NCBI GenBank assembly: GCA_965247085.1
Contig: OZ251999.1
Span: 4,608,859-4,672,858 of the forward strand
DNA: 64,000 bases
Reading direction: 5' to 3'
DNA from: Ferruginibacter sp.
GTDB taxonomy: Bacteria > Bacteroidota > Bacteroidia > Chitinophagales > Chitinophagaceae
Shown here: one piece after another, positions 1 to 64,000 of the stretch
How the letters are laid out: each line of letters starts with the position of its first letter
Position numbering within the stretch: position 1 is the first letter of the stretch
Position numbers and translations under genes: made by a program
Notes under the pieces: generated by a model
Seen by the model: the letters and a program-made list of their open reading frames with translations, nothing else
The model's database searches: none
What the model was told of the DNA's origin: nothing

Positions 1-1
1 G

Positions 2-1438
2 GGTAACAAACCTAATTTTGCGCAGCAGCAAATTGATAAATACAAAAACTTATATCAAACCATTACTGCCAAAATAAAAGCCCGTATCATCTTTTTTAAT
101 TTTAATGAAATGGATGATGCTGTTTTTGGCAATTTTGCCAATAAAACAGACGTGTCGTTTGTATATCAGCTGCGGAAGATCAACCTGGAGCTGATGCACC
201 TGGCCCAGCAGCTTAAAAATTTATTTATACTGGACATCAATTTATTGCAAAGCCGTTATGGCAACCAGTTCATCACCGACAATAAAATTTACATTAATAC
301 CGACCTGTTATTAAGTATTGACTTTTTGCCCATTATTGCAAAAGGAACACTGGATATTATACAATCTATCAGCGGTAAATTTAAAAAATGCCTGATACTT
401 GACCTGGACAATACCACCTGGGGCGGCATAATTGGTGATGATGGAGTGGAAAATATTCAAATTGGTGATTTGGGTATAGGAAAAGCTTTTTCTGAACTGC
501 AGTTGTGGGCCAAGCAATTAAAACAAAGAGGCATCATTTTGGCTATTTGCAGTAAAAATGATGAAGCCATTGCCAAAGAGCCCTTTGAAAAACATCCGGA
601 TATGATATTGAAGCTGGATGATATCGCTGTTTTTGTAGCCAACTGGAATAACAAAGCAGATAATATTAAGTACATACAAAGCATATTGAATATCGGGTTC
701 GATTCCATGGTTTTTTTAGATGACAATCCTTTTGAAAGGAATATGGTTAGAACAAATATTGCCGACATCACCATACCTGAACTGCCCGAAGACCCGGCAG
801 AATATTTAAATTATATCAGAACGCTGAATCTTTTTGAAACAGCTTCTTTTACCAATGAGGATGAACAACGCACCAAACAATACCAGGAAGAAGCCAACAG
901 GGCGGTTTTGCAACAGCAGTTCACCAATGAGAATGATTTTCTGCAAAGCCTGAACATGATTTCTGTGGTAGAAGCTTTCAACAAGTTCAATACACCAAGG
1001 GTTGCGCAGTTGTCGCAAAGATCTAACCAGTTCAACTTAAGAACGGTACGCTATACCGAAGAAGAAATTGCAACACTTGCAGGCGATCCGAAATACATAT
1101 CCCTGGCTTTTTCATTGGCTGATAAATATGGCGATTACGGACTGATCAGTCTTATAATGATGAAAGAAACACAGCCAGATACGCTTTTTATAGATACCTG
1201 GATCATGAGTTGCCGTGTATTAAAGCGCAATATGGAAAACTTTGTACTGAATACCATGGTTAGCATGGCCAAAGAAAAAGGCTATGGCTTTATAACCGGG
1301 GAGTATTTGCCAACGGCCAAAAACAGTATGGTAAAAGATCATTACCAGGGGCTGGGATTTGCAGCAGACGGCCCCTTATGGAAATTAAATGTAGCAGATT
1401 ATACCAACCGGGAATGTTATATAAAGAAAAGCATTTAA
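2..1438 (+). CDS. FkbH-like HAD-IIIC family enzyme (carrier-protein loading type); 5' end runs off the window
   Basis: The frame is open from nt 2 to the ATG at 110 with no stop, so the gene is probably 5'-truncated by the window. HAD motif I is LILDLDNTTWGG, with later ICSKN and FLDDNP motifs. An ACP gene follows directly. Confidence 0.75.
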   Translation, partial: GNKPNFAQQQIDKYKNLYQTITAKIKARIIFFNFNEMDDAVFGNFANKTDVSFVYQLRKINLELMHLAQQLKNLFILDINLLQSRYGNQFITDNKIYINTDLLLSIDFLPIIAKGTLDIIQSISGKFKKCLILDLDNTTWGGIIGDDGVENIQIGDLGIGKAFSELQLWAKQLKQRGIILAICSKNDEAIAKEPFEKHPDMILKLDDIAVFVANWNNKADNIKYIQSILNIGFDSMVFLDDNPFERNMVRTNIADITIPELPEDPAEYLNYIRTLNLFETASFTNEDEQRTKQYQEEANRAVLQQQFTNENDFLQSLNMISVVEAFNKFNTPRVAQLSQRSNQFNLRTVRYTEEEIATLAGDPKYISLAFSLADKYGDYGLISLIMMKETQPDTLFIDTWIMSCRVLKRNMENFVLNTMVSMAKEKGYGFITGEYLPTAKNSMVKDHYQGLGFAADGPLWKLNVADYTNRECYIKKSI

Positions 1439-1471
1439 AAATTTACTGAAAACATAAAACCAACAACAAAA

Positions 1472-1714
1472 ATGGAAGCAAATGAAATCATCAGCAACCT
1501 GAATACAGTGTTTAATGATGTGCTGGATAACGAAGACATCGTTTTAACAGCGGCCACCACAGCAAATGATATTGAAGAATGGGATTCTATATCACATATA
1601 CAACTGATAGTGGCAATAGAAAAGCATTTTAAAATACGTTTCAACGCATCAGAAATACGTACCTGGAAGAATGTAGGAGAAATGTGTGAATCAATAAAGA
1701 GTAAAATGGCATAA
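1472..1714 (+). CDS. Acyl carrier protein (ACP1)
   Basis: 80 aa and acidic. It has the phosphopantetheine attachment motif EEWDSISHIQL and starts 34 nt after the FkbH-like gene. Confidence 0.85.
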   Translation: MEANEIISNLNTVFNDVLDNEDIVLTAATTANDIEEWDSISHIQLIVAIEKHFKIRFNASEIRTWKNVGEMCESIKSKMA

Positions 1715-1827
1715 GTTTTACATCAGTAATAGTATAATAAAGAGTATGCCTTTATCCACACAGGGTACAGGTTACCACAACCGGAAAGGCAGCAATATTC
1801 TTTTTTGAAAATTAACTTAACAATGAT

Positions 1828-3285
1828 ATGATCTTTAATTCTATTAATTATTTTTTGTTTTTACTGATTGTATTTATAGTATATTATTTACTCCCTAATA
1901 AATTTCGCTGGGTGCTTTTACTGGCAGCCAGTATAGCATTTTATTTAATTGGCGGAGGGGCAAAAACTATTGCGGTACCCATCATCATTATTGTGGCTAC
2001 TTTTTTCTGTGGTAAACTGATAGAAAAAACCACAGATGCCAGGGCAAAGCGTTTGTATTACCTGTCGGGGTTACTCATCAATATCACGTTGCTGATGTTT
2101 TTTAAATACATCAACTTTTTTATTGAAACGGCACTGAATGTATTTGATTACTTTAAAAACCTGAATGCTACTGCTTCAACAGCCATGCACCAGGATCCTG
2201 TAGTGCTGCAGATCATTGTGCCATTGGGTATTTCTTATATCACTTTCCAGGCCATTGGCTATTTGATAGAAGTAAACAGGGGCAGCCTGCCTGCCGAAAA
2301 AAACCTGGGCTTGTTTGCCACCTACCTCATGTTTTTTCCAAAATTATTATCGGGGCCTATTGAACCGGCGCAAAACTTTCTTCCCCAGCTGTATAACAAC
2401 CACGATTTTGATTATACCCAGGTGGTAAAAGGATTGAAGCGCATCCTGTGGGGTCTTTTTTTAAAGTTGGTGGTGGCCAACCGCCTGGAACTGTATACCG
2501 AAGCGGTGTTTAACAATTACAACCATCACTCCGGTACCACCTTGCTGGTGGGCGCATTGTTTTATACCATGCAAATGTTTGCCGATTTTGCCGGCTATAC
2601 CGATATGGCCATTGGATCGGCACAGGTGCTGGGTTTTAAATTAATTGAAAACTTCAACACCCCGTTTATTGCCAAATCTGTTACGGAATTTTGGCGCCGG
2701 TGGCATATTTCACTCTCCTCCTGGGTGAATGAATATATTTATAATCCCATAGCAGTTAATTTACGCAGCTGGAACAAATGGGCAGTGGTAGTGGCTTGTA
2801 TGACCACATTTCTGATTCTCGGTTTTTGGCATGGCCCCAACTGGAACTATATTGTATTTGGTTTTTTGCAGGGCGTTATACTCACGATAGAACTGTTTAC
2901 CCGTAAAAGCCGCAAAAAACTACGGGGTAAAATACCGGCATGGCTGAATTCATTTGTTGGTGTAACGTTTACTTTTTTATATTTCTGTTTTTCGCTCATC
3001 ATTTTCAGGAACATTAACCTGCACAATGCCCTGCTGATAATAAAGAAAATATTTACGAACCGCGGAGCCATTTATTTTGAAAATCCATCGATGATGATCT
3101 TTTCTCTTTTTGGTATTGCCATGGTCATTGCTTTTGAAGTAAAAAGGGCCTATTACAACGACCGCTTTACTTTCTTTAATAATGGGAAATGGCTGGTTAG
3201 AAATTTATCCTATGCCGTATTGGTAATACTGATATTGCTGATAGGCGTTTTTGATGGCGGACAATTCATTTATTTTAAATTTTAA
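1828..3285 (+). CDS. MBOAT family membrane O-acyltransferase (DltB/AlgI-like), copy 1
   Basis: Polytopic, 485 aa. It has the MBOAT signatures FWRRWHISLSSW and LGFWHGPNW (conserved His) and is a paralog of 6760..8199. Confidence 0.9.
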   Translation: MIFNSINYFLFLLIVFIVYYLLPNKFRWVLLLAASIAFYLIGGGAKTIAVPIIIIVATFFCGKLIEKTTDARAKRLYYLSGLLINITLLMFFKYINFFIETALNVFDYFKNLNATASTAMHQDPVVLQIIVPLGISYITFQAIGYLIEVNRGSLPAEKNLGLFATYLMFFPKLLSGPIEPAQNFLPQLYNNHDFDYTQVVKGLKRILWGLFLKLVVANRLELYTEAVFNNYNHHSGTTLLVGALFYTMQMFADFAGYTDMAIGSAQVLGFKLIENFNTPFIAKSVTEFWRRWHISLSSWVNEYIYNPIAVNLRSWNKWAVVVACMTTFLILGFWHGPNWNYIVFGFLQGVILTIELFTRKSRKKLRGKIPAWLNSFVGVTFTFLYFCFSLIIFRNINLHNALLIIKKIFTNRGAIYFENPSMMIFSLFGIAMVIAFEVKRAYYNDRFTFFNNGKWLVRNLSYAVLVILILLIGVFDGGQFIYFKF

Positions 3286-3297
3286 AATATACTTTTT

Positions 3298-4269
3298 TTG
3301 ACACAGGCAATCATTAATAAAATTAAACAAAAGCCTTACCAGCTTTTTGTGGTAAAGCTGCTGGTTTTTATATCGCTGGTATACCTGCTTGATTTTACAG
3401 CAGGTAAGCTGTTGAAATATTTTTATTTTAAGCAGCAAAGCGGGCTGCAGTACCGTACCACGTACTCAATGGAACAAACCCGTGCCGATATCCTGGCATT
3501 TGGCGCCTCCAGGGCCAATCATCATTACCATGCCAGGGTTTTTGAAAGTGATATCCCCAACTATACATTTTACAATGCGGGCAGAGATGGTAATTCTATC
3601 TTTTATCATTATGCCGTACTGAAATCTATTTTACGAAGGTACTCGCCCAAAATTGTGATCCTCGATTTTGAAATTGGATCACTGGCTAAAAACAGTGAGA
3701 GTTATGACAGGCTCTCTTCTTTATTGCCTTATTACAACGATCACCCCGAAATTCGCTCTATTGTAAACCTTAAAAGTGCGTACGAAAAATTTAAATTGTA
3801 TTCTCATATATACCCGTTTAATTCGGCATTGTTTACCATTGCCATTGGAAATGTAGAGATGAATAAATCCAGGGCCAATGATATAAACGGATACGTTCCC
3901 CTGCACGGTATATGGGAAGAGCCCATTGGATACGATACCAATACAGTAAGTAAAAATATACTGGACAGTAACAAGATATCCTGTTACGAGAATTTTATAA
4001 AAGACTGCACCACACGCGGCATTAAAGTATGCATATTTGTGTCACCCTATTTTATCAAATATAAGAATGCTGATTATTCCGTATTAAAGGGACAGGAAAT
4101 TGCAAAGAAATACCATGCAGACTTTTATGACCATACCACCGATACCACATTTACTTCTAACCGGTTATTATTTGCCGACCTGGTGCATTTAAACGACAAT
4201 GGTGCAAAATTGTACAGTAAAATGGTAGTACAAAGTATTTTACAGCATAGATCGCCAGCGATACATTAA
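3298..4269 (+). CDS. Membrane-anchored DltD/AlgJ-like SGNH-fold protein, copy 1 (apparent TTG start)
   Basis: N-terminal TM segment, FGASRANH (G-x-S nucleophile context) and C-terminal DLVHLN (D-x-x-H). It is colinear with paralog 8206..9132. No in-frame ATG lies near the 5' end; the ORF opens on TTG at 3298. Confidence 0.7.
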   Translation: MTQAIINKIKQKPYQLFVVKLLVFISLVYLLDFTAGKLLKYFYFKQQSGLQYRTTYSMEQTRADILAFGASRANHHYHARVFESDIPNYTFYNAGRDGNSIFYHYAVLKSILRRYSPKIVILDFEIGSLAKNSESYDRLSSLLPYYNDHPEIRSIVNLKSAYEKFKLYSHIYPFNSALFTIAIGNVEMNKSRANDINGYVPLHGIWEEPIGYDTNTVSKNILDSNKISCYENFIKDCTTRGIKVCIFVSPYFIKYKNADYSVLKGQEIAKKYHADFYDHTTDTTFTSNRLLFADLVHLNDNGAKLYSKMVVQSILQHRSPAIH

Positions 4270-4352
4270 TAATAATTTGTCAATAAAATAAAAGGCCATT
4301 GCTTCCGTTAATACCCTTTAGTAAGGTATAATGTATTTTTTTTAACCGTATT

Positions 4353-5843
4353 ATGCAGTTATTCGTACAAATTCAAAACATAATTATAAAAAATGCGGAA
4401 AGTAATGCTTTTGTAATTAACTCCGTTACTTACAGTTACCAGCATTTTGCTTCTGCCATTTCAAGTATCCGAAAGGCTGTAGCGGCGCATACCCCCGAAA
4501 GCGAAAAAGTACTGGGCCTGGTTGCAAATGATGATATTGAAACTTATGCAGCCATTATTGCCCTGTGGCTGGAAGGGAAAGCCTATGTACCAATAGATCC
4601 GAACACACCCAGGGACCGTAATGAAAACATTATGCAACAGGCAGGGGTAAACACTATACTGGATTCATCAGATGAACCATTGCTTGCTCAATACCAGTGT
4701 ATAGCCAGCAAAACACTGCCCGATGCCGTAATTGACCTGGTACCCAAACAGGTAAGCGACGAAGAACTGGTATACATTTTATTTACCTCCGGCACTACAG
4801 GGGTACCCAAGGGTGTTCCCATTACCCGTGCCAATCTTACTGGTTTTGTTACTGCTTTTGATGCATTGGGATTTGATATAGATGCCAATGACAGGTGTTT
4901 ACAAATGTTTGATCTTACCTTCGACCTTTCAGTAATGTCTTACCTGGTGCCCATTCTTAAGGGCGCCTGTATCTATACCATACCCAAAAATTCCATTAAA
5001 TACTTATATATTTATGAATTAATGGAAGAACAGCGTATAACGGTTGCCCTGATGGTTCCTTCCATACTTCAAAACCTGCGCCCCTATTTTAATGAAATAA
5101 CGCTGAGCGATATGAAATATAGTTTGTTTTGCGGCGAAGCACTTCCGGCAGATGTAACGGCCGAATGGAGTGCCTGTGTGCCCAATGCCACTATATTGAA
5201 TGTATACGGTCCAACAGAAGACACTATTTTTTGCACACACTATACATATAACAAAACCGGCAGCAATAAAACCTACAACGGTTTGCTTTGTATTGGAAAA
5301 GCCATGCAGGGTTCCATTACGGTGATAGTAGATGAAAATAACCGGATACTGCCCCATGGTAATACCGGGGAACTCTGTTTGGGAGGTATTCAGCTTACCC
5401 CGGGTTACTGGAACAATGCCGAAAAGAACCTGGAAACTTTTTTCACTGCATGCTACCAGGGTAAAGAAGAACGTTTTTATAAAACCGGCGATCTGTGCAG
5501 GGTAGATGAAGCAGGCGACCTGCTGTATATTGGCAGGCTGGATTTTCAAATAAAAGTGCAGGGATTCAGGGTAGAGCTTTCTGAAATAGAATTTCATGCA
5601 AAATCGTACCTGAGTAAGGTCAACGCAGTGGCAGTTGCCAATACCAGCAGCGCAGGAAATACAGAGATTGGGCTGGTGATAGAATCTGCCTCTTTTGATA
5701 CCACAGCACTGAACAGCTACATGAAATCGAAAATGCCGGTGTATATGCTGCCCAAAAAAATACAGTTTGCGGCATCATTCCCTCTTAATAAAAACGGAAA
5801 AACAGACAGGAATAAATTGAGTGAACTATTTAAGGAAATATAA
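4353..5843 (+). CDS. DltA-like adenylate-forming enzyme (carrier-protein ligase)
   Basis: AMP-binding core motif LFTSGTTGVPKGV, YKTGDL and C-terminal NKNGKTDRNKL. At 496 aa it has stand-alone adenylation-domain size and no condensation domain. Confidence 0.85.
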   Translation: MQLFVQIQNIIIKNAESNAFVINSVTYSYQHFASAISSIRKAVAAHTPESEKVLGLVANDDIETYAAIIALWLEGKAYVPIDPNTPRDRNENIMQQAGVNTILDSSDEPLLAQYQCIASKTLPDAVIDLVPKQVSDEELVYILFTSGTTGVPKGVPITRANLTGFVTAFDALGFDIDANDRCLQMFDLTFDLSVMSYLVPILKGACIYTIPKNSIKYLYIYELMEEQRITVALMVPSILQNLRPYFNEITLSDMKYSLFCGEALPADVTAEWSACVPNATILNVYGPTEDTIFCTHYTYNKTGSNKTYNGLLCIGKAMQGSITVIVDENNRILPHGNTGELCLGGIQLTPGYWNNAEKNLETFFTACYQGKEERFYKTGDLCRVDEAGDLLYIGRLDFQIKVQGFRVELSEIEFHAKSYLSKVNAVAVANTSSAGNTEIGLVIESASFDTTALNSYMKSKMPVYMLPKKIQFAASFPLNKNGKTDRNKLSELFKEI

Positions 5844-5845
5844 TT

Positions 5846-6511
5846 ATGGCCGAATACAACATTAGACAGGCAGCAGAAAAAGACATCCCATTTTTGGCAA
5901 AGGCAATTATTGCAGCAGAAAAAGGAAGATCAGATAAACTTAGCTATGCCACATTATTTAATGTTACAGAACAAAGGGTACAGGAGCTGATGATACAGAT
6001 GCTGGAAGAAGACATTGATGGCTGCGAATTTTCGGTCAGCAGTTATTGTGTAGTGGACTATGAAGGAACCCCTGTAGCATCCTCTGCCAGCTGGATAGAA
6101 AATTTTGAAGGTAATATGCCATCGCCTATTCTGAAATCTAACCTGATATTACATACGTTTGATAATGACAGTATCGAATTTTTTAAAACACGGTCTCATA
6201 TTGTAAAGGATATTGTAATTGAAAGAGAACCCTTAAGCCTGCAGCTGGAATACCTGTATATTGCTCCTGATCATATAGGAAAGGGGCTGGATGGTATGAT
6301 GATAGGCAGGTGTATTGAAAATGCACTGGGTGTATATCCTGCATTGAAAAAAGTACAGGGTCAGCTGTTTAAAAACAGCATATTTGCTATTATTGCACTC
6401 CGGAAAATTGGCTTTACACTGGCCAGGTGCTGCAAAGCAGCGGATAGTGATATATTGAATTATATACCCTTTGATGAAAAAATATTAATGGAAAAATTAT
6501 TAAATGCATAA
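5846..6511 (+). CDS. GNAT-like N-acetyltransferase (tentative)
   Basis: LEYLYIAPDHIGKGLDGMMIG resembles GNAT motif A (Q/R-x-x-G-x-G/A). It is wedged between the adenylating enzyme and ACP2, with a 2-nt gap upstream and an 8-nt overlap downstream. Confidence 0.5.
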   Translation: MAEYNIRQAAEKDIPFLAKAIIAAEKGRSDKLSYATLFNVTEQRVQELMIQMLEEDIDGCEFSVSSYCVVDYEGTPVASSASWIENFEGNMPSPILKSNLILHTFDNDSIEFFKTRSHIVKDIVIEREPLSLQLEYLYIAPDHIGKGLDGMMIGRCIENALGVYPALKKVQGQLFKNSIFAIIALRKIGFTLARCCKAADSDILNYIPFDEKILMEKLLNA

Positions 6512-6755
6512 TGTAATGGAGCGGGAAGCAATTGTACAGAAACTGGAACCTGTTTTTAAAAAAGTATTTGGAGATACTGCTTTGGTAATACAAGATGAAT
6601 TAACGGCAAGGGATGTGGAAAATTGGGATTCCCTGTCGCACATGCTGCTGATTACCGAAGTAGAAAATGAATTTGCAATCAAGTTTAAATTAAAAGAGTT
6701 AAATAAAATGGTAAATGTTGGAGCGATGATAGCTATTATTCAATCCAAATTATAG
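6504..6755 (+). CDS. Acyl/peptidyl carrier protein (ACP2, DltC-like position)
   Basis: 83 aa with attachment motif ENWDSLSHMLL, located directly upstream of the second MBOAT. Confidence 0.85.
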   Translation: MHNVMEREAIVQKLEPVFKKVFGDTALVIQDELTARDVENWDSLSHMLLITEVENEFAIKFKLKELNKMVNVGAMIAIIQSKL

Positions 6756-6759
6756 CAGC

Positions 6760-8199
6760 ATGGTATTTACATCGCTCAATTTTCTGTTGTTTTTTCCATT
6801 ACTGGCAATCCTCTACTGGCTTACACCGGTTAAATATAAACTGTACCTGCTGCTGGTGGGCAGCTACTTTTTTTATATCAATGTAAAACCGGTATACGCC
6901 CTGCTACTGGCGGGTGTTACCCTGTCTACTTATTTTTTTACCAATCTAATTGCCGGTGCCCCCAACGAGTCACGCAAAAAAACATTCATGTGGATCAACA
7001 TAGTACTGATCCTGCTGCCCTTATTTTTCTTTAAATATTTTGGCACCATCAATGAAGGTATTTTTAAACTCCTGCAATCGGCCCATATCAGCTGGCCCCT
7101 ACCCGTTATTACATTACTGCTTCCCATCGGTATCTCTTTTTATACTTTTATGGCCATTGGATATACAGTTGATGTATACAATGAAGAAATAGAAGCTGAA
7201 AAAGACATTATACCCGTAGCCCTTTTTATTTCGTTTTTTCCCCTCATATTATCAGGCCCCATTGAGCGGGCCAAAAATATGCTGCCCCAGTTTAAACAAC
7301 TGAAGCCAGCAGATTACCACATGATAAAAACGGGACTAAAAATGATGCTGTGGGGTTATTTTATGAAACTGGTGGTAGCCGACAGGCTGGGAATTTATAT
7401 TGATGTTATTTACCAGAATATTCCACTGCATAACGGTACGTCTTTGTTGCTTGCCAGTTTACTGGTACCCTTTCAGATATATGCCGATCTGGGCGGTTAT
7501 TCACTAATTGCTGTAGGTACGGCAAGCATACTTGGCTTTACGGTAATGCAAAATTTTAACAGGCCATTTTTTGCCAGGTCAATGGCCGACCTGTGGCGGC
7601 GATGGCATATTTCGCTCATTACCTGGTTAACCGATTATGTATACACGCCCCTTACATTTATGTTCAGGAAATATAAACTGGCAGGTATTATTCTGGCGTT
7701 GATGATCACATTTTTATTAAGTGGTATCTGGCATGGTGCCGCACTTACTTTTGTTGTGTGGGGATTAATGCAGGGGGTATACTTAAGCATTGAAGCCTTA
7801 ACCAGCCGCAGGCGGATGCAATTTGAAAAAAAATACAATACCGGTAAAAAAGGCGGGTACATTTTTTTACAGATACTGCTTGTATTTATTTTATTTACCG
7901 CATCTCAAATAGTGGGCAGGGCCGAAAGTGTACCTGCAGCCTGCGAAGTGTTCCGTAAAATTTTTACCGCAACAGGGCCGCTCTTCATTGGTGAAGCTCC
8001 CTCAATTTTAATTTACAGCTTTTTTGGCCTGTTGCTGCTACTTTGTAAAGATGGCCTGGATGAATTTGCACCCACAAAATGTTTATTATTCGAAAATAAA
8101 AATAAGTTTATCAGGGTGATGGCCTATTCCACCATCATCATTTTGATTTTACTGATCGGTGTTTTTGACGGAAGCCAGTTCCTGTATTTTAAATTTTAA
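6760..8199 (+). CDS. MBOAT family membrane O-acyltransferase (DltB/AlgI-like), copy 2
   Basis: LWRRWHISLITW and SGIWHGAAL motifs. Both copies end in LIGVFDG(G/S)QF(I/L)YFKF. Confidence 0.9.
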   Translation: MVFTSLNFLLFFPLLAILYWLTPVKYKLYLLLVGSYFFYINVKPVYALLLAGVTLSTYFFTNLIAGAPNESRKKTFMWINIVLILLPLFFFKYFGTINEGIFKLLQSAHISWPLPVITLLLPIGISFYTFMAIGYTVDVYNEEIEAEKDIIPVALFISFFPLILSGPIERAKNMLPQFKQLKPADYHMIKTGLKMMLWGYFMKLVVADRLGIYIDVIYQNIPLHNGTSLLLASLLVPFQIYADLGGYSLIAVGTASILGFTVMQNFNRPFFARSMADLWRRWHISLITWLTDYVYTPLTFMFRKYKLAGIILALMITFLLSGIWHGAALTFVVWGLMQGVYLSIEALTSRRRMQFEKKYNTGKKGGYIFLQILLVFILFTASQIVGRAESVPAACEVFRKIFTATGPLFIGEAPSILIYSFFGLLLLLCKDGLDEFAPTKCLLFENKNKFIRVMAYSTIIILILLIGVFDGSQFLYFKF

Positions 8200-8205
8200 A
8201 CGGAC

Positions 8206-9132
8206 ATGTTTAAAAAATTAATTTTCAATATTGCAATAGTAGCGGGTGTGGTTTTCATACTCGACCAGGTAATTGGCCGAACCCTGAGGCATTTTTATTT
8301 TAAAGAATCATCGGGCCTGCATTACCGCACTACCTATTCGATGGACAGTACCAGGGCCGAAGTACTGGTTTTTGGTGCCTCCAGGGCCAACCACAGTTAT
8401 GTACCCGAAATATTTGAAGATTCACTGAAAAAAACTTTTTATAATACTGGAAGGGATGGCAATGGTATTTTTTACCAAACGGCATTACTGGAAACCGTTA
8501 TAAAAAGATATATTCCTGCAATCATCATTCTGGAATTTTCCGGCTTCGAAAAAAACCAGGTGGGCTTTGATAAAGTAGCATCGCTGTTACCCTATTACCG
8601 AACCAAGCCGGATATCAGGAAGATAGTTGACGGAGAAGAACCAATGGAAAAGATAAAGCTGCTGTCGGAAATTTACCCTTTCAATTCGCAGGCGCTTACC
8701 ATTGCCGTGGGAAATTTAGACCTGAACAAAAAAAGAACCTACAGCGACAAAGGTTATGTGCCTTTATATGGCGAATGGCCCCACCAACTCAATTCTAATA
8801 AAGGAACCGCTGTTCATGAAACAGACTCCAATAAGGTGAATGCATTCAAAGAATTTATTGCCACCACAAAAAAGACAGGTATTCAGCTGTATGTGGTAAG
8901 CTCGCCGGTTTTTCAAAATCAAAGCAATACAGCAGGAATAGATATTTGCAGAAAAATTTGCCAGCAGGAGCAGGTACCACTCATCAATTTACAAAACGAC
9001 GCCTATTTTTTAAACCATAAAAATTTGTTTAAAGATATTCTGCACCTGAATCATAACGGGGCCATCGAATTCTCTAAAATAATTGCCGGCCGCATCCTTC
9101 ATTTTAATACGAATGGAAGCACTGGAAACTAG
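8206..9132 (+). CDS. Membrane-anchored DltD/AlgJ-like SGNH-fold protein, copy 2
   Basis: N-terminal TM segment, FGASRANHSY and DILHLNHNGA. It shares the YRTTYSM and EIYPFNS blocks with 3298..4269. Confidence 0.7.
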   Translation: MFKKLIFNIAIVAGVVFILDQVIGRTLRHFYFKESSGLHYRTTYSMDSTRAEVLVFGASRANHSYVPEIFEDSLKKTFYNTGRDGNGIFYQTALLETVIKRYIPAIIILEFSGFEKNQVGFDKVASLLPYYRTKPDIRKIVDGEEPMEKIKLLSEIYPFNSQALTIAVGNLDLNKKRTYSDKGYVPLYGEWPHQLNSNKGTAVHETDSNKVNAFKEFIATTKKTGIQLYVVSSPVFQNQSNTAGIDICRKICQQEQVPLINLQNDAYFLNHKNLFKDILHLNHNGAIEFSKIIAGRILHFNTNGSTGN

Positions 9133-9229
9133 TTTATTACATACCCAAAATAATATATCTAAATATTCGTTTTACCTTTATGCCGCCCCAATTCAACAGA
9201 TTGGGGGGCCAACTTATTAAATACAGTAG

Positions 9230-10213
9230 ATGAGCGAAAAGAAATTGTTTTCAAAAGATATTCTTCAAATAGAAGATATCGCTGCAGTGGCAGACCATAT
9301 AGTAACTAAATTAAAGCAGGATGTTTCTTTTCAGCTTAAAAGAAAAGGCGCTATCGTGGGTATCAGCGGTGGAATTGATTCATCGGTGAGCCTGGCACTG
9401 GCCGTAAAAGCACTGGGAGCAGCCAACGTTCTGGGTATCATGATGCCTGAAAAAGATTCCAGTGGCGACAGTAAAATGCTGGCCCTGCAACTGGCTCAAA
9501 AATTTGGGGTGCAAACCCTGGAAGAAAATATTACTGATGCATTGAATGGCTTTGGCTGCTACCAGCGAAGGGACGAAGCTGTAAAAAGGGTTTTCCCCGA
9601 ATACAACCCCGGCTTGTATAAAATGAAAATTGGCGTCAATGCCAAAAGCATTAACAGCAACCTGCCTCCTGCATTTTCAGTTACCATTATTGACGGCACC
9701 GGGGCAGAGCAAAGTAAATTATTGCCCGCCAGTGAATACCTGCAAATTGTTTCGGCATCCAATTTTAAACAACGCTGCCGTATGTCGGTACTGTATTACC
9801 ATGCCGACCGTTTGTATTATGCCGTAATTGGTACGCCCAATAAACACGAAGTGGAACAGGGCTTTTTTGTTAAACATGGCGATGGAGCTGCAGATGTTAT
9901 GCCTATTGCACATTTATATAAAACGCAGGTGTACCAGCTGGCAGCCTATTTAGGTATCCCGGATGAGATCATCCAGCGCCCTCCAACCACCGATACCTAT
10001 TCTGCCGAACAAACCCAGGAAGAATTTTTCTTTCAGCTGCCCTTTAAACAAATGGACCTGATATGGTATGGTTACGAAAACGGCATCGACCCGCTGGAAG
10101 TAGGCCGCGAGCTGGGCAAAACTGCCGATGAGATAAGCGCCATCTATAAAAATTTTGTTCGTAAACAGAAGGCTACCGAATATTTAAGAATGGCACCTGT
10201 TAAGGACTACTAA
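9230..10213 (+). CDS. NAD+ synthetase-like PP-loop ATP pyrophosphatase (NadE family)
   Basis: PP-loop GISGGIDSSVSLALA, at a length typical of NH3-dependent NadE-like enzymes. Its role in this locus is uncertain. Confidence 0.7.
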   Translation: MSEKKLFSKDILQIEDIAAVADHIVTKLKQDVSFQLKRKGAIVGISGGIDSSVSLALAVKALGAANVLGIMMPEKDSSGDSKMLALQLAQKFGVQTLEENITDALNGFGCYQRRDEAVKRVFPEYNPGLYKMKIGVNAKSINSNLPPAFSVTIIDGTGAEQSKLLPASEYLQIVSASNFKQRCRMSVLYYHADRLYYAVIGTPNKHEVEQGFFVKHGDGAADVMPIAHLYKTQVYQLAAYLGIPDEIIQRPPTTDTYSAEQTQEEFFFQLPFKQMDLIWYGYENGIDPLEVGRELGKTADEISAIYKNFVRKQKATEYLRMAPVKDY

Positions 10214-10301
10214 CATATACCCAAAATTTCACTTTGTTTTGCCATAAAAATAATATGGCAGTAATTAAAACCCATACGCTTTTAGCATTTAATGTAAACC
10301 C

Positions 10302-11867
10302 ATGACCGCGATTCCACAACGTTTATTAGGAGAAGGATTACTGATTGCCGCAAAAAAAAATCCATCTAAAACTGCAGTGGTCATTAAGGATAAAACATTT
10401 TCTTATCATCAGCTGCAGGAAGGGGCACTAAAACTGGCGGCACATTTAATTCAGTCAGGCATACAAAAAGGAGACCGGGTTGCTATTTACATGAGCAATT
10501 CCTGGGAAAGTGTACTGGCGGTATACGGAGCTGCATTGTCAGGTGCCGTATTCCTGTTTATCAATCCGCAAACCAAGGCCAATAAGCTGCAATATATTTT
10601 AAATGACTGCGGTGCAAAAATACTGATTGCAGAAACTGCCTTAAGTAATGATATTACTGCCGCCCTGGAAGATGCCCCCACCATACAGCAACTGCTCATT
10701 GCAGGCAATGCTGATACAATTGTACTGCAGCCGGGTGTTCAGTTGGTTAGTTTTGAGTCGGTAATTTTAGCCGCCACCTGCAAGGTGAACTTTCCGGTTA
10801 TTATCCCTACCGATCTGGCATCATTAATTTATACATCGGGCAGCACCGGCTTTCCCAAAGGTGTGATGATGACTCACCAGTCGATGGTATTCACCTCCTG
10901 GAGCCTCATAGAATATTTAAGACTTACCGATGAAGAGCGCATCATGTTATTGTTGCCCCTGGCATTTGATTACGGTTTGTACCAGTTATTAATGACCATT
11001 ACGGTGGGCGGCACTTTAATTGTAGAAAAAGGATTTGTGTTTCCGGCTTCTGTATATAAGCAGATAATAATACAGCAACCAACGGTATTACCTGCAGTGC
11101 CCACTATTTTTGCAATGATGATAGCATCCAATAAAGAAACAGGATTGCAGTTTGACTTTGTAAAAAAAATAACCAATACCGCCGCGGCATTACCCGCCGA
11201 ATTCATACCCGATCTGAAAAAGATATTTCCCAATGCACTTATTTTTAAGATGTATGGTTTAACAGAATGTAAAAGGGTGTGCTATCTTGAACCTGAGTTG
11301 GTAGATATCAAGCCCAGCTCGGTAGGCAGGGCCATCCCGGGTACAGAAGTATTTTTGTTATCACCAGATGGTAAGCCTGTTGCAACCAATGAGCCGGGAA
11401 TTTTACACATCCGCGGGCCGCATGTTATGGCCGGCTACTGGAATAAGGAACAATTGACCAACGAAATGCTGAAACCCGGAAAAATTCCCGGCGAAAGAAT
11501 ATTGTGTTCCAACGACTGGTTTAAAATGGATGAAGATGGCTGCCTTTATTTCCAGGGAAGAAATGATGATATTATAAAAACCAGGGGTGAAAAAGTAAGC
11601 CCGGTAGAAATAGAGAATATTATTTATAAAATACCGGGCGTAAAAGAAGTGGCTGTAATTGGTGTAACGGATGCCATTATGGGCCAGTCCATAGCCGCAT
11701 TTATTACCTGCCACAACAATGTGCAGCTGAACGAAAAAGACATTCAAAAAGAATGCATGGCCCACCTGGAATCTTTTATGATTCCGCAAAAAGTAACTTT
11801 TTTGCAGGAGATGCCAAAAAGTTCGAACGGGAAAATTGATAAAAAAGAACTTGTAAAAAATAATTGA
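10302..11867 (+). CDS. AMP-forming acyl-CoA/acyl-carrier ligase
   Basis: YTSGSTGFPKGVMMTH, WFKMDEDG and C-terminal SSNGKIDKKEL. Confidence 0.85.
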   Translation: MTAIPQRLLGEGLLIAAKKNPSKTAVVIKDKTFSYHQLQEGALKLAAHLIQSGIQKGDRVAIYMSNSWESVLAVYGAALSGAVFLFINPQTKANKLQYILNDCGAKILIAETALSNDITAALEDAPTIQQLLIAGNADTIVLQPGVQLVSFESVILAATCKVNFPVIIPTDLASLIYTSGSTGFPKGVMMTHQSMVFTSWSLIEYLRLTDEERIMLLLPLAFDYGLYQLLMTITVGGTLIVEKGFVFPASVYKQIIIQQPTVLPAVPTIFAMMIASNKETGLQFDFVKKITNTAAALPAEFIPDLKKIFPNALIFKMYGLTECKRVCYLEPELVDIKPSSVGRAIPGTEVFLLSPDGKPVATNEPGILHIRGPHVMAGYWNKEQLTNEMLKPGKIPGERILCSNDWFKMDEDGCLYFQGRNDDIIKTRGEKVSPVEIENIIYKIPGVKEVAVIGVTDAIMGQSIAAFITCHNNVQLNEKDIQKECMAHLESFMIPQKVTFLQEMPKSSNGKIDKKELVKNN

Positions 11868-12289
11868 TGCAGCTTGCAAAACCAGACATATGCGCCCGAT
11901 TCAAAACCTGGTTAATAGCCTGGGATGAATATGATCTGGAGACTGTAATGGACTGGATGCATGAAGAAGTGGTATTTGAAAACTGGGATGGATTGACTGT
12001 GAACGGAAAAGCAGCCTTGCAAAAAATATGGACACCCTGGTTCATTTTTAACGGCAACTTCAAATTCATTAGTGAGGCAGAGGTAGTAGATGAAGCAGCG
12101 CAACAAATAGCTTTCCAATGGCGCTATGAAGGGCCGTCATTTGAAAAGGAGTATAAGGGAAAACAGGAGATCCGCCGCGGTACTGATATCATCAGTTTAC
12201 TGGAGGGGAAAATTGTAAGAAAAACCTCTTATTCTAAAACCTGCATTCAAATAGAAGCGCAGCCATTGATACTGGGAGTTAAAAAATGA
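11864..12289 (+). CDS. SnoaL/NTF2-like small protein (tentative)
   Basis: 141 aa with ATGA overlaps on both sides, so translationally coupled. Its size and W/F-rich alpha+beta pattern are compatible with the NTF2-like fold. No catalytic motif was recognised. Confidence 0.45.
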   Translation: MMQLAKPDICARFKTWLIAWDEYDLETVMDWMHEEVVFENWDGLTVNGKAALQKIWTPWFIFNGNFKFISEAEVVDEAAQQIAFQWRYEGPSFEKEYKGKQEIRRGTDIISLLEGKIVRKTSYSKTCIQIEAQPLILGVKK

Positions 12290-13215
12290 TTTATAAGACG
12301 TTACATTGCATGGAACAAAAAAAAATATACGAAGATCTTTTAGCATTGCTTAAAAAGGATTTGAGTATCCTGCCCGATAAGCAGGAAGAAAATGCTGAAA
12401 ATACATTGGCCGCTTTATGGCATACAGCAGCGGGTAACCGCGTTTCGCCCATTGCAGCAGAAAAATTACCATCATTGCCCGGGTTACAATCCGAACAGGT
12501 AGATCTGCTGCGGGAATTTATTCAAACCCGGCTTTCGGGTGTGCCGCTGGCGCACTTAACAGAACGGCAGGATTTTATGGGGCTGGATTACATATTGAAC
12601 AAAGGCTTGTACATTCCCCGTAAAGAAACGGAGTTGCTGGCTCAAACCGCTATTGATACCATTGCCAAAGATTTTGCTGCCGAAAAAGAAGCCATAGTGA
12701 TCGATCTGTGTACCGGAATTGGTACTGTGGCACTGGCCATTGCACATTATTGTACTAATACCAGGGTATTTGGTTCTGATATTTATACACCTGCCATAGA
12801 AGCCGCGGCAGTAAATGCACAGCATTTTGCACTGCAAAACAGGGCTGCCTTTTTTAATGCAGATATGTTTACCCCTTTTGAATCACTGTCATTAAAAGAT
12901 ACAGTAAGCGTAATAGTAAGTGCACCACCCTACATCTCGTCGGCAAAAGTTAAGAACATGGCGGATGAGATCGCTTCTCATGAACCGGAAGAAGCATTTG
13001 ACGCCGGTCCCTTCGGACTGTCTATTTTCACCATTCTGATTGCAACAGCACCCCAATACCTGTTGGTAAACGGGTACCTGATTTTTGAATGCGGATTAGG
13101 ACAGGGCGATTTTCTTGCCAAACGTATTGAAGCCAACCCTCAATATGGAAAAGTAGAAAAATTTTGTGATGCCCATGGCAATGTGAGAGTACTAAAAGCA
13201 AAACGAATTAATTAA
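12286..13215 (+). CDS. HemK/PrmC-like class I SAM methyltransferase with non-canonical SAPPY motif
   Basis: SAM motif I IDLCTGIGTVALA. Motif IV reads IVSAPPYI where HemK-type enzymes have NPPY. Confidence 0.65.
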   Translation: MIYKTLHCMEQKKIYEDLLALLKKDLSILPDKQEENAENTLAALWHTAAGNRVSPIAAEKLPSLPGLQSEQVDLLREFIQTRLSGVPLAHLTERQDFMGLDYILNKGLYIPRKETELLAQTAIDTIAKDFAAEKEAIVIDLCTGIGTVALAIAHYCTNTRVFGSDIYTPAIEAAAVNAQHFALQNRAAFFNADMFTPFESLSLKDTVSVIVSAPPYISSAKVKNMADEIASHEPEEAFDAGPFGLSIFTILIATAPQYLLVNGYLIFECGLGQGDFLAKRIEANPQYGKVEKFCDAHGNVRVLKAKRIN

Positions 13216-13271
13216 ACAGTTGTGCCATTGCACAGCAACACCAACATGATAAAATAATAATTGCAAATAAC

Positions 13272-13523
13272 ATGGAAAATTCAACGGCCACAAAAGAACA
13301 AATACGTCAGTTTATCATTGAAACCACTTTTGCACCTGCACCGGATGTACAGGATGATACCCTGATTTTTGTGCAGGGGTTCTTTGATTCGATGGGATTT
13401 TTATTGCTCATCAGTTTCATTGAAGAAAAATTTGGCGTTAAAACTGATGATTCAGAATTACTGGAAGAGAATTTTGAATCAATTAATGCCATTGCCAGTT
13501 TTATTGAACGCAAACAAAAATAG
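13272..13523 (+). CDS. Carrier protein (ACP3)
   Basis: 83 aa with GFFDSMGFLLLISFIEEKF (D-S-x attachment context), placed between the methyltransferase and the AsnB-like gene. Confidence 0.75.
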   Translation: MENSTATKEQIRQFIIETTFAPAPDVQDDTLIFVQGFFDSMGFLLLISFIEEKFGVKTDDSELLEENFESINAIASFIERKQK

Positions 13524-13532
13524 TTTTACAGC

Positions 13533-15509
13533 ATGTGTGGTATAGCCGGAATTTATAAGTATCGCCCGGATGATCAGCAGTCCAATGAGCACAGCGTTAA
13601 AAAAATGCTGTCGGCCATTCGTCACCGCGGTCCCGATGAAACAGGTATTTACAGGAATGACCATTTTTGTATGGGCAGCGTGCGCCTGAGCATTGTAGAT
13701 ATTGCCAGCGGGCAGCAACCTGTTTGTGATGATACCGGCAATTACTGGATTGTATACAACGGAGAGATCTTTAATTTTCCTGAGTTAAAAAAACTAATTG
13801 AAGAAAAGGGCATACAATTAAAAACCAATTGCGATACCGAAGTACTGGTGCAATTATACGCACTTTTTGGAGCCGCCTGCCTTTCCTATTTAAATGGGCA
13901 GTTTGCGTTTTGTATCTGGGATAAAACAAAACAGGAAATGTTCCTTGCCCGCGACAGGGTAGGCATCAGGCCCCTGTTTTACTGGGCCCGGCAGGGTGCT
14001 TTTGCATTTTGCTCCGAAATAAAAGGCTTGTTTACACTGGATAAGATTGAGAAAAAGATCAGTGCCGAAAGCCTGGCGCAGGTATTTACTTTTTGGACAA
14101 CCCTTACACCCAATACCCCTTTCGAAAATATTTACGAACTGTCTCCGGGCCATTGTATGACAGTTAAAAGCACCGGTATTACCATTACAAAATACTGGAG
14201 TCTTCAGTTTCAGGATACAAGATATCCCAATACACAACATTTTGATACAGCCCTGGAAGGGTTGACTGCATTACTGCAGGATGCCACCAGTATCCGGCTG
14301 AGGGCGGATGTGCCTGTAGCTGCATATTTAAGCGGCGGTCTCGACTCCAGTGTAACTACCAGTATCATTAACAGCATCAACCCCGGCAACCTGCAAACTT
14401 TTTCCATTGGGTTTAAGGATAAAGAATTTGACGAAACCAAATACCAGCAGGAAGCGGCAGCATATTTTAATACACAGCATACGGCATTTGAATGTACCGC
14501 GGCAGAAATAGCCGAACAGTTTGCCACCACTATCTGGCATACCGAGTTCCCAATTTTACGAACCTCGCCAACACCGATGTACCTGCTTTCTAAAAAAGTA
14601 AGGGAGCATAATATTAAAGTGGTGGTTACCGGCGAAGGAGCAGATGAGGTACTGGCCGGTTATAATATTTTTAAGGAAGCCAAGATCAGGCGTTTTTGGG
14701 CCAATCAGCCTGACTCTGCCGTAAGGCCAAAACTGTTGTCTAAACTGTATCCCTACATCCCCATGATACAGGGCTCTAATAACCTCGCGTTAAAAATGTT
14801 TTTTGGTTTTAAGCTAAATGAAACCAGTGATCCGCTGTATTCTCATTTGTTGCGCTGGCACAATACCTCCCGTATCAAAACATATTTTTCCGATGATATA
14901 ACACGGGCATTAGATCAGTACCAGCCTGTAGAACAGGTATACGGTCAACTACCCGAAAATTTTAAAAACTGGAGTGGGCTTGCGCAGTCGCAATACCTGG
15001 AATCTTCCATCTTTATGTCGGGTTATCTGCTTTCTTCGCAGGGCGACCGCATGGCCATGGCCAACTCTGTGGAAGGACGCTATCCTTTTTTAGATTACCG
15101 GGTAATAGAATTTTGTGCCGGACTGCCCGACAGTTTTAAGCTTAATTGCCTGGATGAAAAATTCATACTCAAAAAACTGAGTCGCGGACGGATACCGGAA
15201 TCAATTACTAAAAGACCCAAGCAGGCTTACCGGGCTCCCATTGCCAGCAGTTTTTTTCATGCAGGTGCGCCAGCCTATATTGAGGAAATATTATCAGAAG
15301 AAAAATTACAAGCCTTTGGTTTATTCAACCCGCAAAAAGTAAAAACGCTGATAGCGAAAATGAAGAACCAGCAAAACATTTCAGAAATGGATCAAATGGC
15401 CATTGCAGCAATATTATCTACCCAGTTACTGCAGCAAATGTTTATTACCAACCCGGTGGCTACCAATGTAGAAGAACTGGCCAATTTAAAAGTAGTTATA
15501 GAAAATTAA
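13533..15509 (+). CDS. Asparagine synthetase B-family glutamine amidotransferase
   Basis: N-terminal nucleophile MCGIAGIY, PP-loop YLSGGLDSSV, 658 aa. Confidence 0.9.
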   Translation: MCGIAGIYKYRPDDQQSNEHSVKKMLSAIRHRGPDETGIYRNDHFCMGSVRLSIVDIASGQQPVCDDTGNYWIVYNGEIFNFPELKKLIEEKGIQLKTNCDTEVLVQLYALFGAACLSYLNGQFAFCIWDKTKQEMFLARDRVGIRPLFYWARQGAFAFCSEIKGLFTLDKIEKKISAESLAQVFTFWTTLTPNTPFENIYELSPGHCMTVKSTGITITKYWSLQFQDTRYPNTQHFDTALEGLTALLQDATSIRLRADVPVAAYLSGGLDSSVTTSIINSINPGNLQTFSIGFKDKEFDETKYQQEAAAYFNTQHTAFECTAAEIAEQFATTIWHTEFPILRTSPTPMYLLSKKVREHNIKVVVTGEGADEVLAGYNIFKEAKIRRFWANQPDSAVRPKLLSKLYPYIPMIQGSNNLALKMFFGFKLNETSDPLYSHLLRWHNTSRIKTYFSDDITRALDQYQPVEQVYGQLPENFKNWSGLAQSQYLESSIFMSGYLLSSQGDRMAMANSVEGRYPFLDYRVIEFCAGLPDSFKLNCLDEKFILKKLSRGRIPESITKRPKQAYRAPIASSFFHAGAPAYIEEILSEEKLQAFGLFNPQKVKTLIAKMKNQQNISEMDQMAIAAILSTQLLQQMFITNPVATNVEELANLKVVIEN

Positions 15510-15582
15510 ATGCAGTTGCTAATAGTATGTGGCGAAACATAAATAATTAAACCGGTACCGGTTTCAAAAATAATGTGCTAAT

Positions 15583-15618
15583 AAAAAAGGAGTTGATATT
15601 CATCAACTCCTTTTTTTA
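15583..15618. terminator. Bidirectional rho-independent terminator between convergent operons
   Basis: Perfect 11-bp stem AAGGAGTTGAT/ATCAACTCCTT with loop ATTC, an A-run upstream and a T-run downstream. Confidence 0.7.
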
Positions 15619-15674
15619 TGTCTGTTCCTAATTTTTTCTGTATTACATATTCCGGTTCGGGGGTAACACCGGGC

Positions 15675-18600
15675 CTAGTTTACTTTAATTGCTTTTAAAG
15701 TAAGTTTTTCCTGGTTGCTGAAGAATGCAGTTACCAGATATGTGCCCTTAGGCAAATTACTCATGTCTATTTTTTCTTTTGTGGTGTAGGTGCCGGTAGC
15801 AATTTTTTTATTGTAAATAACCTTCCCCATCATATCCGTTACCGAAACCAATACGGTGGTGTTGGCCGTGGTGGAAAGAATATCCAGGTTAGCAATGTCG
15901 GCGATAGGGTTAGGATATACTTTAATACTATTACCAGAAGGGGCAGTTACTACTGTTACCGTTACCATAGTGGTGTCCTTTCCGGTGGCACCTTTATCGT
16001 CAGTAACTGTTAATTCAAAAGTGTAAGATCCTGCAATCAGATTATCTAAAAAGGTTACAGCTGTATTGGGTGAAGTGAGCTTATCGGCAGGGCCGGAAAT
16101 TTGCCTCCATTTATATGAAACAACTATTCCATCAACATCAGTGCCGCTTCCGTTTAGGGTAACACTATTGGCAGGCGAAATAACAAATTGATCAGGTCCT
16201 GCATTGGCAACCGGAGGTATATTTTCAGGGTTCACTGTTACCTGAATCACTGCTGTTGCTGAAGCACCATTATTGTCAGTAACTCTTAATTCAAATTGAT
16301 AAATACCTTCTGTTAATCCCGTAACTGTAGTACTGGCAATAGTAGCATTGCTGATGATACCTGTTGCAGGGCCCGAAATTTTTGTCCATCTGTAAGAGGC
16401 AATAAATCCATCTACATCATTACCACTGCCGTTTAAATTAGCAACATTGGTGGGCAGTGTAATTGACTGGCTTAAACCCGCATTGGCTACAGGGGGTATA
16501 TTGGGGGCAAATACAATCACCTGCATTACATCAATGGCGATGGCGCCACTGTTATCAGTAACTTTTAATTCAAATTGGTAGATACCTGCAACCAGTCCGG
16601 TAACAGCCGTGCTTGCAGAAGCGGCATTGGTGATGGTACCTGCAGCTGGCCCCGAAATTTTAGTCCACAGATAAGCATTGATGGTGCCATCAGGATCGGT
16701 ACCCGATCCTGCAAGATTTACAGAACTGGTGGGTAAGGTGATCGATTGATCTGCACCTGCATTGGCAGTGGGTAACACATTGGGAGCAGGATTTACAATT
16801 ACCTGCATTACATCGGTAGCGGTAGCGCCACTGTTATCGGTAACTCTTAATTGAAATTGGTAGATACCTGCAATCATCCCGGTAACGGCCGTACTTGCAG
16901 AAGCTGCATTGGTAATGGTGCCAGCAGCTGGCCCCGAAATTTTAGTCCACAAATAAGCATTGATGGTGCCATCAGGGTCGGTACCCGATCCGGTAAGGTT
17001 TACAGAACTGGTGGGTAAGGTGATCGATTGATCTGCACCTGCATTGGCAACAGGTGCAATATTTGCAGCAGGATTTACAATTACCTGCATTACATCAATG
17101 GCAGTAACGCCACTGTTATCGGTAACTCTTAATTGAAATTGGTAGATACCTGCAATCATCCCGGTAACAGCCGTACTTGCAGAAGCGGCATTGGTAATGG
17201 TGCCTGCAGCGGGGCCCGAAATTTTAGTCCACAGATAAGCATTGATGGTGCCATCAGGGTCAGTACCCGATCCGGTAAGATTTACAGAACTGGTGGGTAA
17301 GGTAATAGACTGGTCGGCACCTGCATTTGCAACAGGTGCAATATTTGCAGCAGGATTTACAATTACCTGCATTACATCAATGGCAGTAGCGCCACTGTTA
17401 TCGGTAACTCTTAATTCAAACAGGTAGATACCGGCTGCCAGCCCGGTAACCGATGTACTTGCAGAAGCAGCATTGGTAATGGTGCCAGCGGTGGGCCCGG
17501 AAATTTTAGTCCACAGGTAGGCGTTGATAGTACCATCAGGATCAGTACCCGATCCGGTAAGATTTACTGAGTTGGTGGGTAAGGTAATAACTTGATCAAT
17601 ACCTGCATTTGCAGTGGGGGCAATATTAACAGCTCCGGGGTTAACAATTACCTGCATTGTATCTTTTCCTGCTGCGCCATTATTATCGGTAACTCTTAAT
17701 TCAAACAGGTAGGTGCCAACTGCTAAACCAGTAACTGCAGTATTGGCTAAAGCAGCATTGGTAATAATGCCTGCAGCGGGCCCGGAAATCTTGGTCCACA
17801 GGTAGGCGTTGATAGTGCCATCAGGATCAGTACCCGATCCGGTAAGATTTACTGAGTTGGTGGGTAATGTAATAGACTGATCAATACCTGCATTGGCTGT
17901 AGGCGCAATATTACTGTTAGCGCCACTGTACTCTGCATATCCCATATCTGGTGCATTACCAGTGAAGGTTAATCCTACATCAATACCTGCATCAATTAAA
18001 GGCGAACCAGCAGACAAGGTATAGTTTGCTGCATATGCAGGGGTAAGTTTTAAGTTATTTAAAAAAGTATAACGTGTTGGAGCGGGAGCAGGGCTTTCAA
18101 ACAAAGGATTGTTGCTGTTACCATTACCATAAATATTGTTGTTGCTGATATTCAGCGAATCAATTGCCACACTGCCGCCCTGCTGTACAATGGGGGCGCT
18201 CATGGCATTGGCAATGATATTGTTCTTAATGCGAATATTCTTTAAAGTACCCGATGTGGTATTGGGAAGTTTGATGCCCCAAAACGTAGGATGTGCAGGA
18301 TCTTCCAGCAGGGTATTATTGTAAATATCGATGTTGTTCCAGCTGATATTTGAAGCACCATAATTACCCATGTTGATAAGGAAGCCGGTGGCTTCGGCCA
18401 TGCCCACATTCGTGATCAGGTTTTTTCTGATGACTACATTGGTTACATTATTGCCATTCCGGGGTGTAAACAGGATGCCCAGGTTTACTTTATCAATGGT
18501 ATTGTTTTCAATGATCACTCCATCGGTTTCAAATTCCAGGGTAATACCGGTTTGAATATTATTATTCAATGAGGGCATAATAATATTGTTATCATGAATC

Positions 18601-19490
18601 CAGGCGGCAAAAGCATAACTGCCCTTGGTATTGTGGTTGATGTCTATTGAACCGCCGTTTAAGTTGTTATTATAAATTTCCAGTCCGCTTTCATTAAACA
18701 ATTCAATGGCAAAATCCCAGTTATTGGCACCCAGGGGATAACTGTTCAATATTTTATTCAGTGTATTGTTATAGATTTTGCAACCATTTAAATAACCATC
18801 ATTCTGGTATTTGATGGGCCAGCCATTATGCCCTGCGGGGCGGCTGTTTTGTGTAATGGTATTGTTATAGATCAGCATGCCTGTTTGCCCGCCAATGCAC
18901 AATGCACCGGCACCGTATCCCAGTATCTGGTCGTAATCGGCACAGTTGTCAATGATGTTATTGTAAAAAGTATTGCCGGTGGCAAAGATGGCTGGTGGGC
19001 CCAGTTGGTTATCATTGCGGCCACCAAAAATAACACCCCTGTTTTTAAAATTCACCATGGTAATATCATGCACACTTACATTGCTTCTGCCTGCAATATA
19101 AATACCCCAAAAGGTAGTGAGGTTCTGTCCGTCGAATTTTACATTGGAGATATGCTGGTTGCCATTGGTGCCTTCGGCAGATTTGAGCGACAGCATTTCT
19201 GTCCAGTCGGCAGACAGGGTACTTCTGAGTACAGAACTAACACCATCGCCTTCAATACTAACGCCTACTTTAAGACTGCACTGAAGTGTTTCTGTATAGG
19301 TACCTGCATTTACATGAATGATATCACCGGCAGCTGAAACAGTGCTGGTTGCTTTGTACAAAGTTTTCCAGGGATTGGTGATTGCACCTGTACCTGTAGC
19401 GTCGTTGCCTGTTGGACTGATATAATACGTGGTGGAGTTTGCTGTGGAAGTAAACAGGAACAGCCCCAAAATGAATAAAAATGATTTCAT
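15675..19490 (-). CDS. Secreted right-handed beta-helix protein with 7 PKD-like repeats and T9SS C-terminal sorting domain
   Basis: Signal peptide MKSFLFILGLFLFTSTANS. The N-terminal YYISPTGNDATGTG...IHVNAGTY and many N-x-I/NN repeats are typical of pectate-lyase-fold proteins. It has seven ~93-aa units containing GSGTDPDGTINAYLWTKISGP. The C-terminal KVYPNPIADIANLDI...LTLKAIKVN is a T9SS CTD-like tail. Confidence 0.85.
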   Translation of the reverse strand: MKSFLFILGLFLFTSTANSTTYYISPTGNDATGTGAITNPWKTLYKATSTVSAAGDIIHVNAGTYTETLQCSLKVGVSIEGDGVSSVLRSTLSADWTEMLSLKSAEGTNGNQHISNVKFDGQNLTTFWGIYIAGRSNVSVHDITMVNFKNRGVIFGGRNDNQLGPPAIFATGNTFYNNIIDNCADYDQILGYGAGALCIGGQTGMLIYNNTITQNSRPAGHNGWPIKYQNDGYLNGCKIYNNTLNKILNSYPLGANNWDFAIELFNESGLEIYNNNLNGGSIDINHNTKGSYAFAAWIHDNNIIMPSLNNNIQTGITLEFETDGVIIENNTIDKVNLGILFTPRNGNNVTNVVIRKNLITNVGMAEATGFLINMGNYGASNISWNNIDIYNNTLLEDPAHPTFWGIKLPNTTSGTLKNIRIKNNIIANAMSAPIVQQGGSVAIDSLNISNNNIYGNGNSNNPLFESPAPAPTRYTFLNNLKLTPAYAANYTLSAGSPLIDAGIDVGLTFTGNAPDMGYAEYSGANSNIAPTANAGIDQSITLPTNSVNLTGSGTDPDGTINAYLWTKISGPAAGIITNAALANTAVTGLAVGTYLFELRVTDNNGAAGKDTMQVIVNPGAVNIAPTANAGIDQVITLPTNSVNLTGSGTDPDGTINAYLWTKISGPTAGTITNAASASTSVTGLAAGIYLFELRVTDNSGATAIDVMQVIVNPAANIAPVANAGADQSITLPTSSVNLTGSGTDPDGTINAYLWTKISGPAAGTITNAASASTAVTGMIAGIYQFQLRVTDNSGVTAIDVMQVIVNPAANIAPVANAGADQSITLPTSSVNLTGSGTDPDGTINAYLWTKISGPAAGTITNAASASTAVTGMIAGIYQFQLRVTDNSGATATDVMQVIVNPAPNVLPTANAGADQSITLPTSSVNLAGSGTDPDGTINAYLWTKISGPAAGTITNAASASTAVTGLVAGIYQFELKVTDNSGAIAIDVMQVIVFAPNIPPVANAGLSQSITLPTNVANLNGSGNDVDGFIASYRWTKISGPATGIISNATIASTTVTGLTEGIYQFELRVTDNNGASATAVIQVTVNPENIPPVANAGPDQFVISPANSVTLNGSGTDVDGIVVSYKWRQISGPADKLTSPNTAVTFLDNLIAGSYTFELTVTDDKGATGKDTTMVTVTVVTAPSGNSIKVYPNPIADIANLDILSTTANTTVLVSVTDMMGKVIYNKKIATGTYTTKEKIDMSNLPKGTYLVTAFFSNQEKLTLKAIKVN
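15951..17912 (-). repeat. Seven in-frame tandem repeats (273-285 bp units) encoding PKD/Ig-like domains
   Basis: Unit boundaries were read from recurring NI(A/P)P(T/V)ANAG codons at 17912, 17627, 17345, 17063, 16781, 16502 and 16223. The anchor attgatggtgccatcagg recurs with a 282-bp period. Units 3 and 4 differ at 2 aa and a few nt. Confidence 0.9.
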
Positions 19491-19894
19491 AAGGATGTTA
19501 AGATTTATTGGATTTTATTGGAACACAAGCACTCTTGTGTAACGGCATACATAATTTTATATTGTTTAACAAAAGTATGTTTGGATATGTGTACTGTTTT
19601 GTATGCAATGGAGGATAAAATTTATTATACAAATACAGTGCTTTTTTTATTTATATTACTCGTTGTTTATAAAATGTGAATATAATTTTAAAGGTTAGCA
19701 AAAAATATAATGAATAATGATTTTAAACAGGCTTCTTAATATAACAAAAACATCCATGTATACAGCCCTTACAATTACCGGCAAACGGCCTGCTGGTCGA
19801 ACAAGGACAAGGATCTAAATTTTTCTTTTAGATGTTCAAGGATGTATTTCGCGTTATGTAATCAAAAACTTGGCCAAATTTGCCAGATTGGATT

Positions 19895-20515
19895 TTATTT
19901 TTTTCTGGGCTGCCTTCTTTTTTTCCATTTTTTTAATCCAATGATGCTAAGTAGCAGTAAAAGAATACAGTACATACTAAGCACCAGGTAGTGCTCTGTA
20001 AAATAAATTGGAATGGCAGCTGCGGTGGCTGCAATGTACCAATACCAGGCTTCAACTTTTTTGGTGGCCAGTAACCAGGTAGCCGTAAAAGCGCTTGCCA
20101 AAACAAAGGCATCGGCCCAGGGTATACGGCCTGCTGCAAAATAAGATCTGAGGTACTGAAGCGTTATACCAAGCAGCAGGTAGCAGGTGCCAAAAAAGGC
20201 AAGCTGCAACAGTTGGCTTTGTTGCGATGAGGCGGTAACACGTATGATGCGGTGCTTTTTCCGGTCCCTTTTTTTCCATTGCAGCCAGCCATAGATACAA
20301 ACGGTAAGATAACAGAGGTCAATCATGATTTCTCCGGGCAATTCTTTATCCAGGCCCAGAAATATATGGATGGCAATGCAGATCCATGCAATAGGATAAA
20401 CATAAATATTTTCTTTATAGCTCAGAAAAAAACAGGCGATCACTGCAAGCAGCAATATGGGCTCAATCAGGTCGTACCCTTTCAATTCGTAATACAGGGG
20501 CCTGATGATATTCAT
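19895..20515 (-). other. PnuC-like (nicotinamide riboside transporter family) 7-TM segment with its own in-frame ATG
   Basis: MNIIRPLYYE... starts at 20515. There are seven hydrophobic segments, with CIYGWLQWKKR, PWADAF..SAFTATWLLATKKVEAWYWYI and a basic KKWKKRRQPRKK tail. This pattern resembles the PnuC family. Confidence 0.65.
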
Positions 20516-21958
20516 CTTGATATTGGTGAGCGAAAAAACCGTACCGCCGAAAGAGGTATTATGCCTGGCAATAAAATGCTGAGGTCCGCCATTGGTAAAA
20601 GAAGGATTGTTATTATTGCCATTTGCTGTAAGTACATTACTGTCACTGATCAGGGTGTCTATTACAGCTCCCGGGTTGGCAAACAGGTACCCGGCGCTGA
20701 AATTGGCAAACGTATTTTTTTGCACCAGTATATTATTGATCTTTAATGCTCCCAGCAGGCCAATTCCCCAATAGGGCCTGGCTGTGGTACTGGCAATGAA
20801 TTGATTTTGCAGTACCAGCAGGTTTTCTATTGAATATTTGTTATCCCCGTCTCTGCCCACCCGTAATGCAAAGCCCTGGTGGCTGCCATCAGACAGGCCA
20901 ATGTTTTCGCAGCGGTTATTTTTTATGGTTACGTTGCGGATCAGGTCGTAAGTTCTGGGAGTGAAGTTTACGATCACGCCCAGGTTTTTCAGCGTATTAT
21001 TTTCTATGCGTACATCGTTGGTCTCAAATTCCAGTACGATACCGTTTTCCAGGTTTTCCTGCCTGCTGGCGGGGCCAATAATATTATCATGTATGTAAAC
21101 ACTGTAGGCATAAGAATCCTTATTCTGATGATTCAGGTCAATAGAACCAATGATGGTGTTGTTGTAAATTTCCAGTCCAAACTCGTTAAACAGCTCAATG
21201 GCAAAGTCCCAGCTCATGCCATCAAAGGCTTCTTTGGTAATGGTATTGTTATAGATCTTGCAACCTCTTAAAAAACCACCATTGTAATACTTTACCGGCC
21301 ATCCATTGGTGCCTTTGGCCCTGCCTGTTTGAGAAATGGTGTTATTATATATCAGCATGCCTTCCTGCCCGCCAATATTCAGGCAGCCACGTCCATAGGT
21401 TTCGTATTTTGCACAGTTGGTAATGGTATTATTGTAACAGCTGTTGCCGGTGGCGTATATGCCCGGTGCCCCGTCTTCATTATCACTTCTGCCTGCCCAA
21501 ACAATACCCCTGTCTTCAAAATCAGTGATCACACAATCATGAATGCTGAAATTGTTGCGGCCCCTTATTTCAATGGCCCATGAAGTGCTTCGGTTATTGC
21601 CGTCTAATTTGATATTACTGATATGCTGATCACCGTTTGTGCCTTCGGGGGATATGGCAACAATAATGGCCGCAAACTCCTGCGTTAATGCCGCACGGAT
21701 AACCGATGCCGGGCCCTCTCCTTCAATACTGACACCCGCGGCAAGCACGGTTCTGCCCACTTCGGTATAGTTACCCGCCATAACATGAATAATATCTCCT
21801 TTTGCAGTTGCTACGGAACTGGCTTTAAGAAGAGACCGCCAGGGATTACTGCTGCTGCCGCTGCCGCTTTCATCACTTCCGGCGGGGCTGATAAAATAAG
21901 TAGTGGCAAAACTGGTATGAAATGATAAAAAAAGTATAAGGGTAAAAAATAGCTTCAT
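19895..21958 (-). CDS. Beta-helix protein (paralog of 15675..19490 N-terminal domain) fused in frame to a PnuC-like 7-TM module
   Basis: The likely start is MKLFFTLILFLSFHTSFATTYFISPAGSDESG at 21958; the ORF track start at 22039 adds 27 unlikely residues. The helix domain is colinear with the 1271-aa paralog up to NNNPSF. It then reads directly into a 206-aa C-terminal membrane domain. Confidence 0.7.
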   Translation of the reverse strand: MKLFFTLILFLSFHTSFATTYFISPAGSDESGSGSSSNPWRSLLKASSVATAKGDIIHVMAGNYTEVGRTVLAAGVSIEGEGPASVIRAALTQEFAAIIVAISPEGTNGDQHISNIKLDGNNRSTSWAIEIRGRNNFSIHDCVITDFEDRGIVWAGRSDNEDGAPGIYATGNSCYNNTITNCAKYETYGRGCLNIGGQEGMLIYNNTISQTGRAKGTNGWPVKYYNGGFLRGCKIYNNTITKEAFDGMSWDFAIELFNEFGLEIYNNTIIGSIDLNHQNKDSYAYSVYIHDNIIGPASRQENLENGIVLEFETNDVRIENNTLKNLGVIVNFTPRTYDLIRNVTIKNNRCENIGLSDGSHQGFALRVGRDGDNKYSIENLLVLQNQFIASTTARPYWGIGLLGALKINNILVQKNTFANFSAGYLFANPGAVIDTLISDSNVLTANGNNNNPSFTNGGPQHFIARHNTSFGGTVFSLTNIKMNIIRPLYYELKGYDLIEPILLLAVIACFFLSYKENIYVYPIAWICIAIHIFLGLDKELPGEIMIDLCYLTVCIYGWLQWKKRDRKKHRIIRVTASSQQSQLLQLAFFGTCYLLLGITLQYLRSYFAAGRIPWADAFVLASAFTATWLLATKKVEAWYWYIAATAAAIPIYFTEHYLVLSMYCILLLLLSIIGLKKWKKRRQPRKK

Positions 21959-22091
21959 GATAAATTTTTCAGCGCCTGTTTTAGGGTAATAACAAAATAC
22001 CCAACGAAGATACTGAATCCTGAAAAAGACAGGCAGCAATTTGAAGCGAATAATTACAAGTGCTGCAGTAGTTGAAGGTGCATTACAAGTT

Positions 22092-22595
22092 CTACCGGCC
22101 TATCATTTCAAGGTTACTCTTTTCAATAAGTGTAACCAATTGCAACCCCATGCTTTCTATTCTTACAGAAGCTCTTTTTCCAACGATGCGTATTAATATG
22201 CCCTGGTAATCCATTAATATGCCCTCTTTTACTTTTACCCGCGCATTTACTTCCAGGGTGCCTTCTACTACCTGCACCGTTTTAAACTCTTTTAAAAACT
22301 TACGGATGGTATCAATTTCACTTTCTTTAATTACAGCCGGCTTACCTAACCAGGTTACATATTTCAATATACCCGGAACCTTTAAAAGCTCCCATTTTTT
22401 ACTGGCTGCAATTTTTACAAATACGTACGATTTAAACAGGGGTTCCAGCACTGTTTTCTTCCTGTCGCTCCATTGCTTTACCACCTTGTTTAAAGGGCAG
22501 TAGTATTCAACTCCCTGGGCTTCCAGTAAGCTGGCTACCTTTTTTTCCCAGCGTGGTTTGGTGTACACGGCATGCCAATGAGGATCTTGTTTCAT
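22092..22595 (-). CDS. UpxY-family (NusG-like) transcription antiterminator
   Basis: The N-terminal NGN-like region is HWHAVYTKPRWEKKVASLLEAQGVEYYCPL and the C-terminal KOW-like region is VKVKEGILMDYQGILIRIVGKRASV. The likely start is MKQDPHW at 22595, not the 22631 ATG. Confidence 0.8.
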   Translation of the reverse strand: MKQDPHWHAVYTKPRWEKKVASLLEAQGVEYYCPLNKVVKQWSDRKKTVLEPLFKSYVFVKIAASKKWELLKVPGILKYVTWLGKPAVIKESEIDTIRKFLKEFKTVQVVEGTLEVNARVKVKEGILMDYQGILIRIVGKRASVRIESMGLQLVTLIEKSNLEMIGR

Positions 22596-22986
22596 TTGTG
22601 TTGATGCTTTGGGGGTTTTTAATTTCAGCATACTGAAATTAAAAAATTATTGCATGCAAAGATAACAGAAATTATACATGATGATTTTATAATATTGTGA
22701 TATCGGGGCTTTGCAAAAGCAGGATAAAACAAAATCTATTTGCTGGTACTAATGCAGGCAAAAAGAAAAGGCTATCATTACGATAGCCCTTTGTGCTGAA
22801 ACCAGAAAACCACCCAAAATTTGTATAAAAAATAAATTCAGTAATTGTAAAAAAAGAGCACGGATTAATTTGTTGTTCAAATATCATTTCCAGGCATACT
22901 TAGTAACGTATACACTACTGGATCTGCAATACAAAGTGAAGGAATGCAGCTGTAATTTAGCAGCGTAGATGTTGGGTATTTTAAAA

Positions 22987-23010
22987 TCAGGTATTTCTAC
23001 CTGACTTTTT
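22987..23010 (-). terminator. Weak hairpin terminator directly after response-regulator stop
   Basis: TCAGGTA-tttc-TACCTGA, a 7-bp stem flanked by A/T runs, abuts the stop codon at 23009..23011. Confidence 0.35.
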
Positions 23011-23677
23011 ACAGGCCAATATGAAAGAGCCCGTTCTTAATGGCAAAAATTACCAGGCCTGCCGTGTTGCGGCAGCCGGCTTTGGCCAGCAGGTTATTCC
23101 GGTGGCCTTCTACGGTGCGGGGGCTGATAAACAACTGTTCGCCAATTTCGGTATTGGTAAATTCCCTGCACAGCAATACCAGTATTTCTTTTTCCCTGCC
23201 GGTAAGTTCTATGGCAATATTGCTCAGGTTTTTAATATCGCCCTGTTTGAACTGCGATGCTTTTCGCATGGCCTGCAGGCTGGCCTGGTTAAAATAAAAA
23301 CCCGTTTTATAAGTGGCACTGATGGCAGTGGTCAGTTCTTCAATTTCGCAGTTTTTAGACAGGTAACCGCAGGCGCCTGCTTCAATCATTTTTGCAATAA
23401 AGCGCTCCTGGTCGTATACCGACAGTATCAGTACTTTTATTGAAGGATATTGTTTTTGTAAAATCCCGTTCAGCTCCACTCCATTCATTTCGGGCATGTG
23501 CATGTCTATAAGCGCAATATCCGGCAGGGCAGTGCCGGTTTGCAGCTGTTCAATAAACTGCTTCCCGTTTTCAGCTTCCTGCAGCAGGGTAAAGCCCGGT
23601 ACCGAACGGATCAGCGAGGCCAGTCCGCTGCGGAACAAGTGTTGATCATCTGCCAGTGAAATCAAAATATCGCTCAT
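23009..23677 (-). CDS. NarL/FixJ-family response regulator (REC + LuxR-type HTH), cassette A
   Basis: The REC domain has DDQ...IALIDMHMPEMNG. The C-terminal HTH is LTGREKEILVLLCREFTNTEIGEQLFISPRTVEGHRNNLLAK. Confidence 0.9.
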   Translation of the reverse strand: MSDILISLADDQHLFRSGLASLIRSVPGFTLLQEAENGKQFIEQLQTGTALPDIALIDMHMPEMNGVELNGILQKQYPSIKVLILSVYDQERFIAKMIEAGACGYLSKNCEIEELTTAISATYKTGFYFNQASLQAMRKASQFKQGDIKNLSNIAIELTGREKEILVLLCREFTNTEIGEQLFISPRTVEGHRNNLLAKAGCRNTAGLVIFAIKNGLFHIGL

Positions 23678-23684
23678 GTAACTA

Positions 23685-24458
23685 TTACTTTTTAGCCGCT
23701 TCCGGCAATATGATCTTAATATAAAATCCCTTGCCCGCTGCGGCAGTTATTTCAAATACACCCTGTATCATTCTTAAACGGGCTTCAATATTCTGCATCC
23801 CCATCCCCGATCTTTTAATTGCATCAGCAGGCATACCAATACCATCATCCTGGTAGCTCATTGTGGTGCAGCCGGCTTCCTTAAAAAATTGCAGGGTAAC
23901 GTTTTTGGCCTGTGCGTGCTTAACGGTATTATTCAGCAGTTCCTGTATGATCCTGAACAAAGCCAGGCTGGTCTTTTTATCCAGTGCATCCAGTGCAGGG
24001 CCCAGGTGGTTTTTAAAATGTAATTGCAGTGTACCCGGGACGGTAAAGGTATCAAATAATTCCTGCAGGGTAAATTCTAACCCAAACAGGTCCAGCCCCG
24101 GCGGCGATAAACTGTGAGAAATAGTGCGTACCGTGTTAATGATATTATCAATAAGGGGTTTGTGTGCAGCATTGGCAGCTTCGCTTTGTGCCATTATCAT
24201 TTTAAGGTTAGAGAGGGAAGCGCCTACATCATCGTGCAGGTCGCGGCCAATTCTTTCCCGTTCCTCTTCCTGCAACTGCAGGGTGGCATGCAGCAGCTGT
24301 TCGCCATAATCCAGTTCGGCTTTTTGCAGGGCTTCTTTTTGTTTGGCAATATTACGCTGGTATCTTAAAAAGAAGAAAATGAAAGCTGCGGCCAGTATAA
24401 AGGTGCCCACCATGGCAAACAATACCAGTAAAAAAATATTATCGGTTACTTTTTGCAT
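23685..24458 (-). CDS. HisKA_3-type histidine kinase with single N-terminal TM and no extracytoplasmic domain, cassette A
   Basis: H-box ERERIGRDLHDDVG and HATPase motifs LNNTVKHA and QDDGIGM. The likely start is MQKVTDNIFLL at 24458; the ORF track start at 24521 overlaps the upstream gene more deeply. Confidence 0.85.
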   Translation of the reverse strand: MQKVTDNIFLLVLFAMVGTFILAAAFIFFFLRYQRNIAKQKEALQKAELDYGEQLLHATLQLQEEERERIGRDLHDDVGASLSNLKMIMAQSEAANAAHKPLIDNIINTVRTISHSLSPPGLDLFGLEFTLQELFDTFTVPGTLQLHFKNHLGPALDALDKKTSLALFRIIQELLNNTVKHAQAKNVTLQFFKEAGCTTMSYQDDGIGMPADAIKRSGMGMQNIEARLRMIQGVFEITAAAGKGFYIKIILPEAAKK

Positions 24459-25087
24459 AACAGAAAGGCTAAAGCGAAAAACAAATACATGCACAAAACC
24501 AGCGCAGCATAAATTACCCATACAATATAATACTCGCGGCTGGAGGCATTGATGATAAAATTAGAAAATACAAATAACATGAACGAACCCGAAAAATAAA
24601 TAAAGATGCCGGAGTTAAAATAAAACTCCGGCAGCAGAAATGTTTTTTTGCCATCGGCAACGGTTGCCAGCCTGGCAAAATAATTGAGTGCAAACAGCAT
24701 ACAAATGATGGCTTCTACCGAACGGGTATAACTGCTGTAGGTGTACACACTCTGAAAGAACAGCGCATTGATGACGCATAGAATAATAAAAGCGGGTACC
24801 AGTATACGGTACAGCAGGCGATTACCGGGCGTATGTAATACTTGTTTGTAAAACCAGCAAAAGAACAGCAGTTCTACAGGTGTATAAATATGTATCAGGG
24901 GTAAATTATTTACATGCATTACCCTGCCGATAATATAGGCCAACAGGCTTACAATGCCTGAAACCAGCAGGTAGTACCAGATGATGGCAGCGCTGCGTGG
25001 TAATACCTTCAGTTTTACTAAGCCAATAATAACAGGCAATAAAACACTGTACGGTACAAATACCGACATAAAGAATTTACTATCCAT
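24446..25087 (-). CDS. 7-TM membrane protein, candidate sensor partner, cassette A
   Basis: 213 aa with seven hydrophobic segments by eye. It overlaps the kinase start by about 13 nt. Its architecture, length and position match 27139..27780. Confidence 0.7.
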   Translation of the reverse strand: MDSKFFMSVFVPYSVLLPVIIGLVKLKVLPRSAAIIWYYLLVSGIVSLLAYIIGRVMHVNNLPLIHIYTPVELLFFCWFYKQVLHTPGNRLLYRILVPAFIILCVINALFFQSVYTYSSYTRSVEAIICMLFALNYFARLATVADGKKTFLLPEFYFNSGIFIYFSGSFMLFVFSNFIINASSREYYIVWVIYAALVLCMYLFFALAFLLCKK

Positions 25088-25093
25088 TTGCTG

Positions 25094-25462
25094 CTAAGGC
25101 TGAAATAAAGGGCTGTTGATATCGCAGGTTTGCGGACAGGGGCTTGTAAAATCAAAGATGGTACTGTCTGCAGGATCACCGGCAGTTGCTCCGGGCATGC
25201 TGATAATATCGTTGCCCTTGATATCTACCGGTACCAGGATGATCTTTAAAGTAGAAATGGTGTCTTTTGTACCCATGGCCAGGTAGGCCCTCACTGAGGG
25301 ACATTGCGAAAATTTAGACAGGTTTACAATATCCTCCATAGGGATATTGAAGGCGCGGATGTAATTGGGATCTTTGTCAATTTTGGTAATGTAATCACGC
25401 CAGTTGGTGGTAATGGCTTCGCCTTCGGCTAAACTGATGCTGTCGGGGAGTTGGTTACTCAT
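25094..25462 (-). CDS. Small conserved hypothetical protein ending in a CPxxC motif, cassette A
   Basis: The likely start is MSNQLPDS at 25462. There is no signal peptide. The C-terminal TSPCPQTCD and the VRAYLAMG...KIILVPVD pattern recur twice in 27784..28752. Confidence 0.6.
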   Translation of the reverse strand: MSNQLPDSISLAEGEAITTNWRDYITKIDKDPNYIRAFNIPMEDIVNLSKFSQCPSVRAYLAMGTKDTISTLKIILVPVDIKGNDIISMPGATAGDPADSTIFDFTSPCPQTCDINSPLFQP

Positions 25463-25687
25463 AAAAAAGGGGGTTGTGTAAGTGAAAAATAAATTATTCC
25501 AAATATAAGCAAAAGGAGTTTCAACCAAAAAGAAATAGTTTTCGTGTATTATATACCGTTATTTGTATTGTAATAATGAATTGCCGGGTGCGGCTACAGG
25601 ATGCGGTAATAGTTGTATATGTAGGTTTAATACTACAAAATCAACTGCCGGAAAGTTAACGGGAAGGGGGGTGGCGCCATGGCATTG

Positions 25688-25718
25688 CCTGCATATTCAC
25701 ATATAAGGCATATGCAGG
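25688..25718 (-). terminator. Hairpin immediately after cassette-B response-regulator stop
   Basis: CCTGCATAT and ATATGCAGG form a 9-bp inverted repeat with a 13-nt loop. There is no clear U-run, so it may be a terminator or an RNA processing or regulatory element. Confidence 0.3.
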
Positions 25719-25720
25719 GT

Positions 25721-26368
25721 TTAAACAGTTACGATGCTGTTTTTAATGGCATACATTACCAGGCCCACCCTTGTTTTTACATTCAGTTTTTCAAACAGTG
25801 CATCGCGGTAACCGTCGATGGTGCGGGGGCTTACAAACATTTTATCGGCAATTTCTTTATAGGTCATTTCGGTGCAGGCATATTTTAAAAAATCGGTTTC
25901 CCTTTCATTTAGTTGTACCAGGCTTTTAAGGCTGCTGCCGCTATCTTCTAATTTATTAATGGCATGCATCAGTTTACCACTTACCAGGTCGCTGTAATAA
26001 AATCCTTTACTCATTACATCTTCAATGGCGGCTTTCAGTTCGGCCGGTTCACTGTCTTTTAAAATATATCCTTTGGCGCCGCATTTAAGCATGCGGATGA
26101 TGGAGGTTTCGTTATCGTACATACTCAGCGCCAGCACTTTTACATCGGGATGGTTTTCCTTTAGCCACTGGGTGGTTTCGTAGCCATCCATTTCGGGCAT
26201 ATTGATGTCCATCAATACCATTTCGGGCAAATTATCCGGGTTGAGCCGGCTGATGAATTCTTTACCATTACTGGCTTCAAAAAAAACGGTGTGCCCCAGT
26301 TTGTTTACCAGTTCGGCAAGGCCATTGCGCAGTAATGCATGATCGTCTGTTAATGCTATTGTTGCCAT
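25721..26368 (-). CDS. NarL/FixJ-family response regulator, cassette B
   Basis: REC domain (DDHALLRNG...VLMDINMPEMDG) plus a LuxR HTH (ERETDFLKYACTEMTYKEIADKMFVSPRTIDGYRDALFEK). Confidence 0.9.
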   Translation of the reverse strand: MATIALTDDHALLRNGLAELVNKLGHTVFFEASNGKEFISRLNPDNLPEMVLMDINMPEMDGYETTQWLKENHPDVKVLALSMYDNETSIIRMLKCGAKGYILKDSEPAELKAAIEDVMSKGFYYSDLVSGKLMHAINKLEDSGSSLKSLVQLNERETDFLKYACTEMTYKEIADKMFVSPRTIDGYRDALFEKLNVKTRVGLVMYAIKNSIVTV

Positions 26369-26390
26369 AGTAAAATGAATCAGTTATTTG

Positions 26391-27146
26391 TTAATTGGTG
26401 GGCACCTCAATGGTTACAAGGGTGCCTTTACCTTCGGTTGACTGTAAATTAAATGTTCCGCCTATTAATTGTGCCCGGTTGAGCATACTTTTTAAACCAA
26501 TGCCTATTTTTTGAGTGGCATCAAAGCCACTGCCGTTATCCACAATCTGCAGAATAAATAGTTGTGGCAGGTATTGCAGTTGCACAGTAAGCTTTTGGGC
26601 TCTTGAATATTTAATACAATTATTGAGTGCTTCCTGCACAATGCGGAAGAGGATCATTTCTTTTTTGGGATCTAGTTTAAAAAGCGTGCCGGTAATTTGT
26701 AATTCTGTTTCAAATGCCCTGGTGCTTTCAATTATTTTTAGTTCGTTGGCAATACTTTCCTGTAAACCCAGTTCGGCAATAATATCGCCGTGCAGGCTGT
26801 GGCTGAGGTTGCGCAGATCGTTAATGGCCTTGCTTACCAAATTTTTAGTATCCTGTATTTTGGGTTCAGTGCTGTTGGGCAACGTATTCAGGTTAAGTTT
26901 GGCAAGGCTTAGTACCTGGCCAATATTATCGTGTATCTCTTCGCTGATGGTTTTTAAAGTTTGCTCCTGAATTTCGAGTTGGGTTTGAAGGAGCTCCTGC
27001 TGGAACTGGGTTTGCATTGACTGTTTTTCAAGCTTATTTTTTTGTTGTTTTCGGGAATATAATGTGGCAAGTAATAGAATAAAAACGCCCAAAAGTAAAA
27101 AGGCAATAACAAAACTGAAAAAGTAGTATTTAATATTCTCAGGCAT
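26391..27146 (-). CDS. HisKA_3-type histidine kinase with single TM, cassette B
   Basis: N-terminal TM YYFFSFVIAFLLLGVFILLLATL, H-box ISEEIHDNIGQ, and HATPase motifs LNNCIKYS and VDNGSGF. Confidence 0.85.
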   Translation of the reverse strand: MPENIKYYFFSFVIAFLLLGVFILLLATLYSRKQQKNKLEKQSMQTQFQQELLQTQLEIQEQTLKTISEEIHDNIGQVLSLAKLNLNTLPNSTEPKIQDTKNLVSKAINDLRNLSHSLHGDIIAELGLQESIANELKIIESTRAFETELQITGTLFKLDPKKEMILFRIVQEALNNCIKYSRAQKLTVQLQYLPQLFILQIVDNGSGFDATQKIGIGLKSMLNRAQLIGGTFNLQSTEGKGTLVTIEVPTN

Positions 27147-27780
27147 TATTCCACTTGTATTTTTTATAGATAACTATTGATAAAATATAGGATAAATAAA
27201 GTAGTAAGAGCAGGCTGTGATTAATTGCTCCAAATAATAAATCTGCTTTATCCCATTTGTTAGCATTGATAATAGGATAGAGAACAAAATAAGTAAAATC
27301 CCCAAGATTGAATAAAAACAAACCAGATGAAAGGAGGAAAAAGTAATTTTTCAATAATGATTCTTCGGTACTTTTTTGAAACTGCTCATATATATAAATA
27401 CAGAAGCAAATTATTACACAACTTTGTCCTGAAAGTAAAGCATAACTATGAAGTATTTTAAAAGGCTGATATATAAAACAAAGTAGGCTGGTAAGCAATA
27501 ATATAATTGATGAAATTTTAGAGAACAATTTCAGGGGTTTATTACCATGAAGCCAGAAAAGGAAAAAATAAAAAGAATACTCGGCAGGGATTGTAAAATT
27601 ATATAATGTAGAGTTTGCATACGGCACTTTATGAAAATAATTGCCAATTAATTCAATGATTAAAATAAATAGAAGAAAAAAAGGCAGCCAGCGATAGCTG
27701 CCTTTTTTTATGTATTTCCAGTAAATTATACTTGTTGAGAATGCAAGAAATTCTACAACATGGTTTTGTGTAATAGTCAT
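27139..27780 (-). CDS. 7-TM membrane protein, candidate sensor partner, cassette B
   Basis: 213 aa with seven hydrophobic segments and an 8-nt overlap with the kinase start. Confidence 0.7.
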   Translation of the reverse strand: MTITQNHVVEFLAFSTSIIYWKYIKKGSYRWLPFFLLFILIIELIGNYFHKVPYANSTLYNFTIPAEYSFYFFLFWLHGNKPLKLFSKISSIILLLTSLLCFIYQPFKILHSYALLSGQSCVIICFCIYIYEQFQKSTEESLLKNYFFLLSSGLFLFNLGDFTYFVLYPIINANKWDKADLLFGAINHSLLLLLYLSYILSIVIYKKYKWNNA

Positions 27781-27783
27781 TTG

Positions 27784-28752
27784 TTAATTGCAGGAGTTGG
27801 GGCAAAGCTCCCCATGATTAAATCCATTATCATCAAACATTATTTTGAATTTACCATTTTTCATAAAACTATTTGGAATAATTTTCCAATTGTCTGTATG
27901 ACCACCTGGAATAAAAGTAGTGGGTACAATAATAAAAGTACTCTGGTTAAGGTAGGCTTGGGTGTGGTTCGTATTAGTTGAAGAGTCTTTATAGGCCCCG
28001 GCATAAATACTTATTCCATTAAGTCTGTTTGCAGGAGTTTTCAAAAATTCAGATAAGATTAATATAGCGCAACGGTTGAACCAAACTGCTTTTGAAAGGG
28101 AATCGCGGTTTGCCATACCCCCTGATGCAGGTTTTTGTCTGTATTCCTTTTCAAATGATGTACCCATAGGCCCCAGGATTCTAAAGTCTACACTATTACG
28201 TGGGTTTGCTGCATCAGAATGTATAAAATTTTTGAAAGAAGGGTTTGCTCCGGCAGGAATCATTATCTCCTGACTCCATTTATCTTCGTGCCCCTTATTG
28301 GAACTGGAACTCACCCTGGGTGAAGTTGGACATAATATTATTGTTGCAGTTTTTTTAGCATCTCCCTGTGTTCCAAAATGTACCCTAATCCCGTCATAAT
28401 CCGGATATCTTACAAGTACATCAGCCATAGATACTACTACTACCGAGTCTACCCAAAAACTGTCAACTAAAGCTAAATTAGGTTTGGCTGAGCCAAATCC
28501 ACGATAAACAGTATCAAAATGCTTCATTAAACTTTCAGCGACCGATCGCTTAATTACAATTGAGCCAAGGCTTTCATTACAGTTTTCCCAAATGGAATCT
28601 GCATTAATATTGTTATCAATTGGATCCATTGCTTCCGTAGACATGGTAATGGGTTCACTAGTTTTTTTGCCGCTATCATTAGCATTACATGCAATAAGCA
28701 AGAAAGAAACAATGGAAAAACAAAAGGGGTAAAAAACATATTTGATTTGCAT
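27784..28752 (-). CDS. Lipoprotein with two copies of the CPxxC-terminated domain, cassette B
   Basis: Lipobox-like FLLIAC. Internal repeats GIRVHFG...TIILCPT and ISIYAGAY...TFIIVPT parallel VRAYLAMG...KIILVPV of 25094..25462. The C-terminus is GELCPNSCN. Confidence 0.65.
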   Translation of the reverse strand: MQIKYVFYPFCFSIVSFLLIACNANDSGKKTSEPITMSTEAMDPIDNNINADSIWENCNESLGSIVIKRSVAESLMKHFDTVYRGFGSAKPNLALVDSFWVDSVVVVSMADVLVRYPDYDGIRVHFGTQGDAKKTATIILCPTSPRVSSSSNKGHEDKWSQEIMIPAGANPSFKNFIHSDAANPRNSVDFRILGPMGTSFEKEYRQKPASGGMANRDSLSKAVWFNRCAILILSEFLKTPANRLNGISIYAGAYKDSSTNTNHTQAYLNQSTFIIVPTTFIPGGHTDNWKIIPNSFMKNGKFKIMFDDNGFNHGELCPNSCN

Positions 28753-28940
28753 AAAATAATTTTTGGTTCGATAATTTTATTAGACCACTAAAGTCAGCAA
28801 TACTTCCCATATACGCAATAGTCTTTACACTTTTTTGTTACCGTGTTTTCACCTTTTAGTTTAAGGTTATTGTACTGATAGTTTAGAATTTGCATTTATA
28901 ATATTTGCGGTATCATCTTTTATAATCAAAACCATAATAA

Positions 28941-30311
28941 ATGAAAAAGATACTGCTTTCTATTGTCTTTTTAACTGTGTTACATGCTTTAAAAGCCCAA
29001 ACCAAAGACAAATCCGATACTGCAAACAAATTAATTATTAATATTGATTACCACACGGGGAAGATAACACATACGTTACAGCCTAAAAACACTTCTAAAA
29101 GAATTCGCCCCAAGGTGGGTTCGTACATTACTATTAATGTTGCAAACCTGCCACCTGGATTTACTGCAAGCGGCGAAGTAGAATTTGAAAATGGTAATAT
29201 TGAAGGCGCCGGCGTTTTTAATAGTTTTTTTAAACCAGAGCAAACGGGTACAACCGCCCCTGATAAATCTGAGGATAAAAATATCGATACCGCCGCAGAG
29301 AAGAAGGCTATTCAGGAAGAAATTATAGTAGCTGCTGCAGTGGTGGATGCCGAAAGCCAGGCGGCTATTGATAATTTATTCAAGGAAAGTAATTCAAAAA
29401 CAAGAATTAATATTAATAATCTTGTAAAGAGCCTGGAAATTGGAGATGTAAATAATTTATTGAAAGACAAGGGTATTATTAACGATCCTCTTTTTTTAAA
29501 GCCTGAAAATAAAGACAAGCTTGCAAAAGCAAAAATAGATTATTACAATCAACAAAGGCTTATTAAAATTGCGTATGATAACCTTAACAGGAAACTTGCT
29601 TTAAAGGATAGTATTATTTTAATTGCACTAAATAAAAAAGATTCATTAGTTACTGCCAAAGCAGAATCTATTGTGCCAAAGAAGGATAACCTTCCTATTT
29701 TTGATATTCAGGTACCCAACAGTGATATAGCCAGTATAAAAGTAGTAATCAAAAAAGACAAAGAGAAAATTGTTAATCAAATACCACTGAGTTTTTATAA
29801 TAAAGCAGGCTATAAGATTGATTTTAGTACTGGTTTTTTTTATACAGGTCTGCAGGATGCAGAGTATAAAGCGGTAAATAAGCTAAGTAGCACTGGCCCT
29901 TTTACAGGTATAGATTCTGTATATCAAATAAAACAAAAACAAAATGGCAAGGGTAAAATTGCTATTGGGTTACTGGCACATTATTATACAAGATGGTTTA
30001 AATACTTTAACCTGGCTGCATCTGGTGGATTTAGCTATCAGGCCGATAACAGGATAATTAATTTTATGCTGGGCACATCAGCCTTGTTTGGAAGCCAGCA
30101 GCGTTTTATATTATCTTTTGGTACTGCATTTGGAAAGGTAAAAGAATTAGACACCAATTTTTTCACAACGGATAAGGATTATCATAAATCAATTGTAAAC
30201 GATAAAACTGAACTGCCCATAACGGAACGGCTTAAAACTTCACTTTTTTTTGGAGTGTCGTATAACTTGGGAACAATAAATAACTCAAAATCGGTAAAGA
30301 GGAGTTTCTAA
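28941..30311 (+). CDS. Secreted hypothetical protein, possible outer-membrane beta-barrel C-terminal half
   Basis: Signal peptide MKKILLSIVFLTVLHALKAQ, a Lys/Asp-rich middle region, and a C-terminal ~170 aa with alternating aromatic/Gly strands (GYKIDFSTGFFYTG, FGVSYNLG). Confidence 0.55.
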   Translation: MKKILLSIVFLTVLHALKAQTKDKSDTANKLIINIDYHTGKITHTLQPKNTSKRIRPKVGSYITINVANLPPGFTASGEVEFENGNIEGAGVFNSFFKPEQTGTTAPDKSEDKNIDTAAEKKAIQEEIIVAAAVVDAESQAAIDNLFKESNSKTRININNLVKSLEIGDVNNLLKDKGIINDPLFLKPENKDKLAKAKIDYYNQQRLIKIAYDNLNRKLALKDSIILIALNKKDSLVTAKAESIVPKKDNLPIFDIQVPNSDIASIKVVIKKDKEKIVNQIPLSFYNKAGYKIDFSTGFFYTGLQDAEYKAVNKLSSTGPFTGIDSVYQIKQKQNGKGKIAIGLLAHYYTRWFKYFNLAASGGFSYQADNRIINFMLGTSALFGSQQRFILSFGTAFGKVKELDTNFFTTDKDYHKSIVNDKTELPITERLKTSLFFGVSYNLGTINNSKSVKRSF

Positions 30312-30336
30312 TTATATAAAACGATCATTAGTCATG

Positions 30337-30365
30337 TGCCGGCACTTTTAAAAAGTGCCGGCACT
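30337..30365 (+). terminator. Hairpin formed by two copies of the self-complementary decamer GTGCCGGCAC
   Basis: GTGCCGGCAC-ttttaaaaa-GTGCCGGCAC lies 26 nt after the stop of 28941..30311 and just beyond the truncated MmeI-like fragment on the other strand. Confidence 0.55.
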
Positions 30366-30398
30366 GTAATGAAAGAAGGGAGAATTTTAAATATTTAT

Positions 30399-30617
30399 TT
30401 ATATCACACCTTTCCACAACAGGTCAATATAGCCATCGGCATTGTTCAGCTTTTTTACTTTATGTTCAAAAGTGCCAATCTTGCGGCGGCTGATGTCGAA
30501 CACGTTAAAAAAAGCATCTAAAAAAGGTTTGGCATCGGCTTCTTCCCGAACGGTATTTTGCCACTCTTTACTAAATGTGGTAGCTCTTGCTTTTATTTCG
30601 TTCCAGCTTAAGGGCAT
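30399..30617 (-). pseudogene. N-terminal remnant of an MmeI-family (type IIL) restriction-modification / DNA methyltransferase gene
   Basis: The 72-aa ORF MPLSWNEIKARATTFSKEWQ...DAKPFLDAFFNVFDISRRKIGTFEHKVKK...GYIDLLWKGVI matches the characteristic N-terminus of the ~900-aa MmeI-like enzymes as I recall it. The reading frame then stops and no methyltransferase domain follows. Confidence 0.65.
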
Positions 30618-30953
30618 GGGTAATGTATAAATTAAGATGACAAATTAATTAAATATCGGCACTTGGCAAGCCGTATATTCAGCACTGCCTATATAAAATA
30701 TGTTCTATCCCTTCTTTTACCCAAATTTTCTTTATATTGTATTTCAAAATTCCAACCTTAGAAATTACTGCACGGTCATTCTTCTTTCCTGTTCAAGCAT
30801 ACGAAATTTTCTGCCTGTTACCAGCCCTTACAACTTAGGTGTTTTAACGGTTGATTGATACCAAAGCTTATTACAGCTTTGTACGTTATTAGTATTTAAA
30901 TATTTTAAGTAGCCTGCCGAACACAGGTTTTACAAAACAAACCACTTATTATT

Positions 30954-31901
30954 ATGTCACGTCAGTCAATTATTGCAGCTGCTGCTGCCGAAAACGGTAC
31001 TAAAGAATCGCCTGCCAATTCCAACAAAACAAAATACGGCCAATGGTATGGGCTGGATGGGGTAAAGTGGTGCGCCATCTTTGTTAGTTATGTATACTAC
31101 AAAGCAGGTCATCCGCTGGAGGCTATAGACAAACCAAAGGGTTACCAGTCTTGCCAGTCGGGTTTTAATTTTTGGAAAAGGAATCAACGCATCGTAACCA
31201 ACCCGCAGCCCGGCGACATTGTGTTATACGACTGGACGGGAGATGGGGTATGCGATCATACCGGCATTTTTGTTGCCTGGGCAGATGCTTCCAAAACCAG
31301 CTTCCAGGCCTGGGAAGGTAATACCGCACAGGGTAACGACAGTGATGGCGGGCAGGTAATGTTACGTACCCGTAACCGCAGTACTGTAAAAGCCTTTGTT
31401 ACACCCCTGGCTTTAAACAACAGCACTGCAGTAACCACCGCTGCTGCCGACATTATAAAAAAAGGACAGAGCGGGGCAACGGTAACTGTATTGCAGCGCT
31501 TATTGCACAGCCTGAATTATACAGTAAGGGTAGATGGAGAATTTGGAGAGGAAACCGCCACTGCAGTTAAAGCATTTCAACAACAACATCAGCTGCAGCA
31601 AACTGGTACGGTTACGCCCGAACTGATGGGTGCTATTGAAGAAGCAGCAGCCATGCCCAATGTGCCCGAGAAAAGATTTACCAGTGGCTCTTTTATACGA
31701 AAAGGCGACAGTGGTAGTGTGGTGGTGGCCATTCAGCAGTCACTGAACGCAAAAGGTGCCAGACCTAAAATTGATGAAGATGGTGTATTTGGTCCCGGTA
31801 CCACTGTGGCTGTAAAGGCCTTTCAGAAAAAGAAGCGGCTGGTGGCAGATGGTATTGTAGGGCCCGCCACATTACAGGCCCTGGGTATTAGCAACCTGTA
31901 A
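30954..31901 (+). CDS. CHAP-domain peptidoglycan hydrolase with two PG_binding_1-like repeats, no signal peptide
   Basis: CHAP Cys context GVKWCAIFVSYVY and His context CDHTGIFV. Two repeats follow: GATVTVLQRLLHSLNY..VDGEFGEETATAVKAFQ and GSVVVAIQQSLNAKG..EDGVFGPGTTVAVKAFQ. Confidence 0.85.
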   Translation: MSRQSIIAAAAAENGTKESPANSNKTKYGQWYGLDGVKWCAIFVSYVYYKAGHPLEAIDKPKGYQSCQSGFNFWKRNQRIVTNPQPGDIVLYDWTGDGVCDHTGIFVAWADASKTSFQAWEGNTAQGNDSDGGQVMLRTRNRSTVKAFVTPLALNNSTAVTTAAADIIKKGQSGATVTVLQRLLHSLNYTVRVDGEFGEETATAVKAFQQQHQLQQTGTVTPELMGAIEEAAAMPNVPEKRFTSGSFIRKGDSGSVVVAIQQSLNAKGARPKIDEDGVFGPGTTVAVKAFQKKKRLVADGIVGPATLQALGISNL

Positions 31902-32105
31902 TGACGAATTTTCCGTTAAACCTGTGTATTAATATATGTAATGCGGTAAAACAATGAGCCAGTTGCAACCATTGGTTCCCTTATGTTGCTGGCAGCCGGC
32001 AATTATTATGTTACCGTATTTACTTCAGCTGGCAAACAAACCAAATCATTCACCAGGCAATTGCCTGGAATAAAGGGGTAGTTTTTCTTCGTGCTTGAAC
32101 AATTC

Positions 32106-32132
32106 GCCGGGCCTTACCAACCCGGCATTTTT
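32106..32132 (+). terminator. Rho-independent terminator after the CHAP gene
   Basis: GCCGGG-ccttaccaa-CCCGGC followed by ATTTTT. Confidence 0.55.
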
Positions 32133-32380
32133 ATGCAATTTCCGCTAAGGGCAGGCTTTTTAGCCCATCAGTAAAATTTTAGGTCAAAAATTTTACTGAA
32201 AATCAATTGTTTATAAAGGGGCAGGTGAAAATACTTTCGTTTTTCTTTGGAAAATCACCCTGTTGCGGCTTACCTTCGCCGTCCCAAAAAAAGCGTATGC
32301 TTTATGGGAGCCGGGGGATGGCCCGGTTTATTTCTAAACTGTTTCGCGGAACTGTTTCCGATGAAGCTAAAAACAAAAAA

Positions 32381-32824
32381 ATGAGCAAATTACATTTCAC
32401 CACAAAGCATGCGAACGAGGCTACCGTTACACACAACTGGTACGTTGTGGATGGTACTAATCAAACCGTGGGCCGCATGTGTTCAAAAATTGCAGCTGTA
32501 CTCAGGGGCAAAAACAAAGCGTATTATACCCCTCACGTAGATTGCGGCGATTTCATCATCGTGATCAACTGCGAAAAAGTTAAATTAACCGGTAACAAAA
32601 TGGACGAAAAAATTTACGACCATTTTACAGGATATCCTGGTGGCCGTAAAGAAGAAGTAGCGAAAGACCTGCAAAAACGCAGACCTGAAGTACTGATTGA
32701 AAGAGCCGTTAAAGGTATGTTGCCTAAAAACCGTTTGGGCCGCCAGTTGTACAAAAAATTATTTGTATACGCAGGTGCCGCACATCCGCATGGTGCACAA
32801 CAACCAAAAGAATTAAAATTTTAA
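32381..32824 (+). CDS. rplM: 50S ribosomal protein L13
   Basis: MSKLHFTTKHANEATVTHNWYVVDG...GYPGG..., a typical L13. The start is set at the ATG at 32381; the ORF track start at 32207 adds 58 non-L13 residues. Confidence 0.95.
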   Translation: MSKLHFTTKHANEATVTHNWYVVDGTNQTVGRMCSKIAAVLRGKNKAYYTPHVDCGDFIIVINCEKVKLTGNKMDEKIYDHFTGYPGGRKEEVAKDLQKRRPEVLIERAVKGMLPKNRLGRQLYKKLFVYAGAAHPHGAQQPKELKF

Positions 32825-32843
32825 ATTCCAAATTAAAACATAA

Positions 32844-33233
32844 ATGGAAAAGCAAAAAAATACTGTTGGCCGTAGAAAAGAAGCTGTAACCCGGGTTTTC
32901 CTTAGCAAAGGAGAAGGGAAGATCACTATCAACGGCAAAGATTACAAAGCGTACTTCCCGTTAGTGTACCTGCAAAACCAGGTAGAAGCACCTTTTAAAA
33001 CCATTGAAGCAACTGATAAATTCGATGTGGTAATTAATGCTACCGGTGGTGGCGTTAAAGGCCAGGCCGAAGCTGCAAAGCTGGGAATTTCCCGTGCTTT
33101 GCTGGAAGTTAGCATCGACTACCGTCCGGCTTTAAAAGCTGCCGGTTTGTTAAAACGCGATCCACGTTCTGTTGAGCGTAAAAAACCAGGTCGCAAAAAA
33201 GCAAGAAGAAGCTACCAGTTCAGCAAACGTTAA
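32844..33233 (+). CDS. rpsI: 30S ribosomal protein S9
   Basis: GRRKEAVTRVFL...GGG.KGQAEA...ISRAL...KRDPRSVERKKPGRKKARRSYQFSKR, the canonical S9 C-terminus. Confidence 0.95.
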   Translation: MEKQKNTVGRRKEAVTRVFLSKGEGKITINGKDYKAYFPLVYLQNQVEAPFKTIEATDKFDVVINATGGGVKGQAEAAKLGISRALLEVSIDYRPALKAAGLLKRDPRSVERKKPGRKKARRSYQFSKR

Positions 33234-33244
33234 TACAAGATATT

Positions 33245-33294
33245 GGATACTGGATACGAGATACTGGATCATCCAGCATCCAGTATCCAGCATC
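33245..33294. repeat. Imperfect ~22-bp-arm inverted repeat built from short GGATAC/TGGAT tandem units
   Basis: GGATACTGGATACGAGATACTGGATC / ATCCAGCATCCAGTATCCAGCATC is centred on TGGATCATCCA and lies between rpsI and rpsB. Confidence 0.5.
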
Positions 33295-33339
33295 TGGTTT
33301 CAGCATCAATATTCATTATAACAACATCAATAAGATACA

Positions 33340-34248
33340 ATGGAAAATAATACTTCCTTACAACAGCAGTTACTTGAAGCAGGTGTACACTTTGGCCATT
33401 TAAAAAAGAAGTGGAATCCTAAAATGTTGCCTTACATCTTTGCAGAAAAGAAAGGTATTCACATTATTGACCTGAACAAAACTGTTGAAGGGTTACAGGA
33501 ATCTGCAGCTGCTTTAAAAGCAATTGCACGCAGCGGCAAAAAGATCATGTTTGTTGCTACTAAAAAGCAGGCTAAAGAAATTGTTAGCGAATGCGCTAAA
33601 AGAGTAAACATGCCATACGTAACAGAACGTTGGTTAGGTGGTATGTTAACCAACTTCAACACTGTTCGTAAAAGCGTTAAAAAAATGCAGAGCATTGAAA
33701 AAATGCTGAACGACGGCAGTGCAGAAAGCCTGACTAAAAAAGAACGTTTAACCTTAACCCGCGATAAAGAAAAACTGGAAAAAGTACTGGGCGGTATTGC
33801 ACAGATCAGCCGCGTACCGGCAGCTTTATTTTTAGTGGATATCGGGCACGAACATATCGCTATGGCAGAAGCCAAAAAATTAGGCATCAGCACTTTTGGT
33901 ATGGTAGATACCAACTGCGATCCTAATAAAGTTGACTTTGCGATTCCTTCTAATGATGACGCAACTAAATCAATCTCTATTGTTGTTAACTACTTAATTG
34001 CAGCTATCAACGAAGGATTGCAGGAGCGCCAGGCCGATAAGGACAGCGATGATGATCATGGCGACAGCGATGAAACACCAGAAGCAAAAGCCGCAAGGTT
34101 TGAACAAAAAGCCGATGGTGGTGATGACAGAAACAAACGTGGTGGTGGAAGAGGTCCTGGTGGTCCGGGTGGTCAACCAAAACGCAGAGTAGCTGGTCCT
34201 GGTCAGGGTGGCAGAAGGCCGGCAGGTGGTCCTGGTGGAGCAAGATAA
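33340..34248 (+). CDS. rpsB: 30S ribosomal protein S2 with acidic plus Gly/Arg/Pro-rich C-terminal extension
   Basis: LLEAGVHFGH, ERWLGGMLTN and LFLVDIGHEHIAMAEAKKLGI are typical of S2. An extra ~70-aa tail starts near aa 231. Confidence 0.95.
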   Translation: MENNTSLQQQLLEAGVHFGHLKKKWNPKMLPYIFAEKKGIHIIDLNKTVEGLQESAAALKAIARSGKKIMFVATKKQAKEIVSECAKRVNMPYVTERWLGGMLTNFNTVRKSVKKMQSIEKMLNDGSAESLTKKERLTLTRDKEKLEKVLGGIAQISRVPAALFLVDIGHEHIAMAEAKKLGISTFGMVDTNCDPNKVDFAIPSNDDATKSISIVVNYLIAAINEGLQERQADKDSDDDHGDSDETPEAKAARFEQKADGGDDRNKRGGGRGPGGPGGQPKRRVAGPGQGGRRPAGGPGGAR

Positions 34249-34397
34249 TTGCAGCCCCGCCTATCCTCCCCGGTAGGGAGGGAAAAGGAGAAGATGAACG
34301 CGAAGATGATGTTTGGATGTAATGAGTGTATTCTAAATAAAAATACGCTGACTGATCTAAAACATTATTCATTATTAATTTTTAATTATTCATTACA

Positions 34398-35222
34398 ATG
34401 AGTGTTACTATAACAGCAGCAGACATTAATAAATTACGTCAAACTACCGGAGCCGGTATGTTAGACTGCCGTAAAGCTTTAACTGAAAGCAACGGCGATT
34501 TTGAAGCAGCTATTGACTGGTTGCGTAAACAGGGACAGAAAGTTGCGGCTAAGCGCAGCGACCGCGAGGCAAAAGAAGGTGTGGTAATTGCACAAACCAC
34601 TGCCGATAACAAAAGCGGTATTGTATTATGCATCAGCGCCGAAACTGATTTCGTTAGCAATAACGCAGATTTTGTTGCTTTTGTAAAATCTATTGCAGAT
34701 GCCGCCATCAGCAGCAATGTAAATACAGCAGAAGAGTTACTGCAGGTATCTATCGGCAGCGAAAAAGTGGCTGATATGATCAACGATAAATTAGCCGCTA
34801 TTGGCGAAAAGATCGGTATCACCCGTTTTGAAAGAGTAAATGCTGAATATGTAGCTTCTTATATACATGGTGCAAACCGTATGGGTGTACTGGTTGGTTT
34901 AAGCAAAGCAGCAGCAGAAGCTGGTAAAGATGTTGCCATGCAAATTGCTGCCATGAATCCTTTGGCAGTAGACGAATCATCTATTGCGCCTGAAACCATT
35001 GCAAGAGAAAGAGAGATCGCTATTGAGCAAATTAAAGCAGAAGGTAAACCAGCTGAAATGGCCGAAAAGATTGCAGTAGGTAAAGTAAACAAATTTTTAA
35101 AAGACAATACTTTAATTCATCAGCCTTTTGTAAAAGACAATGGTAAATCTGTTGCCGATTATTTAAAGAGCATCGATGCTGATTTGAAAGTAACAGAATT
35201 TAAAAGAGTTGCTTTAGGATAA
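34398..35222 (+). CDS. tsf: Elongation factor Ts
   Basis: The N-terminal UBA-like region is ITAADINKLRQTTGAGMLDCRKALTESNGDFEAAIDWLRKQG, with VAMQIAAMNP later in the protein. Confidence 0.95.
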   Translation: MSVTITAADINKLRQTTGAGMLDCRKALTESNGDFEAAIDWLRKQGQKVAAKRSDREAKEGVVIAQTTADNKSGIVLCISAETDFVSNNADFVAFVKSIADAAISSNVNTAEELLQVSIGSEKVADMINDKLAAIGEKIGITRFERVNAEYVASYIHGANRMGVLVGLSKAAAEAGKDVAMQIAAMNPLAVDESSIAPETIAREREIAIEQIKAEGKPAEMAEKIAVGKVNKFLKDNTLIHQPFVKDNGKSVADYLKSIDADLKVTEFKRVALG

Positions 35223-35244
35223 TACCGTAATTAAACTTCTATAA

Positions 35245-35279
35245 AAAAGGGTTGTTTCATTTGTTGAAACAACCCTTTT
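35245..35279. terminator. Bidirectional rho-independent terminator
   Basis: GGGTTGTTTCA-tttgt-TGAAACAACCC, an 11-bp stem with an A-run before and a T-run after, lies between convergent tsf and 35337..36020. Confidence 0.75.
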
Positions 35280-35336
35280 GATTTACCGGACAATAATTTA
35301 AATAAAATACCCAGCAGCCATGGTTATTGCGAAAAT

Positions 35337-36020
35337 TTATTTTGTTGCTGTTGTAATTTTTTTATTATAGTCTTCCAAAGCGGCATACAGCATTATAAGA
35401 AATGTTCCTTTTGTAATAACATTACTGCTGTATTTTTCTGTATTAAAATTTTCAATACCGAAAACAGTTTTTAAAAGCATTGCCATAGTTTTTCCATTGG
35501 CAGGCTTATCCACTTCCAGCAGCCCCTCTTTATTGGTTATGTCAATTCCATACCGCTCAATTAAAGACTGGGCATGCATATAATAACAATCGGTTTCTTT
35601 TAAATCAACTATCTGCAATGCGGAAGTAAAAAAATGCCTGTATATATCAAACTGCTGCGGCATAAGTTTGCTGTACAACTCCTCCCGTTTATCGTCTTTT
35701 AGTGGTACTGCTGCTTCATTCATTACCTCAGTCATTCTGTCTAAGGCAGTATTAAGCATAGGAATCACCATTGCTGTTGTCAATGTTAAAGATCCGCCGA
35801 GGTTTTTATTATCACAGGGAGCCAGATCAATGCCATACTTTTCTATAAGACCCGCTAATGCCGTATAATAAGTATCGGTTTTTTTTACATCTGCTACCTG
35901 GTTTATGTTTGTTGCAAACAATACTGCACAGGGCTGGCAAATTGGAGTATTGTTTTTTGGCACCTGAGCAAAGCCGGAACAGGCAACGGCAAGCAAAAAC
36001 CCAGTAACAATCTTTTTCAT
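35337..36020 (-). CDS. Secreted hypothetical protein with an internal two-fold repeat
   Basis: Signal peptide MKKIVTGFLLAVACSGFAQ. The block YYTALAGLIEKYGIDL is repeated as YYMHAQSLIERYGIDI. Confidence 0.55.
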   Translation of the reverse strand: MKKIVTGFLLAVACSGFAQVPKNNTPICQPCAVLFATNINQVADVKKTDTYYTALAGLIEKYGIDLAPCDNKNLGGSLTLTTAMVIPMLNTALDRMTEVMNEAAVPLKDDKREELYSKLMPQQFDIYRHFFTSALQIVDLKETDCYYMHAQSLIERYGIDITNKEGLLEVDKPANGKTMAMLLKTVFGIENFNTEKYSSNVITKGTFLIMLYAALEDYNKKITTATK

Positions 36021-36076
36021 ATTATTTTATGATGTTTAAAATTACTTAACAAAGTATAAAGATGTTTTGAATTTAA

Positions 36077-36631
36077 TCATCTTGCATACACACCATTTGG
36101 GCTCACCACACTTGCAGGCCCTCCGGTAATGCCTACTGGCGGTATAATAATATTGATGGCTTCCCCATTAATTTTCAACGATACTTTTCTTGCATGAATT
36201 TCTACCCCCTGCTGATAAAAGGGAGGCATAGCCGAAGGCTCACGGTTAATTAAGTAGGGATCAGTAAAATCGCTCATCTCTACTTCAAAAGTATACCCGG
36301 CCACCACGCATTTGCTTACCGCTTTATTGGCACTGATCTGAATATCGAAACTGGCATTTAAAACCGGTGCCTGTTCAAACGGAGTACCTGCAAAAATATT
36401 TGGCCCAAAATAGTTACCTACCGTTTCATCGGTACTTACAAAACCCATCACAGCAGGCATGGCTGCAGGATCGGGTTGCCATAATATCATACCGCTGGCA
36501 GCATTGCCCACCGGAGTATTTACCATACGGCCCAGGTGTACAATTACATTGGGCATTTGCAAATTGGGATCGGTTACTGCCACCAGGTCAATACCACCTT
36601 CCCAGCTCATCCATTTAGAAACGTTGGTCAT
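36077..36631 (-). CDS. Hypothetical protein (184 aa, no recognisable motif)
   Basis: A long ORF with coding-like composition, co-oriented with 35337..36020. I recognised no family. Confidence 0.45.
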   Translation of the reverse strand: MTNVSKWMSWEGGIDLVAVTDPNLQMPNVIVHLGRMVNTPVGNAASGMILWQPDPAAMPAVMGFVSTDETVGNYFGPNIFAGTPFEQAPVLNASFDIQISANKAVSKCVVAGYTFEVEMSDFTDPYLINREPSAMPPFYQQGVEIHARKVSLKINGEAINIIIPPVGITGGPASVVSPNGVYAR

Positions 36632-36692
36632 AAAATAAAGTTTAGAGTTTTTTTATATCAGCTAAAAATATATTTTATCTAACTAAAGACTT

Positions 36693-36710
36693 ATACCCTC
36701 TGCAGGGTAT
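36693..36710. promoter_or_regulatory. 18-nt palindrome ATACCCTCTGCAGGGTAT (7-2-7 heptamer pair TACCCTC/TACCCTG)
   Basis: A perfect ATACCCT/AGGGTAT inverted repeat lies in the divergent intergenic region upstream of the Y_Y_Y kinase gene. Confidence 0.4.
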
Positions 36711-36785
36711 TTATTAATAATACACCCCTGCGATATTTTGAAAACCCTATTAATGCCACTGCAAAAATTATAAACATTATCTTTA

Positions 36786-39773
36786 ATGACCTCAATCATA
36801 AAAACTATAAATAAAAATATCAGCGGCTGTATGAAAATTGTATTAAATGCTATTTTTTTGTTTATTGGCCTGCTGGCTTTTACTGCAGGCTTTTGCCAGG
36901 CCGGCGATTCTGTATCTGTAATTACTACCAAACAGGGCCTGAGTATAAATTCTGTTAATGATATTATGTTTGACAGGGAAGGATTTTTATGGGCAGCCAC
37001 ATCGGATGGATTGCAACGATATGATGGGTACAGCTTTAAAACATTTAAAAAAAAATTATCGGATCCGGCCAGCCTTGGTGAAAACACCTGCCGGCATTTG
37101 TTTGAAGATGCCAATAGAAACATATGGGTAGGGCATAATGCAGTTGTTTCAGTAAAAAGAAAAAGCGATGGCCGGTTTACCACTATAAAAATAAATAACT
37201 TTTATACTGCCTTAAAACCTTTTGCAGAAGACAGTGCCTGTGTATGGATCGCAGGGGAAGATCATTTTTTTATTGTAAATAAAAACACATTCAAAGTTGA
37301 ACATGATTTTACATTCTCTAATAATGTTTTTCCCGATTCACTTACAGCCTTTATAGCCCGGTCGCCGGTTAAAAACTGCGGCATTTTTAATTACTTTTTA
37401 AAAGCAAATGCAATTGCTTTTAAAAAGTATCATCTTACAGATGACGTCACAAACGGGGCAGAGAAAAATATATATACACTGTTTAATTTTTTTTCTGGCA
37501 GTGCAAATCCTACAGTTAGCCAGGATGGAAAAATATATACAGTTACTGCTTCTGCAAGACTTTCATTATTTGAATATGTTTTACTCATTAACAATAAAGG
37601 ATTTTGTATCTATAATACCAAAACAGCCCGTCTGCAAAAACACCCGCTGTCTGATTTAATTGAAAAAAATATTGATTACAGACTGGTAACCGGTATGGTG
37701 CTGGATGCCGGAAAAAATATTTGGTTTTCGCAATCGGGTAAGGGAGGAATTGTTTGCATAAAAAATGTGAAACATCCGTTCAGAACATTTATTAAAAGTA
37801 ATAAAGATGTACTGATATACGGGCTGCAAAATGACCGGGATAATAATATATATGTTTCAGCCTACAGAAAATTTATCAACGCATATAATGAAAAGGGGCA
37901 ATTTTTTAAAACCTTCAACTCACCTGTTTTAGAAACGACCCCGGGCAGTAATGTACCCAATACGATACGGGCCTTAAAAATGATTAACAGTAAAGAATTT
38001 CTGCTACTAAGTACAAGTGGCCAGGCCTTACTGTTAAATAGTAAAACATCATCGGTTAAAGATATTACCGGCAATATTCCTGTATCTAAAAAGGTAGTGA
38101 ATGATTTTTTTGATCTTCAGATATTTCAGCTGGATAGTAATACTTTTATCTTTAACCATTTTAATCAGCTGGTCAAACTAACTGTAAAAAATACCACATT
38201 CAATTTAGAAACAGTTTGCAAAATAGCAGCAGAACAAAACATTACATCTTTTTATCCCCTGAACAATAATCGCTGGTTATTGGGTACCACCAATGGCTTA
38301 TTTACAAGTACACCCGAAAATTGTATTCTTTTAAAATCAACATCGGGGATACATGTAAAATATATTGCTAAAGACCAACCCGGCAGATTTTGGGTGGCAA
38401 CAGAGGCGGGCATTTTTATTATAAAAGATGGTACACTTATTAAAACATTAACTGAGCAAAATGAACTTTCCAGCAGCTTTATTTATGGAATTTTATTTGA
38501 TAAAAAAAACCGGGCCTGGTGCAGCAGTAATAAAGGATTGATGCGGATAGACAGCTCATTTAATGTTAAAGCATTTACCCAATCAAACGGCTTACTGAAT
38601 GACGAGTTTAACACGAATGGTTTTTTAGCGCACCCCAACGGCAATTTTTATTTTGCCGGTTTAGAAGGGATTGACTACTTTAACCCTGATGAATTTGAAG
38701 AAGATAGCAGCATTTCTGCAATTCACCTGGCAGATGTAAAAGTAAATTATGCCAACTATGCCTTTACCAAAAATGCTGATGGATCCATTTCACTTTCTAC
38801 AACTTTTGACAAGAATAATCTTTCCTTTTCCTTTTCGGTAATGGATTTTTATAATCCTTCAGTTAATCAGTTCAGCTATTATTTAAAAGGGTACCAATCC
38901 GAATGGTCGCTGCCCACAAATAATAATGAGGTGAATTACATTTTACCTCCCGGGGAATACACCTTATTGGTAAAAGGTGCCAATCATAACGGCGTTTGGA
39001 TTTCCACTCCCCTGGTAATTAAAATTTCTATCGTACCGGCATGGTATCAAACGGCTGGGTTTAAGTGGGGGCTGGGTTTTGCCGGCATATTACTAATTGG
39101 AACTGCTTTGTATTATGTAAGCAAAATAAAATACCGGAGAAAATTAGCCGTACTTAAAATGCAGCAACAGGTACAGGAAGAAAAAGAACGGATAAGCCGC
39201 GATTTGCACGATAACCTGGGCTCTCAAATGGCGCTACTTTCTAATAATGTAGAAAACCTGGAAATTAATTTTAAAAAACATCAGCATATAGATGATAGCC
39301 TAGAAAAAGTAAAAGGTACATCAAAGCAATTGCTGCAAACCTTACGCGAGGCTATCTGGATTCTGAACAAAGAACAGGTAACTGCACAGGATTTTTTTGA
39401 CAAACTGATTGATTATGCACAGCGTTACCTGCAATCCTGTCCGGGTGTACAGTTGCGGGTAACAGAGGATTTTTCATTTCAAAAAATACTTAATTCCAAT
39501 GAGGCCTTACAGCTATTTCGTATTTGCCAGGAGGCAATAGCAAATGCCTGTAAGTATGCTGAAAGCACCGTATTGCAGCTGGAAGGAAAAACGGAGCAAA
39601 ATAATTTTGAAATTATTATTCAGGACTTTGGGAAAGGCTTTGATATGGATAACATACATGGCGAAGGGCATTATGGATTAAAGAATATACAGCAAAGGGC
39701 AAAGTCTGTTAACGCAAGGTTACTGGTACATACAGCAGCAGGAAAGGGTACCAGGGTGGCAATAAAAATATAG
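36786..39773 (+). CDS. Sensor histidine kinase with periplasmic two-component-regulator propeller / Y_Y_Y region and HisKA_3 core
   Basis: Repeated ...D..G.LW..T..GL..YDG motifs (DREGFLWAATSDGLQRYDGYSF). A late TM is FKWGLGFAGILLIGTALYYV. The H-box is ERISRDLHDNLGSQ and the HATPase motifs are IANACKYA and QDFGKGF. The true start may be MKIVLNAIF at 36831. Confidence 0.85.
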   Translation: MTSIIKTINKNISGCMKIVLNAIFLFIGLLAFTAGFCQAGDSVSVITTKQGLSINSVNDIMFDREGFLWAATSDGLQRYDGYSFKTFKKKLSDPASLGENTCRHLFEDANRNIWVGHNAVVSVKRKSDGRFTTIKINNFYTALKPFAEDSACVWIAGEDHFFIVNKNTFKVEHDFTFSNNVFPDSLTAFIARSPVKNCGIFNYFLKANAIAFKKYHLTDDVTNGAEKNIYTLFNFFSGSANPTVSQDGKIYTVTASARLSLFEYVLLINNKGFCIYNTKTARLQKHPLSDLIEKNIDYRLVTGMVLDAGKNIWFSQSGKGGIVCIKNVKHPFRTFIKSNKDVLIYGLQNDRDNNIYVSAYRKFINAYNEKGQFFKTFNSPVLETTPGSNVPNTIRALKMINSKEFLLLSTSGQALLLNSKTSSVKDITGNIPVSKKVVNDFFDLQIFQLDSNTFIFNHFNQLVKLTVKNTTFNLETVCKIAAEQNITSFYPLNNNRWLLGTTNGLFTSTPENCILLKSTSGIHVKYIAKDQPGRFWVATEAGIFIIKDGTLIKTLTEQNELSSSFIYGILFDKKNRAWCSSNKGLMRIDSSFNVKAFTQSNGLLNDEFNTNGFLAHPNGNFYFAGLEGIDYFNPDEFEEDSSISAIHLADVKVNYANYAFTKNADGSISLSTTFDKNNLSFSFSVMDFYNPSVNQFSYYLKGYQSEWSLPTNNNEVNYILPPGEYTLLVKGANHNGVWISTPLVIKISIVPAWYQTAGFKWGLGFAGILLIGTALYYVSKIKYRRKLAVLKMQQQVQEEKERISRDLHDNLGSQMALLSNNVENLEINFKKHQHIDDSLEKVKGTSKQLLQTLREAIWILNKEQVTAQDFFDKLIDYAQRYLQSCPGVQLRVTEDFSFQKILNSNEALQLFRICQEAIANACKYAESTVLQLEGKTEQNNFEIIIQDFGKGFDMDNIHGEGHYGLKNIQQRAKSVNARLLVHTAAGKGTRVAIKI

Positions 39774-39789
39774 TGGTTTAAACAGGGAA

Positions 39790-39807
39790 ATACCATACAG
39801 AGGGTAT
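39790..39807. promoter_or_regulatory. 18-nt palindrome-like site ATACCATACAGAGGGTAT
   Basis: Same length and ATACC...GGTAT ends as 36693..36710, located 35 nt upstream of the response-regulator ATG. Confidence 0.4.
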
Positions 39808-39841
39808 AGATAAGTATAAATTATTTTTTAACTTTTGTACC

Positions 39842-40507
39842 ATGCATATTGCAATTGTAGATGATAAACCATATTTGCGGCAGTCGCTTAAAGAAAAACT
39901 GGCATCCATTGAAAATGATGTTACTGTTATTATGGAAGCAGGAGACGGTGCTGATTTTCTAAAAAAAATGAAAGCCACCCAGCAAAAGCCGGATGTGGTA
40001 CTGATGGATATTGAAATGAATGAACTGAATGGTATTGAAACTGTACAACGTGCCGCACCACTTTTTCCAGCCGTAAAGTTTATTATGCTTACTGTGTTTG
40101 ATGATGATGAAAGAATTTTTAACGCTATTAAAGCAGGCGCACACGGCTATTTATTAAAAGAAGCCACTGCGCAAAATATTATTGATGCCATTTACCAGGT
40201 ATACCAGGATGAGGGGGCACCTATGAGCCCGGGGATTGCCCGTAAAGCATGGAAATGGTTAACGTCATTTACAACTCCGCCAGCTACAGATAAAGCGGTT
40301 CCAAAAAATGATTTTGAACCCCTCAGCGAAAGAGAGAAGGAAATATTAAAATGCAATATGGAAGGCAAAGAGTATACTCAAATTGCCGACGAGCTTTTTT
40401 TAAGCAAACACACTGTGCGCCAGCACATGAAAAATATTTACCGCAAACTGCATGTAAACAGCAAGGTGGAAGCACTGCAAATCAGCCTGAAAAATAAGTG
40501 GATCTGA
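39842..40507 (+). CDS. NarL/FixJ-family response regulator
   Basis: REC domain (VLMDIEMNELNG) plus a LuxR HTH (LSEREKEILKCNMEGKEYTQIADELFLSKHTVRQHMKNIYRKL). Confidence 0.9.
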   Translation: MHIAIVDDKPYLRQSLKEKLASIENDVTVIMEAGDGADFLKKMKATQQKPDVVLMDIEMNELNGIETVQRAAPLFPAVKFIMLTVFDDDERIFNAIKAGAHGYLLKEATAQNIIDAIYQVYQDEGAPMSPGIARKAWKWLTSFTTPPATDKAVPKNDFEPLSEREKEILKCNMEGKEYTQIADELFLSKHTVRQHMKNIYRKLHVNSKVEALQISLKNKWI

Positions 40508-40557
40508 AATTTTTGATGGAGTATACACAGGCCCTGTTGAAGGCCTTTTTTAATAAT

Positions 40558-40575
40558 ATGCCTCACAGGGGGTAT
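40558..40575. promoter_or_regulatory. Degenerate copy of the 18-nt site, ATGCCTCACAGGGGGTAT
   Basis: Same length and right half-site, located 50 nt upstream of 40625. Confidence 0.3.
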
Positions 40576-40624
40576 TGCCACTCAGGTTGAGTAACAAGAT
40601 ATTTACTGAATAAAATCAGTACAT

Positions 40625-40984
40625 ATGACTAATCATACTGTTATTGCAGTTAATCCGCTACATCAAACACCTGAATCTGCAGCCGATTATTCTTCCCTGC
40701 TGCTTTTGCCTTTTGCTGCAATTGCAGCGCATCATTTTACAAAAAAACAACTTCGAAAGGCAAAAAATAAAATAATGTGGCAGTTAATGAAACTGAAGCT
40801 GAAAGCAATGTTTTCTTTTAAAGGAAAAAAAGAGATGTCGCTGCAATTTAAAGTTTTTTTGATTGCCATTTTGATTGGTGCAGCCTTTGGAATACTATTG
40901 AGTTTTACTGCGGGATTATTTGCTTTTGTACTTGCCCTGTTAACCGCTGTAGTTATTCTTTTTATAAAAGCCGACCGGGTTTAA
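40625..40984 (+). CDS. Small membrane protein, paralog 1
   Basis: 119 aa. It shares SSLLLL..AA(I/V)AAH..(T/S)KKQLRKAKNK(I/M).WQL.K...K..FSF and two C-terminal TM segments with 41209..41562. Confidence 0.55.
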   Translation: MTNHTVIAVNPLHQTPESAADYSSLLLLPFAAIAAHHFTKKQLRKAKNKIMWQLMKLKLKAMFSFKGKKEMSLQFKVFLIAILIGAAFGILLSFTAGLFAFVLALLTAVVILFIKADRV

Positions 40985-41144
40985 ATTGATTTCCATTGAT
41001 ATTTAAATTGTTTGCAGAAGTATAGTGTCTTTCATTTAATTTATTGAACAGCTGGTTTGAAATACAATATCCTTTCAATCGCTTGTTTGTGATGTGAAAT
41101 ACTTCATGCAGTTTCGGCTTGCCGTGCTTTTATTAACAACAAAA

Positions 41145-41162
41145 ATACCTTACAGAGGGTAT
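41145..41162. promoter_or_regulatory. 18-nt palindrome-like site ATACCTTACAGAGGGTAT
   Basis: Located 47 nt upstream of 41209. Its right half is identical to the site at 39790. Confidence 0.4.
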
Positions 41163-41208
41163 GGTATGGCATAACAATAAAATGGATTTTTATACCTAAA
41201 CATATACA

Positions 41209-41562
41209 ATGGCAACGCATACCAGTTTTGTAATTACCCCGGTTGATTCAGCAGCATCTAAACAAACGCCTGCTGCATATTCATCATTATTACTTTTGTC
41301 ATTAGCCGCAGTAGCAGCGCATGGGTACAGTAAAAAACAACTGCGTAAGGCGAAAAATAAAATGGCGTGGCAGCTCTTTAAAATGCAGTTTAAAAATCTA
41401 TTTTCTTTCAGCAATAAAAAATCAAATCGGGCAAAAGCAATACTGATTGTATTGGGCCTTGCTTTTTTAGCTGCTGTTGGCATTTTTCTTAGCTGGTCCA
41501 TAGCCATCACCTTACTGGTAATCTCCGGGCTGATTGCCATAATATATTCTGCTAAAGATTAA
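41209..41562 (+). CDS. Small membrane protein, paralog 2
   Basis: 117 aa and colinear with 40625..40984. The antisense 114-aa ORF (41196..41540) has no paralog support. Confidence 0.55.
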   Translation: MATHTSFVITPVDSAASKQTPAAYSSLLLLSLAAVAAHGYSKKQLRKAKNKMAWQLFKMQFKNLFSFSNKKSNRAKAILIVLGLAFLAAVGIFLSWSIAITLLVISGLIAIIYSAKD

Positions 41563-41568
41563 TGGCCA

Positions 41569-43626
41569 TTGAGATATTTAAAAACTGATATGAAAAGAAT
41601 AATATTCATTACAGCGTACCTTTTCATTTGCTTTACATCAGGGGCACAAGATGTTACAAAAGATAAGATTGTTGCCAGTGTATATGCTATTTTAATGGAT
41701 GCCCCCAACAATTTTACAAATTTCAGGGGGATAAATTTAAATACTGATACTGATGGAAACATTACCTGCAAAATAAAAAAACCAGTTTTTGCAAATGGTA
41801 ATTTGTTTTCTCAAACAATTAAGTATTGGAAAAAAACCAATAATAGCTGGCTTACACTTGAATCAGACGATGAAGCAGGGGAAAATAATTTCAGGACAGT
41901 AGAATTAGCTTTGGATTTGTTAGCTGATAAAAATATTTTCATAAAAAGAGAAAGTACATTAGGGGCAACAACTGTTATAAAGTATGTTGACAGCAGCTAT
42001 AATGAAATAGCTTCTTTGTGGTATAAGTCATCTTTGCGCTATATGATTTATTTTAAGTCGGGTACCAGCATTCAGTATCAATTGCAAAAGTATTTGGCCT
42101 CCAAAAAAAATAGTACACAAAGCAGAGAGCCAGTTGCAAAAAAAAATTATACAGAAGCCAGAGAGCCCTCGGTAAAGGCAAATGAAAATATGACTGCAAT
42201 TGTTTTGCTAAACGATTATTTTCTTTTTTATCAAAACCTAACCAACACAAGCGATTTGGGCTTTGATTGGATTTTTGACACAAGGGATCCGGCAGCTTTA
42301 GAAATTAAACTAACTTATATAAATATACTCTCTTCTATCAGGAATCAGTTACCCTATAGTATAACAGACGATTTATATGATGCAACAACTATTATCAGTA
42401 TTGATGGAATTCCAACAGCAAAAATGACCAGGCAGCAAGCCGTTGATTTGCTGAAGGGAACACCCGGTACCAACTGCACAATAGGTTTAAAATTTAAAAC
42501 GGCTGCAAAAGATGAATTGCACACCATTGTGCTAAAAAGAGAATCTGGTTCCGGTATATTGGCAGAACAGGAACATTATGCAAAAGGAATTGAAAATTTT
42601 AAAAAGGGGCAATTTGAAAAAGCAATAAGTGATTTTAAATTAATTCAATATTACCCCGAAGCACAAATAATGCTTTGGAAAATATACAGTGGCAGAATTC
42701 TGGATGAAATATCATTTGCAAATAATGGTATTCTACTTAAAGGCCAATTAAAAAGATATTTTAATCAGGATAGTTTAAGTAAATACAGTTTTCCAACAAG
42801 CTCTAATCCCCAGCTATTGGAACTCAAAGCGCTGTATTGTAATGAGTACAAATTTAATACAGCAGGTATTACCAGTGCTAAAAACAGCTTAAACAAACTG
42901 GCTGCCGATAAAGGTGATGTTTTTAGTCAGGAATATATGGTGCGCTTACATACTTCGCATTATGACACTGATGCAAGTTTTATATCCAAAAATATATTGC
43001 CCGATAAAGAACAAGCCTGGTACTGGTATAAAAGAGCTGTTGCCGGCGGATCAAAAACTGGGCCGCAGATGTTGAGCAATATAAATAAGATGAAAACTGA
43101 AAAGGACGTGTATGGGGTAAATTTTAATGGCTATGTGTTTGATTTTAAAGATGCCAAAGCAGTAAGCACCGTGGCACATATGCAAAATGGCCTTACAAAA
43201 ATACTGCCACCCGGTATTTGCCCTTTTGGTGTAAAGGGTTTTGAAAGTGGAATACTGTTACATACATCAAGGGGAATAGGCTTTAAATGGACTACTCATG
43301 TTATGCAGGACTATGCATTTGCAAACAAACATTACGAATATGCTTTGCAGTCGTTTATGGATAATTTCCCCAGGTATGATTTTAAAGATATCCAATGGAT
43401 GAATGTTCAGGTAAATGATCGTTATCTGAAAGCTAAAGTTGCCCATTTTACTGCTACAGAAACTGATGGTAAAAATTATATCATGAGTATGTCAATTGTG
43501 CTGGAAAAAGTATCAACGGGTTATCAAATTGTACTGGAGTATAAGGATATAGATAAAATTACAAAGGCAGTCATTGTTCCGAAGGTTGAAATAGATGAGG
43601 ATGACTGGGATGATGATAATGATTGA
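41569..43626 (+). CDS. Secreted multidomain protein with PDZ-like and Sel1/TPR-like segments, long form
   Basis: The signal peptide follows the likely start MKRIIFITAYLF at 41590. The PDZ-like block is IISIDGIPTAKMTRQQAVDLLKGTPGTNCTIGL. The Sel1-like block is DKEQAWYWYKRAVAGGS. The tail is acidic (EIDEDDWDDDND). It is a paralog of 47486..49051. Confidence 0.65.
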   Translation: MRYLKTDMKRIIFITAYLFICFTSGAQDVTKDKIVASVYAILMDAPNNFTNFRGINLNTDTDGNITCKIKKPVFANGNLFSQTIKYWKKTNNSWLTLESDDEAGENNFRTVELALDLLADKNIFIKRESTLGATTVIKYVDSSYNEIASLWYKSSLRYMIYFKSGTSIQYQLQKYLASKKNSTQSREPVAKKNYTEAREPSVKANENMTAIVLLNDYFLFYQNLTNTSDLGFDWIFDTRDPAALEIKLTYINILSSIRNQLPYSITDDLYDATTIISIDGIPTAKMTRQQAVDLLKGTPGTNCTIGLKFKTAAKDELHTIVLKRESGSGILAEQEHYAKGIENFKKGQFEKAISDFKLIQYYPEAQIMLWKIYSGRILDEISFANNGILLKGQLKRYFNQDSLSKYSFPTSSNPQLLELKALYCNEYKFNTAGITSAKNSLNKLAADKGDVFSQEYMVRLHTSHYDTDASFISKNILPDKEQAWYWYKRAVAGGSKTGPQMLSNINKMKTEKDVYGVNFNGYVFDFKDAKAVSTVAHMQNGLTKILPPGICPFGVKGFESGILLHTSRGIGFKWTTHVMQDYAFANKHYEYALQSFMDNFPRYDFKDIQWMNVQVNDRYLKAKVAHFTATETDGKNYIMSMSIVLEKVSTGYQIVLEYKDIDKITKAVIVPKVEIDEDDWDDDND

Positions 43627-43748
43627 GCTGGAAAAAATAAGATGATAAAACATTTCCAATAAATAGCTTAAAAAAGCATAACACAACAGTTTATTTTCAT
43701 GATGATTTTTTTGAATTTCTAAATCATTCTAAAAAAAATTACTTAAAT

Positions 43749-44387
43749 ATGAAACGTACTTCTTTTATTCTGGCACTTCTGTTAACTGCAAATTTCGCTT
43801 TTGCTCAAAAAAGTAATACAGCTGTTAAAATCATCGCAGGAGTTACCCTGCCCAAATTTAGTGTCAGCAGCAACAATACTGATAATAGAAAAATATACAT
43901 GGGCTATACAGCGGGTATATCATTAAACACGTATAAAAAAAGCAATGACGGAGTTGGGCTCATTTTAGGTGTAAATTATCTGCAAGCCGGTGCAATAAAC
44001 CCAAAACCAGCACTTGTTGGTGCTACTGAATCTAAAGAAAGACTTAACTATATCTCAGGAGATGCGATGCTGGGCTTTAAAATTGAATCGGCAATAAAGA
44101 TTGAAATATTTGGTGGCGGCTACATGGCTAAATTATTAAATGGGGATTATAATACCAGTATGGCAACAGGATCCAACCAGAAAGGCAGCTTTAAAATTGG
44201 CACTAAATCCACCGATGATTTTATAGCACTTGATCTGGGTTTTAAATTCGGAATGTGTTTTAATATAAAGAAAGTAAGTGTGGGTATTGTACTGCAACAG
44301 GGGTTAATGGATATCGACACGAAGTCCGATACAAAAATGCATAACCAGATATATGCATTCACACTTGGATACAGCTTCGGTAAATAA
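43749..44387 (+). CDS. Small outer-membrane beta-barrel protein, paralog 1
   Basis: Signal peptide ending AFAQ. It has the shared block LNYLQAGAINPKPALVGATESKERLNYI, alternating hydrophobic strands and a C-terminal aromatic-rich YSFGK. Confidence 0.65.
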   Translation: MKRTSFILALLLTANFAFAQKSNTAVKIIAGVTLPKFSVSSNNTDNRKIYMGYTAGISLNTYKKSNDGVGLILGVNYLQAGAINPKPALVGATESKERLNYISGDAMLGFKIESAIKIEIFGGGYMAKLLNGDYNTSMATGSNQKGSFKIGTKSTDDFIALDLGFKFGMCFNIKKVSVGIVLQQGLMDIDTKSDTKMHNQIYAFTLGYSFGK

Positions 44388-44401
44388 ATAAAAAAAGTTA
44401 A

Positions 44402-45037
44402 ATGAAAAAAATAATCCTAATCCCTGTTACACTGCTTATTACTGTATTTGTAATGGCACAAGACAGAACTTTCGACATTTCTCTTAATGCTGGAATTTCA
44501 ATGCCAACATACAGTTACAAGTACAATGGAGTTTCTTCCAGCAGAAGTATTTACCAGGGCTATACAGGAGGTGTATTTGTTGCATGGAACAGGGATGTAT
44601 CTTTTATAAGTATTGCACTTGGACTTAATTATTTACAAGCTGGTGCCATTAATAAAACCCCGGCAATTGCGAATGCAGTGGAATCCAAAAACAGGATCAA
44701 TCACTTTCAGGTAGAGGCCTATATTTTTAAATTTCAACCGGTAAAAGTATTAGAAATAAGAGGGGGTTTCTATTTTAATACAGCAATGAGCGGGATGGCA
44801 ACAATAAAACGGACCGACGGTACTGTTACTAAAACAGATTTTAAATTTGGCATAACAGAAGAGAATGATTTTCATAAAGGAGATATGGGACTTGCCATAA
44901 AATCATTTATTAATATTTCAAAATTAAAATTGAGTGCTGCATACCAAATGGGAATTGACAATATTTCGCCAAAAGTGCCCGAAGAAATAAAAAGTAAAAT
45001 ATTTACAGTTGGTATTGGATACAGATTAGGGAAATAA
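44402..45037 (+). CDS. Small outer-membrane beta-barrel protein, paralog 2
   Basis: Signal peptide ending VMAQ, shared block LNYLQAGAINKTPAIANAVESKNRINHF, and C-terminal IGYRLGK. Confidence 0.65.
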   Translation: MKKIILIPVTLLITVFVMAQDRTFDISLNAGISMPTYSYKYNGVSSSRSIYQGYTGGVFVAWNRDVSFISIALGLNYLQAGAINKTPAIANAVESKNRINHFQVEAYIFKFQPVKVLEIRGGFYFNTAMSGMATIKRTDGTVTKTDFKFGITEENDFHKGDMGLAIKSFINISKLKLSAAYQMGIDNISPKVPEEIKSKIFTVGIGYRLGK

Positions 45038-45053
45038 GATTAAAAACGTTTAC

Positions 45054-46163
45054 ATGAAAAAAACAATTGCCTTTTTAACAGTAGCTATAATTATTTCACA
45101 GCTAATATTTTCACAAACTATTGTTGTGGTGAATAAAGATTATAATCATCGTGATAAGTACGAAGCTGTATTACTTAATGCTGATGGAAAAGTATTAAGA
45201 ACAATGAATAAAATTAATAACGAGGATGTATCCAGTTTTTCAGAAGGTGTTTGGATATGTCGCGTTTCCAAAGATGAAAAGGATAATTTCTTTTTTTACT
45301 CTAATTTTTTAAATGAAAAAGGGGAAAAATTACTTGCCAACGATATTAAGGGGTTTGCATGGGGGTTTTCGGATGGCTGGTGTTTAATTACACATAAAGC
45401 TGATGATGGTTCGGAAACCTTTTATTATGCAGATAAAACAGGAAAGGAAGTTTTTAAACCAATCCCGAATGAATTGGGCAGTTTTTATAAGGGTGTAACC
45501 TGGAAAAAAGGACAACCCGGAACCGATGAAGAATATTTATATGGACTGATCAATAAAAAGGGTGACTGGATTTTAAAACCCACTTATTTTGAAATTAAGG
45601 ATTTTGAAAATGGAATGGCGCAGGTGATGACAGCCATGTCGTCAGCAGACCGTAGTTCATCTCAACAATATGCGTATATAGATACAAAAGGCAATGTTGT
45701 AAACCCTGTTCATTTTTCAAAAAAGCATGATAGATATGGCAGCTTTAGCGAAGGTGTCTGTATGGCAGGTACAAAAGTGGAAGTCAATTCGTTTAAAGAA
45801 AAAATTGAATTCACAGCTATTGACAGTACTGGAAAAGAGCTGTTTGCCAAAAAGTTTTATTCGTCTGAAATAGGAGAGCGCATACAACTGAAAAATATGG
45901 TTTTCAAGAATGGGTTATGCCCTACCTCAGATGGATATATTAATGCAAAAGGCGAAGTGGTCATTCAGTTTCCCGGGCAAATTATAGCAGATGCAACTTC
46001 ATTTGATAATGGATTGGCAAGTTTTAAAATGATACCCAAAAATGGCGATGGATTTAGTTTTAAATACACTGTGATCAACACAAAAGGAAAAATCATCTGG
46101 CAATCTGTGGAAAATAAATTATCAGATAAGTTTGAAATTAATAATCAGTATTTCGCAAACTAA
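45054..46163 (+). CDS. WG-repeat (KWG-like) secreted protein
   Basis: Signal peptide. Repeated G(L/Y)I(N/D).KG..V(I/L).P.(Y/F) units include YGLINKKGDWILKPTYFEIKDFENGMAQV, AYIDTKGNVVNPV and GYINAKGEVVIQF. Confidence 0.65.
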   Translation: MKKTIAFLTVAIIISQLIFSQTIVVVNKDYNHRDKYEAVLLNADGKVLRTMNKINNEDVSSFSEGVWICRVSKDEKDNFFFYSNFLNEKGEKLLANDIKGFAWGFSDGWCLITHKADDGSETFYYADKTGKEVFKPIPNELGSFYKGVTWKKGQPGTDEEYLYGLINKKGDWILKPTYFEIKDFENGMAQVMTAMSSADRSSSQQYAYIDTKGNVVNPVHFSKKHDRYGSFSEGVCMAGTKVEVNSFKEKIEFTAIDSTGKELFAKKFYSSEIGERIQLKNMVFKNGLCPTSDGYINAKGEVVIQFPGQIIADATSFDNGLASFKMIPKNGDGFSFKYTVINTKGKIIWQSVENKLSDKFEINNQYFAN

Positions 46164-46208
46164 AAGAATATTAAAATCAAAAAACCACTATTCATTTAAA
46201 ACTTTAAC

Positions 46209-46892
46209 GTGAAGAAAATCGCACTTATCTGCCCGTTTCTGCTAATAGCTATGTTTGCCAAAGCACAATCATCCACTTATGTGCCTTATGGTAAAACAAG
46301 GTTATATTCTCATGGCCTGTACGGTGGAATAACGCTGCCAAAGTACAAATATGGCCCGGTTATACATGATGTATACCAGGGTTTTAAACTGGGATATCAA
46401 TATAATTTATTCAGTGATGAAAAAGAGAGCAGAGGTCATGGGTATATTATTTCTTTAGCGTATATGCAAAAGGGAGCTAATAATAAACAGCCGGCAATCG
46501 GCAATGCAGTGGAAAGTAAAAACAGGTTAAATGCGTTGCAATTTGAACTGGCGCAAGCATTGGGGTTGAATAAAAATCATAAAACTGTCTTAATTAGTTT
46601 GTATGGGGGCATTTATGGTTCGTATTTTATTAACGGACAAAGTGATGTTTCTTATGTAAACGGAACTTCCATTTCCACAGCCTTTAAAATAGGTACTAAA
46701 ACCACCGATGATTTTAAACCATTTGATTTTGGGTTAAGATTTGGTTTACAAGTTGATATTAAAAAGATGTTTATAAGAACGGCTTATGAATTTGGACTTG
46801 TTGATTTAAACCCCGCCGGATCTGCCAATAGAATCAAATCAAGAGGAATTGAACTTTTAGCCGGAATTAATTTAAGTAAGGCCAAACATTAA
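46209..46892 (+). CDS. Small outer-membrane beta-barrel protein, paralog 3 (GTG start)
   Basis: Signal peptide ending AKAQ, shared block LAYMQKGANNKQPAIGNAVESKNRLNAL, and the FKIGTKTTDDFKPFDFGL block in common with paralog 1. Confidence 0.65.
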   Translation: MKKIALICPFLLIAMFAKAQSSTYVPYGKTRLYSHGLYGGITLPKYKYGPVIHDVYQGFKLGYQYNLFSDEKESRGHGYIISLAYMQKGANNKQPAIGNAVESKNRLNALQFELAQALGLNKNHKTVLISLYGGIYGSYFINGQSDVSYVNGTSISTAFKIGTKTTDDFKPFDFGLRFGLQVDIKKMFIRTAYEFGLVDLNPAGSANRIKSRGIELLAGINLSKAKH

Positions 46893-46973
46893 AGCCGGTA
46901 TCAAATGACAAATATTTAATCCTCCAATGCAGGCGGATAAAGTATCACGAAAAATAAAAACTAAAAAATAAGT

Positions 46974-47489
46974 ATGAAAAAAATAGCGGCAATAATAACG
47001 ATAATCGCATGCAGCATTTCAGTAAAAGCTCAGACTGCTGCTCAGGCTGCAAGTAGTTTTAAACTGCTGCTGACAGAAGCAGTGTCTGATTTTAAAAACG
47101 TAAAAGACACCATACTTGAGGAGGATCCCGGGAGAAAAACTGCTTATTATAGTTGTACTAAAACATTGGGCTCTTCATTTGAAGCAATTTGTATCAACTC
47201 CGGAGATAACACAACTTATTTTATTTCAAAATTTGAATTTGTAAAAACAGCTGAATTAATTAAGGCCAATGAGATACTGCCGGCGATTTTGGGTGAGGTA
47301 AATGCCATGGTAAAATCCGGAAAGTACAAAGGAAGAGATTATAAAAAAGAAGGGAATATTGACATAACGGAGTTAAAGGATTTAAATGGCAATTATATTG
47401 TTGAAATAGAATCCAGAAATGAAGCTGTCAGCAGCGACAAAAATTACATGGCTATTATCATTTATGGTAAGAGCTGGGGAACCAAATGA
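46974..47489 (+). CDS. Secreted hypothetical protein resembling the N-terminal module of 41569..43626
   Basis: Signal peptide ending VKAQ. It has a 4-nt ATGA overlap with the next gene. FKLLLTEAVSDFKNVKD parallels VYAILMDAPNNFTNFRG in the long-form protein. Confidence 0.5.
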   Translation: MKKIAAIITIIACSISVKAQTAAQAASSFKLLLTEAVSDFKNVKDTILEEDPGRKTAYYSCTKTLGSSFEAICINSGDNTTYFISKFEFVKTAELIKANEILPAILGEVNAMVKSGKYKGRDYKKEGNIDITELKDLNGNYIVEIESRNEAVSSDKNYMAIIIYGKSWGTK

Positions 47490-49051
47490 TTAATAATTTA
47501 ATTAAACCGGATATGAAAAAATTTGCATTTTTTATTACAGCAGGTATTTTAAGTCAATACCTCTTTGCTGTTCCAGAATTTAAAGCAGCTCCACCAATAA
47601 AGCCTGACAGTAAGATATCGTTTAATAAAAACTTTCTTTATTATACCAGTCTTATTAATACCAGCGATTTGGGGTTTGACTGGATTTTTGACACTAAAAA
47701 TCCTGATTCGCTGGAAATTGAAATTCTTTACCGGTATGACAAAGGGCCACTTTCGAAAAGGCTTATTGAATTGAAGAAAAATTACGGGGTATCAAATATT
47801 ATTGCAATTGATGGAGTATCTACTGCAAAAATGAGCAGAGAACAGGCCATCAATTTATTGAAAGGAAATGCAGGCAGCACCTGTACGCTGGTATTTAATC
47901 ATTTTGCCAAACCAGTTTACGGAGCTGTAATTGGAGCAAACAGTATATACAACTATGAAACAATACAGGTAACGAGAGAAGCACAACCAAATTTAGAAAA
48001 AAAGCTGTTGCATGACAAAGGAATGGAGGAGCTAAAGGATGGAAATATTGAACAGGCTATTTATTTCTTTAAGCCAAATGCAACAGTTGGCTGGGGTTAT
48101 TATGACGAATCATTACTAATGATGCTGAAACTATTCAGCGGCGATATCTTAAATGACCTTGATTTTTCCGGTAAGGATGGTGCGATAATAAAGAAAAAAT
48201 TTCAATCCTACAGTAATATAGATTCTCTGAAAAAATACAATATGTATACTTTGTTTGGCAGGGGATATCCCAGGATTACTGCTTTACTATCAAAGTATAC
48301 AAAAGAGCTATCTTCTCCGGTGGCGTATAAAAATTTACAGCTTCCCGAACCTGATTATATGATGTTGGCAGGTGCTGCCTATGCCGGAGATGTTGAAGCT
48401 CAGGAAAAAATGGTAGACTTTCATACCCTTACTAATAATGATATAATATACCTGTTGCCGGATAAAGAACAGGCGACTTATTGGTTTAAAAGAGCGGTGT
48501 TGGGCGGATCGGGAAAGGAAGTGGATATGAAAGAAAAAATCAGTAAGAGTAATTTTAGCTATGACAGTACCAATAGTAAATTTATTGAGCTCTTTTCTTT
48601 TAAAGAGTTACAATCAATGATGGCAGTAGCTCACATGTATCCGGATTTAAATAAAATTTTCACCAAAAATATGTGCCCTTTCGCAATCAGGGGCTTTGAA
48701 GCTGCTAAAGGTACCGGACAGGATTCACTTGCGATGGGTTACGAATGGCAAACGCATGTTATTAAAAATAAAAATGCCGCTACCCAGGTATACAATAGTA
48801 TTTACTTAAAATTCATGAAAGAGTTTTCCGCAAACACTTTTCCGGATATAAAATGGTATGTTATTCCGGATAATTATTTTAAGAGTTTCTCCTATCCTGC
48901 TTTGTATTCCCCGGATCTGCAGCTGGCAAATGTTATGGCTGATTTCACTGTAAAGGAAAAAGACGGACAATTATATAAAATGAGAATGCTGCTTATTATT
49001 TGGGATCGAAAAAGCGGGTATCAAATAGCAGTAAGATACATGAAAGGTTAA
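47486..49051 (+). CDS. PDZ-like / Sel1-like protein, short form
   Basis: NTSDLGFDWIFDTKNPDSLEIEI, IIAIDGVSTAKMSREQAINLLKGNAGSTCTLVF, DKEQATYWFKRAVLGGS and VAHMYPDLNKIF..MCPFAIRGFE are all colinear with 41569..43626. The start may be MKKFAFFITAG at 47513. Confidence 0.65.
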   Translation: MINNLIKPDMKKFAFFITAGILSQYLFAVPEFKAAPPIKPDSKISFNKNFLYYTSLINTSDLGFDWIFDTKNPDSLEIEILYRYDKGPLSKRLIELKKNYGVSNIIAIDGVSTAKMSREQAINLLKGNAGSTCTLVFNHFAKPVYGAVIGANSIYNYETIQVTREAQPNLEKKLLHDKGMEELKDGNIEQAIYFFKPNATVGWGYYDESLLMMLKLFSGDILNDLDFSGKDGAIIKKKFQSYSNIDSLKKYNMYTLFGRGYPRITALLSKYTKELSSPVAYKNLQLPEPDYMMLAGAAYAGDVEAQEKMVDFHTLTNNDIIYLLPDKEQATYWFKRAVLGGSGKEVDMKEKISKSNFSYDSTNSKFIELFSFKELQSMMAVAHMYPDLNKIFTKNMCPFAIRGFEAAKGTGQDSLAMGYEWQTHVIKNKNAATQVYNSIYLKFMKEFSANTFPDIKWYVIPDNYFKSFSYPALYSPDLQLANVMADFTVKEKDGQLYKMRMLLIIWDRKSGYQIAVRYMKG

Positions 49052-49098
49052 TGCGCTCATATTTTACTGCACATTAAAAGCAGCCACTAAAATAAAAA

Positions 49099-49449
49099 AT
49101 GATGACAACACTGTATGTAAGAACAATTTTATTGATGGGTATGATTTTGTGGTTAAGTTTTGGGTATACACAGGAGACTAAAGGGGTAAAAATTATACCA
49201 GTAGATTCTCTGAAGAAATACCATATCGGTATTGCAAAAAAAGACAGCAATAAAATACAATTGGCAAAAACCGGTTTTGTGCCATGGAGTAAAATGAGTG
49301 TGGCAGAAAAGGGAGAATATATTGTTAAAACAATCATCAACGACTACAGAGTAAAGTACCCCATTTTATTTTGGCTGCTGGTGGTAATAGTATCGGCATG
49401 GATCTTTAAACAGGTGCTAAAAATAATTGATAAAATAAAAAGTAATTAA
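49099..49449 (+). CDS. Small bitopic membrane protein (hypothetical)
   Basis: 116 aa with hydrophobic N- and C-terminal segments, tightly packed before the TPR gene. Confidence 0.4.
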   Translation: MMTTLYVRTILLMGMILWLSFGYTQETKGVKIIPVDSLKKYHIGIAKKDSNKIQLAKTGFVPWSKMSVAEKGEYIVKTIINDYRVKYPILFWLLVVIVSAWIFKQVLKIIDKIKSN

Positions 49450-49450
49450 A

Positions 49451-50332
49451 ATGACAAAACAATTGGTAGCGATGAAGTTTGTTTTATTGGCTGTTTTCAG
49501 CATATTATTATCGGGTGTTTCGGAGGCACAGGTAACAAAAAAGCCAGTGCCGGCAGTACGCAAAACAGTGACTGTTGAGCAGCTGAAAACACAAATCAAT
49601 AATGCGTATTCAAAGGGAGATTTTGCTAAAACTATTATATTATGTAATCAATTACTGCCCCGAACACCTAACGATACAGACAATACCGTAACTAAGATAT
49701 TGTGTAAAACAAAACTGAAAAAGCATAAAGAGGCCATCGGCGACATAAAAAAATTCTATAAAGAAAATTCGGCCGAATTTCTGGCATTATTTCCCGCAGA
49801 TATATACGCTGCCGAATTTAATGAACGCATGTCTTTTGATGAAAGAGAACAATATTATGCAGCATCTATACAACTAAGCCCGGGAAATGCACGAGTATAT
49901 TTTAAGCAAGCCTACGATTATGCTGATGATGACAATTGTATAAAGGCAATTGAACTAGCTCAAAAAGGATATTCATTAATAACGGATGAAACTGTTTCTT
50001 ATACCAGGTCTTATATTTATATGCAAAAAATATGTGGCAACAGAGATACTGCATGGGCTGTGTTAAATGCCTATGCGAATAAATATCCCGACGATTTAAA
50101 TGCCAAGGCAATGAAAGCAACTTTTTTAACGGAGGATAAAAAATTTACAGAGGCTTTGACTTTCATAAATGAAGTTATTGCAGCAAAGCCAGAGAATAAA
50201 GATTTTTATATGGCAAGAGCCGGCATTTATTTTAAAATGGATGATAAGGTTGCAGCTTGTAAAGAAGCGAAATTTATTAAGGATAAATTCAATGATGACA
50301 GAGGGCTGGCAGAGTTTAATTGTACAGAATAG
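49451..50332 (+). CDS. TPR-repeat secreted protein
   Basis: Signal peptide ending SEAQ, followed by several ~34-aa A/Y/L-patterned helical repeats (e.g. ARVYFKQAYDYADDDNCIKAIELAQKG). Confidence 0.6.
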   Translation: MTKQLVAMKFVLLAVFSILLSGVSEAQVTKKPVPAVRKTVTVEQLKTQINNAYSKGDFAKTIILCNQLLPRTPNDTDNTVTKILCKTKLKKHKEAIGDIKKFYKENSAEFLALFPADIYAAEFNERMSFDEREQYYAASIQLSPGNARVYFKQAYDYADDDNCIKAIELAQKGYSLITDETVSYTRSYIYMQKICGNRDTAWAVLNAYANKYPDDLNAKAMKATFLTEDKKFTEALTFINEVIAAKPENKDFYMARAGIYFKMDDKVAACKEAKFIKDKFNDDRGLAEFNCTE

Positions 50333-50405
50333 TATTTTAAATCAGTAATTCAGTATGGAATAGATAGGTATAGCTATTTGCGTACATACTCTAACTATTT
50401 TTTGC

Positions 50406-51461
50406 GTGCTGCAGGTAAAACCACAATTTATGCGCCATGTATCTCTATTTGTTATTGGCTTATTGTTACAGTTATTAGCAGTAAGTAATGCAGCTATGCC
50501 CGGAATTTGGCAAACAGGTTTTGGAGGCCGTTTTTTACCATTAATTGCTGCAGACAGTAATAATTACGGAAAAATTCAAATGCAGTCTGAACAGGTGTTG
50601 ATAGATCTGTATAATGGCTTTAGTGTGGTAAAGGGTACGTATTATATGTATAATGCGCAGGATACTGCTGTGGAAATGTTCACCGGCTATCCGCAGCATG
50701 GCGATTACAATCAGGATATAGTCAGGAATATCATCATTGGTGATGCTCCTTTTAATTTGAAAGTGCTGGTTAATGGTGCAGCAGTTGCCTGTGCTGCTTA
50801 TAATGATAGTGCAATGTCTGCCAATAGTTTGAGTACCACAACAGTTCCGGTAATACATGGCAGCAGAAATTATCAAACCTGGTTTTTATGGAAAATGAAG
50901 TTTGCCCCCAAAAAAATTACCACCATCACAGTATATTTTTTAACCAATAACAGTAAAGCTAAATTGAGTCATGGGTACAGCAAATCAACCGGCCATGCAT
51001 TTGGTTATGTATTGGAAAGTGGTAAAGCATGGGGTGGAAATATAGATACGGGGAATATTTTTATACGACTGATGGATGGTATTACATTGAAAAATATTGC
51101 AGGCATACTGCCCGATTCAACCATAAAGGCGGCAAACGGAAAACTGGTATATAGTTTCATCAACAAAGATCCTTCACCGGCAGATAATTTATTAATATGG
51201 TATAATAAGGAAATGGATAGTATTGCCTTTCATCTAAATGTGCTGCCCCAAACCAACATTTATTTTGAAACCATTAATAGTTTTCCTGTAAATGATTTTG
51301 CAAACAGTAGTACATGGAAAACCATTAGCCTGACTGATTTTGAGCCAAAAGATAGCGGGATGGGTACATTTTTTATTGCTGTATTAGTTGGAGGGGTATT
51401 ACTGGCAGGCCTTGTAATCTGGCTTTTGGTAAAAGTTGTAATGCGGGGCTTTAAAAAATAA
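50406..51461 (+). CDS. Hypothetical exported protein with C-terminal TM anchor
   Basis: The N-terminal hydrophobic segment is VSLFVIGLLLQLLAVSNA and the C-terminal TM is FFIAVLVGGVLLAGLVIWLLV. The start is uncertain (GTG at 50406 or ATG at 50430). Confidence 0.5.
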   Translation: MLQVKPQFMRHVSLFVIGLLLQLLAVSNAAMPGIWQTGFGGRFLPLIAADSNNYGKIQMQSEQVLIDLYNGFSVVKGTYYMYNAQDTAVEMFTGYPQHGDYNQDIVRNIIIGDAPFNLKVLVNGAAVACAAYNDSAMSANSLSTTTVPVIHGSRNYQTWFLWKMKFAPKKITTITVYFLTNNSKAKLSHGYSKSTGHAFGYVLESGKAWGGNIDTGNIFIRLMDGITLKNIAGILPDSTIKAANGKLVYSFINKDPSPADNLLIWYNKEMDSIAFHLNVLPQTNIYFETINSFPVNDFANSSTWKTISLTDFEPKDSGMGTFFIAVLVGGVLLAGLVIWLLVKVVMRGFKK

Positions 51462-51538
51462 TATAGTAACTGATATAACAATATCCCTCCGGCATTATAC
51501 AAATAACCAGCTACAAATAGATCGTATTACGCTGAATT

Positions 51539-53209
51539 TTACAGCGGCACTCTTACAATAGCAGTAGTACCTTCATCTTCTGTAGAATCATATTGGAGGT
51601 TGCCATCCAGCAGCTGCACCCTGCTTTTTAAATTACTGATGCCGATACCGTTCTTCTTTTCTTCTGTCATGCCTTTACCATTGTCTTCCACCACCAGTAA
51701 AATATGATTGTTCATTCTGCGCAGCTGTACCAGCACTTCGGTGGCCTGGCTGTGTTTAATAATATTATGCACCAGCTCCTGGAAAATGCGGTATAAAGTA
51801 ATTTCAATTTTGTTGGCCATTCTTTCATCGGGCAGAGTTGAATGTACTTCGTACTGAATACCGGAAGGTGCTAAAATTTTCTGACAAATGTCTTCAATGG
51901 CTAATTTTAAACCATATTCCTTCAATGTTTGCGGCATCAGTTCATGCGATATATTCCTGATGTCGAGGCTGATCCGGGTTAACTCGGCAATTAACCCTGC
52001 ATCGGCATTTTGCTGATGCATAGCCAGCTTTATACCAACAATTTCCTGCGCAATACCATCGTGCAGTTCACGGCCAATCCTTGCTTTTTCTTTTTCTTCT
52101 CCTTCAATAAAAGCATCAATGGCTATTTGCTTTTGCTGTGCTTTTTCCTGAGCAATACGTTTATTGTTCCTGTTGTAGAGCCATAGTACTATAAGGGCCG
52201 ATAACAATACCAGTGCGCCAATAAAATAATACAGGCGGTTTTTCTTCTGTTGCTCCAGTGCAATTTGATATTGCAACAGCTGGTTTTTAAATTTTGATTC
52301 AGATTCGGAATAAGCTTTTGTATTTACCTGCACATAATCATCGGCCAGTAAATTGTAAGCAGAGTCGATGTATTTATAGGCGTCTTTAAAATTACCCATA
52401 TTATACAACACTTTTGCATATACGTGCATGGTATGTGTTTGGTCTTTGCTAAGCACATTGCTTCCGGCAGCTATTTGTGCAGCTTCCCGTGCATAAGTAA
52501 GCGCCAGTTCGTGCCGGCCGGTTTCACTCAGCATTTCGGCATAAAAGGTAAGGGCACCCAGGTACGTACCGGGATTGATATTTTTTGAATAGGCAATTAC
52601 TTTTTGATAATAATAATCTGCACTGTCGTATTTTTTTTGAAAATGCAGGCTGGTGGCCATTAAGCGCATGGTGCGTAATCCCTGGTCGCTCCCCAGCGAG
52701 TCCTGCGCCTTCAGCTGGCTGTAAGCAATTCCGAAAAAGGAATCAGCAATAATGAAATTCCTTATCTCTTTCCGGTGTATGTACACATCATCCAGGTAAA
52801 TGGCCCCCAGGTTACTGGCAAGTTTAATAGTTCTTTCATGTTCGTTTTCCTGCATAGCCAGTTGTAGGGCTTCGCGGTAGTTGGCTTCGGCCTTGGCCTT
52901 ATCATCTAAATAATATTGGGCATTGCCCTTGGTATGCAGCGCCCGGATCAATAATTTTTTATTGCCTCCTTTTGTAAGCAGTGCAATGCTTTTGTTGCAA
53001 TAGAAAATACTGGAGTCAAATTCGCCCAGCAGTAGTTTTTTTTGCGCAATAATACAGCACAGCTCAGGGTTTGAAGGGTCTTTCAACAGGGCGCTGTGCA
53101 TTTTTTGTAGGGCAACTGCCGGGTCTGCAATGGTATCGAGTTGCTGGTACTGCTGGCCGGCAGCAGTCATGCGGGTTAATACCAGTATGATCAACAGGCG
53201 GCTTATCAT
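51539..53209 (-). CDS. TPR-domain HisKA_3 sensor histidine kinase
   Basis: N-terminal TPR-like repeats, TM LYYFIGALVLLSALIVLWLY, H-box ARIGRELHDGIAQE, and HATPase motifs HNIIKHS and EDNGKGM. Confidence 0.85.
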   Translation of the reverse strand: MISRLLIILVLTRMTAAGQQYQQLDTIADPAVALQKMHSALLKDPSNPELCCIIAQKKLLLGEFDSSIFYCNKSIALLTKGGNKKLLIRALHTKGNAQYYLDDKAKAEANYREALQLAMQENEHERTIKLASNLGAIYLDDVYIHRKEIRNFIIADSFFGIAYSQLKAQDSLGSDQGLRTMRLMATSLHFQKKYDSADYYYQKVIAYSKNINPGTYLGALTFYAEMLSETGRHELALTYAREAAQIAAGSNVLSKDQTHTMHVYAKVLYNMGNFKDAYKYIDSAYNLLADDYVQVNTKAYSESESKFKNQLLQYQIALEQQKKNRLYYFIGALVLLSALIVLWLYNRNNKRIAQEKAQQKQIAIDAFIEGEEKEKARIGRELHDGIAQEIVGIKLAMHQQNADAGLIAELTRISLDIRNISHELMPQTLKEYGLKLAIEDICQKILAPSGIQYEVHSTLPDERMANKIEITLYRIFQELVHNIIKHSQATEVLVQLRRMNNHILLVVEDNGKGMTEEKKNGIGISNLKSRVQLLDGNLQYDSTEDEGTTAIVRVPL

Positions 53210-53850
53210 ACAAAATAATTTTTAATGGCCACCGCCACCAGTTTGGAAAGGGTGCTTACGCCAAATTTTTGCATGATCTTCTTTTTATGCGTGTCTACCG
53301 TGGCAAAACTTAAATACAGCTGCTGTGCAATTTCCTCGGTGGTGAATCCGTCGCAGTATTTACCCAGTACTTCTTCTTCTCTTTTTGTAAGGGCCTCTTT
53401 TAAATAAAATTCACTGTTAATGCTCACCTTAACGGTGGACGTATTGATATAATTCACAGCATCCGAAATGTACTTATTTTTATTTTCAATGGCGGCAATG
53501 GCTTTGTTTATTTCCAGTGCATCGCAGCTTTTGTGCAGGTAAGCATTGGCGCCCTGCTCCATACTGGTGTCCACATATTTTTTATCAGCTGTCATCGACA
53601 GCATTACCACCGGCATCCTGTACCCGCTGCTTCTTAATTTTTTTAAGGTAGAAATGCCGTCACCCTCCGGCATGTACACATCTAAAAACACCCATGCCGG
53701 TGTTTTTGCATTACAGGCTTTCAGCACTTCTTCTCCATTGGTAAAAATGCGGATGTTGCCATACCCCAGCTGCTGCAGCAGGCTGCTGATGCCCTGTGCC
53801 ACCATAATGTGGTCGTCGGCTATGTATATCAAATCGCTTTTTATCTCCAT
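53206..53850 (-). CDS. NarL/FixJ-family response regulator
   Basis: REC domain (ADDHIMVAQG...FLDVYMPEGDG) plus a LuxR HTH (LTKREEEVLGKYCDGFTTEEIAQQLYLSFATVDTHKKKIMQKF). It has a 4-nt overlap with the kinase. Confidence 0.9.
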   Translation of the reverse strand: MEIKSDLIYIADDHIMVAQGISSLLQQLGYGNIRIFTNGEEVLKACNAKTPAWVFLDVYMPEGDGISTLKKLRSSGYRMPVVMLSMTADKKYVDTSMEQGANAYLHKSCDALEINKAIAAIENKNKYISDAVNYINTSTVKVSINSEFYLKEALTKREEEVLGKYCDGFTTEEIAQQLYLSFATVDTHKKKIMQKFGVSTLSKLVAVAIKNYFV

Positions 53851-53909
53851 GGCGGCAACTGTAAATTAACTATTTAAAACAAAGATGTATAAAAACCGGG
53901 TAATTAAAA

Positions 53910-53927
53910 ATACACTGATTAGTGTAT
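53910..53927. promoter_or_regulatory. Perfect 18-nt palindrome ATACACTGATTAGTGTAT (7-2-7 geometry, different heptamer)
   Basis: ATACAC/GTGTAT arms lie in the divergent region between the regulator (53850) and the ELWxxDGT gene (53982). Confidence 0.35.
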
Positions 53928-53981
53928 AGGAAAGCAGGGCGATAAAGGCAAGATTTGTTGCCAGTTTTAAATATGGGTATT

Positions 53982-56873
53982 ATGAAAAAAATATTGTTGT
54001 TGCCGCTGCTTTTATTGTTTAGCTCAATCTGCCATGCCCAAAGCCCTGCCGTTGTAAAGGCACTGGCTTCCACTGTGATGGTACCAAATGATAAAGACCA
54101 GGAAGGCTGGAAGAACAATGAATGGAATGGGTTGTTTTTTTACCAGGGAACCGGCAGCCCCACCAAATTATGTGTTACAGACGGCACCAGTGCCGGCACC
54201 CAGTTCCTGCTGGATATTGGCAACGGAACGGTAGTATCCACCATACCGGCACAGGATTTTATGTACATCATCACTAACAGGCTGGCTTCATTTACTCCTT
54301 TTGCCTACGAAGCGCAGATATGGAAAAGCAACGGAACTGCACCGGGCACATCATTAGTGTACACCATGCCGCAGGCGGGCATTTCGAATGCAAACCTGTG
54401 GACCAGCGACAGGGATGCAAAAAAGAATCTTTCTGTCATGGGCAACACCATGTTTTTTTCCGGGTACGATGCTGCCAATGGCAATGAGCTATGGATGACC
54501 GATGGCACAGTTGCCGGTACGCATATAGTAAAAGATATTAAACCGGGTACCGGTAACAGCAGCCCCATGGCTTTTTGTAAAATTGGAACAACTGTTTTTT
54601 TTACCTGTATGGAAACAGGGTTGGAACGAAAACTGTGGAAGACGGACGGTACCGAAGCCGGCACTGTGCAAATACCCGTGGCAGAACCCTTTTTTATTTT
54701 AGACAATGCCGTGGGTATGGTGAATGATAAAATGATTTTTTATGCGCACAATACCGTGGATGGATATGAGCCTTATGTAAGCGACGGCACGGCAGCAGGT
54801 ACATTTATGCTGGCAAATATTAATCCCTCCGGAAACTCATGGCTTTCGGTATCGCAAAACGCCCATCTGAAGTTTAACAGCAAGTATGTTTTTTTTATAG
54901 CCAATAACGGAACCGCCAATGCGCTGTGGCGTACAGATGGTACCAGTGCAGGAACCCTTCAGCTTACTACAAATGTACAGGCGGTGTTCAGTGGTGTAAG
55001 CGGTGGCAGTTATACAGATGTTGATGAAACAGGGTTGTGGATGATAGAATACAACAGCATTGGGGCTGGTAACAACGAAAAATTATACCGCAGCGACGGA
55101 TCGGTTGCCGGTACTTACCAGGTGGCATCCGGTTTAAGTTATGCGCAGTACCTGAAAATTTACAAGGGTGCATTGTGGATGGCTTCCCGAAATACAGGCA
55201 CTGCCGCAAATACAGAACCATGGCGCAGCGGCGGTAATGCGGTCACCACTAATAAAACTTTTGAAATAGCGCCAGGTACATCCGGATCTCCATTGTTTAC
55301 GCCCATCAGCGCTAACCCCTTTGGATTTTTTGTAAAGAGCGGCAAACTGTATTTTTTTGCATCATCCAATGCGGCGCCCGACAGAAATTTATACCAGTAT
55401 TCAGGCGATTTTACATTCAATGGTTCTGTGGCCGGCGGTAACTGGAAAGACAGTGCCAACTGGAACGGACTGCTGCCGCCGGGCATTACCGACAGTGTAT
55501 ATGTAAACGCCGGCACACCCAATGCACCGAATATTACGGGTGGCAATGCATATGCAGGCACGCTGTTGTCAGGCAGTAATGCCACGGTACATATTCCGGC
55601 AGGCACCGACAGTTTGATAGTAAACACAAGTATTGCTGCCGCAGGCAATAACAGTTTTACCGGTAACGGAGTGGTGGCCTTAAGAAATATAGCTGCGGAT
55701 ACTGTTGAAATATACAATGGTTTCAGCGCAGCTAATCTTGCTGTACAAACGCATGCATCGGTGGCTGCGGGCACCGTTAGTATCGGCAATAACCTTAACC
55801 TGGTAAACAACAGCCAGCTGATCGTTAACAGCAGTACGGTTGTTTTAACGGGCACAACATCTGCCATTACACAAAGCGGCAACAGTTACATTACTGCAAA
55901 CGGTACGGGTAAACTCACTATTGAAAATATTGGTGCCGCCGGCAGAACAGGCGTTGTTCATTTTCCTGTAGGCACTTCTGCTGATTACAATCCAATTTTG
56001 TTTACAAATAATGGCACTGCAGATGATTTTAGTGTGCGGGTTCAGCCACAAATATTTGCTTCTTACACAGGCGAAACCGGTACAGGTGTATACAGCAGCA
56101 ACGCAGTTAACAGCACCTGGTTTATATCAGAAGCAAGTGCAGGAGGCAGCAATGCCGATATTACCCTGCAATGGAATGCTTCGCAGGAATTGCCCGGCTT
56201 TAACAGAGGCAACAGCCAGTTTGCACATTACAACGGCAGCTGGCAGCTGGGCAGTGCGGCTGCAGCGGCAGGCACCGGTCCCTATACTTTCAGCGGTACT
56301 GGTATTACCAGTTTTTCACCTTTTGGTATTTTAAATAACAACGCTGTGCTGCCGCTCCGCTTCGTTTCTTTTACTGCACAAAAATGCGGCAATAACAGTG
56401 TTTGTCTTAACTGGCAAACCGCCAGTGAACTGAACGTATCTCATTTTATTATTGAACGAAGTACAGACGGAAACATATTTGCCGCTGTTGCAGATAAACA
56501 GGCTGATAACCTTGCATCCAGCAGTTATACTATTGCAGATGACATCAGTACGCTGCTTAATAAAACAACGCTTTATTACCGGCTGAAACAGGTGGATGTG
56601 AATGGCAGTTTTACTTACAGCCATACGGAGCGAATAAATATTTCACAACAACTGTACATCAGTATTTATCCCAACCCTGCCGCCGGTAAGATATACATCG
56701 CCGGTTACGGCAATGCCAAATGGGTAGAGATATTTGATGCGAATGGTAAAAAAATTACAGCAATGCCCGCATCGCCGGATATTGATATCAGCCGGCTTGC
56801 AACCGGAGTGTATGTATTGAAACTAGTATTAAAATCCGGCACCATTCAGCAATTGAAACTTATTAAGCAATAG
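53982..56873 (+). CDS. ELWxxDGT-repeat protein with T9SS C-terminal sorting domain
   Basis: Signal peptide MKKILLLPLLLLFSSICHAQ. Repeats include NELWMTDGTVAGT, RKLWKTDGTEAGT, YEPYVSDGTAAGT and NALWRTDGTSAGT. The C-terminus is ISIYPNPAAGKIYI...GVYVLKLVL...LKLIKQ. Confidence 0.85.
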   Translation: MKKILLLPLLLLFSSICHAQSPAVVKALASTVMVPNDKDQEGWKNNEWNGLFFYQGTGSPTKLCVTDGTSAGTQFLLDIGNGTVVSTIPAQDFMYIITNRLASFTPFAYEAQIWKSNGTAPGTSLVYTMPQAGISNANLWTSDRDAKKNLSVMGNTMFFSGYDAANGNELWMTDGTVAGTHIVKDIKPGTGNSSPMAFCKIGTTVFFTCMETGLERKLWKTDGTEAGTVQIPVAEPFFILDNAVGMVNDKMIFYAHNTVDGYEPYVSDGTAAGTFMLANINPSGNSWLSVSQNAHLKFNSKYVFFIANNGTANALWRTDGTSAGTLQLTTNVQAVFSGVSGGSYTDVDETGLWMIEYNSIGAGNNEKLYRSDGSVAGTYQVASGLSYAQYLKIYKGALWMASRNTGTAANTEPWRSGGNAVTTNKTFEIAPGTSGSPLFTPISANPFGFFVKSGKLYFFASSNAAPDRNLYQYSGDFTFNGSVAGGNWKDSANWNGLLPPGITDSVYVNAGTPNAPNITGGNAYAGTLLSGSNATVHIPAGTDSLIVNTSIAAAGNNSFTGNGVVALRNIAADTVEIYNGFSAANLAVQTHASVAAGTVSIGNNLNLVNNSQLIVNSSTVVLTGTTSAITQSGNSYITANGTGKLTIENIGAAGRTGVVHFPVGTSADYNPILFTNNGTADDFSVRVQPQIFASYTGETGTGVYSSNAVNSTWFISEASAGGSNADITLQWNASQELPGFNRGNSQFAHYNGSWQLGSAAAAAGTGPYTFSGTGITSFSPFGILNNNAVLPLRFVSFTAQKCGNNSVCLNWQTASELNVSHFIIERSTDGNIFAAVADKQADNLASSSYTIADDISTLLNKTTLYYRLKQVDVNGSFTYSHTERINISQQLYISIYPNPAAGKIYIAGYGNAKWVEIFDANGKKITAMPASPDIDISRLATGVYVLKLVLKSGTIQQLKLIKQ

Positions 56874-56893
56874 GGGTTTTCTTCATTCACTAT

Positions 56894-56920
56894 ACCGCCG
56901 GTTTTATGCCGGCGGTTTTC
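56894..56920 (+). terminator. Rho-independent terminator
   Basis: ACCGCCGG-ttttatg-CCGGCGGT followed by TTTC. It sits inside the ORF-track start of the next gene, which argues for the ATG at 56936. Confidence 0.7.
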
Positions 56921-56935
56921 AACAAAAAATATAAA

Positions 56936-58672
56936 ATGAAAAAGAGTGTATTACTGTTTGCGGCCATCTTTTTTTCTGTCGCAGCGCTGCAGGCGCAGCT
57001 AAACCCGTTTAAAAAGAAAAAGGAAAATGCAGCAGTACAGGATACGGCTGCAGCTGCAAAAACCGAAGAACCCGAAAAAGAAGAAAAGAAAAAAGGCGGG
57101 GGCCTGTTTCAAAAAGTAGTGGCCAAAGTAGCCAAAGTGGCCGCCAATGCCAGCGGCGCATTGCTGGGCACCACAAAAACCACCGATAATTTCGACGTGA
57201 TTGAACCGGCCATTTTTGTAAGCTCCAATATTTATCCTAAATCGGTGGGCACCATGCAAACCGACTTTTATAATGGCTGGAAAGAGGGCGGCGATTTAGT
57301 GGGTGTAATGCTGCTGCCCAAAGACAAAGCATTTTTTTATAAACTGGATGGCACGGTAAAAGTAAATGGAGAGAAAGGCGATTACCAGGCTGCAGGTGCT
57401 TACACCAAAATACTGGATGGCAGCAACAGCAATAAAGTGCTGGAGATGGAAACCAAGGGCGGCAAAACCGCCAAGTTTACCTTGGTACCCAAACAGAATA
57501 AAATAAAACTGGTTTCCATTAACGGGCAGTCAAAAAATGCAGTAATTGATATGGCAAAAGACTTCACCATTGAGCTGGATGGCTTTACACCCAATGCATT
57601 TATTAAGATAGAAGTGGTGATGCAGAAAATGGGCTTCCGCGGCCAGTTTGAAGTGGGCAGTTACCTGGCAGCAAAAAGTATTACCATACCCGGCTATATT
57701 TTTAAGCATATGAATGTGGGGCCCGACCAGGCCGATTTTAAATATACCAATCCTTATATTTTAGTTTCGGAAACAGAAGTGCGGGAAACAAAAGACGAGA
57801 ATGGGCATTATAAAGAACCGGTAAAATATTTTGCCGGCACCAGCAGTTATATGGCGGTTAATGTTGTTAACCCGGTTGCGAATGGCGGTGGTTTAACGTT
57901 ACAGGATGGTGCCTGCCGGCTGGAAAAAGGCAATGCATATTTTTCGCCACCGGTGGAAATGGCCACCAAAATTGCCACCACCACCATGGTGGTTAAAGGC
58001 ACCACCTATTATTATGATGTGAGTGAAAGCAAGGTGGTTGACAGAACCATTACCACCACCAAAGAGCTGAAATTTCCGCAGATACCCGATGCCAAGCTGG
58101 AAGCAGTAGCAGCAGAGTTGTACCAGCAAATGACCACCATTTTAAAAGAAGAATTAAATGCTACTGTAATTACACCGGAACAGGTTACGGGCAATACTGC
58201 GTATCAGAAACTGGGGATTTATATGAATGAGGATGAAAATACCGACGAGCATTTCCGTAAATCGTACAAGGGATTAAATGAACCACCGGCTATGGCGCCA
58301 CTGGCGTTTGCTATAAACGGGCAGGCCTTTTTGTTTGAACCGTTAAATGCAAATGCCCTGCTTAAAACGGTGCTGGACCTTAAAATTTCATGGGAGGGTA
58401 AAAAGCCCAGAATAACACCGTATTTAAATATAGAACTGAAAGGAATGCCGAACGGTGGTATAAATGGCGCTTCTCAGTTATCGTATTATTTTAAAGGCAG
58501 CGTCAGCGGCGAAAGTATTGAACTGACTAAAGGGGTGGTTACCGAAGAAATGATTAACCGTATATTGCAGGTAAACAGTTTAACGGATGCTTTCAGAAAA
58601 GGGTTACAAAAACTGAAAGCAAAAGAAAAGGATTACAGTGAGTATAAAGCGATCTGGAATTTGCAAAAATAA
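56936..58672 (+). CDS. Secreted hypothetical protein
   Basis: Signal peptide MKKSVLLFAAIFFSVAALQAQ followed by a Lys/Glu/Ala-rich low-complexity linker. I recognised no family motif. Confidence 0.55.
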   Translation: MKKSVLLFAAIFFSVAALQAQLNPFKKKKENAAVQDTAAAAKTEEPEKEEKKKGGGLFQKVVAKVAKVAANASGALLGTTKTTDNFDVIEPAIFVSSNIYPKSVGTMQTDFYNGWKEGGDLVGVMLLPKDKAFFYKLDGTVKVNGEKGDYQAAGAYTKILDGSNSNKVLEMETKGGKTAKFTLVPKQNKIKLVSINGQSKNAVIDMAKDFTIELDGFTPNAFIKIEVVMQKMGFRGQFEVGSYLAAKSITIPGYIFKHMNVGPDQADFKYTNPYILVSETEVRETKDENGHYKEPVKYFAGTSSYMAVNVVNPVANGGGLTLQDGACRLEKGNAYFSPPVEMATKIATTTMVVKGTTYYYDVSESKVVDRTITTTKELKFPQIPDAKLEAVAAELYQQMTTILKEELNATVITPEQVTGNTAYQKLGIYMNEDENTDEHFRKSYKGLNEPPAMAPLAFAINGQAFLFEPLNANALLKTVLDLKISWEGKKPRITPYLNIELKGMPNGGINGASQLSYYFKGSVSGESIELTKGVVTEEMINRILQVNSLTDAFRKGLQKLKAKEKDYSEYKAIWNLQK

Positions 58673-58678
58673 AAGCTG

Positions 58679-60088
58679 ATGAAAATAACCCTCACATTCA
58701 TTTTTATATGTGCAGTACTGCAGGCAGATGCGCAGTTTGATATCTATGGCCGCAGCCGGTACACAAGAGAATGGCAGGAAACAGTACGGCATTATGAAAG
58801 TATGCGTAAGTCGCCGGCCAACAGCAGTACCGGATTTGCAAATAATGCTTCGGGCACCTATGAAGTACCTGCATTATTTAAAAAGAAAACACCCGAACAA
58901 AAACAGCAGGAGGCGGAAGCCAGGAAAAAGGCAGAGGAAAAGCGGATTGCTGACCGCAAAATTGCCTGGAATAATAATGAGCAGTACCTGGGTGAATTGA
59001 TCATCGCAAGAAAAATATACAAAGACGGCCGCTATTATAATCAACTGATGCAGGCTGCCAAAGAATCAGGACTGCCCGATATATGGAATAAGCGGGTGTT
59101 CGGTTACAGCGCAGCCGAATTTAATGCGCTCCGCAGCAACAGTAATTCCACACTGCATAAATATTTTCCCGATGAAGACCACCCGCTGAGCTTTACATTT
59201 AACGACCTCAGTGAAAAACAAATTACCACCGGCCAGTACCGGGTTTATTACAGCTTAACCGGTTTAATAAAAGCGTTTATTGACGATGGTAAAAATAATT
59301 TTGCCACAGTTGCCGATAAAACGGATATTCCTGTCACCTCTTTTTGCAGTTGTGATGAATCGTACCGGGTAAAATATTACTGGCTCAATTTTACTTCGTT
59401 TGAGCTCGGTTCATATTCTTTTTCAACCTATCCTTTCATTGCTTTTTCATCCTGGGGTAAAACAGAAGATGAGTATCAAAACATTATTACGTATGAAATA
59501 AATAGTTTTTTGGCAACAGGGTTGTATACTTTTTACAAAGAAGAAGACCGTTTTGGTACCAGTCATGTACTTAAATTAAAACCGGAGTATGTTTCCGAAA
59601 AGGACATTGTTTATGAGTTTCATATGCGTATAGATACCCGTACCATGGTGCCTAAACTGCAGTTTTCGCTGTATAAAAATGATGCAGCGCCCGAAGCAGA
59701 AAAAAAGCAAAGCGCTGTGGTGGAAAATTTGCAGCTAAAACCTGCTGTCCCGGCAACAAAGGAATCAGGCAAAAGTAACCCTGTTTACAACAGTTTACAG
59801 CTGAATGAGGCTAAAACAACCGAAACTTCCGCAGTAATCATTGATGCCGGCAGGGTATATGCCAATATTGTAAACACCAACTGTTTAGACTGGTCATGGG
59901 CAACACCTGCACAAAAAAAGATGTGCGGTAAAACCGGATGGGGCAATTACAAACCCCAAAAAGGCGATAAAGGAGTAATTGTTTTTACAGCGGTGCATTG
60001 CTCCAGTAAAATCAATATCTGTATACTTAAAGTGGGCGACTATTATGTTCCTGTAGCAGAAGAAGGCATACTGAAACAATTAAAGTAA
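58679..60088 (+). CDS. Secreted hypothetical protein
   Basis: Signal peptide MKITLTFIFICAVLQADAQ, located 6 nt after the previous gene. I recognised no family motif. Confidence 0.55.
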   Translation: MKITLTFIFICAVLQADAQFDIYGRSRYTREWQETVRHYESMRKSPANSSTGFANNASGTYEVPALFKKKTPEQKQQEAEARKKAEEKRIADRKIAWNNNEQYLGELIIARKIYKDGRYYNQLMQAAKESGLPDIWNKRVFGYSAAEFNALRSNSNSTLHKYFPDEDHPLSFTFNDLSEKQITTGQYRVYYSLTGLIKAFIDDGKNNFATVADKTDIPVTSFCSCDESYRVKYYWLNFTSFELGSYSFSTYPFIAFSSWGKTEDEYQNIITYEINSFLATGLYTFYKEEDRFGTSHVLKLKPEYVSEKDIVYEFHMRIDTRTMVPKLQFSLYKNDAAPEAEKKQSAVVENLQLKPAVPATKESGKSNPVYNSLQLNEAKTTETSAVIIDAGRVYANIVNTNCLDWSWATPAQKKMCGKTGWGNYKPQKGDKGVIVFTAVHCSSKINICILKVGDYYVPVAEEGILKQLK

Positions 60089-60089
60089 T

Positions 60090-63008
60090 TTATTTCAACG
60101 CCTCCCACAAAATCTCCACCGGATGCTTTGCCTTAGCACCCGTGCCATCTTTTATCTGGTGGCGGCAGCTGGTACCCGGCGCTGCAATGATAGTATCATT
60201 TGATGCAGTACGCACTGCAGGAAATAACACCAGTTCGCCTATCTGCATACTTAAATCGTAATGCTCTTTTTCGTATCCAAAACTTCCCGCCATACCACAA
60301 CAACCGCTGGGGATGGTTTCTACAGTATAGTTTTGAGGGATGGTCAGCATACTTACTGTGGCTCCGGTACCGCTTAATGATTTTTGCTGGCAATGGCCGT
60401 GCAGTTTTATTTTTTGAGCGGCTGTGGTAAAAAGAGATTGGTTGATATTACCTGCAGCAAATTCCCGGGCAATAAATTCTTCAATGGTAAAAACATGTGT
60501 AGAAAGTTCTTTTGCCTTTACTAAATTTTCATCTGTTGCCAGATCAATATATTCATCACGGAAAGTGAGGATGGCAGAAGGTTCAACACCTACCATAGGT
60601 GTAGCTGCAGTTATAACCGGATGCAATAATTCAATATTTTTATTGATGATGGTTTTTGCTTTACGTACCAACCCTTTACTCAGCCAAGTACGGCTGCTTT
60701 CCAGATGATCGGGAATAATTATTTCGTAACCCAATTTTTCCAACAACAAAATTGCTTTTAATCCAATTTCAGTATCGTTGTAATTAGTAAACTCATCACA
60801 GAAGAGGTTAACCGTTTTTGAATTTTTACTTTTTACTTTTGACTTTTCATGTTTCTTAAACCAACTCATCAAAGTCTCCTTGTACATAGTAGGCATACTT
60901 CTCTGCGTAGCAAAACCGGATAATTTTTTTATGGTATTGCTGATGAAAGGATTGGTTACTGCAAAATTATACATGCCTGGAACCAGTGCACCCAGTTTTG
61001 CCGATGCTGTAAAATTGGCGATGAGCTTGCTGCGGAATGGTACTCCGTTAGCATCATAGAAGTGCTGTAAAAATTCAGCTTTCAGCTTGGCTACATCCAC
61101 ATTACTGGGGCATTCGCTTTTACAACCTTTGCAACTTAAACACAGATCCATCACTTCATAAATCTCTTTATGATCAAAGCGGTTCAGCTTATCGCTGTTG
61201 GTTAAAAACTCCCGTAAAATATTGGCCCTTGCCCTGGTGGTATCTTTTTCATTTTTTGTTGCCATAAATGAAGGGCACATGGTACCACCACTTAGAGCGG
61301 TTTTTCTGCAATCTCCACTGCCATTGCACTGCTCGGCATGCTGCAGTACATTCTGATTATTAAAACGGAAATGCGCTTTAAATTCAGGAGTTTGCTGTCC
61401 GGGTACATACCGCAGCATGGTATTCATGCCGGGCGTATCTACAATCTTATTAGGGTTAAAAATATTTTCAGGATCCCATATTTTTTTGATCTCTTTCAGT
61501 AAGGCATAATTTTTTTCGCCCACCATTTGTTTAATGAACTCGCCGCGTAATCTGCCATCGCCATGTTCACCACTTAAACTGCCGTTGTATTTTTTTACCA
61601 GGGTGGCAATCTCTTCTGCAATAGTGCGGAACAGCTGATTGCCTTCCACGGTTTTTAAATTGATGATGGGCCGTAAGTGTATTTCTCCACTGCCTGCATG
61701 TGCGTAGTGCACACTGTACAGGCCATGTTTTTTCAGTATCTCATTAAAGTCGCGGATATAAGCCGGTAAATCTTCCACATCCACTGCTGTATCTTCAATA
61801 ACAGGCACGGCTTTTTCATCGCCGGGCAAATTGCTTAATAAGCCAAGGCCAGCTTTACGCAGTGTCCATATTTTTTTACTGTCGGCACCAAACAATAGCG
61901 GGAAGTGATAGCCCAAACCTGCGGCACGCATGTCGTTCTCCACTTGTTTGGCAATGGCAGTAATATCTTCCCGGTTTTCCCTGCAAAATTCAATCACCAA
62001 AATAGCACCGGGGTCGCCCTGTACAAAAAAGCGGTTCTTGCTTTGTTCAATATTGTCTTTGGTGCATTCTAAAATATAATGATCAATCAGCTCGCTGGCA
62101 CTGGGTTTATATTTAAGTGCAATGAGGTTTGCACGCAAAGATTCATCAATGGAATTAAAATGCACACACAACAAACCCACTTCTTTGGGGGGCAGTGGTA
62201 CCACATTCAGTTTGATCTCGGTAATAAAGGCCAGTGTTCCTTCGGAGCCGGCAATCAGCTGGCAAAAATTAAAATCATCTCCGCCCGCAGTAAATGGTGC
62301 GGTATCAATTAACAGGTCAACTGCATAACCGGTATTTCTTCTTTCCACCGATTTTTTAGGAAACTCTTTCCTTATTTCCTGCTGTGTATCGTAATTGCTT
62401 AACAGGCTTCTTACGTTTTTATATATACCGGCTTCTAAAGTATTGCCTTCGCATTTTTGGTGAAATTCCTCCAGGCTTACTGTTTTAAATTCGGTTTCGC
62501 TGCCGTCACTTAAAATGGCTTTTACTTCCAGTGTATGTTCGCGGGTACTGCGGTACACCACCGAATTACTGCCGCAGCTGTTATTGCCCACCATGCCACC
62601 AATCATGGCACGGTTGGCAGTAGAAGTTTCGGGACCAAAAAATAAACCATGTGGTTGTAAGAACATATTCAGCTCGTCGCGTATTACCCCGGGCTGTACA
62701 CGCACCCAATGTTCAGCTGCATCTAGTTCCAGTATCTGCGTAAAATATTTAGATACATCCACTACAATGCCATTGCCCACCACCTGCCCTGCAAGTGAAG
62801 TGCCTGCTGTTCGGGGAATCAGGGATGTTTTATACTGCTGTGCAAAAGCCACCAGTTTTTTAATATCTGCTGTACTTTTGGGTATAGCTACTGCAAGTGG
62901 CATTTCGCGGTAAGCACTGGCATCGGTGGCATACAGGGTACGCATGGTGGTATCAAAATAAAGATCGCCCTGTAATTGTATGCCCAGTTGTTGTAGTGCC
63001 GCTTCCAT
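60090..63008 (-). CDS. FAD-linked oxidase fused to Fe-S/CCG-domain module (YdiJ/GlcD-GlcF-like 2-hydroxyacid dehydrogenase)
   Basis: The N-terminal FAD-binding PCMH region has PRTAGTSLAGQ. The ferredoxin-type cluster is CLSCKGCKSECP, with CNGSGDCRK also present. The C-terminal CCG-type motif is SGCCGMAGSFG. Confidence 0.8.
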   Translation of the reverse strand: MEAALQQLGIQLQGDLYFDTTMRTLYATDASAYREMPLAVAIPKSTADIKKLVAFAQQYKTSLIPRTAGTSLAGQVVGNGIVVDVSKYFTQILELDAAEHWVRVQPGVIRDELNMFLQPHGLFFGPETSTANRAMIGGMVGNNSCGSNSVVYRSTREHTLEVKAILSDGSETEFKTVSLEEFHQKCEGNTLEAGIYKNVRSLLSNYDTQQEIRKEFPKKSVERRNTGYAVDLLIDTAPFTAGGDDFNFCQLIAGSEGTLAFITEIKLNVVPLPPKEVGLLCVHFNSIDESLRANLIALKYKPSASELIDHYILECTKDNIEQSKNRFFVQGDPGAILVIEFCRENREDITAIAKQVENDMRAAGLGYHFPLLFGADSKKIWTLRKAGLGLLSNLPGDEKAVPVIEDTAVDVEDLPAYIRDFNEILKKHGLYSVHYAHAGSGEIHLRPIINLKTVEGNQLFRTIAEEIATLVKKYNGSLSGEHGDGRLRGEFIKQMVGEKNYALLKEIKKIWDPENIFNPNKIVDTPGMNTMLRYVPGQQTPEFKAHFRFNNQNVLQHAEQCNGSGDCRKTALSGGTMCPSFMATKNEKDTTRARANILREFLTNSDKLNRFDHKEIYEVMDLCLSCKGCKSECPSNVDVAKLKAEFLQHFYDANGVPFRSKLIANFTASAKLGALVPGMYNFAVTNPFISNTIKKLSGFATQRSMPTMYKETLMSWFKKHEKSKVKSKNSKTVNLFCDEFTNYNDTEIGLKAILLLEKLGYEIIIPDHLESSRTWLSKGLVRKAKTIINKNIELLHPVITAATPMVGVEPSAILTFRDEYIDLATDENLVKAKELSTHVFTIEEFIAREFAAGNINQSLFTTAAQKIKLHGHCQQKSLSGTGATVSMLTIPQNYTVETIPSGCCGMAGSFGYEKEHYDLSMQIGELVLFPAVRTASNDTIIAAPGTSCRHQIKDGTGAKAKHPVEILWEALK

Positions 63009-63123
63009 ACCTTTTAAAATGAGGTAGCAAATATACTTTAAGAAAAATTAAATTCTGTCTTGTTCTGAGGGCAGGGTTGTCAGCCTTTTAAAAAGTAACA
63101 TGAACTTTAAATACATTTGTAGC

Positions 63124-63930
63124 ATGAATGAAAATCACCAGCAATATTTTGACGCCAATAAAGAGGGATGGAATAAAAGAACCGATATTCATAAAACCTC
63201 TGCATTTTATAATCTGGAAGCATTTAAAAACGGAGCGTCTTCTTTAAATAAAATTGAAAGGGATGAAGTGGGTGATGTAAAAGGAAAATCGCTCTTACAC
63301 CTGCAATGCCATTTTGGAATGGATACCATGAGCTGGGCCAGGGAGGGTGCCATGGTAACCGGGGTAGACTTCAGCGACGAGGCCATTACACTGGCTAAAG
63401 AAATTAATGATGAGCTGCAGCTGGATGCCCGTTTTGTTTGCTGTAATGTATACGATACAGCGCAGCATGTACCGGAACAGTTTGATATTGTGTTCACATC
63501 TTACGGTACTATTGGCTGGCTACCCCAGCTGCAACCCTGGGCAAAAGTGGTGGCAAAAAAACTAAAACCCGGCGGCTTCTTTTATATCGCCGATTTTCAT
63601 CCCACCCTGTGGATGCTGGACGACGACATGGAAAAACTTACGTACAGCTACTTTAATGATGCCGTGATCATTACCGAACAAAAAGGCTCTTATACCAACC
63701 GTGATGCACCTATTGAATATAAAGAGTATGGCTGGAACCATCCCTTTAGCGAACTGTTTACTGCATTGCTTGGCGAAGGCCTGCAAATTGAGTTTTTACA
63801 TGAGTTTTCGTATGCGCCGTATAATTGTTTTGCCAACCTGCAGCAGTGGCCTGATGGAATGTGGCGGTTAAAGGGAATGGACGACCGCTTCCCCATGATG
63901 TATTCGGTAAAAGCGGTGAAACCCCTGTAA
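63124..63930 (+). CDS. Class I SAM-dependent methyltransferase
   Basis: LLHLQCHFGMDTMSWAREGAMVTGVDFS (motif I/II context) and FDIVFTSYG. The start is at 63124 (MNENHQQ) or 63100. Confidence 0.7.
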   Translation: MNENHQQYFDANKEGWNKRTDIHKTSAFYNLEAFKNGASSLNKIERDEVGDVKGKSLLHLQCHFGMDTMSWAREGAMVTGVDFSDEAITLAKEINDELQLDARFVCCNVYDTAQHVPEQFDIVFTSYGTIGWLPQLQPWAKVVAKKLKPGGFFYIADFHPTLWMLDDDMEKLTYSYFNDAVIITEQKGSYTNRDAPIEYKEYGWNHPFSELFTALLGEGLQIEFLHEFSYAPYNCFANLQQWPDGMWRLKGMDDRFPMMYSVKAVKPL

Positions 63931-63931
63931 A

Positions 63932-63949
63932 ATACCGTACACAGGGTAT
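63932..63949. promoter_or_regulatory. Further copy of the 18-nt site, ATACCGTACACAGGGTAT
   Basis: Same length and ATACC...GGGTAT ends, immediately after the methyltransferase stop at the right edge of the window. Confidence 0.3.
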
Positions 63950-64000
63950 CAGGTGCCACCTATTTTTTTTACATATTTACATTTATAAAACACATCTTAC

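Follow-up and report, generated by a model that had tools for sequence, protein, structure and literature searches.

We propose that two independent, modular carrier-protein-fed MBOAT-SGNH systems, known here from genes and predicted folds, esterify a periplasmic glycan, and we give this reading a probability of about 0.6. The window is the whole 64,000-nt stretch of DNA analysed, and nine co-directional genes at its start, all on the + strand, encode FkbH, ACP1, MBOAT1, a first anchored protein, a ligase, a GNAT, ACP2, MBOAT2, and a second anchored protein, in this order. We take the first four as module 1 (2..4269) and the last five as module 2 (4353..9132). Both would follow a common plan, in which a loader charges a dedicated carrier protein, an MBOAT with a fused Tyr shuttle accepts the group, and a membrane-anchored SGNH transferase places it on an extracytoplasmic glycan. 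The successive gaps are 33, 113, 12, 83, 2, -8, 4, and 6 nt, the last four reflecting tight stop/start coupling within module 2. This computed range (-8 to 113 nt) agrees with the gene order and spacing given in the initial annotation, and all the motifs quoted there (WRRWHISL, WHG, FGASRANH, and D-x-x-HLN) are found in the sequences. Its nine gene identities also stand overall, except that the sequences of the anchored proteins place them outside the DltD family. Three Ferruginibacter/Chitinophagales genomes (L012, L015, and L047) show synteny over the entire arrangement at 52-81% amino-acid identity, indicating that it is not a product of chance. As expected for the Bacteroidota host suggested earlier, the window carries a T9SS sorting domain and an UpxY antiterminator, and its nearest relatives are Ferruginibacter/Chitinophagales. 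The idea that the second module is a decaying duplicate was tested and does not hold, as the paralogues share only 36-41% identity and other genomes retain both copies. The two modules are separable cassettes that are widely found.

The FkbH-family loader (2..1438, + strand) is 5'-truncated by the window edge, its reading frame being open from base 2, and the length of its relatives (575-580 aa) indicates that ~100 residues are missing from the window copy. Its identity is confirmed by the curated model TIGR01686 (296.6 bits, cut-off 146.65), and it is also matched by PF21211 in a profile search and by PDB 3slr_A (B. fragilis BF1531, E 8.6e-114). The protein comprises a BF1531-like N-terminal domain, a HAD-IIIC phosphatase domain with DLDNT at residues 134-138, and a C-terminal domain with S403-C404-R405. 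We checked for a loss of catalytic residues, which had been raised as an objection, and found none, the DxDxT motif and the S-C-R cysteine being invariant in 78/78 relatives. ACP1 (1472..1714, + strand) is a carrier protein of 80 aa whose DSISH motif contains Ser39, and it matches PF00550 at 26.2 bits (cut-off 20.8). In module 1, FkbH would take 1,3-bisphosphoglycerate, the HAD domain would dephosphorylate it, and the glyceryl unit would be handed via Cys404 to holo-ACP1. Glyceryl-S-ACP1 would then dock at the cytoplasmic face of MBOAT1, and His335 would catalyse the transfer of its acyl group to Tyr482, which lies on the periplasmic side within the C-terminal peptide FIYFKF. From there the acyl group would pass to Ser71 of the anchored SGNH protein (triad Ser71/Asp294/His297) and end as an ester on a glycan hydroxyl.

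MBOAT1 (1828..3285, + strand, 485 aa) and MBOAT2 (6760..8199, + strand, 479 aa) match PF03062 at 77.5 and 83.6 bits, respectively, and are 36% identical. They carry WRRWHISL at residues 289-296 and 279-286 and WHG at residues 334-336 and 324-326, and the histidine of the latter motif (His335 in MBOAT1 and His325 in MBOAT2) aligns with the catalytic histidine of DltB in both proteins. The best PDB matches of MBOAT1 are the DltB structures 8jem and 6bug (E 6.5e-32), with GFWHG aligned, and its score against the DltB model TIGR04091 is 195 bits, under the cut-off of 375. MBOAT1 has a C-terminal extension of ~85 aa with two hydrophobic segments. By sequence position, the C-termini of MBOAT1 and MBOAT2 hold FIYFKF (3265..3282, + strand, Tyr482) and FLYFKF (nt 8179-8196, + strand, Tyr476), both of the FxYxxF type. 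This acyl-shuttle motif was defined in PMC12148441, and its Tyr bears the acyl group in PatA and DltX (PMC12148441).

The anchored partners are encoded at 3298..4269 (323 aa, with an N-terminal helix) and 8206..9132 (308 aa), both on the + strand. The AlphaFold2 model of the first has a pLDDT of 91.3, and its top Foldseek PDB matches are the DltD structures 6o93, 6pfx, 3bma, and 7dxm, with low TM-scores (0.33-0.41) and generic SGNH esterases close behind. Pfam DltD gave no match to either anchored protein in a Pfam search, and the only hit for the pair is a sub-threshold one of the first to DUF1574 (E 1.7e-3). The predicted model confidently gives these proteins an SGNH fold nearest to DltD among solved structures, so that the earlier label "DltD-like" applies to the fold and not to the sequence family. 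Ser71, Gly95, Asn175, Asp294, and His297 of the first partner are invariant (S/G/N/D/H) in the alignment, and the family has 9219 cluster representatives. The second partner, 41% identical to the first, was aligned together with it and shares these invariant residues, including Ser59, Asp277, and His280. FGASRANH lies at residues 68-75 and 56-63, respectively, and D-x-x-HLN reads DLVHLN in the first and DILHLN in the second.

Module 2 begins with a stand-alone amino-acid adenylation ligase of the DltA/AlmE type (4353..5843, + strand), scoring 316.6 bits against TIGR01733 (cut-off 317.4). The initial annotation had called it DltA-type; it is an amino-acid adenylation enzyme whose pocket region best matches V. 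cholerae AlmE (4oxi_A, E 1e-19), followed by DltA (3dhv/3fcc). Its motifs FDLSVM (190-195) and LFCGE (258-262) are common to AlmE and DltA, and it also has Lys483. Because the DltA models too score under their cut-offs, the sequence bounds the probable substrate only to small amino acids. The next gene (5846..6511, + strand, 221 aa) is translationally coupled to the ligase and ACP2 genes. It has no direct match in Pfam or NCBIfam, and the earlier "GNAT-like" call proves right at the fold level: its homologues carry PF00583, PF13508, and PF13673, its family profile matches GNAT structures, and its AlphaFold2 model (pLDDT 95.1) has 603 PDB matches at E<=1e-3, the best 50 of which are GNAT-family acetyltransferases. 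ACP2 (6504..6755, + strand) is a carrier protein of 83 aa whose DSLSH motif contains Ser43; it shares 39% identity with ACP1 and shows weak matches to ACP models. We suggest that the ligase would adenylate a small amino acid of glycine or D-alanine size and load ACP2, that the GNAT would N-acylate the carrier-bound aminoacyl group, and that MBOAT2 (His325, Tyr476) and its own SGNH partner (Ser59) would export and attach it. The ligase-GNAT-ACP-MBOAT arrangement recurs on dozens of metagenome contigs; around GNAT homologues, a ligase lies directly upstream in 33/47 cases, an ACP directly downstream in 35/40, and an MBOAT next in 29/40.

The co-directional operon passes position 9132 with six further + strand genes to 15509, for a total of ~15.6 kb. 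By family assignment, these encode an NAD-synthase-family amidoligase (9230..10213), a second adenylating ligase (10302..11867), a SnoaL_2 protein (11864..12289), a HemK-family methyltransferase (12286..13215), ACP3 (13272..13523), and an Asn-synthase-type amidotransferase (13533..15509). A hairpin with a 15-bp stem followed by a T run (15583..15616, + strand) comes after the last gene and is the only strong intergenic terminator-like site on the + strand in 1-16000. A third loader and carrier-protein branch (the second ligase and ACP3) is thus part of the same operon, and the tail genes, including amidating and methylating enzymes, travel with module 2: five related loci (the three syntenic genomes, L006, and L095) keep the tail behind module 2, and in six more (L096-L101) it directly follows the GNAT.

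Module 2 and the tail could form one pathway, in which the second ligase charges ACP3 with an amino or dicarboxylic acid, the Asn-synthase-type, NAD-synthase-type, and HemK-type enzymes amidate and N-methylate this load, the GNAT N-acylates aminoacyl-S-ACP2 from acyl-S-ACP3 and not from acetyl-CoA, and MBOAT2 exports a dipeptide-like N-acyl-aminoacyl group. We consider this unlikely, while taking it seriously. No gene of the operon provides ACP3 with a dedicated transferase, and the second ligase is similar to stand-alone enzymes by which free ACPs are charged with amino acids (3wvn and 7dq5). L095 lacks an upstream FkbH module but keeps the block from the first ligase to AsnB at 59-84% identity, module 2 is joined to a NadE-like gene in L174 too, and in L096-L101 NadE, ligase, ACP3, and AsnB directly follow the GNAT in loci that have neither ACP2 nor an MBOAT. 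Moreover, three loci (L099, L100, and L103) have two tandem GNATs, nine have a GNAT flanked by two carrier proteins, and four have an ACP1-like gene just 5' of ligase-GNAT-ACP-MBOAT. The complex of a GNAT with a carrier protein, SbzI-SbzG (8zt4), is among the top GNAT fold matches; however, GNAT matches number in the hundreds, and the TM-score of this one is low (0.49). Most GNAT loci (GNAT identity <=55%) have no nearby NadE, ACP3, or AsnB, making acetyl-CoA the simpler GNAT donor there.

We surveyed 62 genomes in which the sequence continues for 4 kb or more past a related FkbH. An ACP lies directly downstream in 52/62 loci, and an MBOAT follows FkbH-ACP on the same strand in 33/62 and lies elsewhere in the locus in 14 more. 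The FxYxxF motif is C-terminal in 53/60 complete MBOATs of FkbH loci, and most of these MBOATs precede an N-anchored protein of 300-350 aa (an ORF of at least 150 aa comes next in 48/65, mostly of 300-360 aa); nine distant anchored partners that we inspected all have G-x-S, and most have D-x-x-H. The remaining 15/62 FkbH loci have no MBOAT, indicating that FkbH-ACP can feed other acceptors. Gene adjacency is the one line of evidence that suggests carrier-protein dependence of the MBOATs, and the pairs might instead be ordinary acetyl-CoA O-acetyltransferases of the PatA/PatB or AlgI/AlgJ kind, with the loaders and ACPs serving cytoplasmic enzymes. Such an assignment would fit their C-terminal architecture and the fact that some glycan loci, including nonulosonic-acid ones, have FkbH-ACP but no MBOAT. 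In addition, closely similar to near-identical pairs of MBOAT and anchored partner commonly occur where neither an ACP nor a loader lies within 10 kb (L008/L009), and these MBOATs are intermixed with ACP-linked ones in a rough NJ tree. We nevertheless find it quite improbable: FkbH-ACP-MBOAT-anchored SGNH is present, in this order, in at least 8 phyla, the ACP2-MBOAT2 gap is 4 nt, neither module has another acyltransferase to consume acyl-ACP1 or, after the GNAT, aminoacyl-ACP2, and adjacent acetyl systems each with its own ACP are hard to explain. Relatives also have tailoring genes (VOC epimerase-like, or MaoC hotdog plus SDR) between FkbH/ACP and MBOAT, a placement expected if the MBOAT receives an ACP-bound acyl group.

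The acceptor was judged from genomic context. Directly upstream of the modules, a syntenic Ferruginibacter locus has genes for a priming sugar-phosphate transferase, an epimerase/dehydratase, a polysaccharide deacetylase, UDP-GlcNAc 2-epimerase, a GT2, and a GT-C (PMT_2); these are seen in relatives and not in the present window. Other module-bearing loci hold Wzx, Wza-like, GT1, GT8, EpsG, and NeuB genes. A glycan acceptor is our inference, and the same machinery could act on a lipid, for example lipid A, or on a protein that is secreted or lipid-anchored, for example T9SS cargo. Gram-negative lipid A aminoacylation from a carrier protein is possible, as in AlmEFG. The ligase matches AlmE, and T9SS cargo genes adjoin the operon on the opposite strand here and in two related loci (L092 and L096). 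This option is very improbable, however, as in many genomes the modules lie within loci for glycan synthesis and all characterised bacterial MBOAT-SGNH pairs act on glycopolymers. Although every characterised FkbH enzyme belongs to a polyketide or tetronate pathway (PMC7489565), we give almost no credence to a small-molecule cluster (tetronate, polyketide, or non-ribosomal peptide type) with glyceryl-ACP as a building block, since no ketosynthase, FabH-like enzyme, condensation domain, or thioesterase lies beside the modules in the window and 160 related loci (a similarity survey based on the proteins of the window, with Pfam annotation for a few only), and the neighbours are glycan genes and membrane acyltransferases.

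The reading of two parallel Dlt-like conduits put forward in the initial annotation was upheld in every element testable in silico. The observations behind it are the gene identities, the conservation of catalytic residues, the predicted folds, synteny, and recurrent neighbourhoods, whereas the donors, the transfer direction, the nature of both groups, and the acceptor are inferred. The cargo loaded and passed across the membrane onto a surface glycan is probably a glycerate-derived group in one module and a small amino acid in the other. A full-text literature search found no paper on an FkbH-fed MBOAT route, in line with the earlier view that such a pathway is uncharacterised. A dedicated carrier protein in such acyl transfer is described only for the Dlt pathway (teichoic-acid D-alanylation), and carrier-protein-fed glycan acylation may extend beyond this sole case in the literature to widespread gene modules for which we found no study. 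The fused FxYxxF architecture has so far been linked to acetyl-CoA donors (PMC12148441). Unlike the Dlt system, with DltB plus DltX, both MBOATs have the acyl-shuttle motif fused, and they share this feature and two extra C-terminal helices with PatA/AlgI. Because the motif is fused at both C-termini, the two MBOATs have a PatA/AlgI-type architecture, yet each is paired with a dedicated carrier protein.

All nine genes are on the + strand, ordered as proposed in the initial annotation, with gaps of 33, 113, 12, 83, 2, -8, 4, and 6 nt. Module 1 comprises FkbH (2..1438), ACP1 (1472..1714), MBOAT1 (1828..3285), and anchored SGNH partner 1 (3298..4269), and module 2 comprises a ligase (4353..5843), a GNAT-like protein (5846..6511), ACP2 (6504..6755), MBOAT2 (6760..8199), and anchored SGNH partner 2 (8206..9132). 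The motifs reported for the paralogues (WRRWHISL, WHG, FGASRANH, and D-x-x-H-L-N) are all found, at matching paralogue positions. The gene set is as claimed, but the operon continues past 9132, with six further genes in the same direction up to 15509, and the only strong intergenic terminator-like hairpin found for it lies at 15583-15616. A sigma-70 scan gives 53 sites versus 48 expected, with a model that does not cover Bacteroidota promoters. FkbH is cut at its 5' end by the window edge, its frame being open from base 2, and its relatives are 575-580 aa long. Gene-for-gene synteny at 52-81% amino acid identity is seen in three MAGs (L012, L047, and L015), two of Ferruginibacter and one of Chitinophagales, indicating that the arrangement is not due to chance. 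The two modules are only 36% identical in their MBOATs, 39% in their ACPs, and 41% in their SGNH partners, which argues against a recent duplication; the paralogues are old or independently acquired.

FkbH scores 296.6 bits against TIGR01686 (cut-off 146.65), covering model positions 3-321 of 323, and carries an N-terminal domain of the BF1531 type of about 190 aa. The structure of B. fragilis BF1531 (3slr) matches its N-terminal and HAD parts with an E value of 8.6e-114. In an alignment of FkbH relatives, DxDxT (D134, D136, and T138) and S403-C404-R405 are invariant in 78/78 sequences, as are other HAD residues, and the conserved C-terminal Cys is presumably catalytic. The BF1531-type subfamily has at least 8000 homologues, all with generic names and one with a solved structure, and in the source databases the proteins of the system are labelled no more specifically than 'HAD-IIIC family phosphatase', 'FkbH-like protein', or 'hypothetical'. 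The established role of the FkbH family uses 1,3-bisphosphoglycerate (PMC7489565). Between ACP1 and MBOAT1, L015 (9713..10105) and L047 (11694..12095) carry a Glyoxalase_4/VOC (epimerase-like) gene of about 130 aa, and the window (1715..1827) and L012 have a bare gap of about 115 nt. Because this VOC gene is present in two of the three closest syntenic loci and not in the window or L012, the delivered acyl group may differ among close relatives.

An FkbH scan of species-representative genomes yields 80 loci, from Bacteroidota, Leptospiraceae, Planctomycetota, Verrucomicrobiota, Omnitrophota, Desulfobacterota-like lineages, Alpha- and Gammaproteobacteria, and Acidobacteriota; the 62 loci with at least 4 kb of downstream sequence are the denominator for neighbour counts. 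An ACP adjoins FkbH in 52 of these 62 loci, and an MBOAT is found downstream on the same strand in 33 and elsewhere in the locus in 14. The exact C-terminal FxYxxF motif is present in 53 of 60 complete MBOATs of FkbH loci, and an ORF of at least 150 aa, mostly of 300-360 aa, stands behind 48 of 65 MBOATs. The family profile of the anchored partners detects 28 of these 48 proteins, and the remainder match no Pfam family. All nine distant partners inspected have an N-terminal anchor and G-x-S, most have D-x-x-H, and a Pfam scan of these nine MBOAT-adjacent proteins finds no family. Inserts often lie between FkbH/ACP and the MBOAT, encoding Glyoxalase_4 (methylmalonyl-CoA-epimerase-like), MaoC hotdog and SDR proteins, or a protein of about 300 aa, a position that fits editing of the ACP-bound acyl group before it is handed over. 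The window and L012 carry no such tailoring inserts, which suggests that their glyceryl unit is unmodified. The two annotated FkbH loci without an MBOAT (L042 and L049) are glycan loci with GT8, EpsG, GT1, NeuB, and Wzx genes.

A GNAT profile scan of metagenomes also yields 80 loci, with the ligase directly upstream of GNAT in 33/47, an ACP directly downstream in 35/40, and an MBOAT next in 29/40. The five-gene module 2 type stands alone in L093 or lies within glycan loci (Wzx, Wza-like, GT, and UDP-glucose dehydrogenase). L095 contains module 2 and the operon tail without module 1, and the Flaviramulus locus L065 contains both modules in reversed order and no GNAT; both module types are recurrent cassettes able to occur apart. 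Cultured carriers include Mucilaginibacter corticis, Pseudoflavitalea, and Flaviramulus multivorans, and the cassette is also present in Bacteroides. Two variants were observed. In L162 (2285..9700), and also in L143, L156, and L159, an FkbH and/or ACP1-like gene lies immediately 5' of ligase-GNAT-ACP-MBOAT. In this arrangement a single MBOAT seems to be served by two loaders, which might yield an N-glyceroyl-aminoacyl group. L104 (7330..13314) encodes a ligase, an Fmt-like formyltransferase, an ACP, GNAT, a further ACP, an MBOAT, and an anchored partner, preceded by two GT1 genes and one for Asn synthase, and this variant suggests N-formylation of the carrier-bound aminoacyl group.

The MBOAT domain (PF03062, cut-off 27) is detected at 77.5 bits in MBOAT1 and 83.6 bits in MBOAT2. 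The best solved relatives of both are DltB structures, and the His of their WHG motif (His335 and His325) is aligned with that of DltB GFWHG; against the DltB equivalog TIGR04091 they score 195.1 and 155.8 bits, below the cut-off of 375. Past the DltB-aligned core, both proteins have an extension of about 85 residues with two hydrophobic segments, and their very C-termini, FIYFKF in MBOAT1 and FLYFKF in MBOAT2, conform to FxYxxF. The bioinformatics of this motif reportedly originate from Schultz et al. 2023, as summarised in Anderson et al. 2025. FxYxxF is described as an 'acyl shuttle' (Anderson et al., 2025; PMC12148441): its Tyr receives the acyl group from the His of the MBOAT and hands it to the Ser of the SGNH protein. 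According to the same paper, Dlt systems have the motif on the separate microprotein DltX, and PatA, AlgI, and MBOATs related to them have it fused C-terminally on two extra helices. No separate DltX microprotein is found in the window, where the motif is fused to both MBOATs and the gaps of only 4-12 nt leave no room for a separate small DltX-like gene. ACP1 and ACP2 are encoded directly upstream of their respective MBOATs. The fused motif, together with an own carrier protein and loader for each MBOAT, makes the window systems hybrids, combining PatA-type architecture with the dedicated carrier protein and loader of Dlt. In a neighbour-joining tree of 68 MBOATs, computed without support values, FkbH-linked, ligase-linked, and ACP-less enzymes are not separated, and MBOAT phylogeny at this resolution cannot tell the donor type.

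The designation of the anchored partners as DltD-like holds for their fold and not for their sequence. Neither window partner matches the Pfam DltD family (PF04914), which is weakly matched by only 3 of 35 family members. A sequence profile of the anchored family finds nothing meaningful in the PDB (best E 0.55), and fold prediction was therefore used. The AlphaFold2 model (pLDDT 91.3) features a long helix at the N-terminus together with an alpha/beta domain of SGNH fold. In Foldseek, DltD structures come out on top (E 2.7e-5 to 6e-4), but their TM-scores are only 0.33-0.41; generic SGNH esterases come next, and PatB is at rank 28. Ser71, Gly95, Asn175, Asp294, and His297, which make up the four SGNH blocks, are invariant in the alignment. 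The family is large and unnamed, with 9219 50%-cluster representatives at E<=1e-3, and lies by sequence between GDSL_2, DUF1574, and DltD as a member of none. DUF1574 (PF07611) gives weak matches in 14/35 family members (best E 1.5e-6), and the window partner scores 18.2 bits against it, below the gathering score of 29.1. DUF1574 is an SGNH family that is uncharacterised and has no structure (review PMC9487903).

The ligase is an adenylation enzyme of the NRPS type, scoring 316.6 bits against TIGR01733 (cut-off 317.4) and missing the DltA equivalogs TIGR01734 (275.5 versus 559.85 bits) and NF003417 (295.6 versus 476 bits). Its specificity-pocket region best matches V. cholerae AlmE (4oxi), then DltA, and the motifs FDLSVM and LFCGE are common to the ligase, AlmE 4oxi, and DltA 3dhv. 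We take the pocket Asp to bind the substrate amino group and the pocket Cys to be the DltA residue that limits the pocket to very small side chains. The GNAT-like assignment of the 221-aa protein is borne out by its predicted structure and its homologues and not by a direct family match, as the window protein alone matches no Pfam or NCBIfam model. Homologues at <=55% identity carry GNAT Pfam domains, its family profile matches the GNAT structures YpeA, PaiA, and SpeG, and its AlphaFold2 model (pLDDT 95.1) has 603 PDB matches at E<=1e-3 in Foldseek, all 50 listed of which are GNAT-family acetyltransferases.

The operon tail (9230..15509, +) encodes an NAD-synthase-family amidoligase, ligase 2 (10302..11867), a SnoaL_2 protein, a HemK-family methyltransferase, ACP3 (13272..13523), and an Asn-synthase-type amidotransferase, thus providing a third loader and carrier protein without an MBOAT of its own. 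The best PDB matches of ligase 2 are the amino-acid-loading enzymes 3wvn and 7dq5, which load free ACPs. The tail travels with module 2 or with GNAT alone (L095, L096-L101, and L174).

Several genes around the operon were also observed. A T9SS cargo of 1271 aa (15675..19490, -), with seven near-identical K319L-like PKD repeats and a Por_Secre_tail, is encoded convergently to the end of the acylation operon, and L096 has a large convergent gene (1617 aa) at the equivalent position. The N-terminal domain of this cargo is common to a neighbouring 714-aa fusion (19895..22039, -), the N-termini of the two being very similar, in which a secreted N-terminal domain precedes a C-terminal PnuC-like nicotinamide-riboside transporter domain (PF04973, E 1.6e-31, residues 524-706). 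The fusion gene lies directly downstream of a UpxY-family antiterminator (22092..22631), and the NAD-synthase-family gene sits in the operon facing this odd PnuC fusion. Farther along, 23009..27780 (-) holds two consecutive sets, each of a LuxR-type response regulator, a histidine kinase, and a multi-pass membrane protein, and a further hybrid sensor is encoded at 36786..39773.

The window begins inside FkbH, and the upstream gene context was taken from relatives. In the syntenic Ferruginibacter locus, the block immediately upstream encodes a priming transferase (Bac_transf), an epimerase/dehydratase that is NAD-dependent, an amine oxidase, a polysaccharide deacetylase, a UDP-GlcNAc 2-epimerase, a methyltransferase, a GT2, and a PMT_2 GT-C enzyme. 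Because of these upstream genes and the glycan genes around the modules elsewhere, the acceptor is likely to be an undecaprenyl-linked or periplasmic glycan.

We propose a scheme in which each module passes an acyl group from loader to carrier protein, MBOAT, SGNH protein, and glycan, and to which we assign a probability of about 0.6. In module 1, FkbH would convert 1,3-bisphosphoglycerate to glyceryl-S-ACP1, and the acyl group would then pass from His335 of MBOAT1 to Tyr482, to the SGNH Ser71, and to a glycan hydroxyl. In module 2, the ligase would load a small amino acid to give aminoacyl-S-ACP2, GNAT would N-acylate it, and the group would pass through Tyr476 of MBOAT2 and the SGNH Ser59 to the glycan. 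The steps after the carrier proteins are modelled on the PatA and Dlt mechanisms, all functional steps past gene identity are what we infer, and gene adjacency is the one observation that points to a carrier-protein dependence of the MBOATs.

The tail may be tied to module 2, with GNAT joining an ACP3-borne acid to aminoacyl-ACP2, an option that we regard as unlikely. Its basis is the contexts of GNAT in other loci. In L096-L101, which have no MBOAT, GNAT lies directly 5' of NadE-ligase-ACP3-AsnB; in L104-L112 a carrier protein stands on either side of it; and in L143, L156, L159, and L162 an ACP1-like gene precedes its module. The top fold matches of GNAT include 8zt4, in which a GNAT was solved bound to a carrier protein, and the resemblance of ligase 2 to enzymes that load amino acids onto free ACPs also favours the option. 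The HemK-type methyltransferase and two amidoligases invite speculation about an amidated, N-methylated side chain. A broader and doubtful reading is that of a Gram-negative plug-in platform, in which any carrier-built acyl group, whether FkbH glycerate-derived, DltA/AlmE-type aminoacyl, or GNAT-joined dipeptide-like, would pass through a PatA-type MBOAT that has the Tyr shuttle fused to it and be placed on a surface glycan by a dedicated SGNH protein. If this were true, GNAT would condense two carrier-bound substrates into dipeptide-like units, the main role of BF1531-type FkbH would be glycan glyceroylation and not polyketide supply, and module 2 with the tail would be an NRPS-free line making an amidated, N-methylated N-acyl-aminoacyl ester.

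It is improbable that the MBOATs use acetyl-CoA throughout, as the dedicated adjacent ACPs and loaders argue against an acyl-CoA donor without a carrier protein. Very similar MBOAT-partner pairs are nonetheless common without an ACP within 10 kb (L008/L009), these MBOATs also end in FxYxxF, and ACP-less enzymes are interspersed with ACP-linked ones in the rough tree, so that either the donor type switches easily or acetyl-CoA is used throughout. The L008/L009 pair itself (8564..10948), found in 347 collection blocks of the index, is 54-55% identical to window partner 1 and adjoins a DpnI-type restriction-modification system and gyrB; neither an ACP nor a loader occurs within 10 kb of it. We reject a true dlt operon (the genes miss every Dlt equivalog model and DltX is lacking), a natural-product cluster (no KS, FabH-like, C, or TE domain was seen beside the modules in the window or in 160 related loci compared by similarity to its proteins, a few of them with Pfam annotation), and a decay of module 2 as a duplicate (the paralogues are 36-41% identical, both are conserved elsewhere, and there are no frameshifts).

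The suggestion that an FkbH-fed MBOAT/DltD pathway is uncharacterised agrees with a full-text literature search, which found no paper linking FkbH to an MBOAT-SGNH pair and none linking any non-Dlt carrier protein to such a pair. Among bacterial MBOAT-SGNH systems, only Dlt is described as using a carrier protein, the others using acetyl-CoA (PMC12148441). This generalisation would be wrong if the modules work as we read them, and the groups that Gram-negative bacteria attach outside the cytoplasm would comprise, besides acetate, glyceroyl, possibly lactyl, and (N-acyl)aminoacyl esters. The two-module scheme would also give roles to BF1531-type FkbH, the anchored SGNH family, and probably DUF1574. 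Such esters change surface charge and could alter how phages and the immune system recognise Bacteroidota of the gut and the environment. The module systems are widespread and unstudied, and the existing PatA and DltB assays make them directly testable.

Among known systems, cj1302 resembles L049, where FkbH-ACP adjoins NeuB, in being an FkbH-domain gene in a glycan-modification locus, but no MBOAT is involved. Its function is, to our knowledge, unproven, and any acylation there would be cytoplasmic and N-linked. The gene lies in the flagellar glycosylation locus of Campylobacter jejuni (PMC7099621). The FkbH/OzmB/tetronate loaders share the TIGR01686 domain, the HAD DxDxT, the conserved Cys, and an adjoining stand-alone ACP with the window protein (PMC7489565), which differs in its extra BF1531-type N-terminal domain of about 190 aa and in having an MBOAT as neighbour and no polyketide synthase or FabH-like consumer. 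AlmE/AlmF/AlmG, the V. cholerae system for lipid A glycine, is likewise Gram-negative and combines a stand-alone ligase with a carrier protein. AlmG is an LpxL-type acyltransferase that acts on lipid A at the cytoplasmic face, whereas the transferase here is an MBOAT with an SGNH protein.

Components common to Dlt and the window are a ligase that adenylates its substrate, a carrier protein dedicated to the pathway, an MBOAT whose His is catalytic, and an SGNH-fold transferase anchored in the membrane; DltB and DltD are the best solved matches of the MBOATs and the anchored protein, and the ligase pocket motifs resemble those of DltA. Unlike Dlt, the window has no separate DltX, misses all DltA, DltB, and DltD family models, has GNAT inserted between the ligase and carrier protein and FkbH in place of the ligase in module 1, and belongs to a Gram-negative host without teichoic acid. 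PatA/PatB, AlgI/AlgJ/AlgX, WssH/WssI, and PatA1/PatB1 share the two extra C-terminal MBOAT helices ending in FxYxxF and a Ser-His-Asp triad in an anchored SGNH protein separate from the MBOAT. Their acceptor is a glycopolymer, and they are described as working without a carrier protein and with acetyl-CoA as donor (PMC12148441). Here, an own ACP and loader precede each MBOAT, and the window partner lies outside the PatB (DUF459), AlgX, and DHHW families, nearest to GDSL_2 and DUF1574. The window systems thus agree with the structural definition of a PatA-type pair except for the donor, and they would be Dlt-like in that this donor is carrier-fed.

Follow-up and report, generated by a model that had tools for sequence, protein, structure and literature searches.

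The fusion gene and its parts

The window – the whole stretch of 64,000 nucleotides of Ferruginibacter sp. DNA analysed here – carries on its minus strand a gene in which a beta-helix domain and a Pnu-family membrane module are joined in one reading frame. The frame is single and uninterrupted in the list of open reading frames (19895..22039, minus strand), and the complete coding sequence including its stop, placed from that list and from full-length homologues, occupies 19895..21958 and encodes 687 aa. The start is the ATG at 21958 and not an upstream TTG, since 38 of 38 aligned homologues begin at the same methionine and signal peptide.

Several elements follow one another along the protein, all encoded on the minus strand. 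The N-terminus reads MKLFFTLILFLSFHTSFA followed by TTYF, and the first 18 residues (21905..21958) form a Sec-type signal peptide, recognised from the sequence and from a modelled helix at residues 2-13; the cut is predicted after A18, a residue invariant in 39 sequences, and a lipobox Cys is absent. Next come a right-handed parallel beta-helix in the periplasm (aa 19-470; 20549..21904) and a junction helix, LTNIKMNIIRPLYYELK (aa 477-493; 20480..20530), defined by the AlphaFold2 model and by conservation, which joins the beta-helix to the first transmembrane (TM) helix. The Pnu-family seven-TM module (aa 498-682; 19913..20467) then leads into a basic cytoplasmic tail, QPRKK plus stop (19895..19912), assigned from the sequence and the charge distribution.

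The AlphaFold2 model (pLDDT 91.4, pTM 0.86) resolves a signal helix (2-13), the beta-helix (20-470, mostly above pLDDT 90), the helix at 477-493, and seven TM helices between 498 and 682 at pLDDT of about 90. The pTM of this two-domain model suggests that the beta-helix and the Pnu module hold a fixed mutual arrangement, and the Lys and Arg residues cluster in the predicted cytoplasmic loops and the tail. An initial annotation, made from the letters alone, had proposed a single in-frame fusion of a secreted beta-helix to a PnuC-like module of seven hydrophobic helices. The 687-aa frame and its domain matches bear out the fusion, the model contains the seven helices, and the two motifs cited, CIYGWLQWKK and ATWLLATKKVEAWYWYI, are both present in the translation. 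The argument that an N-out/C-in Pnu bundle could follow a periplasmic domain likewise holds, both in the model and in the distribution of Lys and Arg. The beta-helix domain itself was correctly recognised but is not secreted, being periplasmic and membrane-tethered instead.

Distribution and age of the fusion

More than 120 protein clusters, at 42-61% identity, have the same full-length architecture (685-742 aa), which is also found in about 36 species-representative genomes, all assigned to Ferruginibacter/Chitinophagaceae/Chitinophagales or 'Sphingobacteriales'. Cultivable Ferruginibacter with an orthologue include strain SUN106 and F. profundus. The reading frame is unbroken in 35 of 36 fusion genomes, and no stop codon lies at the junction in any of the approximately 36. 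An independent contig spans aa 248-687 at 98.4% identity and is gapless across the junction. The junction is itself conserved, with the segment RPxYYExK shared among aligned homologues, P487 of the junction helix invariant, and Y489 and K493 conserved in at least 90%. The names of the metagenome-assembled genomes suggest sludge, lake, and soil sources for the carriers.

The initial annotation had offered two possibilities, a genuine tethered chimera or a young deletion that fused two genes, and had suggested looking in relatives for the same fusion or for separate genes. The relatives carry the fused form, and the breadth of the family, the intact frames, the independent contig, and the conserved junction helix together lead us to conclude from sequence comparison that the fusion is genuine, old, and specific to Ferruginibacter and related Chitinophagaceae/Chitinophagales; the young deletion is rejected on the same number and divergence of clusters and genomes. 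A separate pnuC start had also been hinted at, at an internal ATG whose first base is 20515; on the minus strand this is the codon of Met482 in the junction helix. It is very improbable that the single frame is an artefact or recent accident (an assembly error, frameshift, or young deletion) with a separate PnuC made from this in-frame ATG, even with a Bacteroidetes -7-like match at 20707-20714, about 190 nt upstream of it: Met482 is present in just 47 of 120 fusion members and replaced by Gln or Glu in 71, the match overlaps the NTFANF codons (of which N415 and F420 are invariant) and belongs to a pattern unenriched in the window, and both the family at large and the independent contig agree across the junction.

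Gene neighbourhood

The first gene of the putative operon encodes an UpxY-family NusG-like antiterminator (22092..22631, minus strand; NF033644 antiterm_UpxY, 135.5 bits against a cut-off of 100, and PF02357), on the same strand as the fusion and 133 nt upstream of it. In Bacteroides, UpxY is encoded at the head of capsular polysaccharide operons (PMC11685472). Downstream of the fusion lies a 1271-aa beta-helix paralog (15675..19490, minus strand) with a signal peptide and, from Pfam and NCBIfam matches, seven K319L-like PKD domains and a T9SS Por_Secre_tail C-terminal sorting domain. The operon in the window appears to hold only these three genes.

Of 37 fusion loci, 28 have a NusG-like gene upstream of the fusion in the same orientation, 28 have a gene for a CpsB/CapC PHP phosphatase following UpxY, and in 33 a beta-helix paralog with the fusion's orientation comes next after it; the typical order is UpxY, CpsB/CapC, fusion, beta-helix/PKD/T9SS paralog, and PIG-L-like proteins. 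The locus in the window itself has no CpsB. The glycan-modifying genes of the window (MBOAT, AMP-binding, AsnB, and FkbH) are convergent on the opposite strand, and this arrangement, in which genes for AsnB, ACP, a methyltransferase, and an AMP-binding protein are convergent, is seen again in loci L027, L035, and L036. In locus L003 an MBOAT gene homologous to the window's MBOATs stands between cpsB and the fusion, and GT2 and PMT_2-like genes occur near the fusion in other loci, but on the opposite strand. There is no complete polysaccharide pathway beside the fusion; flippase, polymerase, and export genes and UpxZ were not recognised among the annotated neighbours. Farther upstream, two sensor-kinase cassettes each include a membrane protein of 213 aa, equal in size and not detectably homologous.

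Regulatory signals are sparse. A candidate Bacteroidetes-type -7 box, TATCTTTG, lies upstream of the UpxY gene (22657..22664, minus strand), a weak pattern match notable for its position; as the window shows no enrichment of the pattern, both this site and that at 20707 are positional leads only. The gap between UpxY and the fusion contains no -7 box by pattern search, and a sigma-70 promoter and terminator scan of 19400-22900 scored at or below shuffled expectation. A search for an inverted repeat of the invertible-promoter type upstream of the UpxY gene returned just a 13-nt palindrome across the UpxY start codon. An Rfam scan of the whole window found no riboswitch or other RNA family, and thus no sign of vitamin-responsive regulation.

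The beta-helix domain

Scanned alone, the N-terminal part matches PF13229 (Beta_helix) with E 4.8e-9 and 36.5 bits (cut-off 25.9). The signal peptide and beta-helix had been described as colinear with the approximately 470 N-terminal residues of the 1271-aa neighbour, and BLASTP aligns aa 14-459 of the fusion with aa 15-469 of the paralog at 47% identity over 459 aa (E 3e-129). In a set of 28 beta-helix homologues drawn from several phyla, about 80 positions are conserved in 26 or more, and the fusion retains them. The polar, family-invariant residues E255, E263, D274, H290, N292, E310, and others are retained, and within these the acidic/His set (E255, E263, D274, H290, and E310) is invariant in the 28 homologues.

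A Foldseek search of the PDB with the whole two-domain model gave 88 matches at E<=0.001, and the top 50 are all beta-helix glycanases or lyases except for two chains of 4QTN. The beta-helix matches include tailspike endoglycosidases, GH87, GH136, RbmB lyase, PL6, GH91, and GH28, and are generic, at 10-14% identity. A phmmer search of PDB sequences with the full protein gave no match, NCBIfam has no model matching the domain, there is no sequence-level match to a characterised family, and neither a CAZy family nor catalytic residues could be assigned. The domain could instead be a binding, epimerase, or scaffolding domain.

The Pnu module

By its sequence and modelled fold, the C-terminal module is a member of the Pnu family, so that the earlier description of it as PnuC-like came out positive on profile search. 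It matches PF04973 (NMN_transporter) with E 1.7e-31 and 110 bits (cut-off 27.3) over aa 498-680, corresponding to profile positions 3-175 of 175, and TIGR01528 (PnuC) with 48.1 bits (cut-off 42.45). The family profile matches the PnuC of PDB 4QTN with E 1.5e-7, and Foldseek aligns the module to 4QTN with a target-normalised TM-score of 0.62 over 214 columns. Nearly all of the residues conserved in 99 standalone Pnu proteins are retained (E499, P522, Y556, G557, W558, W561, D616, K633, E636, W638, G674, and W678). All 120 fusions have the two gate tryptophans, W561 at the cytoplasmic end of TM3 and W678 at that of TM7, which are also 98-99% conserved in standalone Pnu proteins.

The ligand-binding motif in TM6, WxxW(x)3D/N, is where the window protein departs from the family. 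This motif has been defined in Pnu transporters, and the D166A mutation within it abolishes binding in PnuT (PMC5749112). The fusion-family consensus is WYWWIATN; the window protein reads WYWYIAAT (20024..20047, minus strand; W638-Y-W-Y641-I-A-A-T645), keeping the first Trp and substituting Tyr for the second and Thr for the D/N, and so lacks the full motif. Column counts over the 120 fusions give Trp at position 641 in 104 and Asn at position 645 in 59, versus Asp or Asn in 95 of the 99 standalone proteins (96%), and an NJ tree requires at least 17 changes at the D/N position. A comparison of the loss of this Asn with locus type, with or without cpsB, showed no link. In about half of the fusion family the Asn is canonical and the TM6 motif does not differ from that of P0126, the nearest standalone PnuC. 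Mean pairwise identity is 49% in the Pnu module versus 57% in the enzyme domain, and the Pnu module is the lower of the two in 82% of pairs.

Pnu transporters are regarded as small stand-alone facilitators that need a cytoplasmic kinase for trapping the vitamin. An AAA_28 (NadR-type kinase) gene lies immediately downstream of the standalone Chitinophagaceae pnuC, and none is found among the Pfam-annotated genes around the fusions, nor is any kinase-like cluster conserved across the 37 fusion loci. The loss of the binding-site D/N in this protein and the lack of a trapping kinase nearby make it probable that the substrate of the Pnu module in the window is not strictly nicotinamide riboside.

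Possible roles of the fusion protein

We lean, if only slightly, towards the view that the fusion is one inner-membrane protein that combines a periplasmic glycan-processing enzyme with a Pnu-fold facilitator of altered specificity, encoded in a surface-glycan locus. Its gene would be transcribed behind the UpxY-type antiterminator, usually together with the CpsB/CapC PHP phosphatase, and is paired with the large T9SS-secreted beta-helix/PKD paralog. Removal of the signal peptide would leave a right-handed beta-helix of about 450 aa in the periplasm, which the short conserved helix would couple rigidly to an N-out/C-in seven-TM bundle of the Pnu fold. The beta-helix may there cleave or otherwise process the cell's own surface polysaccharide, and the secreted paralog may act extracellularly on that same polymer. 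The Pnu module would be a facilitator derived from standalone Chitinophagaceae PnuC that has lost its strict nicotinamide-riboside specificity, and we infer that it both anchors the enzyme and carries an enzyme-related small molecule through the inner membrane. The architecture, topology, conservation, gene order, and motif changes are observed features; the enzyme activity, the substrate, and the direction of transport are proposals.

A version of this that we regard as possible, though on balance improbable, is that the single polypeptide is both enzyme and channel, a Pnu/SWEET-fold facilitator working in carbohydrate metabolism either by product import or by the reverse outflow of a precursor. 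In the first case, the Pnu module would take up a small product freed by its own periplasmic glycanase; in the second, a cytoplasmic precursor would diffuse out and be consumed by the periplasmic domain, with the often-adjacent CpsB-like PHP phosphatase substituting for the usual trapping kinase. If true, this would be the first case of a Pnu protein that pairs a substrate other than a vitamin with a catalytic partner outside the cytoplasm.

The lability of the substrate-binding D/N position, the lower conservation of the Pnu module relative to the enzyme domain, and the lack of a trapping enzyme nearby would also fit a module that is dead for transport and serves only as a stable polytopic anchor or docking platform for the periplasmic enzyme at the inner membrane. 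We consider this unlikely, because Pnu-specific residues (the TM3 and TM7 gate Trp, K633, E636, W638, D616, and G557) are 88-100% conserved over more than 100 diverged sequences, one TM helix would suffice for anchoring, and the nearest paralogs solve anchoring otherwise, with a T9SS CTD or with no anchor.

We give still less credence to the protein being simply PnuC, an importer of nicotinamide riboside (vitamin B3), with a beta-helix that merely aids capture or release of vitamin precursors. Its scores exceed the curated cut-offs of PF04973 and of the TIGR01528 'equivalog', its orthologues are named PnuC or NMN transporter by NCBI and JGI, its gate and scaffold residues are conserved, and in the roughly half of the family with WYWWIATN, as in P0126, nicotinamide riboside transport is possible. 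However, in the window protein Y641 and T645 replace the second Trp and the D/N of the motif, the latter being nearly universal in standalone Pnu proteins and essential for PnuT binding (PMC5749112). No NadR/AAA_28 trapping kinase accompanies any fusion, as one does the standalone Chitinophagaceae pnuC, and the neighbourhood is polysaccharide-related rather than devoted to NAD salvage. We know of no beta-helix enzyme that generates nicotinamide riboside.

Returning to the glycan-processing enzyme joined to an altered facilitator, the fusion to a large periplasmic beta-helix, the surface-glycan locus, the absent kinase, and the drifting binding site together point to an undescribed use of the Pnu fold. 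The initial annotation had remarked that no characterised PnuC is known to carry a large extracytoplasmic domain of carbohydrate-active type, and our literature searches, which covered a PnuC/beta-helix fusion, Ferruginibacter PnuC, and PnuC with exopolysaccharide, found nothing relevant and no paper describing such a protein. Databases label the fusion solely as a vitamin B3 transporter. The automatically assigned label 'nicotinamide riboside transporter PnuC' conceals two thirds of the protein and probably misnames its role, which matters to metabolic reconstructions of Ferruginibacter and related Chitinophagaceae.

Comparison with known systems

The PnuC of Neisseria mucosa (PDB 4QTN) and the PnuT of Shewanella woodyi have in common with the fusion a seven-TM core of N-out/C-in topology, the terminal gate tryptophans of TM3 and TM7, and the conserved K-K-x-E-x-W region of TM6. 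Unlike them, the fusion has a signal peptide and an N-terminal periplasmic beta-helix of about 450 aa, has lost the TM6 D/N ligand residue (here and in about half of its family), and lies in an UpxY-led glycan locus without a riboswitch and without an adjacent NadR/AAA_28 or other trapping kinase. The nearest sequence relatives of the fused module, at no more than 38% identity to the one in the window, are the standalone Chitinophagaceae PnuC proteins (such as P0126 of Flaviaesturariibacter and P0355 of Lacibacter), which share with the fusion consensus the TM1 and TM6 motifs LEFIAV..SVWFS.KENI.VYP.GLINT and ESWYWWIATN; unlike the fusion, they are about 210 aa long and have no periplasmic domain.

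For the beta-helix, the best target-normalised TM-scores (0.53-0.59) are those to RbmB, the VPS lyase of Vibrio cholerae, which cleaves the organism's own Vibrio polysaccharide (VPS) and disrupts biofilms (PMC11637428, PMC12993940). RbmB and the tailspike endoglycosidases of phages Sf6 and HK620 share the right-handed parallel beta-helix fold with the fusion, at just 10-14% identity and with no assignable shared catalytic residues; neither is joined to any transporter, unlike the fusion with its putative glycanase activity. The neighbouring paralogs in the same genomes have the same conserved polar residues and 47% identity over the whole beta-helix. Beyond about aa 470 the two diverge, the paralogs continuing into a beta-helix cap, PKD repeats, and a T9SS sorting domain that place them outside the cell or at its surface, whereas the fusion continues into the junction helix and Pnu module that tether it to the inner membrane. 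For work on how these bacteria process polysaccharides of their own, the fused putative enzyme and its secreted paralog are a natural pair.

The fusion gene and its conservation

The fusion is a conserved, lineage-specific inner-membrane protein in which a periplasmic beta-helix is rigidly joined to a Pnu-fold bundle. In the ORF list and the minus-strand sequence its single open frame stops at 19895 and could start at 22039 (TTG) or 21958 (ATG); because the Met-Lys/Arg signal peptide matching 21958 forms the N-terminus of all 38 aligned homologues, the protein is 687 aa long (19895-21958, minus strand). The C-terminal 190 aa cover the whole PF04973 (NMN_transporter) profile in Pfam (E 1.7e-31), and the C-terminal part passes the TIGR01528 PnuC cut-off. 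The N-terminal part, scanned alone, passes the PF13229 Beta_helix threshold and aligns at 47% identity over 459 aa with the N-terminal region of the neighbouring 1271-aa paralog (15675-19490, minus strand), in which seven PKD domains and a T9SS sorting domain follow. All elements of the initial annotation are confirmed, including the colinearity with this neighbour, the PnuC-like segment, the in-frame ATG at 20515 and the W-rich motifs.

That annotation had considered either a genuine tethered protein or a young deletion joining two genes. Protein searches recovered more than 120 full-length clusters (685-742 aa, 96-100% query coverage, 42-61% identity) carrying PF04973 and often also PF13229, and among species-representative genomes approximately 36 were found to encode the whole architecture, all labelled Ferruginibacter, Chitinophagaceae, Chitinophagales or 'Sphingobacteriales'. 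The frame is intact in 35 of these 36; the sole interrupted copy, in a long-read MAG (L051, 10001-12063), has a frameshift at about aa 359, within the beta-helix and not at the junction; this copy is a pseudogene unless the frameshift is an indel error. An independent 1.85-kb contig from a near-identical strain (P0001) matches aa 248-687, junction included, at 98.4% identity without gaps. Within the junction, P487 never varies, and Y489 and K493 each reach 90% conservation or more. The tethered protein is thus borne out, and the wide conservation of architecture, junction and frame leads us to reject the young deletion. The ATG at 20515 is present, but no more than 47 of 120 members have Met at the position it encodes (Met482), and 71 have Gln or Glu there, so a separate PnuC start is not a family feature.

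Structure and state of the two domains

An AlphaFold2 model from 39 family sequences (mean pLDDT 91.4, pTM 0.86) contains a signal helix (2-13), the beta-helix (20-470), a junction helix (477-493) and seven TM helices within 498-682, a seven-TM core being a conserved feature of Pnu proteins (PMC5749112). Lys/Arg clusters lie in the TM3-TM4 loop (KKRDRKKHRIIR) and the C-terminal tail (KKWKKRRQPRKK), a placement consistent with N-out/C-in orientation after signal peptide cleavage; with the modelled helices, they support the topology originally proposed, with the beta-helix in the periplasm. In Foldseek searches against the PDB, the membrane part matches PnuC (4QTN; TM-score 0.62 normalised to target, 19% identity), and the beta-helix matches glycan depolymerases, all at 10-14% identity: the Sf6 and HK620 tailspike endoglycosidases, GH87, GH136, the Vibrio polysaccharide lyase RbmB, PL6, GH91 and GH28.

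Across 28 beta-helix homologues, including secreted paralogs and relatives from other phyla, some 80 positions are shared by 26 or more sequences, and the fusion retains them all (E255, E263, D274, H290, N292 and E310 included); judged by these residues, it would fit an active enzyme. No CAZy family or catalytic mechanism was assignable from PDB sequence search, NCBIfam or Foldseek at that 10-14% identity.

Aligned with 99 standalone members of the Pnu family, the 120 fusion modules preserve almost every residue that is conserved in 60% or more of the standalone proteins, among them E499, P522, Y556, G557, W558, W561, D616, K633, E636, W638, G674 and W678, of which W561 and W678 are the gate tryptophans. 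What departs from this pattern is the D/N of the TM6 motif WxxW(x)3D/N, which contacts ligand in PnuC and whose substitution in PnuT (D166A) abolishes thiamine binding (PMC5749112). Of the 99 standalone proteins, 95 have D or N here; among the fusions just 59 of 120 have N (10 of 32 when counted by species genome), the others showing S, A, F, T, C, I or V, with at least 17 changes on a neighbour-joining tree. The window protein (WYWYIAAT) has neither the second W nor the D/N. The transport scaffold is thus under selection, the canonical ligand site not. Mean pairwise identity is 49% for the module versus 57% for the enzyme domain, the module being somewhat less conserved.

Origin of the parts

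With the isolated Pnu module as query against 1.84 billion representatives, the small fusion group (representatives and fragments, 13 with E<1e-30) came first, followed by ordinary Pnu proteins of about 200 aa at 22-38% identity. The closest standalone relatives are Chitinophagaceae PnuCs such as P0126 (Flaviaesturariibacter), with TM1 and TM6 motifs nearly identical to the fusion family consensus. The beta-helix belongs to a family expanded within the same genomes, as beta-helix only (~520 aa), with a T9SS tail (~730 aa), or with PKD repeats and a T9SS tail (1200-2100 aa). In the window paralog five tandem 282-bp units of 87% identity (16512-17912, minus strand) encode PKD domains, and the ~1200-2100 aa length range between genomes suggests repeat expansion and contraction. 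Beta-helix relatives without a Pnu module (38-49% identity) are also present in MAGs that bear the labels Bacteriovoracaceae, Polyangiaceae, Myxococcales and Patescibacteria (L058, L064, L068, L071, L076, L078, L079); horizontal transfer of the enzyme family may explain this, as may contamination during binning.

Genomic context

The fusion gene sits in an UpxY-led, glycan-related locus and adjoins its secreted paralog. With ORFs clustered across 37 loci and annotated with Pfam, the conserved arrangement is an UpxY-type NusG paralog (28 loci; the window copy, 22092-22631, minus strand, matches NF033644 at 135.5 bits), a CpsB/CapC PHP phosphatase (28 loci; absent from the window, L035 and L036), the fusion, a convergent GMC oxidoreductase (~516 aa) with a small partner (~130 aa) in 28 of 37 loci, the large beta-helix/PKD/T9SS paralog on the fusion's strand (33 of 37) and PIG-L-like proteins. 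UpxY proteins stand at the head of Bacteroides capsular polysaccharide operons (PMC11685472). The small partner of the oxidoreductase carries a hydrophobic stretch at its N-terminus that could be signal-like, and the pair, which is absent from the window, may form a periplasmic sugar dehydrogenase serving the same pathway.

In the window UpxY, fusion and paralog are followed by convergent AsnB, ACP, methyltransferase and AMP-binding genes, an order recurring in L027, L035 and L036. These genes, syntenic with the fusion in those loci, belong to a glycan- or lipid-modifying cluster (110-15509, plus strand), convergent with the fusion operon, that encodes an FkbH-like protein, two AMP-binding enzymes, an NAD-synthase-like PP-loop protein, a methyltransferase, a glutamine-dependent asparagine synthase and two MBOAT proteins, each MBOAT gene followed by one for a ~310-320-aa protein without Pfam match. 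At L003 an MBOAT gene homologous to those of the window lies between cpsB and the fusion. Neither a terminator-like site nor a -7 box was found in the 133 nt separating UpxY from the fusion, consistent with co-transcription, and a perfect 13-nt inverted repeat (TTTTTAATTTCAG / CTGAAATTAAAAA; 22616-22645) spans the UpxY start codon. Directly upstream of UpxY, two adjoining cassettes (23009-25087 and 25721-27780, minus strand) each combine genes for a LuxR-type response regulator and a HisKA_3 sensor kinase with one for a 213-aa membrane protein. No homology is detectable between the two membrane proteins (E 0.06); the cassettes could regulate the glycan locus.

No NadR/AAA_28 kinase or other NAD-salvage gene occurs among the Pfam-annotated fusion neighbours, the NAD-synthase-like gene of the convergent cluster being the sole NAD-named match, and Rfam finds no riboswitch in the window.

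Interpretation

The architecture, the UpxY-led locus, the secreted paralog, the missing kinase partner and the drifting ligand site together lead us to favour, by analogy and with measured confidence, a role in polysaccharide processing: in the periplasm, the beta-helix would work on surface polysaccharide made by the cell itself, and the Pnu module, besides anchoring it, would let a small molecule related to the enzyme cross the inner membrane and would not be a dedicated vitamin B3 importer. The module could instead be a transport-dead anchor, as loss of the TM6 D/N might imply; with the scaffold and gate tryptophans kept, we think this unlikely. Slightly less likely still is a true nicotinamide riboside importer with the beta-helix as accessory domain, which accords with the PnuC profile match and sits poorly with the variable TM6 position and the kinase-free neighbourhood. 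An artefact or separately translated genes, for which the internal ATG might speak, is very improbable given the junction shared across the family.

Databases name the protein 'nicotinamide riboside transporter PnuC', ignoring the N-terminal two thirds of the fusion, and no paper on a beta-helix/PnuC architecture was found in the literature searched. Both domains come from known families. What is undescribed is their combination, its context and the drift of the motif, which together suggest a new use of the Pnu fold.

For the polysaccharide-processing role, an analogy is offered by depolymerases such as RbmB, which cuts its own cell's Vibrio polysaccharide (PMC11637428, PMC12993940). Standalone Chitinophagaceae pnuC has an AAA_28 gene (NadR-type kinase family) directly 3′ in two genomes (L080, 5001-6198; L081, 5001-6199; Transgly, LysE and GH3 lie downstream in both), a canonical arrangement, conserved between the two, that contrasts with the fusion loci. 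Compared with an ordinary PnuC, the fusion has no kinase partner and a ligand site that is drifting.

Follow-up and report, generated by a model that had tools for sequence, protein, structure and literature searches.

Two tandem four-gene cassettes of a Ferruginibacter sp. place a sensor-less HisKA_3 kinase beside a seven-helix membrane protein and a CPxxC protein

LiaFSR of Bacillus, Enterococcus and Streptococcus and VraTSR of Staphylococcus are three-component systems, whose kinases LiaS and VraS have two transmembrane (TM) helices each (LiaS also has a HAMP domain). In Enterobacteria, RcsF-IgaA-RcsCDB comprises a cysteine-containing lipoprotein, a polytopic inner-membrane protein, a histidine kinase and a GerE/NarL-type regulator; IgaA has large periplasmic and cytoplasmic domains, and the phosphorelay has several steps, uses hybrid kinases and is encoded by dispersed genes. 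DesK, with five TM helices itself, requires no partner. The gene for the accessory membrane protein of LiaFSR and VraTSR lies directly upstream in the operon and is required for kinase control (PMC10269926, PMC3543457), both VraS and LiaS operating with such proteins (PMC3543457; bioRxiv 10.1101/2025.01.23.634444). LiaF and VraT consist of a 4-TM segment and a cytoplasmic 'Toastrack'/DUF4097 domain (PMC11237479). In Enterococcus, the exposed protein LiaX feeds into LiaFSR (PMC10269926, PMC3543457).

The window (the whole stretch of Ferruginibacter sp. DNA that was analysed, 64,000 nucleotides) contains eight ORFs arranged on the minus strand as two tandem cassettes, A and B, each with the order X (a CPxxC protein), 7TM (a seven-helix membrane protein), HisKA_3 kinase (HK) and NarL-type regulator (RR). 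In the direction of transcription, the features are:

27784-28752, minus strand: X-B, 322 aa, predicted lipoprotein with two tandem X domains (ORF call)
27139-27780, minus strand: 7TM-B, 213 aa, seven-helix membrane protein, starting 3 nt past the X-B stop
26391-27146, minus strand: HK-B, 251 aa, single-TM HisKA_3 kinase (Pfam and reading of the junction)
25721-26368, minus strand: RR-B, NarL/FixJ-type regulator (REC and GerE HTH; Pfam)
25500-25528, minus strand: Bacteroidetes-type promoter-like motif TTG-N19-TATATTTG (consensus match only)
25094-25462, minus strand: X-A, 122 aa from a conserved ATG, single X domain
24446-25087, minus strand: 7TM-A, 213 aa, seven-helix membrane protein, starting 6 nt past the X-A stop
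23685-24458, minus strand: HK-A, 257 aa from a conserved MQKVTD start, single-TM HisKA_3 kinase
23009-23677, minus strand: RR-A, NarL/FixJ-type response regulator (Pfam)
22987-23004, strand unassigned: palindromic hairpin just past the RR-A stop, candidate end of the cassette A transcript

An earlier note on this DNA had reported this four-gene order as present twice on the minus strand, and all eight ORFs lie where it had placed them; the overlaps it described between 7TM and kinase genes are exactly 13 nt (24446-24458) and 8 nt (27139-27146). The longest HK-A ORF reaches 24521, and the MQKVTD start was chosen as conserved, the MQKVTDN start and the -13 nt overlap being kept in most orthologous loci. 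Similarly, the longest X-A ORF reaches 25528 and its start was placed by orthologues of 119 to 136 aa.

Both kinases are HisKA_3-type sensor histidine kinases (NarX/LiaS/DesK class). HisKA_3 scores 30.5 bits in HK-A and 30.6 bits in HK-B (Pfam gathering cut-off 24) and HATPase_c 40.1 and 44.4 bits (cut-off 26.4), with the H-boxes LHDDVG and IHDNIG. Among solved and curated kinases, VraS, DesK and LiaS come closest, with VraS and DesK as the closest solved relatives of HK-A (E 4e-6 to DesK structures). As had been proposed, each has one TM helix and almost no external loop: about 6 to 8 residues are followed by a single hydrophobic helix, a cluster of K/R residues and a coiled coil that continues into the H-box. 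In all related loci 0 to 17 residues precede the single TM helix, which is as well conserved as the catalytic domain (major-residue frequency 0.48 vs 0.48). The kinase of each cassette has neither an external nor a cytoplasmic sensor domain and is otherwise a normal HisKA_3/HATPase_c enzyme. By the Mascher definition, the input region of an intramembrane-sensing kinase consists only of two TM helices and a very short external linker; the present kinases depart from its letter, having one helix rather than two (55 of 55), but agree with its spirit in having no external domain. Elsewhere in the window, two further HisKA_3 kinases bear sensor domains (TPR or Reg_prop/Y_Y_Y). Both regulators belong to the NarL/FixJ family (RR-A and RR-B, respectively: Response_reg, 3.9e-23 and 2.5e-26, 82 and 92 bits; GerE, 7.2e-14 and 3.7e-12, 52 and 46 bits).

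The four genes form one conserved unit in related loci, in keeping with the earlier proposal that each cassette works as a joint system. A 7TM gene was directly followed by a short same-strand HisKA_3 kinase gene in 49 of the 50 distinct cases with enough downstream sequence, so the two are syntenic elsewhere too, a point on which the earlier note had staked its reading. The NarL-type regulator came next after the kinase in 44 of 47, and an X-domain gene lay upstream of the 7TM gene in 59 of 62. The loci come from Chitinophagaceae, Sphingobacteriales and Flavobacteriales (named members include Ferruginibacter, Chitinophagaceae, Crocinitomix, Pedobacter, Mucilaginibacter and Kriegella), in a sample that leans towards relatives of both window proteins, to which five arbitrarily chosen representatives were added. 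Around the module, the loci examined show no further conserved target genes. The same note had made fusion of 7TM and kinase into one polypeptide in orthologous loci a refutation, and this was never seen, either at 55 junctions or among the best 150 of the 7,742 representatives of the 7TM family (clusters at 50% identity), all stand-alone proteins of 114 to 269 aa. At the 55 junctions the two genes usually overlap, by 1 to 49 nt, and the kinase start is in frame with the 7TM gene at only two of them. About 50 independent genomes and metagenomes show the same split, with a stop codon for the 7TM gene and a separate start codon for the kinase. Given this regularity of gene order and the unfused relatives, the arrangement reflects neither chance nor a frameshift; the module is a widespread yet undescribed signalling unit of Bacteroidota. 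Beyond the best 150 representatives, fused or orphan 7TM forms may exist.

The cassettes had been called paralogous. For the kinases (29% identity, E 5e-28) and the regulators (39% identity, E 7e-53) this is clear by BLASTP, whereas the 7TM pair (no significant similarity by BLASTP, E 0.06) and the X pair (unrelated by BLASTP) are linked by profiles only. The family profiles of 7TM-A and 7TM-B align over 191 columns (hhalign E 7e-5), and a profile of 127 family representatives, from an exhaustive search whose seed alignment contained both of these proteins, matches them at 1.9e-66 and 6.1e-43, respectively. X-A and X-B are joined by an iterated profile search (2e-25 and 4e-56). Cassettes A and B are probably old paralogues with separate specificities.

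Neither 7TM protein has a Pfam or NCBIfam match at E ≤ 0.1, and no sequence relative was found in the PDB. The 127 representatives match no Pfam family, the only hits being at noise level (HlyIII 0.0063 and DUF3522 0.0051, one member each), and a profile match to an SMR transporter is not significant (E 0.037). The absence of a characterised example, remarked on earlier, holds across Pfam, NCBIfam, the PDB and the literature in the libraries searchable here. Homologues of 7TM-B are all 183 to 237 aa long. An AF2 model of 7TM-A (pLDDT 92.2, pTM 0.88) has seven long helices with very short loops, whose K+R counts predict an N-out/C-in topology. Its best Foldseek matches are GPCR bundles, not significant (TM-score 0.45 to 0.59, E ≥ 0.27); PAQR, Rce1 and rhodopsin are absent from the top matches. 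No significant profile match places the protein among known 7TM sensor domains (7TMR-DISM_7TM, 5TMR-LYT, MASE, PAQR/HlyIII, CPBP), and it is not a microbial rhodopsin, as helix 7 has no lysine (7TM-A 183-210, and 7TM-B); lysines occur only at the cytoplasmic C-terminus. The conserved polar residues (N61, H66, T69, E72, N107, Q112, Y120, R122 and H193) are placed in the outer, periplasmic half of the bundle, with N61 (94%), E72 (98%) and G160 (91%) conserved family-wide and the near-invariant Glu72 in mid-membrane. In the model this set would fit a periplasm-facing or membrane-accessible binding pocket around a buried glutamate, and an enzyme or a transporter might just as well carry it.

The CPxxC-domain protein noted at the head of each cassette does carry a C-terminal CPxxC motif in both X-A and X-B, and the conserved fourth gene, proposed to have a cytoplasmic form in A and a lipoprotein form in B, encodes a real shared domain family. 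X-B has a lipoprotein-type signal (FLLIAC, the Cys of LLIAC being read from sequence), an internal duplication giving two X domains (hhalign 99.4%, E 1.5e-21) and the end HGELCPNSCN; the ending NHGELCPxxC (NHGELCPNSC-N in X-B) is conserved in its relatives. X-A has no signal peptide, carries SPCPQTCDINSPLFQP and has the C-terminal motif PCPQTCDxxSPLF, in which C109, P110, C113, D114 and S117-P-L-F are invariant in 39 homologues. Neither protein has a Pfam or NCBIfam match at E ≤ 0.1. The iterated profile found 66 matches among 1,455 ORFs, all directly upstream of a 7TM gene and none off-target. The folded, conserved domain of about 110 aa appears to be a new alpha/beta domain, usually ending in (NHGEL)CPxxC, and a module-specific partner. 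The family includes lipoprotein, membrane-anchored and cytoplasmic forms. With forms on both sides of the membrane, X does not fit easily into one co-sensor mechanism.

We consider each cassette to be an operon for a four-part signalling unit in which the 7TM protein is the signal-input partner of the sensor-less kinase and X is a further partner (probability about 0.6). The 7TM protein, as the likely sensor, and X probably supply the signal to the kinase together. The kinase is made by translational coupling directly after the 7TM protein, which may pack against its membrane helix and control autophosphorylation by lateral contact within the bilayer. The phosphorylated NarL-type regulator would then change transcription, possibly that of the operon itself. 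Through the X-B lipoprotein, the 7TM protein of cassette B could receive a cue from the periplasm or envelope, with a redox change, a thiophilic metal and tail docking as examples, and the cytoplasmic single-domain X-A would act from inside. All four parts co-diverge (mirror-tree r = 0.81 to 0.97); with the RR signal removed, the 7TM protein tracks the N-terminal TM segment of the kinase (partial r 0.58) above its cytoplasmic part (0.37), values that carry no significance test and that compositional constraints common to membrane segments may affect. More tentatively, and with the odds somewhat against it, the 7TM protein may found a large family of bacterial receptors, as yet undescribed, whose members stand alone, have a GPCR-like topology and a buried-glutamate pocket facing the periplasm, and signal by lateral contact with a single-pass, sensor-less kinase; CPxxC-tailed X, periplasmic or cytoplasmic, would serve as dedicated co-receptor or tethered ligand.

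In logic, the module would be an accessory-receptor-dependent two-component system like LiaFSR/VraTSR or RcsF-IgaA-Rcs, not homologous to them. With LiaFSR/VraTSR it shares a HisKA_3 kinase with a minimal membrane anchor, a NarL-type regulator and an upstream membrane-protein gene. It differs in that the 7TM protein is unrelated to LiaF/VraT, there is one kinase helix and no HAMP domain, the seven-helix partner lacks a soluble domain, an X protein is present and the host belongs to Bacteroidota, not Firmicutes. Cassette B recalls Rcs in running from lipoprotein through polytopic protein and kinase to a GerE/NarL-type regulator, but the sequences are unrelated, and NCBIfam gives only generic similarity to RcsB and RcsC. 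Sensory rhodopsin II-HtrII and other 7TM-receptor/transducer pairs resemble the present case in the proposed sideways signal within the membrane, the separate signalling helices and the predicted N-out/C-in, GPCR-like bundle; here, however, TM7 lacks the retinal lysine and the partner is the kinase itself, with one helix. In contrast to 7TMR-DISM and similar fused 7TM sensor kinases, the 7TM protein is separate and has no Pfam match to 7TMR-DISM_7TM. DesK-DesR has the same HisKA_3 core, a NarL-type regulator and perception purely in the membrane, whereas one helix and an obligatorily linked seven-helix protein are found here. A BceRS-BceAB type is rejected: no ABC transporter occurs in the cassettes or as a conserved neighbour, and the regulators are GerE-type, not OmpR-type.

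The kinase helix might itself sense a property of the bilayer, the 7TM protein being an inhibitor, scaffold or stoichiometry setter, as in LiaF/VraT, rather than a receptor. The kinship of the kinase to DesK, VraS and LiaS, the conservation of its TM helix, and the order membrane protein, kinase, regulator with tight coupling, which mirrors liaFSR (PMC3543457), all speak for this. It is nevertheless unlikely, since a polar pocket with a buried glutamate in the periplasmic half exceeds the needs of a passive inhibitor, and X as a third conserved partner suggests signal delivery. Furthermore, a cytoplasmic domain of LiaF type is missing from the 7TM protein, and 7TM, X and the 127 representatives lack any match to the LiaF/VraT family (DUF2154/DUF4097 'Toastrack').

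It is quite improbable that X and 7TM are effectors (for example, a small transporter or enzyme together with its substrate or partner protein) that simply share a transcript with an ordinary minimal two-component system and are autoregulated by it. Such an output role would leave the kinase without any input, and a start/stop overlap specific to 7TM and kinase at nearly all loci, together with co-divergence of 7TM and the kinase TM segment past the operon-wide trend, fits poorly with cargo. The operon may indeed be the main regulon, as no other conserved targets flank it, and a promoter-like motif precedes X; the SMR similarity, which would suit a transporter, is below significance.

Agr-type systems combine AgrB, a peptidase, with the short propeptide AgrD, the HPK10 kinase AgrC, which has a polytopic sensor of its own, and a LytTR regulator. 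The order precursor-like protein, polytopic membrane protein, kinase, regulator recalls agrBDCA, and X has its conserved Cys motif at the very C-terminal end, so the 7TM protein might cut or cyclise the CPxxC tail as an intramembrane processing enzyme, the product then being sensed. This is very improbable: X (120 to 320 aa) is a folded domain, doubled in X-B, not a short variable propeptide; its tail motif is near-invariant where pheromones diversify; X-A has no export signal; the one-TM HisKA_3 kinase has no receptor domain for a peptide; and neither Pfam nor NCBIfam shows AgrB, AgrC or LytTR similarity.

That 7TM and kinase are a single gene split by a frameshift or assembly error in this genome, for which the overlap of the two ORFs is the sole point, can be dismissed from the recurrence of the identical split, the 55 junctions and the unfused best 150 representatives, and the predicted topology (7TM C-in, kinase helix N-out) would make a fusion impossible unless a helix were added, the kinase domain otherwise ending up in the periplasm, so that the split looks obligatory.

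Bacteroidota are dominant in soils, oceans and guts, and their signal inputs are poorly known. Here two families without models, 7TM and X, occur with near-perfect regularity beside a kinase unable to sense alone, and this tie opens both to testing, 7TM as a candidate new class of receptor and X as a candidate new co-sensor domain. For annotation, X, 7TM, a short HisKA_3 kinase and a NarL-type regulator can be treated as one unit. If the 7TM protein is the input element, the concept of kinases dependent on accessory proteins (LiaF, VraT, BceAB, IgaA) would extend to a GPCR-like partner, and the module would be a simple model for how signals pass from helix to helix in the membrane. If the reading as receptor, kinase and co-receptor is true, it would represent a Bacteroidota-wide design without characterised precedent.

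The hairpin (7 pairs) was flagged on the plus strand, with only TTTTAAA as its minus-strand continuation, and is a possible but weak candidate for the end of the cassette A transcript. A search for TTG-N17-21-TAnnTTTG on the minus strand of 22600-29100 gave one full match only, at 25500-25528, which lies 38 nt upstream of the X-A ATG. The CTTATATTTG motif recurs ahead of X-A orthologues in other genomes.

Eight genes occupy positions 23009-28752 on the minus strand, arranged as two tandem sets of four (cassettes B and A) with the same order: an X gene (CPxxC-motif protein), a 7TM gene (seven-helix membrane protein), an HK gene (HisKA_3 kinase) and an RR gene (NarL-type regulator).

Features of the two cassettes and the spacer between them
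27784-28752, minus strand, X-B, 322 aa
27139-27780, minus strand, 7TM-B, 213 aa
26391-27146, minus strand, HK-B
25721-26368, minus strand, RR-B
25528-25500, minus strand, Bacteroidetes-type promoter match TTG-N19-TATATTTG from a motif search, within the inter-cassette spacer
25094-25462, minus strand, X-A, 122 aa
24446-25087, minus strand, 7TM-A, 213 aa
23685-24458, minus strand, HK-A
23009-23677, minus strand, RR-A

Packing inside each cassette is tight. Only 3 nt (B) or 6 nt (A) lie between the X and 7TM genes, the kinase start overlaps the 7TM stop by 8 nt (B) or 13 nt (A), and the kinase and regulator genes are 22 nt (B) or 7 nt (A) apart. The earlier note's description of the cassettes agreed with the ORF coordinates and overlaps in every checkable detail. 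Cassettes B and A are separated by a spacer of 258 nt. A sigma-70 promoter scan gave only background (22 found, 21 expected). A Bacteroidetes-type motif search was used in its place, and the match in the spacer was the sole full one on the minus strand of 22600-29100. The CTTATATTTG motif that it contains was found again upstream of X-A orthologues elsewhere.

The four-gene unit is widely conserved in a collection of 59 related loci. One source of loci was exact look-up; 20 genome loci were gathered with the 7TM-A profile and 30 metagenome loci, down to 25% identity, with the 7TM-B profile; the combined alignment was too diverse for scanning genome contigs, which is why the two were kept apart. 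Five arbitrary representatives from an exhaustive 7TM search were added. In this biased sample a short same-strand HisKA_3 kinase directly follows 49 of the 50 distinct 7TM genes whose downstream sequence extends for 850 nt or more, which counters the possibility raised in the earlier note that the 7TM genes are not syntenic with kinases elsewhere; in the sole exception a second 7TM gene comes next, then the kinase. A NarL-type regulator is next after the kinase in 44/47 cases, and an X gene lies upstream of 59 of 62 7TM genes, the other three having a small upstream gene missed by the X profile. No other neighbouring gene is conserved across the locus set. Members with a named source belong to Ferruginibacter and other Chitinophagaceae, Crocinitomix, Kriegella, Pedobacter and Mucilaginibacter, and all carry the label 'hypothetical protein'. 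One relative, a Chitinophagaceae genome, has three cassettes in tandem (L001 650-8049, the same region as L025), the first of which lacks its own regulator gene and encodes an X-like protein of 125 aa devoid of Cys. Elsewhere (L056 4001-5438, the same as L057) two 7TM-family genes stand in tandem ahead of one kinase, possibly providing a heteromeric 7TM partner.

The kinases and regulators are clear paralogues between cassettes (HK-A and HK-B 29% identity, E 5e-28; RR-A and RR-B 39%, E 7e-53). In each kinase the HisKA_3 and HATPase_c domains score above the Pfam cut-offs, and both regulators consist of Response_reg plus GerE. The closest curated relatives of the kinases are LiaS, UhpB, MctS and NarQ, all far under equivalog cut-offs, and the closest solved ones are VraS and DesK. 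In each kinase 6-8 N-terminal residues precede a single hydrophobic helix and a K/R cluster, after which a coiled coil leads directly into the H-box; neither kinase has a HAMP, PAS or periplasmic domain. Sensors are obvious in the two other HisKA_3 kinases of the 64-kb window (TPR repeats in one, Reg_prop/Y_Y_Y in the other), so their absence is specific to the cassette kinases. Those two kinases belong to further HisKA_3/NarL-type two-component systems (36786-40507, plus strand; 51539-53850, minus strand), which makes four paralogous pairs in the window.

The 7TM proteins match no Pfam or NCBIfam model, and comparison with PDB sequence profiles returned only noise (SMR at 0.037). BLASTP does not link 7TM-A and 7TM-B significantly because of their divergence (E 0.06), but the profiles of their families can be aligned over the full length (191 columns, E 7e-5), with N61, L64, E72, G160, G167 and Y201 conserved in common in the joint alignment. 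When a profile seeded with that alignment was searched exhaustively against 1.84 billion representatives, 7,742 clusters passed E ≤ 1e-3, of which 3,036 reached E ≤ 1e-10. Both window proteins match a profile of 127 representatives from this search (1.9e-66 and 6.1e-43), although the seeding makes that profile partly dependent on them. Seven long helices are confidently modelled for 7TM-A by AF2 (pLDDT 92.2, pTM 0.88). K+R counts of 2.1, 1.6 and 2.4 for loops 1-2 and 5-6 and the C-terminus mark these segments as cytoplasmic, and about 0.3 each for loops 2-3, 4-5 and 6-7 marks those as outside, indicating an N-out/C-in topology. Foldseek aligned the model with GPCR bundles (TM-score 0.45-0.59), none significantly (E ≥ 0.27), and the likeness is taken as topological only. 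Identification as a PAQR or CPBP hydrolase was rejected, there being no profile or structural match.

Across the 127 diverse representatives, E72, mid-membrane in helix 3, is conserved at 98% and N61, in an outer loop, at 94%, followed by G160 (91%), Y201 (89%), N107 (83%), Q112 (77%) and, at 65-69%, H66, T69, Y120, R122 and H193. The conserved polar residues are concentrated in helices 3, 4, 5 and 7, within their periplasmic half, which fits a predicted periplasm-facing or membrane-accessible pocket round a buried carboxylate.

The X proteins likewise match no Pfam or NCBIfam model, and a PDB sequence-profile search found nothing. X-B contains two tandem copies of a domain of ~110 aa, an internal duplication recognised by hhalign (99.4%, E 1.5e-21). 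BLASTP detected no relationship between X-A and X-B; X-A aligns weakly to the second X-B copy with the CPxxC motifs in register (E 4e-4). An iterated profile search from X-A reached all X-B-type proteins, and one from X-B stalled short of X-A. The X profile had 66 matches among 1,455 ORFs, all directly upstream of a 7TM gene, showing that it had not drifted. From these alignments we accept a single family, which comprises cytoplasmic forms with one domain, lipoprotein forms with two, and TM-anchored forms. A CPxxC ending is present in 58/66; the motif is NHGELCPxxC in lipoprotein forms and PCPQxCDxxSPLF in X-A-type forms, with both Cys, the Pro and the Asp invariant. The C-P-x-x-C spacing and nearby His resemble the thiol/copper site of Sco-type proteins, which is a lead only. 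The AF2 model of X-A is mediocre (pLDDT 67.9), and Foldseek found no match to it at E < 0.3. Two loci (L006 5036-5899; L011 4937-5884) encode an additional protein of 287-315 aa between X and 7TM genes, with an X-like domain containing an internal, not C-terminal, FTSPCPQxC motif, then a helical C-terminal extension of ~100 aa.

The best reading of the module is as a putative accessory-receptor-dependent two-component system, in which a sensor-less kinase would depend on the 7TM protein for its input in the membrane, with X acting as its dedicated co-sensor or as a modulator. We give a probability of roughly 0.6 to this reading as a whole. Taken separately, a functional 7TM-kinase partnership is probable, and the role of the 7TM protein as primary sensor falls a little short of even odds. 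All four components co-diverge (r = 0.81-0.97). When the regulator signal was removed, the 7TM protein had a partial r of 0.58 with the N-terminal 40 residues of the kinase versus 0.37 with its cytoplasmic part, a closer tracking of the N-terminal segment that is suggestive only. The main rival makes the 7TM protein a LiaF-like inhibitor and has the kinase helix sense the bilayer; this helix is as conserved as the catalytic domain. It is less likely that X and 7TM are simply regulated cargo. An Agr-like peptide circuit is also less likely; membership of the Agr type was rejected, as was a BceAB-type system.

A frameshift artefact, raised in the earlier note as a possible refutation of its own reading, is excluded: the kinase starts from 49 nt before to 48 nt after the 7TM stop at 55 junctions, most of which overlap and all but two of which are out of frame, and the best 150 of the 7,742 family representatives are all of stand-alone size (114-269 aa). 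The kinase helix is also N-out. As the 7TM protein is predicted to be C-in, joining the two directly would place the kinase domain outside, and a two-protein design would thus be obligatory.

The accessory-receptor reading shares its logic with LiaFSR/VraTSR, where LiaX is a further exposed component (PMC10269926, PMC3543457, bioRxiv 10.1101/2025.01.23.634444), and cassette B matches the logic of RcsF-IgaA-Rcs. The module is a member of neither: its accessory proteins bear no relationship to theirs, and the cassette kinases have one helix rather than two. The module is built from two unannotated families, 7TM and X, and no description of an X-7TM-HK-RR module was found in the literature searched.

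Directly downstream of RR-A, 22092-22631 (minus strand) encodes a NusG/UpxY-like antiterminator paralogue (PF02357, 1.4e-18) with its own TAnnTTTG -7-like motif at 22657-22664, which may head a polysaccharide-type operon. A 714-aa ORF (19895-22039, minus strand) has no Pfam match in its first ~500 residues, which by eye resemble a right-handed beta-helix that is secreted and rich in NxT repeats, and a PnuC/NMN_transporter domain (PF04973, 1.6e-31) apparently fused C-terminally at residues 525-707; the fusion is an unusual one, unless mechanical ORF calling has joined two genes. Divergent from cassette B, 28941-30311 (plus strand) encodes a 456-aa secreted protein without a Pfam match, its C-terminal third beta-barrel-like by eye.

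In Pedobacter polaris, carotenoid genes (phytoene synthase, lycopene cyclase and FA_hydroxylase; L053 1-2792) lie just upstream of the four-gene unit. Despite these, a retinal photoreceptor is unlikely and a rhodopsin-like identity was rejected, because helix 7 of the 7TM protein lacks the lysine. Peptidoglycan-binding or hydrolase genes adjoin the module in three loci, namely CHAP plus PG_binding_1 in the window (30954-31901, plus strand), PG_binding_1 in the genome with three tandem cassettes (L001 1-446) and GH25 plus PG_binding_1 right after the regulator in Pedobacter (L053 6314-7174); they may reflect a cell-wall-related regulon, or chance.
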